DNA from: a virus
Reading direction: 5' to 3' (one strand)
Length of the DNA stretch: 26,703 nucleotides
IMG/VR virus record: IMGVR_UViG_3300028042_000004
Shown here: positions 1-26,703 of the stretch, in pieces
How positions within the stretch are numbered: position 1 is the first letter of the stretch
How the letters are laid out: each line of letters opens with the position of its first letter
Notes under the pieces: generated by a model
What the model saw: the letters and a program-made list of their open reading frames with translations, nothing else
Databases searched by the model: none
Told to the model about the DNA's origin: nothing
Position numbers and translations under genes: made by a program

Positions 1-204
1 TACTGAGTTATAGTTGATTACAATACTGCCACTAGTAAGATCATAGTAGAAAGTAAAGAACTTTCGTGTATCTATATTATAAGCAATTAGTACAAGCTTA
101 TTTGCCAAGGCAGGATCATTAGGGTCTATGTTTTGAAGATCAAGAGTCTCAAACTCCTGGATCTGCTCCACTAAAATTCTCTGTATATAAGGGTTATATT
201 CCAT
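1..204 (-). CDS. hypothetical protein, partial (runs off left edge)
   Basis: Not in ORF track. ATG at 204 after A-rich leader (cttaaaaATG), open for 68 codons to window edge: MEYNPYIQRILVEQIQEFETLDLQNIDPNDPALANKLVLIAYNIDTRKFFTFYYDLTSGSIVINYNSV. Confidence 0.75.
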   Translation of the reverse strand, partial: MEYNPYIQRILVEQIQEFETLDLQNIDPNDPALANKLVLIAYNIDTRKFFTFYYDLTSGSIVINYNSV

Positions 205-248
205 TTTTAAGTCGTTTATCTTTATACATAATACTAAAAATACTGGCT

Positions 249-285
249 AAAAAAAAGCAGAGCAATAAAAAATTTTACTGCTCTG
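249..285 (-). terminator. intrinsic (rho-independent) terminator
   Basis: Minus strand CAGAGCAGTAAAA-TT-TTTTATTGCTCTG stem followed by C and T8, downstream of the lipoprotein gene. Confidence 0.85.
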
Positions 286-344
286 ACTAAAATGCGATCC
301 AGTTTTACTAGCGGTAGCGAGCCCAGTTAATAATGGCGCAATAT

Positions 345-608
345 TTATAAAGGTTTCTTCTTAATAGAGTCCCTCTTTTGTTTAATAGCTTTTTTTATAA
401 TACCTACTCCAGTCATCTCTACACTATCATCCACAATGTCAGCAACACCGTCTACTACTTCACCTACAATACTATCATTAGGTTCAGCTAATTTAGAAGA
501 AACTTTAATATCTTTACTATTTTTTATTTTAATATAAGACACTGAGCATGAGTATATTGATGCTGCTAATATCAGTACTAGCATTATCTTGGCTACAGCT
601 TTTTTCAT
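345..608 (-). CDS. putative lipoprotein (87 aa)
   Basis: MKK n-region, hydrophobic h-region, lipobox-like IYS-C21; acidic middle and very basic C-terminus. Confidence 0.7.
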   Translation of the reverse strand: MKKAVAKIMLVLILAASIYSCSVSYIKIKNSKDIKVSSKLAEPNDSIVGEVVDGVADIVDDSVEMTGVGIIKKAIKQKRDSIKKKPL

Positions 609-609
609 A

Positions 610-1050
610 CTAGTTTTTGATTTTAAATATCAATCCTATATTAGCATCTTTACGAGTATCCACTCCAACGTATACACCAAATGGTAAACGCTTCGTATAG
701 TAGTATACATTAAGACCAGTACCGAACACATTATTATCATGTCCGTCTGTCATTATGTACTCTATATAAGGAACAGTAAATACTTCATATCTCTTTTTCT
801 TCTTTGAAGAATCTTTTTGAGGATATCTTATACCTGCTTTAAATTTATATATGTCTGTGGAAAGGCTACTTGAAAAGCCTAATCCAGCCCCAAAATAAAA
901 TTTCTCTCCTATATATCCCATCTCTACTCCCTGTGCTTCTTTACCAGAGTTTCCACTGATTCCCCAATTTATGAAACTAGGTACTTCTTGAGCACTAACT
1001 GCTGTCATAAGACCTATCATTAGAAAGGCTGTTAAAATAATTTTTTTCAT
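610..1050 (-). CDS. putative small outer-membrane beta-barrel protein (146 aa)
   Basis: Signal peptide MKKIILTAFLMIGLMTAVSA|QE. About eight alternating Gly/aromatic strands (FINWGISG, QGVEMGYI, FYFGAGLGF, IYKFKAGIRY, YEVFTVPYIEY, VFGTGLNVYY, FGVYVGVD, ANIGLIFKI). TAG stop. Confidence 0.7.
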   Translation of the reverse strand: MKKIILTAFLMIGLMTAVSAQEVPSFINWGISGNSGKEAQGVEMGYIGEKFYFGAGLGFSSSLSTDIYKFKAGIRYPQKDSSKKKKRYEVFTVPYIEYIMTDGHDNNVFGTGLNVYYYTKRLPFGVYVGVDTRKDANIGLIFKIKN

Positions 1051-1110
1051 AGTTTTTTTATTAATGTTATTAGTAATATCCGCCTATCATACCTATTGTA
1101 TCTATATAAT

Positions 1111-1611
1111 TTACTTTATAAACAGAGTGAATGGCTCATAACCAAATACTGTTTTAAGTTTGTCAAATGTAGTCTTACTGTTGGTAACATCTGCCTCACT
1201 ATCGTTATTGATATAAGCAAAGTTGTCTCCTACGAGTATACATCCTAAAATATCACTGTTGTAATTCCCTACATGGATCTCTATCATCGATCTGTTCTCC
1301 ACATCCTCTAAGAGATATACTAACCCTTTCGAAGGAGAGTTGTAAGGTATCACACTATATTCTCCATTAGGGATGCAACTAATCTGTGATTCATTGTTCT
1401 CCCAAGGAAGTTCCAGTGTCTTACACTGCATTAAATGACTCTTGCCTTGAAATGCATTAAGCAAGCCTAAAGTCTGCTTTCCATCATCCCAGAAACGCGT
1501 CATTATAGCGAATCTAAAGTTTTCTTTACTTGGATCCCTGTCTAGGGATATTCCTTTTTTAATAGCGATGTATTCCTCACCGTCTATAATCATGTCTATT
1601 ATACTGTCCAT
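1111..1611 (-). CDS. DUF5675-family protein (putative L,D-peptidase / cell-wall enzyme)
   Basis: Motifs TLELPW..N....SCIP.G.Y and IEIHVGNYNSDILGCILVG (His...GC) typical of DUF5675. I prefer the ATG at 1611, just after the upstream stop, over the TTG at 1632. Confidence 0.8.
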   Translation of the reverse strand: MDSIIDMIIDGEEYIAIKKGISLDRDPSKENFRFAIMTRFWDDGKQTLGLLNAFQGKSHLMQCKTLELPWENNESQISCIPNGEYSVIPYNSPSKGLVYLLEDVENRSMIEIHVGNYNSDILGCILVGDNFAYINNDSEADVTNSKTTFDKLKTVFGYEPFTLFIK

Positions 1612-1612
1612 A

Positions 1613-4315
1613 TTAATAATTTGTTTTTTCAATGTACCAGTTAGCGGCTACAACTTGTATTTCTGTATCCACATTACCTTTAACTTGTAATTCTATACTC
1701 TCATTTGCACCTATCTCTAATACTCCAGATAATGCGATATTCACAGCATTTCCTCCACCAATAGTCTCTCTGGCTGATTCCTGCATAGAAGCCTCTGCCC
1801 CATTTATAAATAATTTAAAAGAAAGGGTAGTACTTAATACTGCTGTAATATTTAGTTCAAGGTGTATTTTATATATACCATCTTCAGTTACTTTCAGAGT
1901 AGGTCTTCCTCCTACTGTTACAAACTCAAAAAATCCATTTCCTCGATCCACTGTTGTTGTATCTGTAAATACAAAGTTTCTATAGGCATGATTAATTTCT
2001 ATAGGAGTCATTGTAGATGCCGCATATCTAGCTAACATCCCAGTTGTAGGAAGCGGCTCATCATTTACTGGTGCAGGTACAAATTCTACTCCATCTTCTG
2101 CAGTATTCACTACTAGAGCTTGACCCGCTTTCCCTGCATAATTATGACTAACATCTATAAGGTTCTCAAATGTAGTTACAGGCGCATTTACAGCTGCTTT
2201 TGTGATTTTAAATGTTCCTATATAAGTATCCCCATTAATTTTAACAGCGGCACTATTATCTGATTTCATTTCTACTGTAAGTACACCAGTTGGTATATCA
2301 GCTGGAATCCCTGTAGAAGTTAATATAACCTGAGTTTCTGATTCAGGCTGCCCTTGCCATAATGTATAAGTAATAGGTCCTACAATAATAGTACCATTTA
2401 ATTTTATTTGGATAGTAAGAGGTTGATCATTACCACTATAGTTTCCATAATCTCCAGAAATAGATAATGTTGTATCAGTAGTTAATAATGCCTCTGCCGT
2501 ATCTATAGAATATATTTCTTGAAAATTATTATCTAAAGTCATACTATTAGCCATAGTATCAGTTTGTACACTATCAAGTATTGGAAGTTGATATAATTCA
2601 ACAAGCCCTCCATCTCCTATTCGTAATACTTTTCCTTTTGCTATAGGATCAGCTGCTAATGGAAATACTAAACTATTATTAATAGATATATTATCTTTTG
2701 TAATATCTGGTGCAGCAATATCAGTCTCATTCTGAGTTACTCTTGCTGCTAATGCTGTCTCATCATATATAGTCTGACTTTTAAACATCCATTGACCCGC
2801 CCCTATATTTTCATCATATACTAAAATATCTTTATCATTTGGAATAAAACCTGGGTGAACAGCTTTCCCTCTAATCTTACCAGCATTCCATACGTCTGTA
2901 TCCTGTATGTAACCAGCATCTTTTATAAGTTTACCCGTCGCACCATCAAATACTGCTATGTTCCCATCAGCAGATGTTGTAGAGCTAGAAACATCTCCAC
3001 CGCCAGTAGAGACATCGTCCATTGTTGCAAATACATTATTTGTGCCTGGGTTGTTTGCACCGTCTAGTGCAGCGTTTTGATCTGCTGATATGTGTAAATC
3101 TGTGTCACTTATATGTGAAAGTGTAGGGATAGAAATATCATCTAACTGTGATTTTTGAACATAGTCTGCGATACCCACTAATGGGTGAACAACAGCTCCA
3201 ACAATCTTATGATTAAACTCGATAACATTATTAGCTTTATCAAACAACATAGTTGCTGATTCTCCGTCCTCATTCATTATTACTCCAGTAGCTCCTGCTC
3301 CAGGGGCACTAGTAAGTGTTGTATTTTTTACAAGTGTTCCTGCTACAAGGTCATTAGTTGTAAATTCTCCTTGATCTGTAACTGCTTGTAAATCAGGTGT
3401 TGTACTACTTCCAATGTCTGCCATAGTAGCAATTGGATTACCAGAGTCTGGGGAGTTTGCAGCATCTAAAGCATCACTCTGATCTACAGAGATATGCATA
3501 TGAGCATTTAGTTCGTGTGCACTTACCTCATCCATTAATACTTTACCCTGATTAGCTGATAAAGCATTCACAGCACTAGTAGATGTAAGGTTATCTTCTA
3601 CAATAACTCCTCCTCCAGCTGTGATATCAGCCATAGTAGCTAATACATTCGCAGCATCAGGCGCGTTGGCTCCATCTAGAGCGTCGTTTTGATTGGCTGA
3701 TAAGTGTCTAGTCTCGTTATTTTCATGAAGTTCAAGAAGATCTAATAGGTTTGTCCCCATATTTGCAGACAATGCATCTGTGGAGCTGGTAGAAGTTAAA
3801 TTATCTACTACAGTAACTCCTCCACTACTAGTAGCAGGTTTCCATGCTGGTATTGAAGCATCATATATCAATGCCTGCCCATCTGTAGGTACTGCATTAG
3901 AAATATCTCTCCCTTGTAATTTATTAGCATTCCACGCAATTGTTCCAGGTGTAATATGAGAGTCCTTTATAAGTTTCCCAGAAAGACCATCAAACATTGC
4001 TATAGTACCGTCCATTGATACATTAGGTCCAACAACATCTCCAGAACCCCCACCACCAGACTGGTCTACCCATTCTGTATTTGTTCCTGCTGCATCTGTT
4101 GCTAAAACTTGCCCAGGGTTACCAGTTCCAATAGGGTCTTGTTTATCTGCTATATTTGTAGCATTAGTAGTGATACTAGCAGCATTAGTGCTGATCTCAG
4201 TTGTGTTATTTGTTATATTAGTCTCATTCGTATCAACTTGTGTGAACGAATTATTTATCTTTTGTCTTGATGATGTCCCAGTTTCTCCTGCTGGAAGTAA
4301 TTTAGGTAGTGCCAT
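1613..4315 (-). CDS. tail fibre protein with internal repeats and C-terminal C1q/TNF-like domain (900 aa)
   Basis: Start revised to ATG 4315 (gataaaaatATGgca). N-terminal GETGTSSRQKINNSF anchor-like motif and coiled coil, repeated fibre modules (DNLTSTS..DALSAN.G; GDV..P/S....G.IA.FDG..GKLIKD), and C-terminal TLKVTEDGIYKIHLEL...LFING...LEIGANESIELQV beta-sandwich pattern. Confidence 0.8.
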   Translation of the reverse strand: MALPKLLPAGETGTSSRQKINNSFTQVDTNETNITNNTTEISTNAASITTNATNIADKQDPIGTGNPGQVLATDAAGTNTEWVDQSGGGGSGDVVGPNVSMDGTIAMFDGLSGKLIKDSHITPGTIAWNANKLQGRDISNAVPTDGQALIYDASIPAWKPATSSGGVTVVDNLTSTSSTDALSANMGTNLLDLLELHENNETRHLSANQNDALDGANAPDAANVLATMADITAGGGVIVEDNLTSTSAVNALSANQGKVLMDEVSAHELNAHMHISVDQSDALDAANSPDSGNPIATMADIGSSTTPDLQAVTDQGEFTTNDLVAGTLVKNTTLTSAPGAGATGVIMNEDGESATMLFDKANNVIEFNHKIVGAVVHPLVGIADYVQKSQLDDISIPTLSHISDTDLHISADQNAALDGANNPGTNNVFATMDDVSTGGGDVSSSTTSADGNIAVFDGATGKLIKDAGYIQDTDVWNAGKIRGKAVHPGFIPNDKDILVYDENIGAGQWMFKSQTIYDETALAARVTQNETDIAAPDITKDNISINNSLVFPLAADPIAKGKVLRIGDGGLVELYQLPILDSVQTDTMANSMTLDNNFQEIYSIDTAEALLTTDTTLSISGDYGNYSGNDQPLTIQIKLNGTIIVGPITYTLWQGQPESETQVILTSTGIPADIPTGVLTVEMKSDNSAAVKINGDTYIGTFKITKAAVNAPVTTFENLIDVSHNYAGKAGQALVVNTAEDGVEFVPAPVNDEPLPTTGMLARYAASTMTPIEINHAYRNFVFTDTTTVDRGNGFFEFVTVGGRPTLKVTEDGIYKIHLELNITAVLSTTLSFKLFINGAEASMQESARETIGGGNAVNIALSGVLEIGANESIELQVKGNVDTEIQVVAANWYIEKTNY
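3404..3823 (-). repeat. intragenic tandem repeat, 2 x 210 nt (70 aa), with a third partial copy at about 3011-3120
   Basis: GGVTVVDNLTSTSSTDALSANMG...HLSANQNDALDGANAPDAANVLATMADI vs GGVIVEDNLTSTSAVNALSANQG...HISVDQSDALDAANSPDSGNPIATMADI; partial copy HISADQNAALDGANNPGTNNVFATMDDV. Confidence 0.9.
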
Positions 4316-4329
4316 ATTTTTATCTTTTA

Positions 4330-4491
4330 TTAATCTGCAAACATTAAACAATTATTTCTCCAAGGAAGTGAGTCATTGTACTCAGTACCATCGATACCAC
4401 CTACAGAGTCTGCACAATCTACTACAGGAGGAGGTGTATGACTTCCTCTGCAACAGCAGCAGCATTTCTTTTTCTTATTGAATAATCCCAT
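4330..4491 (-). CDS. small Cys-rich protein (53 aa), below ORF-track cutoff
   Basis: Hand translation MGLFNKKKKCCCCCRGSHTPPPVVDCADSVGGIDGTEYNDSLPWRNNCLMFAD*. A-rich leader aaaacaaaacaATG, fills the gap co-directionally, TAA ends 14 nt before the next start. Confidence 0.7.
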   Translation of the reverse strand: MGLFNKKKKCCCCCRGSHTPPPVVDCADSVGGIDGTEYNDSLPWRNNCLMFAD

Positions 4492-4551
4492 TGTTTTGTT
4501 TTATATTATTATAATACTCTTTTTATTCGCTAAATATAGCTCTAATTACTA

Positions 4552-5214
4552 TTATCTTCTAAATTGAACTAGCGCAACATCTTGCCCTCCATATATCTCT
4601 CTAGCCTCTTTTAAGTATCCCTGGTATTCTGCTATTTCTTCTGCAGTGTATTCATATTCTATACCTATGCTAACTATATTTTGTTCCCAATAAGTTAGGG
4701 TATGTGTCTCACATCCTATGCTTAGCATATTGTTACATAACGCTAAAGGATGCTCTGGCTTACTTCCTACCATCTGTGGAGGGGATGATGTCATAGTCTC
4801 CCCATTTAATGTAATATCAGTATATATCTTAATATCATTGGCCGCTACCCCATCTTTCTCCACTCTACACCTTGCTCCTATAATAGCATTATCTTTTACT
4901 TTTCCATTATAAGTAACCTCAACATACCCTTTCACAAGAGCATTACCAAATATCATAGCATCTCTATGTATCGTTGCATTATCTCTAACAATAGCATTAT
5001 CAAAAATCACTGCGTTATTATATATACAGGCCTCACCAAGTATAGCTCCCTCAATATCCCCTGTCTCTGGGTTCTTAAGATTATCTATACTCTCAACCCA
5101 ACCACCAAGATCACCCTTTTTGTACTCTTGTATATCTACAAGAAGTTCTACTTGGGTGAACTCGATTCCGTCGAATATCACTTTCTTATTATCTGTTAAT
5201 TTAACTCTTTCCAT
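4552..5214 (-). CDS. phage hexapeptide-repeat (left-handed beta-helix-like) protein
   Basis: KKGDLGGWVES..NL N-terminal motif, 6-residue periodicity (ACIYNN AVIFDN AIVRDN ATIHRD AMIFGN ALVKGY), C-terminal IGCETHTLTYW motif. Confidence 0.8.
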   Translation of the reverse strand: MERVKLTDNKKVIFDGIEFTQVELLVDIQEYKKGDLGGWVESIDNLKNPETGDIEGAILGEACIYNNAVIFDNAIVRDNATIHRDAMIFGNALVKGYVEVTYNGKVKDNAIIGARCRVEKDGVAANDIKIYTDITLNGETMTSSPPQMVGSKPEHPLALCNNMLSIGCETHTLTYWEQNIVSIGIEYEYTAEEIAEYQGYLKEAREIYGGQDVALVQFRR

Positions 5215-5223
5215 ATTTTATAA

Positions 5224-7563
5224 TTAGGTACAAGTATGAACATTATTTATATATCCAGTACTTGATATTTGATGTGATTTAGGGGCCATAGTTTCTTTCC
5301 AGTAATTTCCTCCACCATCAAACGCATTAGCAGATAGCCCACTAATATCATTATATACCACATCATTATATGCTGGTGATGAGCCATTTCCTATAAAATA
5401 TTTATCTACAAAACCACCTAAATTACACGCCGCAGAACCTGTTGTTGCACTAGTAGTTGATATAGAAACATACTGTGATTTCAGATGTACTGTTGTTCCT
5501 GTAGAAGGTATTATAGATTCATTATTCTCTGCATCATACGCTGAAACTTTCCACTCTGATTGACTGTTGGCCACTAGACCAGTAATAGCATAAGAGGTAT
5601 TTGTATCTAAAGTATCATGGAATAGTACATCATCTTTATAGATTCTAAATCCAGTAACAGCTACATTATCCCTTTCATCTGTCCAATGTATTACAAAGCC
5701 TGTATGGTTAGAGCTTATAGAATTACCGTATATACCTGTAGGAGGTATAGGTGCCGTAGTATCGGTACCACAAGAAGCGTATTCTGATAAAACACCAACT
5801 GGGTCTATCTTATATACATTTCTACCTTTATCTGTAAAGTTTCTATTTTGCCCATCAAGTAAATCAGTAGCAAGATTTGTATTATAAACCTTATCTGTAA
5901 GTGTTGGATATAATCCTGTCCCATCATGCCATCTCTCAGTCTCAACTAAAAGTTCACATGAATGCCCCTTACTAGATAATGTTGATAGATATGAAGTAAA
6001 TCCAGCATTATTAGTTTGATGTACAGCTAAGCCATTAGATGCTGCTGAATCCCCATTAACATTAACAGTCTTCATAGTCCAAGTGTTATTGGAATCTATA
6101 GTCTGCCCAGTAACAGTAAATTCAGTAATAAGCCCAACAATAAATTCATGAGTGGCTGCACCATTTTTAAATATCTTATATCCTGTAATAGGATCATCTC
6201 CTGGATCAGTAGGAGGTACCCACTCCAAATCAAATGTTGTATTTGTAATATTATCTGCAAATAGCGCTGTAGGCTTCCCAGGCACCCCTTCAGGTAAATT
6301 AGCCATGGTAACACTTATAGACTCTGATAATATTGATATATTTCCAGATGTATCTATAGCTTTCATTGTTATTGCGTAAGTTGTATTCTTTGTAAGGCCA
6401 GTAATCATAAAGTTAGAATATACACCGTCAACCTCTATATGAAGTGTTCCATCTACAAAAACTTGGTATGTTGCTATTCCTCTATTATCTTCAGCCCTTG
6501 TCCAATAAAGTTTGAACTCAGTATTTTTAACATTTTGCCCAAATAAATCTCTTGGGGCTGTAGGAGGATCAACATCTGCTTGAGCAAGCTTCTGTGATAA
6601 ATAGGCTGATTGTGGGCTATCTGTGCCTGACAAAGTTGCAGCTACTGTCCATTTACTTGTTGAAAATGCTGTCTCCCCAGTTATAATTGCTGTAGTTGTA
6701 GACGCATTAGTAGATGAGTGATAAACACCGTCCCTATATATTTTATACCCATTCACAGTAAAATACCCAGTATGCATAAAAGGTACATTCCAGTTTAATG
6801 TAAACCCAGTTGTACCGATTGCGGTACCTGTTGGTCTATTTGGCGGAAATCTTCCACTACTATCCCCAAAGTATATCCATGCAGAGCAGCCGAAACTACT
6901 GCACGCACGTAATCTCGGACGTAATGGTGGGTAAGTATTAATACCTCCATTCATTACATATTCAGTAGGATTACTTGAATCTTGTATGGTTTCTAAAGTA
7001 AAATTAGTATCACCAGCATATTCATAGTATAATGCACAATCTGAACTATTCCATGATCCTATAGTAGTATAATGATCATCAAAGTCCTCATAAATAATAA
7101 CATCAAAACTTTCTGGTGCATTAGGCACTGTAGTAATAGAATTACTTATATTTACTGTAAGAGGCTGAGATATACTACAACCAGTCTCATTACATGCCAT
7201 AACACCTACTTCAGTACAAGTTGACCCTCTAAAAGGCAGGTCAACAGAAGTTCCACTTACTTGCGTAAAAGATGTGACAACAGAATCTACAGTAGCAGTA
7301 ACTCTATAATAGGTAGCAAGAGCAGTCTCTGTCCAAGAAACTCTTATATAACTTCCACATATGTCTGGAGCAAATTCTATCGCTGTTATCCCTGTAGGAT
7401 GCGCTGGTTTTGCAACAGAAAGTGGGCACATACCAGTATCCTGCACATCAGGTATATGATTTGTACCTGCAGCGTTAGGCTCTTTATGTATAAGAGTATT
7501 TGTGCTTGTTATATAAAGCCCTCTATTTATGTATCGCTTGTATCCTGTATTAAAATTTGCCAT
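5224..7563 (-). CDS. fibronectin type III repeat protein (about 6 FN3 plus 2 Cys-bounded repeats), probable virion adhesin
   Basis: Repeated P..P..L...W....Y.(V/I)...A....G.S patterns, e.g. DPPTAPRDL...W...EDNRGIATYQVF and DTTAPIPPTG...W...DNVAVTGFRIY; no signal peptide. Confidence 0.85.
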   Translation of the reverse strand: MANFNTGYKRYINRGLYITSTNTLIHKEPNAAGTNHIPDVQDTGMCPLSVAKPAHPTGITAIEFAPDICGSYIRVSWTETALATYYRVTATVDSVVTSFTQVSGTSVDLPFRGSTCTEVGVMACNETGCSISQPLTVNISNSITTVPNAPESFDVIIYEDFDDHYTTIGSWNSSDCALYYEYAGDTNFTLETIQDSSNPTEYVMNGGINTYPPLRPRLRACSSFGCSAWIYFGDSSGRFPPNRPTGTAIGTTGFTLNWNVPFMHTGYFTVNGYKIYRDGVYHSSTNASTTTAIITGETAFSTSKWTVAATLSGTDSPQSAYLSQKLAQADVDPPTAPRDLFGQNVKNTEFKLYWTRAEDNRGIATYQVFVDGTLHIEVDGVYSNFMITGLTKNTTYAITMKAIDTSGNISILSESISVTMANLPEGVPGKPTALFADNITNTTFDLEWVPPTDPGDDPITGYKIFKNGAATHEFIVGLITEFTVTGQTIDSNNTWTMKTVNVNGDSAASNGLAVHQTNNAGFTSYLSTLSSKGHSCELLVETERWHDGTGLYPTLTDKVYNTNLATDLLDGQNRNFTDKGRNVYKIDPVGVLSEYASCGTDTTAPIPPTGIYGNSISSNHTGFVIHWTDERDNVAVTGFRIYKDDVLFHDTLDTNTSYAITGLVANSQSEWKVSAYDAENNESIIPSTGTTVHLKSQYVSISTTSATTGSAACNLGGFVDKYFIGNGSSPAYNDVVYNDISGLSANAFDGGGNYWKETMAPKSHQISSTGYINNVHTCT

Positions 7564-9245
7564 TATATCAATTTATATTTATAAAATAGTGGGTATACAT
7601 AAGCTGAACTGTGTCCAGAAACTCCAACAGGAGCGCTTCCATATTTAAAATCACCACTAATAACATCACTACAAAAATCCCCAGCTCCTTTGCTAAAAGC
7701 ATACCTCCTATGATAAGACCTTCTAAATTTTATATCGTCTGGATCGCTATCTTTAGGAGGAAAAGATGCTACCCTTTCATAATGTACCGTCATATTATCA
7801 GTATCATACGCTGTGGCCATATGAAATACTGCTATCTGGTATCCACGCTTTTCTGGTACTTCCCAACTAAATGTTATAATAAGATAATGTCCTCCCTCAG
7901 CAAAATGTATACCACGTATTTCTTTATATTTATCTGGGTTAGCAAGGCCTGAAAAGGTTCTCATATTATATGTTGTCTTAGTGAACCCCTCACTAAGTTT
8001 AAATGCTGTTGTTAAACTACATTTATATAATTTAACTGATTCTCTATTAGCTATCCAGAAAGTCAGGCCGTCAGAACTAAAGTAACAGTCCACAGGAGTA
8101 TCGCCGAAATCACCAACAAAATATTTTATATCAGATACATGATACCCATCATAGCCAGTCCCTAAATTATCATAAACCACAAGTCTTGGAGAAGGTGTAT
8201 GTAAACTACCTCCATGATCTTCCTCTATTGTATAATAATGGCTCCCAGTCTCACTCATATAGACAGATCTAAAGTTATGTGGATTTGTTCCAGAAGAGGT
8301 TAAATTTTTTCTTGTTATAAATGTTGTTGTAGCCTCATCAAAATTATAAGGTGTAGCAGAAGTATCATATATATAAACACCAGCATGATCTTTTCCATTA
8401 CTAAATGGATCGGTAGCACTCCAATATTTAGAAAATTCAGTATACCCTAAAACTAATAAGGTACCATTTTTTGCCCAGCAAGTACTCACTGATTTTGGTC
8501 TTCTATCTTCATGTAACGCTTCCCCATAAATAGTAGTATCTACAACAGCAGTACTATTGTCTAAAAACCCTTTATACCAAAGAGTATTCTTTTGTAAATT
8601 AAGGGTATAATCTCTATATGCTGTGAGTGATATTCCTTCAGGTACTTTGAATTTATAGTAAGGCTGTGTAGTTACTGATGCCACATCACTCCACCCTGAA
8701 AATCTATTTAGAGAATCGTGGGCGCGTATTCTTGCTTTGTGTGTTATACATGCTAAAGGTATCTCATAGATATTAGTATTCAGTCCTACAGGATATATTC
8801 TTTTTGATATTCCTGGGTTATTTCTATTATCATAAGAATTATATTCTAACTCATAAAAATCTATAAATGACTCAGGAAATAGTGGATCAGTCTCAGACTC
8901 TGACCATTTAGCATAAATAAACTCATCTTGAGGATCCAAGTGGTATAACCATAAAAGTGGTGTAGTAGGTAATTCTGCTGTAACATCAGTCACTACGCAT
9001 ATAGGATCAAGTCCTCTCCAATCATTTGCCTCACTAGTGGTATCTATTTCTGTAACAAGCTGATTATCAGTTCTTGCTGCAAAACCAGCATCTGACTCAT
9101 CTACCCATACATATTCAGCCACAGTTATTTTTGGCGGGCAATAGTTAGGAGTTCTCCCTAGATTATCTAGTGGCTGCTTTAGATAAAGAATCTTTGCATC
9201 TGCGTCAGCCTGTATCTTCTTTATTGATATTATCTTATCAGCCAT
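7563..9245 (-). CDS. putative virion protein: FN3-like domain plus beta-propeller-like repeats (560 aa)
   Basis: FN3-like segment AKWSE...YELEY...ARIRAHDSLNRFSGWS; blade-like repeats SVYMSETGSHYY, DCYFSSDGLTFWI...LTTAFKLS, GIHFAEGGHYLII...MATAYDTD. Confidence 0.6.
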   Translation of the reverse strand: MADKIISIKKIQADADAKILYLKQPLDNLGRTPNYCPPKITVAEYVWVDESDAGFAARTDNQLVTEIDTTSEANDWRGLDPICVVTDVTAELPTTPLLWLYHLDPQDEFIYAKWSESETDPLFPESFIDFYELEYNSYDNRNNPGISKRIYPVGLNTNIYEIPLACITHKARIRAHDSLNRFSGWSDVASVTTQPYYKFKVPEGISLTAYRDYTLNLQKNTLWYKGFLDNSTAVVDTTIYGEALHEDRRPKSVSTCWAKNGTLLVLGYTEFSKYWSATDPFSNGKDHAGVYIYDTSATPYNFDEATTTFITRKNLTSSGTNPHNFRSVYMSETGSHYYTIEEDHGGSLHTPSPRLVVYDNLGTGYDGYHVSDIKYFVGDFGDTPVDCYFSSDGLTFWIANRESVKLYKCSLTTAFKLSEGFTKTTYNMRTFSGLANPDKYKEIRGIHFAEGGHYLIITFSWEVPEKRGYQIAVFHMATAYDTDNMTVHYERVASFPPKDSDPDDIKFRRSYHRRYAFSKGAGDFCSDVISGDFKYGSAPVGVSGHSSAYVYPLFYKYKLI

Positions 9246-9248
9246 ACT

Positions 9249-11192
9249 TTATTGCTTTTTAAATACTATTTCTTCTAGTCTTTTCAGTCTTTCTTCTAGC
9301 TCTCTATTTTTATTCTTAACCTCTACTAACTCTTTAACAAGTAATCCAGTATAATCTACTGCTTTAAATCCATCAGAACCTTCTTTAACAAGCTCTGGAG
9401 AAGATATCTCAACTTCTTGCGCTATTGCACCGTAGTGTTTTATTTTCTTAATGTCTTTCTTAAATGTATATGTTACAAACGTATCATCTAAGTGCACTAT
9501 ATTCTCTTTTAATCTCTCATCAGAGGATTCGAAAAAGCTTGTAGCAGTTACAACATCTTCAAATACTCCAGCCCCATTTACAGCAAGTGTTTCTGCTTTG
9601 GCGTTAGGTACATTTATAGCATATCCTAATTGTAATCTACTATTAATTATTGAGGCTGTAGATTGATCTTTTCCTGCAAGCCAAAAGTGACTTCCAGCAG
9701 AGTCATGTGCCCTTAGTACTGGAAGCTCGTCAGTTGTCCCAAATATACTAGTATTTGACCACACACCTAAATCTATATAAGTATTTTTTGCACCTACATT
9801 AGCTGCCCTAAGCATTCCAATAGCCCCATTAGTTGGAACTACTCCTTCATTGGACGCATATAAAACTGTTCCCCCTGTTATGCTATCTTTAAATTCTCCT
9901 TTTTTAGAATATATCTTAAGGTACTTTTTAGTAGCACTACCTAAATTTACTACTCCATGTGTTGTAGGAATAATATCTCCAGTAAGAGCTGCTGTACCAG
10001 TAAGAGGTATAAAATTACCACTGCTTCCCAAAGATGCTGGATCAATAAGTGCACCGTTTGCCTGTAATAAATACGTTGGATGTGTTTGATCATTTGTTTT
10101 AAAACTTGCTGCATCTACAATACCAGAAAACGCTCCAGAAGAAGCATCTAAAGATGATCCATATATCCATTTAAATCTATACTGATCGCTACCTAGACTT
10201 CTTGAATTATTACTACTAGGAATAATATTTCCAGCTAAAGCAGATGTTCCTGTTAGTGGTATATATGGATGGGTATGCGCAATAGGAGCTGGTTGAGACC
10301 CTGTAAGATTGCCCCAAGACGTGCTATGTGGATTATTTGTATTTATTACGTGAGCATGTCCAACACCTCCATCAAAAGCAGATCCTGTAGTTGTACCTAT
10401 TACAAGGCTCGCACTAATCTCAACATAAGCTGAACCACTCCATCTCCATGTTTTATTGTTATCTGTTGTCACATATATAATACCAGAAGCTCCTGTAGGT
10501 GGTAAAGCTGCAAAATTAGCAAATTCCTGTACCTCGTCTACATAACTAGGTAGCTGACTCTGAGGGACTTTTCCAGACCCATCAAGTGAAGCATATCCAT
10601 TAGTTGCTCCTTTGTTTACTTTATCCTCTTTAGCATTAAGAGCAGTTTGAAGGCTAGTTACATCTCCTATAACATGTGTATGAGATGCCGCTGCTCCTCC
10701 TACATCACTTAAAGTAACAGAGTGAGGGTTGCCAGTAGTAACACCAGAATGTGTAAATGCTGAATCCCAATTATTAATATCAATTGGAGCAATCCCATCA
10801 AGCAATGTTTTATTAGCATGAGAGTGTAAGCTTGTTAAATCAGGTGTCCCTGTAATTTCTGAATAAATAACATTATGTGGATTACCGATAGTAACACCAC
10901 TATGAGTATGTGCTGCATCCCAGTTAGATATATCTACTGCAGCAATACCGTCAAGTAGCACTTTATTAGCGTGTGAATGCAGAGATGTTAAATCAGGCTT
11001 ATCAGTAAGATCAGCATATAATACACCGTGTGGATTACTAGTATTATTTAAATGACTATTCCACGCAGCTATACTTAGTTGTCCTAATGCAACAAGCTCA
11101 TGAGTACCAACAGCATTAGCAGCAGTAACAGTCCCAGTAAATGTACCTAATCCTGTAACATTTATATCGGTTAATATTTTTTTAACAGCCAT
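9249..11192 (-). CDS. tail fibre with His-rich repeats and C-terminal peptidase S74 intramolecular chaperone
   Basis: S-D-E-R-L-K-E-N-I...G.IAQEV...PELV...VDY plus terminal coiled coil (about 9249-9524); KG..NGYASLDGSGKVP.SQLPSYVD fibre module; HxH and NPH repeats. Confidence 0.9.
   Translation of the reverse strand: MAVKKILTDINVTGLGTFTGTVTAANAVGTHELVALGQLSIAAWNSHLNNTSNPHGVLYADLTDKPDLTSLHSHANKVLLDGIAAVDISNWDAAHTHSGVTIGNPHNVIYSEITGTPDLTSLHSHANKTLLDGIAPIDINNWDSAFTHSGVTTGNPHSVTLSDVGGAAASHTHVIGDVTSLQTALNAKEDKVNKGATNGYASLDGSGKVPQSQLPSYVDEVQEFANFAALPPTGASGIIYVTTDNNKTWRWSGSAYVEISASLVIGTTTGSAFDGGVGHAHVINTNNPHSTSWGNLTGSQPAPIAHTHPYIPLTGTSALAGNIIPSSNNSRSLGSDQYRFKWIYGSSLDASSGAFSGIVDAASFKTNDQTHPTYLLQANGALIDPASLGSSGNFIPLTGTAALTGDIIPTTHGVVNLGSATKKYLKIYSKKGEFKDSITGGTVLYASNEGVVPTNGAIGMLRAANVGAKNTYIDLGVWSNTSIFGTTDELPVLRAHDSAGSHFWLAGKDQSTASIINSRLQLGYAINVPNAKAETLAVNGAGVFEDVVTATSFFESSDERLKENIVHLDDTFVTYTFKKDIKKIKHYGAIAQEVEISSPELVKEGSDGFKAVDYTGLLVKELVEVKNKNRELEERLKRLEEIVFKKQ
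10722..11036 (-). repeat. intragenic tandem repeat, 153-nt (51-aa) period, about 2 copies
   Basis: NPH at aa 53, 104 and 155; PDLTSLHSHANK.LLDGIA..DI.NWD.A.THSGVT.GNPH repeated. Confidence 0.9.
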
Positions 11193-11236
11193 ATCTTATT
11201 TTTATTATTATTAATTTGTTATTTGAAATAACTTAG

Positions 11237-11268
11237 ACAAATAGGGCCCGATCAAAGACCCTATTCGT
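11237..11268 (-). promoter_or_regulatory. intergenic RNA hairpin (weak terminator or mRNA stability/processing element)
   Basis: Minus strand ACGAATAGGGTC-TTTGATCG-GGCCCTATTTGT, 12 bp including two G-U pairs; no long U tract after it. Confidence 0.6.
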
Positions 11269-11283
11269 AAATTGAATTTTTTA

Positions 11284-12591
11284 TTATCCAATTACAACAC
11301 AAGTCATAGTACCTGCGGTAGTCTGATTTGTATCAATTTGTACATCTGTACCATTACTTGCTTTTTTAATTCCACAAATAACCTCATCTCCAGTTGAATC
11401 TTCGAAGATTTGAACTTGGTATGCAGTATGGCCTAAACCATGCGCTACTGTCCAAGAATCCCCAATTGCTAGTGGGAAACTAACTCTTCTTGCGTTACCA
11501 ATAGTAGACGCAACTCCACCCATAAATTCAGCTTCTAAAGTAGCTTTTAATCTAGAAGGAATAACAACAGAGTTATTATGTGCATCAACACCATTAATAG
11601 TGTTAGCCTCGTTTGATAAATAAACAACACCACGCTTTGTAATAGTTGCATCATCAGCTACTCTTTGTACGATATCCCAGTCAGCCTCTACATTTGGACC
11701 TGTCCCAGCGTTATCATTACCTACAATAAGAGTATCTCCAATTACTACATCTGTAGTAAAGAATGTACCTGCAACAGTAACTACATAGTAATTACCTTTT
11801 ACAAGACCAGCTACTGGTAAAGTAGTATCTAAATCTGGACTGTTTGCAGCAGCATCATAACTACCTTGATAAGCACTGTTACCTGCAATTGATGCATCAA
11901 CATAAGCTTTTACAGCTTTAGTAGTAGAAACCTCTAAATCAGAGTCTCCAGCTAATTGAGTATCATCTTTAATCCAGTCAATATTAGCAACTAAAGCCCC
12001 ACCATTTAATGCAAGGGTATCATATACTAATGTAAGAGGATCGATATAGTTCGCTCCATCAGCGATACCATTTAATTTAAGTTTCTCTTTACCTGTAAAT
12101 AGACCTGCCATGTTATTAGCAGCAATATCTATAATATGCACCTGGTTAAGAGTACCACCATCAGTAAGTGATACAGTGGTAGGAGTATCTCCATCTCCAC
12201 CTGCACCAGCAGCCTGATTATTAGAGATAAGTAAATCAGTCGTTGCTTGAGCATTCTCATCAAGAGCATTTAATTTAATCTTATCATCTTTAGACATAAC
12301 CCCTGCAGCAAGTATTGTTGCTCCTGCGATTGTAGTGTCAGTACCTGTTGACGATGTTACTAATACATCATCAGCACTAGGTGTGTTGTCTAGATCAGTA
12401 TCAGCTACTGCTGAAGTTACCCAGTTAGTTCCGTCATAAACATAAAGTTTATTCTCATCTGATTTGAAGAACATGTAACCAGTTGCCTGTGCTGGCAATG
12501 GTGTTGGGAAACTTGTCCCATTCATGATTCTTGCATTGTTAAGTAGATTACCTGATAGGTTAAGATCTACTAAAAATTTCTTTTCTGCCAT
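11284..12591 (-). CDS. putative tail fibre segment (435 aa), modules F...E
   Basis: N-term MAEKKFLVDLNLSGN; G.MFF.SDENKLYVYDGTNW, AGVMSKDDKIKLN / AGLFTGKEKLKLNGIADGAN and DATITKRGVV fibre motifs; C-term WTVAHGLG...VQIFE domain. Confidence 0.75.
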   Translation of the reverse strand: MAEKKFLVDLNLSGNLLNNARIMNGTSFPTPLPAQATGYMFFKSDENKLYVYDGTNWVTSAVADTDLDNTPSADDVLVTSSTGTDTTIAGATILAAGVMSKDDKIKLNALDENAQATTDLLISNNQAAGAGGDGDTPTTVSLTDGGTLNQVHIIDIAANNMAGLFTGKEKLKLNGIADGANYIDPLTLVYDTLALNGGALVANIDWIKDDTQLAGDSDLEVSTTKAVKAYVDASIAGNSAYQGSYDAAANSPDLDTTLPVAGLVKGNYYVVTVAGTFFTTDVVIGDTLIVGNDNAGTGPNVEADWDIVQRVADDATITKRGVVYLSNEANTINGVDAHNNSVVIPSRLKATLEAEFMGGVASTIGNARRVSFPLAIGDSWTVAHGLGHTAYQVQIFEDSTGDEVICGIKKASNGTDVQIDTNQTTAGTMTCVVIG

Positions 12592-12621
12592 TTTAAAATG
12601 TTTTAAATGTTATATTATTAA

Positions 12622-13038
12622 TTAATTAATTATTGCAACTCCAGTCATCGATACGTTAAAGTCGACTGTTACCGAGTTGTCATCTATATGAGTTACCTCT
12701 GCCTCAACTAAAGCGCCTGCGCTATTAGCTATTTGGACAGCTGGTCTCTTTCCTAAATTGTGTGTAATACTCCACTGCATTAGCGGAGTCGATTGGGTAT
12801 GAATATAATTAGCGTCACCTCCAGTGCCACTACCTACTTCTTCCCAATCTGCGTTGGTATTTCCTTTTAATATATAAAGAGTCTGATCAGCTTCGACAAA
12901 TACCTGCTGCCCTGCTTTAGCTCTTCCAGAAGTAACTAAAGCATCTCTAACAACTGTTGTAGCAGCAATATATCTGTCCCCATCAATCGGGCTGTCATCC
13001 GCTATTCTTACTCCAAAAGGTAAATTAAAATATGCCAT
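12622..13038 (-). CDS. putative tail fibre adaptor (138 aa), modules C-E
   Basis: N-terminal 71 aa match the 13059-14222 protein (47/71 identical by hand count); C-term YIHTQ....QWSITHNLGKRPAVQI domain. Confidence 0.75.
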   Translation of the reverse strand: MAYFNLPFGVRIADDSPIDGDRYIAATTVVRDALVTSGRAKAGQQVFVEADQTLYILKGNTNADWEEVGSGTGGDANYIHTQSTPLMQWSITHNLGKRPAVQIANSAGALVEAEVTHIDDNSVTVDFNVSMTGVAIIN

Positions 13039-13058
13039 GTTATAGTTCTAGTTTATTA

Positions 13059-14222
13059 TTATGAAATTGTTACTACATAGTGTGCTGCGGTTGGGTAACC
13101 ACCACCACCAATTACTGTATCATACTTATCGTATCCAATAGATCCAGAACCACCGTCACTTACAGGCATTGCTGTAATATTAAATGATCCAGTAACATCT
13201 GCATTAGATGACTCTGTATAAGTTATTACTGGTACCCCTACTCCTGCTGGTATATAAAAAGAAATAACTGGGGTGTTAGCTGGTATCATCATTGTAAATG
13301 TTCCAACTGGATAGAATCCTTTGTCTGTCAATGCTCTAACACCTGAAGATGTAGAAGGAGCAGTTCCAACACTGTACCAATATCTGTACTTACCTGTGAT
13401 AATATTAGAATTATCTGACACTGTTCCAGCAACTCTTGCTGCATCATGAGAATGATCTTCAGTACCATCTGATTTATTATACTGCACTGTACCTTCGCTA
13501 TATGATTCAAGAACTGTCCACACATTCGGTCCAGCTAATACTGGTGTGTTAATCGCTCCAGCTGCTGAAATACCTGTACCACTAAATACTGATCCTGTAG
13601 TAGGCCCTGTTAATGGGACATCTGCTACTGGGTTCAATGATTTAATAATACCTGGGTAATACGCTGCTGAACCAGTTTCAGAAATAGTTGAACCTATCTC
13701 TCTAGTTTCAGTAGATACACCATTAAATACAACAGAGTTCACAGAACTTATAATAGGGCTAAGTACTGGCGCTACAATTTGGTTAATAAAGTCTTCTAGA
13801 TTTGATCCTGCTGCGATAGTCTCGCCTGGATCAATATCTCCAGCCCCTACTGTTGCTATAATATCAGTTGGAATAGTTCCACCACCGCCGATAATCTCAG
13901 CAATTGTTTTCCCACTATCCTTAATGATTTTACCAGTAGTTCCGTTATAAATAGCAATGTGTTCATCACCTGCTGTTGCTGGTCCTGTAACGTCTCCGCC
14001 ACCAGATCCTCCTGAGCCAACCTCTGTCCATCCAGCGTTGGTAGCTCCTTTCAATACATATAAAATCTTTTCAGATTCTACATATACTTGTTGTCCTTCT
14101 TTTGCTCTTCCTATTCCTATCAGAGCGTCTCTTGCTGCAAGGTCTACTGCTAAATATCTGTCCCCATCAATTGGATCTGATCCTGCTACTCTTACACCAA
14201 ATGGTAAATTAAAAAATGCCAT
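13059..14222 (-). CDS. putative tail fibre segment (387 aa), modules C-D-B
   Basis: Shares its N-terminus with 12622-13038, the GDVTGP...GKIIKDSG module with 1613-4315, and its C-terminal ~270 aa with 14237-15283 (ITGKYRYWYSVG...GVRAL...GFYPV). Confidence 0.8.
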   Translation of the reverse strand: MAFFNLPFGVRVAGSDPIDGDRYLAVDLAARDALIGIGRAKEGQQVYVESEKILYVLKGATNAGWTEVGSGGSGGGDVTGPATAGDEHIAIYNGTTGKIIKDSGKTIAEIIGGGGTIPTDIIATVGAGDIDPGETIAAGSNLEDFINQIVAPVLSPIISSVNSVVFNGVSTETREIGSTISETGSAAYYPGIIKSLNPVADVPLTGPTTGSVFSGTGISAAGAINTPVLAGPNVWTVLESYSEGTVQYNKSDGTEDHSHDAARVAGTVSDNSNIITGKYRYWYSVGTAPSTSSGVRALTDKGFYPVGTFTMMIPANTPVISFYIPAGVGVPVITYTESSNADVTGSFNITAMPVSDGGSGSIGYDKYDTVIGGGGYPTAAHYVVTIS

Positions 14223-14236
14223 ATCTTATCGTTTTA

Positions 14237-15283
14237 TTAGTTTATTGTTATTATATATGTTGCCTGTGAAGGATATCCCCCACCAGGTATTGTTGTTTCA
14301 AATCTTGAATACGATTTAGGTATTCCTGCCGCATCATCCACATTCATTACTGTTTCAGTAAATGTAGAAGTAACATCAGCATATGAGCTCTCCTTATATT
14401 GAACTGTAATAGATTCTCCAACTGGTAGATAAAAGGCTACCTCAGGAGTACTTATTGGTATTGTGATACTAAACGTTGTGACTGGGTAAAATCCTCTAGT
14501 CACTAAAGCTCTCACGCCCGCAGAGTTTACAGGAATACTTCCAACGCTATACCAGTATCTATATTTACCTGTAATGGTCTCAGACACGTCTGTAACGGCT
14601 CCAGGACCCCTAAGGCCATTTAAATTAGTAGCCACATTTCCCTGACTATCATAATAAGGTGTATTAGTACCAGTAAAGTTCTCTGAAAGGTGCCAATAGT
14701 TTGCCCCTAATATTATATGAGTACTTACAAGACCTAATGATGTGATACCTGTTCCAGTATATGTCTGTCCAGTGCTCGCACCAGTCAACGGCACCACTGG
14801 GTGGCCATCTTTAGATTCAATAAGACCTTTATTATACGTCGCAAACAACTGCTGTGTATACTGTGCCCCAACTTCCATCGTAGCAGCTACAACACCACCA
14901 AGGATAGTATAGTTAGGAAGACTAACAGTAGGCATAATTAATGGGGCGATAAGCTGCTCCACAAGCTCTGTAATATCTGTCCCCATCGGCACTGTCTCTC
15001 CAATCGCAATACCACCAGCATCTACTGAAGCAGTAATAGCTTTAGTAGTCTCACTTGTAGCATCGACAGTCATCTCTGTCCATATAGTCAAGTCAAACGC
15101 ATCCTCTAATCTCCATTTTATACCATTCTCGTCAGTAACCTCCATGTATAGATGTCTCATATACATAGGAAGTGCTTCCTTAGTAGGGTATCCACTCACA
15201 GGTAGGCCAAGACCTACAATATCTGTATCTCTAAGCGGTTTCGGTGCGGGTAGCGTTAAATAATCACTAATCGTAATTGCCAT
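14237..15283 (-). CDS. putative tail fibre segment (348 aa), modules A-B
   Basis: N-term LPAPKPLR module shared with 15300-17846 (36/69 identical by hand count); remainder paralogous to 13059-14222. Confidence 0.8.
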   Translation of the reverse strand: MAITISDYLTLPAPKPLRDTDIVGLGLPVSGYPTKEALPMYMRHLYMEVTDENGIKWRLEDAFDLTIWTEMTVDATSETTKAITASVDAGGIAIGETVPMGTDITELVEQLIAPLIMPTVSLPNYTILGGVVAATMEVGAQYTQQLFATYNKGLIESKDGHPVVPLTGASTGQTYTGTGITSLGLVSTHIILGANYWHLSENFTGTNTPYYDSQGNVATNLNGLRGPGAVTDVSETITGKYRYWYSVGSIPVNSAGVRALVTRGFYPVTTFSITIPISTPEVAFYLPVGESITVQYKESSYADVTSTFTETVMNVDDAAGIPKSYSRFETTIPGGGYPSQATYIITIN

Positions 15284-15299
15284 GTTCTTTTATTTTATA

Positions 15300-17846
15300 T
15301 TATGTTATTTCAATATCTGTCACTGCTCCAGTAGCGTCTGGTTTACTGTACCATAACTTCTCTAGCGTTGGTACAGCTGGGTCATCAATATATTTCTTAC
15401 TTATAACCACTCCTTTTACTGCAAGAGGAGTACCACTCCAAACATTCTTACCATACCATCTAGGTATTGCAAATAAAGTATCAGTAAATGATACATTTGC
15501 TGGTATTGTTACTCCATGCCAGTTATGCCCAGTAACATCATGTAAATTACCGTCAATAGTAACATCTTGTAGGTCATCTAAAACAGTTCTCCTAATAATA
15601 CTATTAAGTACCACATTTTCATTATAACCATGGGTATTTCTAGACATTATACTAGAGTATTGAATATTTGCTCCTGGCTTCACCAAAGAGTCTTTTAACC
15701 AAATTCCTCTATTATATGACATAGCCCCAGCCAATACTGTACTATTAACTATATGTATTTCACCATTAGCATGTATCCAGTTAGACATATAAAATATCGT
15801 ATTAGAACATGTGAATGTTGTGCCATTAATACTTCTTCCTGTATGAGCATCTCTAGAGGCTCCTTTTCTTATTGATATATTATGAGACATTTCTGCAGAT
15901 ATAGAAGATACTGATATACCTTCAATAAATGAAAAGCCTTCAAAATAGTTATCTTGAAACCATGCAGAACTACTTGAGATATTTATATCCCAACTTGATC
16001 CAAATACATAGTTTTTCATAGTGCCCCCGTACATAGATTTCATTGTGATCTGATATAGGAATTGTCCTATAAAAGTTGTACCATATACAGTACCATCAAG
16101 ATTTATAAAGTAATTTTCATAGTAAGCAGTATTACCTGTACCCATTAAAAGGTTACCTTGATTCTCTACTTTACTCCATAGAAATCTTTCCTGAGGGTCT
16201 GGCCCTTTACCATCCACAATTGTAAGGTCATGACTAAAAGCAAATGTTGGAAAGTTTTGAAATCTATTCTTAACTACTTGAAAACCAAATGTTCTTGTCA
16301 ATGACATATCTACTTGAGGATAACCATCTCTATCTGTCCAGTCACTGGCAACGTAATCTCTATACATTCCAGTTGTGTCTTCACCAGCTGGTCTAAATAA
16401 AGCCCACCATTCACCGTCTGTAGCGACAGGATCGTTTCCTGTATTACCAGCTTGTAGACTTATAAATAAAGCATCTTTTGATCTATCTGCAGGAAATGCA
16501 GGATCAGGCATACTACAAGTTTCTTGTTTACCATAGGGTGTAGCTGCAACATATTCAGGAGCAGTTACTGCCCATCTAGTTACTCTATACCCCACATAAT
16601 CAAACCCAGCCTCTAAAGATATCTCTAAATCTTTTCTAAAATATATCGCACCCTTAGGTTGTTCTGGTGCATCTCTTTTAACTGTTTTAGTAAAGAAAGC
16701 TCCTTGCCCAGTTACTTCCCAGTAATCGTCAATAGCGGCTGTAATAGGTACTACATCTATAGCTGCATCAAAATCTCCTTTATAATTCCATCCAGCCTCA
16801 AGGTCTTCTTTTTTTACAATCTCCCACCCTGACTCATCAACTGGATCAACTACTATAGCTCTAATTAAATCACCATACTCATTCCAATCCCACTTTGCAT
16901 CATAGTATATAACATGATCTGGATATGTGTCAGATTTTACTACGTGATTTATTTGGTTCTTAGTTAATGCATGAACGTATAAAGGCTCAACCGCAGTATC
17001 AAAGTTATATGCCAACCCATCATCTGATCCTGAATATGTTCCATCATTAAATTGACCATCGTCCATATGCCAATGTGTCTTAAAGTCTGTTATCATATAA
17101 TGTTGGCCAGGTATTAGTGATAGAGTATCTTTCAATCCTCTAAGTTCTTCATACGTAACATCTATAACAGTAAGCTCTGTACTGAATATAGGTGCCATTG
17201 GGTCTGTCTTATCAATAACAATACCGTGGCCTTCTTGTGGATCAATCTGTGTATTATCAAACACGGCTCCTGCTGGAACATCTGTCTGTACTTTAGCATC
17301 TAATTGCTGTAAACTAACAGCATCATTATTTCCAACCCCATCAGCTACTTCAAATCTAGCCATAGGATTACCATCTGTATTGGCTTTATTATCAAGCGCT
17401 AGCTGTAAATCAGTCTGATCACTAAGAGTCCCTGTTATAGATCCCCAAGTGCCTCCGCCGCCTCCGCCGCTGTTAAGTGCCCAAACACCTATACCTCCAG
17501 TAACTCTTCTTACCCAATCTCCATCTGCTGTAGGCTCTGGTATAATCGCTGGTAAAGGTGCCCAATCCTCATAATTCTGTAATTTTGTTCTAACAAATGA
17601 CCCATCAGATGTTGGTCCAGGAATTATAGGTGGGACAGGTGTCCATTCCATTATATCAAGAGGATTTTTTAATATCCATTTTTGACCAGAAGGCTCAATA
17701 GTCTCCATAAATAAATGTCTGTGCCACTCTGGAATTGCTTCCTTATTAGAGTATTCACTAGCAGGTGCTCCAAACCCAACAAGCTCTGTTGTTCTTAGTG
17801 GTTTTGGTGCTGGTAAGTTTATATTGTCGCTTAATGTTATTGACAT
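15300..17846 (-). CDS. putative tail spike / receptor-binding protein (848 aa)
   Basis: A module, two P..DG..VR....W repeats, GGGGTWGSITGTLSDQTDLQ.AL motif, VTYEEL..L.....LIPGQHY.ITDF motif, then Asn/Ser/Ile-rich beta-helix-like C-terminal third. Confidence 0.75.
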   Translation of the reverse strand: MSITLSDNINLPAPKPLRTTELVGFGAPASEYSNKEAIPEWHRHLFMETIEPSGQKWILKNPLDIMEWTPVPPIIPGPTSDGSFVRTKLQNYEDWAPLPAIIPEPTADGDWVRRVTGGIGVWALNSGGGGGGTWGSITGTLSDQTDLQLALDNKANTDGNPMARFEVADGVGNNDAVSLQQLDAKVQTDVPAGAVFDNTQIDPQEGHGIVIDKTDPMAPIFSTELTVIDVTYEELRGLKDTLSLIPGQHYMITDFKTHWHMDDGQFNDGTYSGSDDGLAYNFDTAVEPLYVHALTKNQINHVVKSDTYPDHVIYYDAKWDWNEYGDLIRAIVVDPVDESGWEIVKKEDLEAGWNYKGDFDAAIDVVPITAAIDDYWEVTGQGAFFTKTVKRDAPEQPKGAIYFRKDLEISLEAGFDYVGYRVTRWAVTAPEYVAATPYGKQETCSMPDPAFPADRSKDALFISLQAGNTGNDPVATDGEWWALFRPAGEDTTGMYRDYVASDWTDRDGYPQVDMSLTRTFGFQVVKNRFQNFPTFAFSHDLTIVDGKGPDPQERFLWSKVENQGNLLMGTGNTAYYENYFINLDGTVYGTTFIGQFLYQITMKSMYGGTMKNYVFGSSWDINISSSSAWFQDNYFEGFSFIEGISVSSISAEMSHNISIRKGASRDAHTGRSINGTTFTCSNTIFYMSNWIHANGEIHIVNSTVLAGAMSYNRGIWLKDSLVKPGANIQYSSIMSRNTHGYNENVVLNSIIRRTVLDDLQDVTIDGNLHDVTGHNWHGVTIPANVSFTDTLFAIPRWYGKNVWSGTPLAVKGVVISKKYIDDPAVPTLEKLWYSKPDATGAVTDIEIT

Positions 17847-17856
17847 ATTGTTATAT

Positions 17857-18861
17857 TTAATTTGTTAATTCTACTCCAAATGCTGCGTCTGGTCCAGTAC
17901 TAGTTGCATAAGCCGTAGCATATACATGATAGTCTGCGCCATTAACCTGCACTGTTCCTTTATCCTCAAGAGTAGTAAACGACCCATCAGCTCCAATTGA
18001 AGCGTAAGGGGCAGTAGCATCCACTCTAAATTTAGTAAAGGCATGTGTCTGTGACATTGGTACCGCAATGAAGAAGTTTTCTCCAACCACATCTACTCCT
18101 TCAAATACATTGAATGAAGGATTAGTACTAATCTCTACAAAATCGCCTGCTAATATAGTAGCCTCATCTGGCGTACCAGTAGTTGCTCCAGTAGATCCAA
18201 AATATGTCTTACCATAAACTGGTATAGCTACCCATGTAATTGTTGTTGTAATAGGAGTTGTCTCACTAGAAGTCAACGTCCATGTAACAGATGATCCACC
18301 AGGATAATTATATGTAACTCCTGCAGGTGTATACGATGTCATACCTGTAACATCTACATTAGTAATAAATCCTTTATCATCTGATAATCTCATATTAGTA
18401 GGTGCCCCATCCATATGCCACTCTATAGTAGGATTAGATATTGGAACATTCTCTGTTATAGTGCTTCCATAACCAGCTACATCTAAGTTACTTAAATTAT
18501 CTGGGAAGTGTAATTCTAATATGATTCTTTCTAACGGTGTTCCTGGAGGGTAAGGCCCTATCTGTATTGTAGAAATACAATCACAGTTACCACCGCTCCC
18601 AAACTCTTGCCAGCTAGTCATATTTAATGGAAGAGATCCATTAGCATTAGGTATAATTGAAATATATGCTACTCCATTATCTATTACTAAACTTCCTTCT
18701 TCTTTATATATTTTATCTTCTACGACGTTTATAACTATATCACCAAAGTAGAATAACCCATCTGCCTCTGAGCGTACATATCCACCTTGAAAAGGGAATG
18801 TACCAGCAGTGTTCTCTACCTTTAGATTCTTTGTTATATTTAATGATCCTCTTACTTTCAT
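17857..18861 (-). CDS. putative tail-associated structural protein (334 aa)
   Basis: Thr/Gly/Pro-rich beta protein within the fibre array; short CBM-like segment (GVAYISIIPN...SWQEFG); C-term YFGS...FFIAVP...YHVY pattern. Confidence 0.65.
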   Translation of the reverse strand: MKVRGSLNITKNLKVENTAGTFPFQGGYVRSEADGLFYFGDIVINVVEDKIYKEEGSLVIDNGVAYISIIPNANGSLPLNMTSWQEFGSGGNCDCISTIQIGPYPPGTPLERIILELHFPDNLSNLDVAGYGSTITENVPISNPTIEWHMDGAPTNMRLSDDKGFITNVDVTGMTSYTPAGVTYNYPGGSSVTWTLTSSETTPITTTITWVAIPVYGKTYFGSTGATTGTPDEATILAGDFVEISTNPSFNVFEGVDVVGENFFIAVPMSQTHAFTKFRVDATAPYASIGADGSFTTLEDKGTVQVNGADYHVYATAYATSTGPDAAFGVELTN

Positions 18862-18863
18862 AA

Positions 18864-19424
18864 TTACAGAATTGTTATATTAAATTGCTCTGATACAGTT
18901 GGAGCAGGATCCAGTACTATTAATATACCATCATTATTGATCTCTATCTTATCTGGAAACTCCATTTCTGTATATGTACTCGCACTAGACTTTAGAAATG
19001 CTTGAGCGCTGCTCTTATCAAATAAAACGCTATATGGTAGTAAACTATTATCTATCTGAAAACCAGACACTCCAGTATTACTGTATATAACATCAATTTT
19101 CACAACCTTATCATATATCACAAAGTTATATGACTTACCACTATAGTCTGGGTCATACACAGGATATGTATAGGGAGTGCTAAGCAGCCCAAAATCTGAC
19201 TCAGTCCATATATATGACATACTAGATGCTTTTGATTTAATTACTAAATTATCATAAAGCACTGCTCTAAAATCATTCTCCTTCTCTGTGAACGGTGCAC
19301 TAAATGCCTCCACTACCACAGTCTCACTCAGAACGTCAAGTCTATCGTCAACAGGCCTTGCTTCAGTAATCTGAAGACCAGCCGTTCTTATAATATTCTC
19401 GTATTGTTTTACTTTCTCTGCCAT
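18864..19424 (-). CDS. putative tail fibre adaptor (186 aa)
   Basis: N-term GLQITEARPVDDRL resembles the C module (GVRIADDSPIDGDRY); C-term DKIEINNDGILIVLDPAPTVSEQFNITIL resembles the E module. Confidence 0.65.
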   Translation of the reverse strand: MAEKVKQYENIIRTAGLQITEARPVDDRLDVLSETVVVEAFSAPFTEKENDFRAVLYDNLVIKSKASSMSYIWTESDFGLLSTPYTYPVYDPDYSGKSYNFVIYDKVVKIDVIYSNTGVSGFQIDNSLLPYSVLFDKSSAQAFLKSSASTYTEMEFPDKIEINNDGILIVLDPAPTVSEQFNITIL

Positions 19425-19427
19425 GTC

Positions 19428-20855
19428 TTAATGTCTTTTTAAGGTATAGTCTGATGCATTTGTAGATGAAGAAGAAGCTTCCGCATATAAGTAAGCATCG
19501 AAACCATTTCCAAGGTCGATTATATTAAATGCTGATAATGGTACCTCACCTGTTGGTTGGTAAAACTTAACAACACCCCACTCTTGTGGTATTTCTATTA
19601 CAAAGTGTACCTTCGCTATAGATCCTGATGGATTATAAACTGGTGCACTAATATACACTCCACTATCTATCATTGTGATAGGCACATCTTGTGTAAATAT
19701 GTCTCTAGGTATTCTATTGTTATATTCAATAAGATCCTGTGCGGTACCTAAACCACCTATCTTAACCCAAGCTCCAAGACCTGTGTCGTAGTAGTTCATG
19801 ATAGCCTCATCAAGGTATCCTGCAATAGCATCAATAGTTTGAGCTGGAATATTAACAGTAGTTCTATCTGTAGCAAGTTGTACAAAGTTTGAATCAACCT
19901 GGCTCTCAACTTTCAGATAATATCTTGTATGGAAGAAGTTTCCTTCTGCTCCAGATATCACATCAGCAACATGTCCAGAGATATCAAGCGTTGTTGTACC
20001 AGAATCAAGAATAACCTCAGGGCTACTTCCAGATACCATAGTAACTTGCCATCTATAAGAATCTCCACCTGGATTTAATACAGAATAGTTTATATCTATA
20101 TCATATGTTCCTGGTGTACCTATAAATTCAGGTAATGAAATAATAGATCCAGATATTGGCTGGAATTCTAATAATTCATATTTAACATTAGCAAGAAGCT
20201 TCTCATCTAACACAGTACCATCACTTGTAAGGTCATAAACAACTACAAGAGTAAATGGAATAGTTTCACCTATTCTATCTAAGTACTCCTCATTGGATAC
20301 AAAATATGAAAGCTCTACTAAATTACCAGAACTATCAATTATAAGTCCATTGTTCGTAGCAAGGCCAGATCCAGAGTATATAGGAACTTCCCCACCGTCT
20401 TTCAGTATAGACCAGTAGATATTCTTACCATCTCTTGGCTCTATAGCAAAGTTAAATATAATCTTATCATTTCTACCTGTATATCTGTTTAGATAGAAAG
20501 TAGTTATAACAGGCGCTAAGTTGCTTGTCATAAAGCCGAACTGGTTGTTGTTTCTCATATAAACTACAAGAACATCTACTCTCTGCCCACTAAAGGCATT
20601 AAGAGGGTCCCCTGAATTACTTATATGAATCTCAAATTCGCTATCAACAAAGAAATGCATTCCCTCAATCAAGTTAATACCATTGACTGTAAGAGATACT
20701 ATCTTATCTATCCCAAACTCTGTTGTGAAGATAGTTGTATTTCCTTCATTCCTTAAATTTGAGCTAACCCCAAGCTCTCCAAATTCTTGTCTAAACTTGA
20801 CGTTGTTAGTTCTTACTACTAGCTCGCTCTGAATTATGTTATGTATCTTTTTCAT
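19428..20855 (-). CDS. putative tail-associated structural protein (475 aa)
   Basis: Translationally coupled to the stabilization gene. N-term G.TT.FT...V.L.VNG..L.EG..F...V.V.Y resembles fibre-attachment domains, followed by Ig-like beta segments. Confidence 0.65.
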   Translation of the reverse strand: MKKIHNIIQSELVVRTNNVKFRQEFGELGVSSNLRNEGNTTIFTTEFGIDKIVSLTVNGINLIEGMHFFVDSEFEIHISNSGDPLNAFSGQRVDVLVVYMRNNNQFGFMTSNLAPVITTFYLNRYTGRNDKIIFNFAIEPRDGKNIYWSILKDGGEVPIYSGSGLATNNGLIIDSSGNLVELSYFVSNEEYLDRIGETIPFTLVVVYDLTSDGTVLDEKLLANVKYELLEFQPISGSIISLPEFIGTPGTYDIDINYSVLNPGGDSYRWQVTMVSGSSPEVILDSGTTTLDISGHVADVISGAEGNFFHTRYYLKVESQVDSNFVQLATDRTTVNIPAQTIDAIAGYLDEAIMNYYDTGLGAWVKIGGLGTAQDLIEYNNRIPRDIFTQDVPITMIDSGVYISAPVYNPSGSIAKVHFVIEIPQEWGVVKFYQPTGEVPLSAFNIIDLGNGFDAYLYAEASSSSTNASDYTLKRH

Positions 20856-23800
20856 TAATTTTGACTTATACTTAATATCGATATTACTGCTTGTACGAAT
20901 AGTTCATCATTACCTTCATAAACAAATCTTACCTTTATATGCTTATCTCTTATTCTTTTATTATTAGCTTTTGTTATTGAATTACCTACCTTACCAGCTT
21001 CAATATATAATTTACTGTCTCTATAGTATGCATTCTGATCAAGTATTCCAATACCAAGGTTTCTTCGTGCTACTGAACTATCTCCCCTAACTTTTATAGG
21101 TTGAACAGTTACTCTGCTCTTAGCCTCTTCTCCCCAAATATCTATAGCTGGGTCGTTTACGTCTCCTGAGGTAGTATAAATAACCTCTGTTGGAATTCTC
21201 TTATTACATAATACTAAAATATTTTCTAAAATCTTCTCGTACGTCGGTTTATCATTCAAAATTATTTCGAACTCCACAGTATAGTCGATTCCTCTAATCC
21301 TATTTCTAATATATTTACCAGTAGCAGGGTCTATAAGAGCGTCTTCTTTCCATATATTATGTGTCTCACTAAAACCAAATGAAAATTCATCTGAAGTAAT
21401 CTTAAGTAAAAACTTATTTCCTTCAGAAAGTCTAGCCATCCATTTTTGTATAACTGTATTATAGCTTAGGGCCCCAACATGATATTGATCACCAGTCTCT
21501 ATATTTTCAGCAACGTATGTAATGTATAGGGTATGCTTTATATGATTAAAAGTACTATATACCCTTGCCCTATAAATAGCGTTTTCATCACCCTCAACAA
21601 TACCTCCCTGAACTATTTTCTTTTTAAATTTCTGTAAAAGTGTCTTAATAGCAAACTCACTAATTACCTTAATCTTTCCACCCACATACATCCAAACAGC
21701 ATCAGAGTTATAATCTACTCCAAGTACAGTCGAATCACTTTTAACAATAGATTCTGGATGATCTGTCCCATACAGGTCAGATATGATTGCTGGCTTAGGA
21801 CTAAGTGCTTTGGCCGTGTCAACATAAATGTCAGATCCTTCTGCAAGAAGAGTTCTATCATCTACTGCAATAGCAAGTATACCTTTTCTATGTATAGACA
21901 GTAAAAGACTATTTACAGTGATTATCTTTACAATAGGACCATAATCAAGACCATAGTCTCTATAATTGAATCCTCTAAGATCTCTAAATGAGTTATAAAA
22001 CTCCTGCGCCTGATTCTTCTCAGACAACATAATTCTATTAGGAAACTCTGTGCTAAAAATAGCAGCATTCTCTTCTATTCTAAAATACTCTATCACGTTA
22101 TTATCTGGTGAGTATCCTTGATTATACACAACAGAGTCTGGCCTAGGATCCCCTAGAATCATTTCTCCACGATTAGGATAGAAATCTCTATCATACCCTA
22201 CACCCTTAAGTTCCTCAGGAGAAGAGGGCTCTATACTTCTTATGTCTGCATTTATATTAGAGTATGTTACTATCTCTATAATTTGCCCAACATCATATAG
22301 GTTACGACCTTTGTCTTTTTTCCATGTCTCTAAAATATTTTCATCCTTATAATCATCCTTCACAGGCTTATTTATACCGATACCAAAGGTACCAGCATCC
22401 CCTGCAGAAGCAGACAATACGCCAACACCATTTTTATATGTTACTCTTTTATAAAACTTTGATATAAAGCCATCACCTTGAAATAAGTCCATCTTATCAG
22501 TGGTCATAGGCACTCTATCTGTTATACTAGCATATGGTTTATTATTATCATATTTATAGATATCTATTATATCATTTCTTTGCCATCTTCCAAAAGGAGA
22601 TCTAAATAAGTTTGCTAAATGCCCAACATTAAGGAATACGCCGTCAGATACTCCTGGCTTCTCGCTGTCCGCCCATTCTATACATTTTGGTGGGTGGTAT
22701 ATATAATTTACATCAGTATACCCCCAAGACCATTTTGTACATTCTAAGGATCCCCCATATTCTAGGCACTGTATCACATTAGACTTATTAGGAAGGTCTA
22801 GTATATCATTAGTAACTTCTCCTCTATATACGAATTCTGGTATCTTCTGTAATTCTGCTGTTTCTATTTTCACACCAAGATATACTGAGTATGATTGTGA
22901 TATCATTGAATATGGCTTAAAATATCCACCATTCCATTTCTCATCAATGGCCCCATAGTTTCCATATCTAGATGTAGGAGTTATAAAGTTCCATTCTGGC
23001 CCATAAGCACCATTCCTTTCTGTAAAAGGAGCATATGGAAGGACTATACTGTTAGTAGCCTGATCGTCGTCAGACATAAGTCCTAATGCCCTATCTGTCT
23101 TACCAGTAAATGACCCTTCTGCTGTAATTTGACTACCAGAAGAGATAAGTGTTGTTTTTACCTTATTAGAAGATATTGTAATAAAAGGTGCTCTAGAAAA
23201 TGCCACTGGCTCTGAATTAAATGCAATAACATTCTGTTCTTTATCCTTATATCTTTCACTTGTAGAGGTAATCATAGGATATATATCTGCCTCAGCAACT
23301 GGTGACGCCCCATTAAGAGTCTCCTGTATCTCAAACGAAGGTGTAGATCCTGTAAGTAAATTATTAATTGTAGGTAGATTAAGATCTATCTCTGCAGAGA
23401 AGAATGCTAAATGCTGCTCACCAGTAGGTTCCCCATGCCTATCAACAGTCTCTGAATACACATCACTACCAGCATGTTGCCCTATAGAACCAATAGCAGC
23501 ATATACATCCGCACTATTCGTAATATTGATTACCTGAGTAGGTAATGGAGCGTATACTACATTAAAGTCTGGTGTAAATATAGGGTCACCACCTTTTTCA
23601 AGCGCCATATACTTAGTGTTAAGACCAATTCTAAAATCCTCTCTAGTATAAGGCGTTAAGTATCTCTTATTAGCAATAAAGTCAGCATGTTTATCTTTTT
23701 CAGAAGTATCTGTAAGTCTTGGAGATATTCCAGGTTTACTAGCTGGAAGCTTTATTGTTGGGTTCATCATACCCTGCATAAGGACATTCTTAACCCTTTT

Positions 23801-25423
23801 TCTACGTACTATAAAGAATCCTGATGCTATCTCTTTAAGCCCTGGAAAATTTGCTAATTTACTAGTATCTGCTTCAGCATATGTAATATATCTAAGCCCT
23901 TCTCCACCACATTCTGGATCATAAATCCTACTTCCTTTACTGAATCTAAATATTCCTTTATGATTTATAAGTCCTTGTTGTGAAAAGCCATCTGGTTCTA
24001 TTACTACATCTGGATAACCATTTAAAAAGAATGGAGAGTTTTCTAACATACTATCTATGTTATCACATCCAGTAATAGGAAATGCTGGGGAAAGCCCTTT
24101 ATTTCTTAACATAAATACTACAGCAAACTCATAAACTTCTCCAGGCCAGTAACCTAGGTATTTTGCGGCGGTGTTAGGGTCGCTATATGATGTCTCAATT
24201 ACCTTAGAACGCTCCCATAAAAAAACATCTTTGGCTGCATTCTCTAGTAATAGGATATGTTCCTCAAGAAGTGTAGACTTTATACCAGCTAGTGCTATTC
24301 TATCATTTACAATATCGATAGATTTAACAGAATCTATTGGTGAAAATGGTGTATTAATTTCCTCTACTTTAATCGATTTAACAGACTCAAGGCCACTATG
24401 CTTTATAGTAACTTTTCCGTCAGTAATAACATATACATAGTTTATTTTAAAATATGCCCCAACAGCAGATGGGTATCCATCAAAATGTGCAAAATAAACT
24501 TGAATTCCTATATAAGAACTATCAAGGTCCTCTAATCTGAATATTGTTGTTTTATCTGATATCTGGTTTTTATTAAGCCCTAGGCCCTCACTGGATATTG
24601 GTATAAGAGGTGACTCATACAGCACATCAGTTGTGTTTCCTTCTTGTGTAACATATTTAAAAAAGTATTTATATCCACCACCACGTAGGGATCCTCCTTC
24701 TTCTACTTTAAATTCTGCTATAGTAATAGGTACATCACTAAGTTGTAATAAAGCTATTCTATCCCAGTCATTATCAGAATATATATTTCCATCATTATCC
24801 CCACGACGTTCAGCAAGCTCAACTATGCCGTAGACATCTGTGCTCTTAAATCTAGACCCTATTATCTTTGGTGGTGTATTACCATCAGTAAATATGATAT
24901 TAGCAGATCTATCAAAATCTCCTTGTACTTTTACATCAATAAATCTATTCTTTATAAATTCAAAATTAGCAGATATAAAAGGATCGGTGTAGTCTCCAGG
25001 TAAACTAGGGTTAGTTTTAAAGTTATGTAGAGGTGAAAATTTTTGTTCTAACTTAGATATACCAACAGTATTAAGTGCATTCCAATCTGGGCTAGGAAAT
25101 GTTCCTATTGTACCCGCTAAGAATGTTCCTGCGCCATCAAACGCTCCAGCTAGTATGTAAGCGATATCATTATAAACTCTTAACCCTAAAGGTATAAATC
25201 TATAAGACACATTACCCACAACATGTTCACCTAAATCAACAACCTTATCATCAAATGACATTGTTGTATTTCCTTTAGTGTTCTGATATAAATACTGATT
25301 CTCACCAATAGTTATTAGCTCCATATTAAGAGAATCAGATACACTATCCATAGGTTGATTAAAAACACTAAGGTCTGTAATCAATCCACCGTTAAACGAG
25401 TTATTTATTGATACTTTTGTCAT
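20855..25423 (-). CDS. tail stabilization (muzzle) protein, crAss-like
   Basis: Recognised motifs NSFNGGLITDL...LN..LIT..ENQY..QN..GN, GG.L..G.Y..FFKY....GN.TD...ES, GYWPGEVYEFAVVF....LSPAF.I.G and C-terminal RIRDKHIKVRF.Y.G; 1522 aa. Confidence 0.85.
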   Translation of the reverse strand: MTKVSINNSFNGGLITDLSVFNQPMDSVSDSLNMELITIGENQYLYQNTKGNTTMSFDDKVVDLGEHVVGNVSYRFIPLGLRVYNDIAYILAGAFDGAGTFLAGTIGTFPSPDWNALNTVGISKLEQKFSPLHNFKTNPSLPGDYTDPFISANFEFIKNRFIDVKVQGDFDRSANIIFTDGNTPPKIIGSRFKSTDVYGIVELAERRGDNDGNIYSDNDWDRIALLQLSDVPITIAEFKVEEGGSLRGGGYKYFFKYVTQEGNTTDVLYESPLIPISSEGLGLNKNQISDKTTIFRLEDLDSSYIGIQVYFAHFDGYPSAVGAYFKINYVYVITDGKVTIKHSGLESVKSIKVEEINTPFSPIDSVKSIDIVNDRIALAGIKSTLLEEHILLLENAAKDVFLWERSKVIETSYSDPNTAAKYLGYWPGEVYEFAVVFMLRNKGLSPAFPITGCDNIDSMLENSPFFLNGYPDVVIEPDGFSQQGLINHKGIFRFSKGSRIYDPECGGEGLRYITYAEADTSKLANFPGLKEIASGFFIVRRKRVKNVLMQGMMNPTIKLPASKPGISPRLTDTSEKDKHADFIANKRYLTPYTREDFRIGLNTKYMALEKGGDPIFTPDFNVVYAPLPTQVINITNSADVYAAIGSIGQHAGSDVYSETVDRHGEPTGEQHLAFFSAEIDLNLPTINNLLTGSTPSFEIQETLNGASPVAEADIYPMITSTSERYKDKEQNVIAFNSEPVAFSRAPFITISSNKVKTTLISSGSQITAEGSFTGKTDRALGLMSDDDQATNSIVLPYAPFTERNGAYGPEWNFITPTSRYGNYGAIDEKWNGGYFKPYSMISQSYSVYLGVKIETAELQKIPEFVYRGEVTNDILDLPNKSNVIQCLEYGGSLECTKWSWGYTDVNYIYHPPKCIEWADSEKPGVSDGVFLNVGHLANLFRSPFGRWQRNDIIDIYKYDNNKPYASITDRVPMTTDKMDLFQGDGFISKFYKRVTYKNGVGVLSASAGDAGTFGIGINKPVKDDYKDENILETWKKDKGRNLYDVGQIIEIVTYSNINADIRSIEPSSPEELKGVGYDRDFYPNRGEMILGDPRPDSVVYNQGYSPDNNVIEYFRIEENAAIFSTEFPNRIMLSEKNQAQEFYNSFRDLRGFNYRDYGLDYGPIVKIITVNSLLLSIHRKGILAIAVDDRTLLAEGSDIYVDTAKALSPKPAIISDLYGTDHPESIVKSDSTVLGVDYNSDAVWMYVGGKIKVISEFAIKTLLQKFKKKIVQGGIVEGDENAIYRARVYSTFNHIKHTLYITYVAENIETGDQYHVGALSYNTVIQKWMARLSEGNKFLLKITSDEFSFGFSETHNIWKEDALIDPATGKYIRNRIRGIDYTVEFEIILNDKPTYEKILENILVLCNKRIPTEVIYTTSGDVNDPAIDIWGEEAKSRVTVQPIKVRGDSSVARRNLGIGILDQNAYYRDSKLYIEAGKVGNSITKANNKRIRDKHIKVRFVYEGNDELFVQAVISILSISQN

Positions 25424-25694
25424 CTTCTATTTTTCTTCTCTTACTATTTAACTTATTAATAACCTTAAACCCTTGAATTCTAGAGTAAATTGTCTTTAGC
25501 TTATATGTTCCTGGAAAATTATCACCAAACAAGGCAGATTTTCTTTTCATTACTCTGAATACTCTTTCATTTCTAAGCATTCTTCTAACAATATCAAAAC
25601 TATCTTCCATCATCTCTAAAATAGCCTTACGCTCGATGTCTGGATAAAGTTCTTGCATATAATCTACATAATCATCTAAGTACTTGGTCTTCAT
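25401..25694 (-). CDS. small basic protein, putative IHF/HU-like
   Basis: Helical N-term YLDDYVDYMQELYPDIERKAILEMM, basic C-term; sits immediately upstream of the stabilization gene as in crAss-like phages. Function inferred mainly from position. Confidence 0.5.
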   Translation of the reverse strand: MKTKYLDDYVDYMQELYPDIERKAILEMMEDSFDIVRRMLRNERVFRVMKRKSALFGDNFPGTYKLKTIYSRIQGFKVINKLNSKRRKIEDDKSINK

Positions 25695-26344
25695 TTTTTC
25701 TTATTTAATCTTTTCCACTTACCAAAAAAAGCTTCTGTATTTCCTTTTTCTATAGCTTCAGTTACATTCTTTTTCCAGAGGTGTTCTGGATTAGACATTG
25801 GTTTATCTAGTTTTATATGCCTGGTGCCATTATATATATTGTCAAGAAAGACAGAATACATAAAGCTAGGTAAAATTACTACTGCCCCAACCTTGTCTTT
25901 GTGGCCAAGCTCCATCATAACTGTAGGAACTTTCCAGCCTGCTTTTTTTATATCGAAAGAAGGCACTCCATACATCCCATATTTATTGAACTTATCAATA
26001 ACGCCTGAGGAAGGAGTAGAGTCCCACCTATGAAAGCGCAGATCTCTTTTCTTATCATATACTACATCATAACCATTTATAAAGTCAAATACCATTCTCT
26101 CATACATGTCGTAAAAGAAAGTAGAGTATAATATATCTATATCTGGCTTTGTTTTTTTAAATAGAGGCAATTGATAGAAGAACATTCCTTTTCGAAGTTT
26201 TGGAACCCTCATTCTCTTTAAGAAAAGCTCTCTAGCTCCTACAAAGTAACCGTTCTTTGGGATAAGATCCCTTAAACTTTTCTTCAATTCATTTGCTGTC
26301 CATCCCAGCTTTGGATATTTATTGACTCTTTTTCTTCTTGCCAT
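25691..26344 (-). CDS. basic hypothetical protein, putative IHF/HU-like DNA-binding protein
   Basis: Lys/Arg-rich 217 aa between the ring protein and stabilization genes; ATGA overlap with the next gene. Confidence 0.45.
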   Translation of the reverse strand: MARRKRVNKYPKLGWTANELKKSLRDLIPKNGYFVGARELFLKRMRVPKLRKGMFFYQLPLFKKTKPDIDILYSTFFYDMYERMVFDFINGYDVVYDKKRDLRFHRWDSTPSSGVIDKFNKYGMYGVPSFDIKKAGWKVPTVMMELGHKDKVGAVVILPSFMYSVFLDNIYNGTRHIKLDKPMSNPEHLWKKNVTEAIEKGNTEAFFGKWKRLNKKK

Positions 26345-26345
26345 A

Positions 26346-26703
26346 TTACCTACTAAATTTCATAGGTCTTCTATATGCTTTTCTGTTAAAAGAAGTCTTG
26401 GCATCCATCATCTCTTCTAACTCATTGTCAGTGATGTTCTCTGGTATGGATGCGGCCTGCATTAGCCTACCTGATTCTGCTGTAAAATATTCTAACAATT
26501 GGGCCTGTTTATTATTCCCCATTGCCAGGTTCTTTATAATTATGTATTTTCCACTATATACCGCCAGAGCATTTGCCTGTTTACGTGATATCATAGGGTA
26601 TCCCTCTTTATCTACTGAGGTACCAGTGAAGGCTATTATTATCTGTTCTCCAGCAAGAGCCTTATCCACTGTTATATGTCTATCATCAAGTTGGTATGAT
26701 ATG
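26346..26703 (-). CDS. tail ring/tubular protein, partial (C-terminal part; start beyond right edge)
   Basis: Frame stays open to the window edge (ISYQLDDRHITVDKAL...). VDKEGYPMI...ALAVY and IPENITDNELEEMMDAKTSFNRK resemble crAss-like ring/tubular protein C-termini. Confidence 0.7.
   Translation of the reverse strand, partial: ISYQLDDRHITVDKALAGEQIIIAFTGTSVDKEGYPMISRKQANALAVYSGKYIIIKNLAMGNNKQAQLLEYFTAESGRLMQAASIPENITDNELEEMMDAKTSFNRKAYRRPMKFSR

Follow-up and report, generated by a model that had tools for sequence, protein, structure and literature searches.

The window (the whole stretch of DNA analysed, 26,703 nucleotides of the IMG/VR record IMGVR_UViG_3300028042_000004) contains nine co-directional fibre ORFs on the minus strand. 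They lie downstream of a Crassvirales muzzle gene (20855–25423, minus strand; PF25731, E 3e-29), which marks a crAss-like phage, and are separated by gaps of 2–91 bases. Their sizes and order agree with the original prediction, made from the sequence alone. Portal, terminase, major capsid and ring proteins were not found within the 26.7-kb window.

The genes are given below in transcription order, all on the minus strand, and the modules at their ends are designated by letters. The 475-aa protein (19428–20855) is kept at full length and adjoins the muzzle gene in relatives (31 homologues; 5/5 loci); it is likely to be the virion-proximal anchor. A single-protein scan with it gave no match. The 186-aa protein (18864–19424) has a divergent, weakly C-like start and an end that is E-like by eye only. 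The 334-aa protein (17857–18861) carries a C-terminal domain of the B superfamily, B'' (about 17860–18243). The 848-aa protein (15300–17846) starts with an A module (17637–17846) and ends without B or E. Its body is 31–35% identical to C-start proteins that come after B at loci L140–L142, and it is likely a terminal subunit. Two extenders follow. The 348-aa protein (14237–15283) is composed of an A start (15074–15283) and a B region (residues 83–348; core B 14240–14647), and the 387-aa protein (13059–14222) of a C start (14013–14222), a D repeat (residues 57–110) and a B region (residues 121–387). D is a short repeat common to the 387-aa and 912-aa fibre proteins. The 138-aa protein, a proposed converter (12622–13038), consists of a C start (12829–13038) and an E1 domain (12625–12813). 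A third extender, of 435 aa (11284–12591), begins with the F1 strand (residues 5–12) and a cap domain reaching to residue ~60, and ends in E2 (11287–11484). The terminal 647-aa fibre (9249–11192) begins with the F2 plug strand (residues 5–12). The S74 chaperone predicted at its C-terminus (residues 557–603) was identified as Peptidase_S74 (PF13884, E 4e-7, 30.6 bits against a cut-off of 22). None of the four modules (E, F, B, A/C) has a curated Pfam family. No match was found in GenBank phages for the 387-aa and 435-aa proteins, or in the genome-contig scan for the 138-aa family.

Module identities at the gene ends

Copies within the window were compared by pairwise BLAST. The matches that had been called unambiguous were so for A/A (52% over 69 aa, E 1e-19), C/C (65% over 68 aa, E 2e-25) and B/B (42% over 267 aa, E 7e-62). 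The E/E and F/F matches, called moderate, were not significant in pairwise comparison and were established with profiles. The E1 and E2 family profiles were aligned by HHalign at 98.6% (E 6e-16), and both F starts of the window scored 16–24 bits on a plug profile from other phages, against 9.6 for the best of 1000 shuffles. Direct profile comparison of A with C failed, and the two were linked through a bridging family, A3 (A3–A 97%, A3–C 92.6%).

The primed copies had been proposed from weak resemblance by eye and fared unequally. The B'' family of the 334-aa protein (66 sequences) matched a bridging family, B3 (99.3%, E 1e-20), and B3 matched B (92%, E 6e-7); the direct B''–B profile comparison was not significant. 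C' of the 186-aa protein is weak: one relative scored 13.3 bits, against 5.7 for the best of 600 shuffles, and the window copy 1.7. B' of the 475-aa protein never scored above shuffles against B, B3 or the B'' family. E' of the 186-aa protein and F' of the 334-aa protein did not exceed shuffles in profile scoring either; on a plug matrix that was in-sample, F' scored 6.0, and 9/226 controls also reach 6. With B', E' and F' unsupported, the first two junctions are read from gene order alone.

Junctions across phage genomes

The original prediction held that a gene ending in E is followed by one starting with F, and a gene ending in B by one starting with A or C. In three scans, both parts of this rule held across many unrelated phages. 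E lies within 10 residues of the stop codon in 179/185 matches (120 viral loci). A gene was counted as starting with F when it reached 5 bits or more on an F profile whose training set was the window and six GenBank phages. Locus L012 was left out as a chance match. The gene after E begins with F in 134/176 junctions, against 5/226 control starts; among the 42 followers below 5 bits, many are still F-like and some are not. Exceptions include phage PBS1, where a non-E domain precedes an F start and E2 is followed by a tailspike without one, and L166 and L170, with non-F starts after E. The F plug is a conserved strand of about 8 residues. Bodies are diverse, the 66 E1 carriers falling in 47 clusters and the 53 E2 followers in 44. 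Of the 71 E1 followers, E2 closes 56 and E1 a single one, and the other 14 have neither end, a count that owes much to one or two related extender families (36/74 follower bodies fall in one cluster). Among 50 E2 followers, 2 end in E. Plugs were assigned to E1 or E2 by leave-one-out, correctly in 133/156 cases. In phage YS40_Isch the succession is ...E / F...E / F...long fibre, resembling the last three genes of the window.

The same statistics would be given by a socket–stop–start–plug block moving as one recombination unit. E and B would then be ordinary C-terminal knobs that serve trimerisation or adhesion, F and A/C would attach to the virion independently, and adjacency would be synteny kept by recombination. 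Two observations agree with this account: weak matches of E to a galactose-binding Pfam domain (8/37 members, best E 6e-4, below the curated cut-offs), and a homologue of an F...E2 body deposited as a capsid decoration protein (PDB 9NX3, which is not among the codes of the Pa223 preprint). The latter places an E2-ending protein on the capsid, so the tail location is uncertain. The account does not explain the retention of the block with unrelated bodies in phages whose hosts are Thermus, Streptococcus, Rhodobacter, Microcystis and Rhodococcus, the alternation of E1 and E2, or the existence of minimal two-module proteins (C–E and A–E). We judge it quite improbable.

B is followed by an A or C start in 29/31 junctions, against 4/74 non-B junctions. 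In the reverse test, loci were picked by an A-type DNA pattern, and the upstream C-terminus matched a B profile built beforehand in 24/31. The strictly linear assembly in gene order that had been proposed was not upheld for B:A/C. B and C copies are often very alike within a genome, which makes a strict order hard to explain: 82% and 76% identical, respectively, in L001, 71% and 71% in L145, and 52% and 64% in the window. Two plug genes also often follow one socket gene. The junction after the 848-aa protein had been singled out as the only one outside the rule; the same pattern, two A starts after one B, was found in other phages (5/34 A-start junctions; also L155 and L137), which argues for branching or alternative partners over strict gene order.

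Near-identical plugs and sockets, together with runs of two A...B extenders (L178), would also be expected if B:C pairing were not position-specific, so that C...B proteins self-polymerise until a terminal subunit happens to cap them, and fibre length varies. This is unlikely. B copies in the window (52%) and in L016 (39%) are no closer to each other than copies from different genomes (median 48.5%), which leaves room for specificity.

Natural swaps bear on the role of the short proteins. In L163 and L164, a 334-like N-terminus...E / F...E / F-like start stands where the window has 334...B'' / A, and L170 has a separate A–E protein. These arrangements support, at the level of sequence, the 138-aa protein as a candidate converter between the two codes. 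The 186-aa protein, for which the same role had been proposed, has the weak C-like start and no recognizable E'. The proposed chain-terminating role of the 647-aa and 848-aa proteins is likewise supported, for the former by its S74 domain and for the latter by 848-like bodies with a C start that come directly after B in other phages; both would be putative end pieces.

Predicted folds and described docking systems

The predicted fold of E resembles known fibre-docking adaptors, XD2 of CBA120 TSP4 and TP901-1 BppU. The E model was aligned with TSP4 residues 187–249, its best match among phage structures (Z 5.9, rmsd 1.8, 54 residues aligned), a score tied with unrelated beta-sandwiches, and with two BppU C-terminal domains (Z 5.2, rmsd 1.7, 52 aligned; second Z 4.7). 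Fold matches are middling: the best overall is a neuraminidase domain (Z 7.0), and Foldseek with the E model gave no match at E 0.001. The C model matched the trimerisation domains of collagens XV and XVIII (Z 5.3 and 4.8). The core B model from the 348-aa protein is beta-rich (pTM 0.70) and matched only viral clusters in the Atlas (TM 0.75–0.83), one of which has Mtd_N in 85% of members. Mtd_N (PF18454) was also matched by 1/37 F1 members (E 0.0085); the window proteins had no Pfam match to it.

In the long tail fibre of T4, the separately encoded segments gp34, gp35, gp36 and gp37 are linked head to tail, following the order of their genes, and every joint is different and used once. E, F, B and A/C did not match the T4 joints; matches were limited to body repeats. 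The E carrier of Javan141 presumably has a BppU-like layout.

In excerpts of two papers (PMC3893620; PMC8825819), both BppU and TSP4 are presented as platforms on which other trimers dock. In the BppU–BppL pair of TP901-1 and Tuc2009 (excerpts of PMC3893620; PDB 3U6X, 5E7T), a C-terminal beta-sandwich belonging to one trimer holds the top of the next-downstream protein; E is likewise C-terminal, with its partner encoded downstream. As described there, the pair differs from the present system in being a single joint of the siphophage baseplate, 1:1 monomer to trimer, without serial reuse or a second code. BppU has a long anchoring loop (217–234), and its domain is about 100 residues long against 63 for E; no sequence similarity was found between E and BppU. 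The T4 gp10-like XD2/XD3 domains of CBA120 TSP4, G7C gp66 and phiKp24 are small beta-jellyrolls that bind the N-terminal parts of other trimers (excerpts of PMC8825819; 10.1101/2022.03.15.484430). They lie inside the N-terminal part of tailspikes, with partners branching from the base, whereas the sockets described here occupy the very C-terminal end and are used one after another. In the branched receptor-binding system of Klebsiella phages KP32, K11 and KP34, made up of a branching domain and a conserved peptide, this short N-terminal peptide is a tested docking element for a separate partner (excerpts of PMC13352976); F is similarly short. That system has two proteins and an internal socket. 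The docking principle is thus already known in phage fibres and spikes. The comparison with PKS docking domains made in the original prediction was set aside as unnecessary, these phage precedents being closer. The two connector families, E:F and B:A/C, were not found described in the literature.

Since each TP901-1 BppU C-terminal domain, which E matches, anchors one RBP trimer (excerpts of PMC3893620), each socket monomer might take one plug trimer, with joints branching up to threefold as in the BppU–RBP tripod. The recurrence of two plug genes after one B and the arm region of roughly 120 residues ahead of B would fit such a tree, which is a geometric variant of the end-to-end arrangement and compatible with it. 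We nevertheless regard it as somewhat unlikely: XD2/XD3 of T4 gp10 and TSP4 are described as binding trimer to trimer on the threefold axis (excerpts of PMC8825819), and threefold growth over six joints would presumably be very crowded.

Proposed assembly of the fibre

E (~63 residues) with F, and B (~130 residues) with A/C, probably constitute two separate socket-and-plug pairs that join fibre subunits end to end. We infer docking from the junction rule, the module identities, their terminal positions and the concerted swaps. Subunits would be made separately, presumably as trimers, and clip end to end. The 475-aa protein would anchor the fibre to the virion, and the 186-aa and then the 334-aa proteins would come next. 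The B'' socket of the latter would take the A plug of one of two proteins, the 348-aa extender or the terminal 848-aa protein. The 348-aa extender would take the 387-aa extender, which in turn would take the 138-aa protein. This would convert to the E code, its E1 taking F1 of the 435-aa extender, whose E2 would take F2 of the terminal 647-aa fibre. Given the alternation of E1 and E2 and the difference between their plugs, order in the E code is probably set by specificity. Order in the B code is probably looser, with two A plugs using one socket type, so that the fibre would fork or exist in short and long versions. The fibre is likely jointed and possibly branched.

We tentatively propose, as a possible generalization, that a few interchangeable connectors (E1:F1, E2:F2 and B:A/C), with dedicated converters and alternative end caps, are common to phages across hosts and tail types, and that gene ends alone suffice to read the layout of a long fibre, forked or tree-like. 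The window would use both codes within a single assembly and could indicate how the unresolved fibres of crassviruses are put together. In crAss001, the trimeric proximal fibre protein gp22 interacts with further fibre proteins, in assemblies that are poorly resolved (excerpts of PMC10172136). Searched against PDB sequences, the 138-aa protein and the B and A/C profiles gave no significant match, the crAss001 chains included.

If the modules dock, flexible fibres that cryo-EM cannot resolve, such as that of crAss001, would become predictable, and assembly order could be tested with domains of 60–130 residues. Many unannotated genes would gain a structural role and a place in the assembly order, and orthogonal trimer connectors would be of use in building protein assemblies. 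The cassette also occurs in cultured phages, where its genes are labelled hypothetical, tail fibre or head decoration, and one strict E pattern is estimated to occur in about 1400 stored IMG/VR stretches.

Gene setting and module homologies

All long genes of the window are carried on the minus strand. One of them, encoding a 1522-aa protein, matched PF25731, the family of Crassvirus muzzle proteins, at E 3e-29, so the window was assigned to a crAss-like phage. The nine fibre genes (9249..20855; proteins of 475, 186, 334, 848, 348, 387, 138, 435 and 647 aa, in gene order) come after the muzzle gene, with intergenic gaps of 2-91 bases, and only the 647-aa protein contains a curated domain (S74). 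Two connector families share this operon and are linked by a converter. Candidate sockets are the C-terminal modules B and E (E1 on the 138-aa and E2 on the 435-aa protein), and candidate plugs the N-terminal modules A/C and F.

The A/A, C/C and B/B matches of the original prediction were all recovered by BLAST; the E/E and F/F matches were also borne out, but profiles were required. E1 and E2 were found to be homologous by profile comparison (98.6%). A is linked to C solely via the bridging family A3 (A3-A 97%, A3-C 92.6%), and B'' of the 334-aa protein is linked to B solely via family B3 (B3-B 92%; B'' family-B3 99.3% over 111 columns). The B'' family comprised 66 sequences, 13 partial or off-domain matches having been excluded. 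Among the other copies proposed by eye, C' (186 aa) gained weak support through one relative, and B' (475 aa), E' (186 aa) and F' (334 aa) never exceeded shuffled controls.

Junctions in two connector families

The predicted junction rule is real and widespread, in both families. Viral and metagenome scans yielded 29 B loci, or 25 without four duplicates, some of the 25 being related. An A/C start followed B in 29/31 junctions versus 4/74 other junctions; in the remaining two, a short B-only gene intervened. The A/C profile contained sequences of four of the tested loci, and a window-only profile matched 29/33 starts. In the reverse test, 41 loci picked by an A-type pattern gave 31 distinct A starts, and the earlier B profile matched the C-terminus upstream of A in 24 of these. 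With a profile built from the same loci, which makes the count circular, B was followed by A in 28/28 junctions; by this same profile, the gene before an A start (n=34) was a B gene in 28 cases, a socket-less A gene in five and a contig-edge fragment in one. The 848|348 junction, the sole one outside the rule according to the original prediction, is thus a layout that recurs in other phages. Stand-alone B-only proteins of 132-133 aa were noticed between a full B gene and C genes (L152 1504-1905; L155 5323-5721), and L155 has two B genes, then two C genes. In L170 (5119-7501), another B-like ending gene precedes a C-like start missed by the profiles, so the families are probably wider.

For E, six of the 40 records matching the 138-aa protein were examined (phages Javan141, R5C, RcZahn, YS40_Isch, Mvi-JY20 and RcCWillis). 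In all six, an E-ending gene is followed by a gene with an F-like start and its own E end. An E1 DNA pattern retrieved 120 IMG/VR loci, among about 1400 estimated stretches, and these were counted irrespective of lineage. They contained 185 E matches, of which 179 lay <=10 residues from the stop, three were internal and three were cut off. The F profile, for which the six GenBank phages and the window were the sole training set, scored >=5 bits in 134/176 followers versus 5/226 other gene starts called in the same way; the top-scoring control start sits behind an E overlooked by the E profile. The bodies are diverse (66 E1 carriers in 47 clusters, 53 E2 followers in 44), though less so in the middle F...E2 proteins (one cluster holds 36/74). 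What the F starts have in common is a strand of eight residues, with the consensus K-F-L-T-D-L/I-D-L after E1 and a looser one after E2. Leave-one-out classification assigned the plug to the correct E type in 133/156 cases. An E2 end was present in 56/71 E1 followers, and any E end in 2/50 E2 followers.

In L110 and L112, E-E tandem repeats are followed by genes starting with E, not F, a different domain use. Both post-E genes of mycobacteriophage I3 (L167 4761-6513) share a similar lineage-specific start unlike the standard F, which suggests that these plugs diverged together. In Streptococcus phage Javan141, the E/F cassette (L003 5719-7974) is located outside the tail module, following the lysis genes; several Streptococcus phages have it in common.

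Natural swaps and the proposed docking

Muzzle and 475-like genes are present in five relatives. Two of them (L163, L164) continue with a 186-like gene, a 334-like N-terminus ending in E, an F...E gene and an F-like start, with S74-like similarity in the L164 series. The B/A/C genes of the window therefore sit between the two halves of the 334-like protein, and the 138-aa gene brings the series back to E. In L140-L142, the gene directly following B combines the 848-aa body with a C start, and L170 encodes a separate A-E protein. Loci L166 and L170 and phage PBS1 are exceptions to the junction pattern.

In the proposed mechanism, C-terminal sockets would accept the N-terminal plugs of the next trimer. 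Such docking best explains the terminal position of the modules, their pairing across unrelated bodies, the E-type alternation, the minimal converters and the concerted swaps; the binding itself, the trimer state and the geometry are inferences. Strict assembly in gene order, as originally predicted, is doubtful for the B code, because copies within a genome are alike (identity up to 82% for B and 76% for C) and a socket often has two plugs downstream of it.

The connector families would operate like known fibre docking systems, among them T4 gp34-37. According to published accounts, the TP901-1 RBP is held by the C-terminal domain of BppU, each monomer anchoring one trimer (PMC3893620); the XD domains of TSP4 attach to other tailspikes (PMC8825819); in KP32, the branching domain has been tested as the partner of a conserved peptide (PMC13352976); the fibres of phiKp24 are hyperbranched (10.1101/2022.03.15.484430); and crAss001 gp22 joins additional, poorly resolved fibre proteins (PMC10172136). 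The literature search, which covered few subscription papers and no supplements, found no description of these junctions; passages of a Klebsiella RBP preprint (10.64898/2026.05.12.724579) and of the NF5 paper (PMC12917162) contributed nothing specific.

Folds, virion location and neighbouring features

The 138-aa protein was modelled from 6 sequences (pLDDT 78). Its E domain is all-beta in the model, and the phage matches of E, with Z no higher than 7, include TSP4 187-249 (Z 5.9), the C-terminal domains of BppU (Z 5.2, 4.7) and several parts of tails; its C domain matched collagen XV/XVIII trimerisation domains. Foldseek gave no match at E 0.001. A beta-rich fold was predicted for the B core (pTM 0.70). 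The capsid decoration protein of PDB 9NX3 (six chains) has E2 at its end and matches the YS40 extender along most of its sequence. Head decoration is also the annotation of related mycobacteriophage genes, so the window proteins could belong to head or tail.

The longest gap of the run (91 bases, 11193-11283, between the 435-aa and 647-aa genes) contains an inverted repeat with 7-base arms; it might form a hairpin for termination or processing and so reduce how much terminal fibre is made. The window also encodes a 779-aa fibronectin type III protein with cysteine-rich linkers (5224-7563), whose L164 homologue comes after the S74 fibre, and a 912-aa fibre-repeat protein (1613-4351), which has the short D repeat in common with the 387-aa protein. 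A third small module, G, was recognized by eye at C-termini in L163 (17177-19672), L016 (5060-5542) and PBS1 gp88 (L169 5812-6291), and within the N-terminus of the 475-aa protein (residues 40-100, about 20550-20740); the profile link is weak (E 0.02). In PBS1, G comes before an F start and may thus be another socket.
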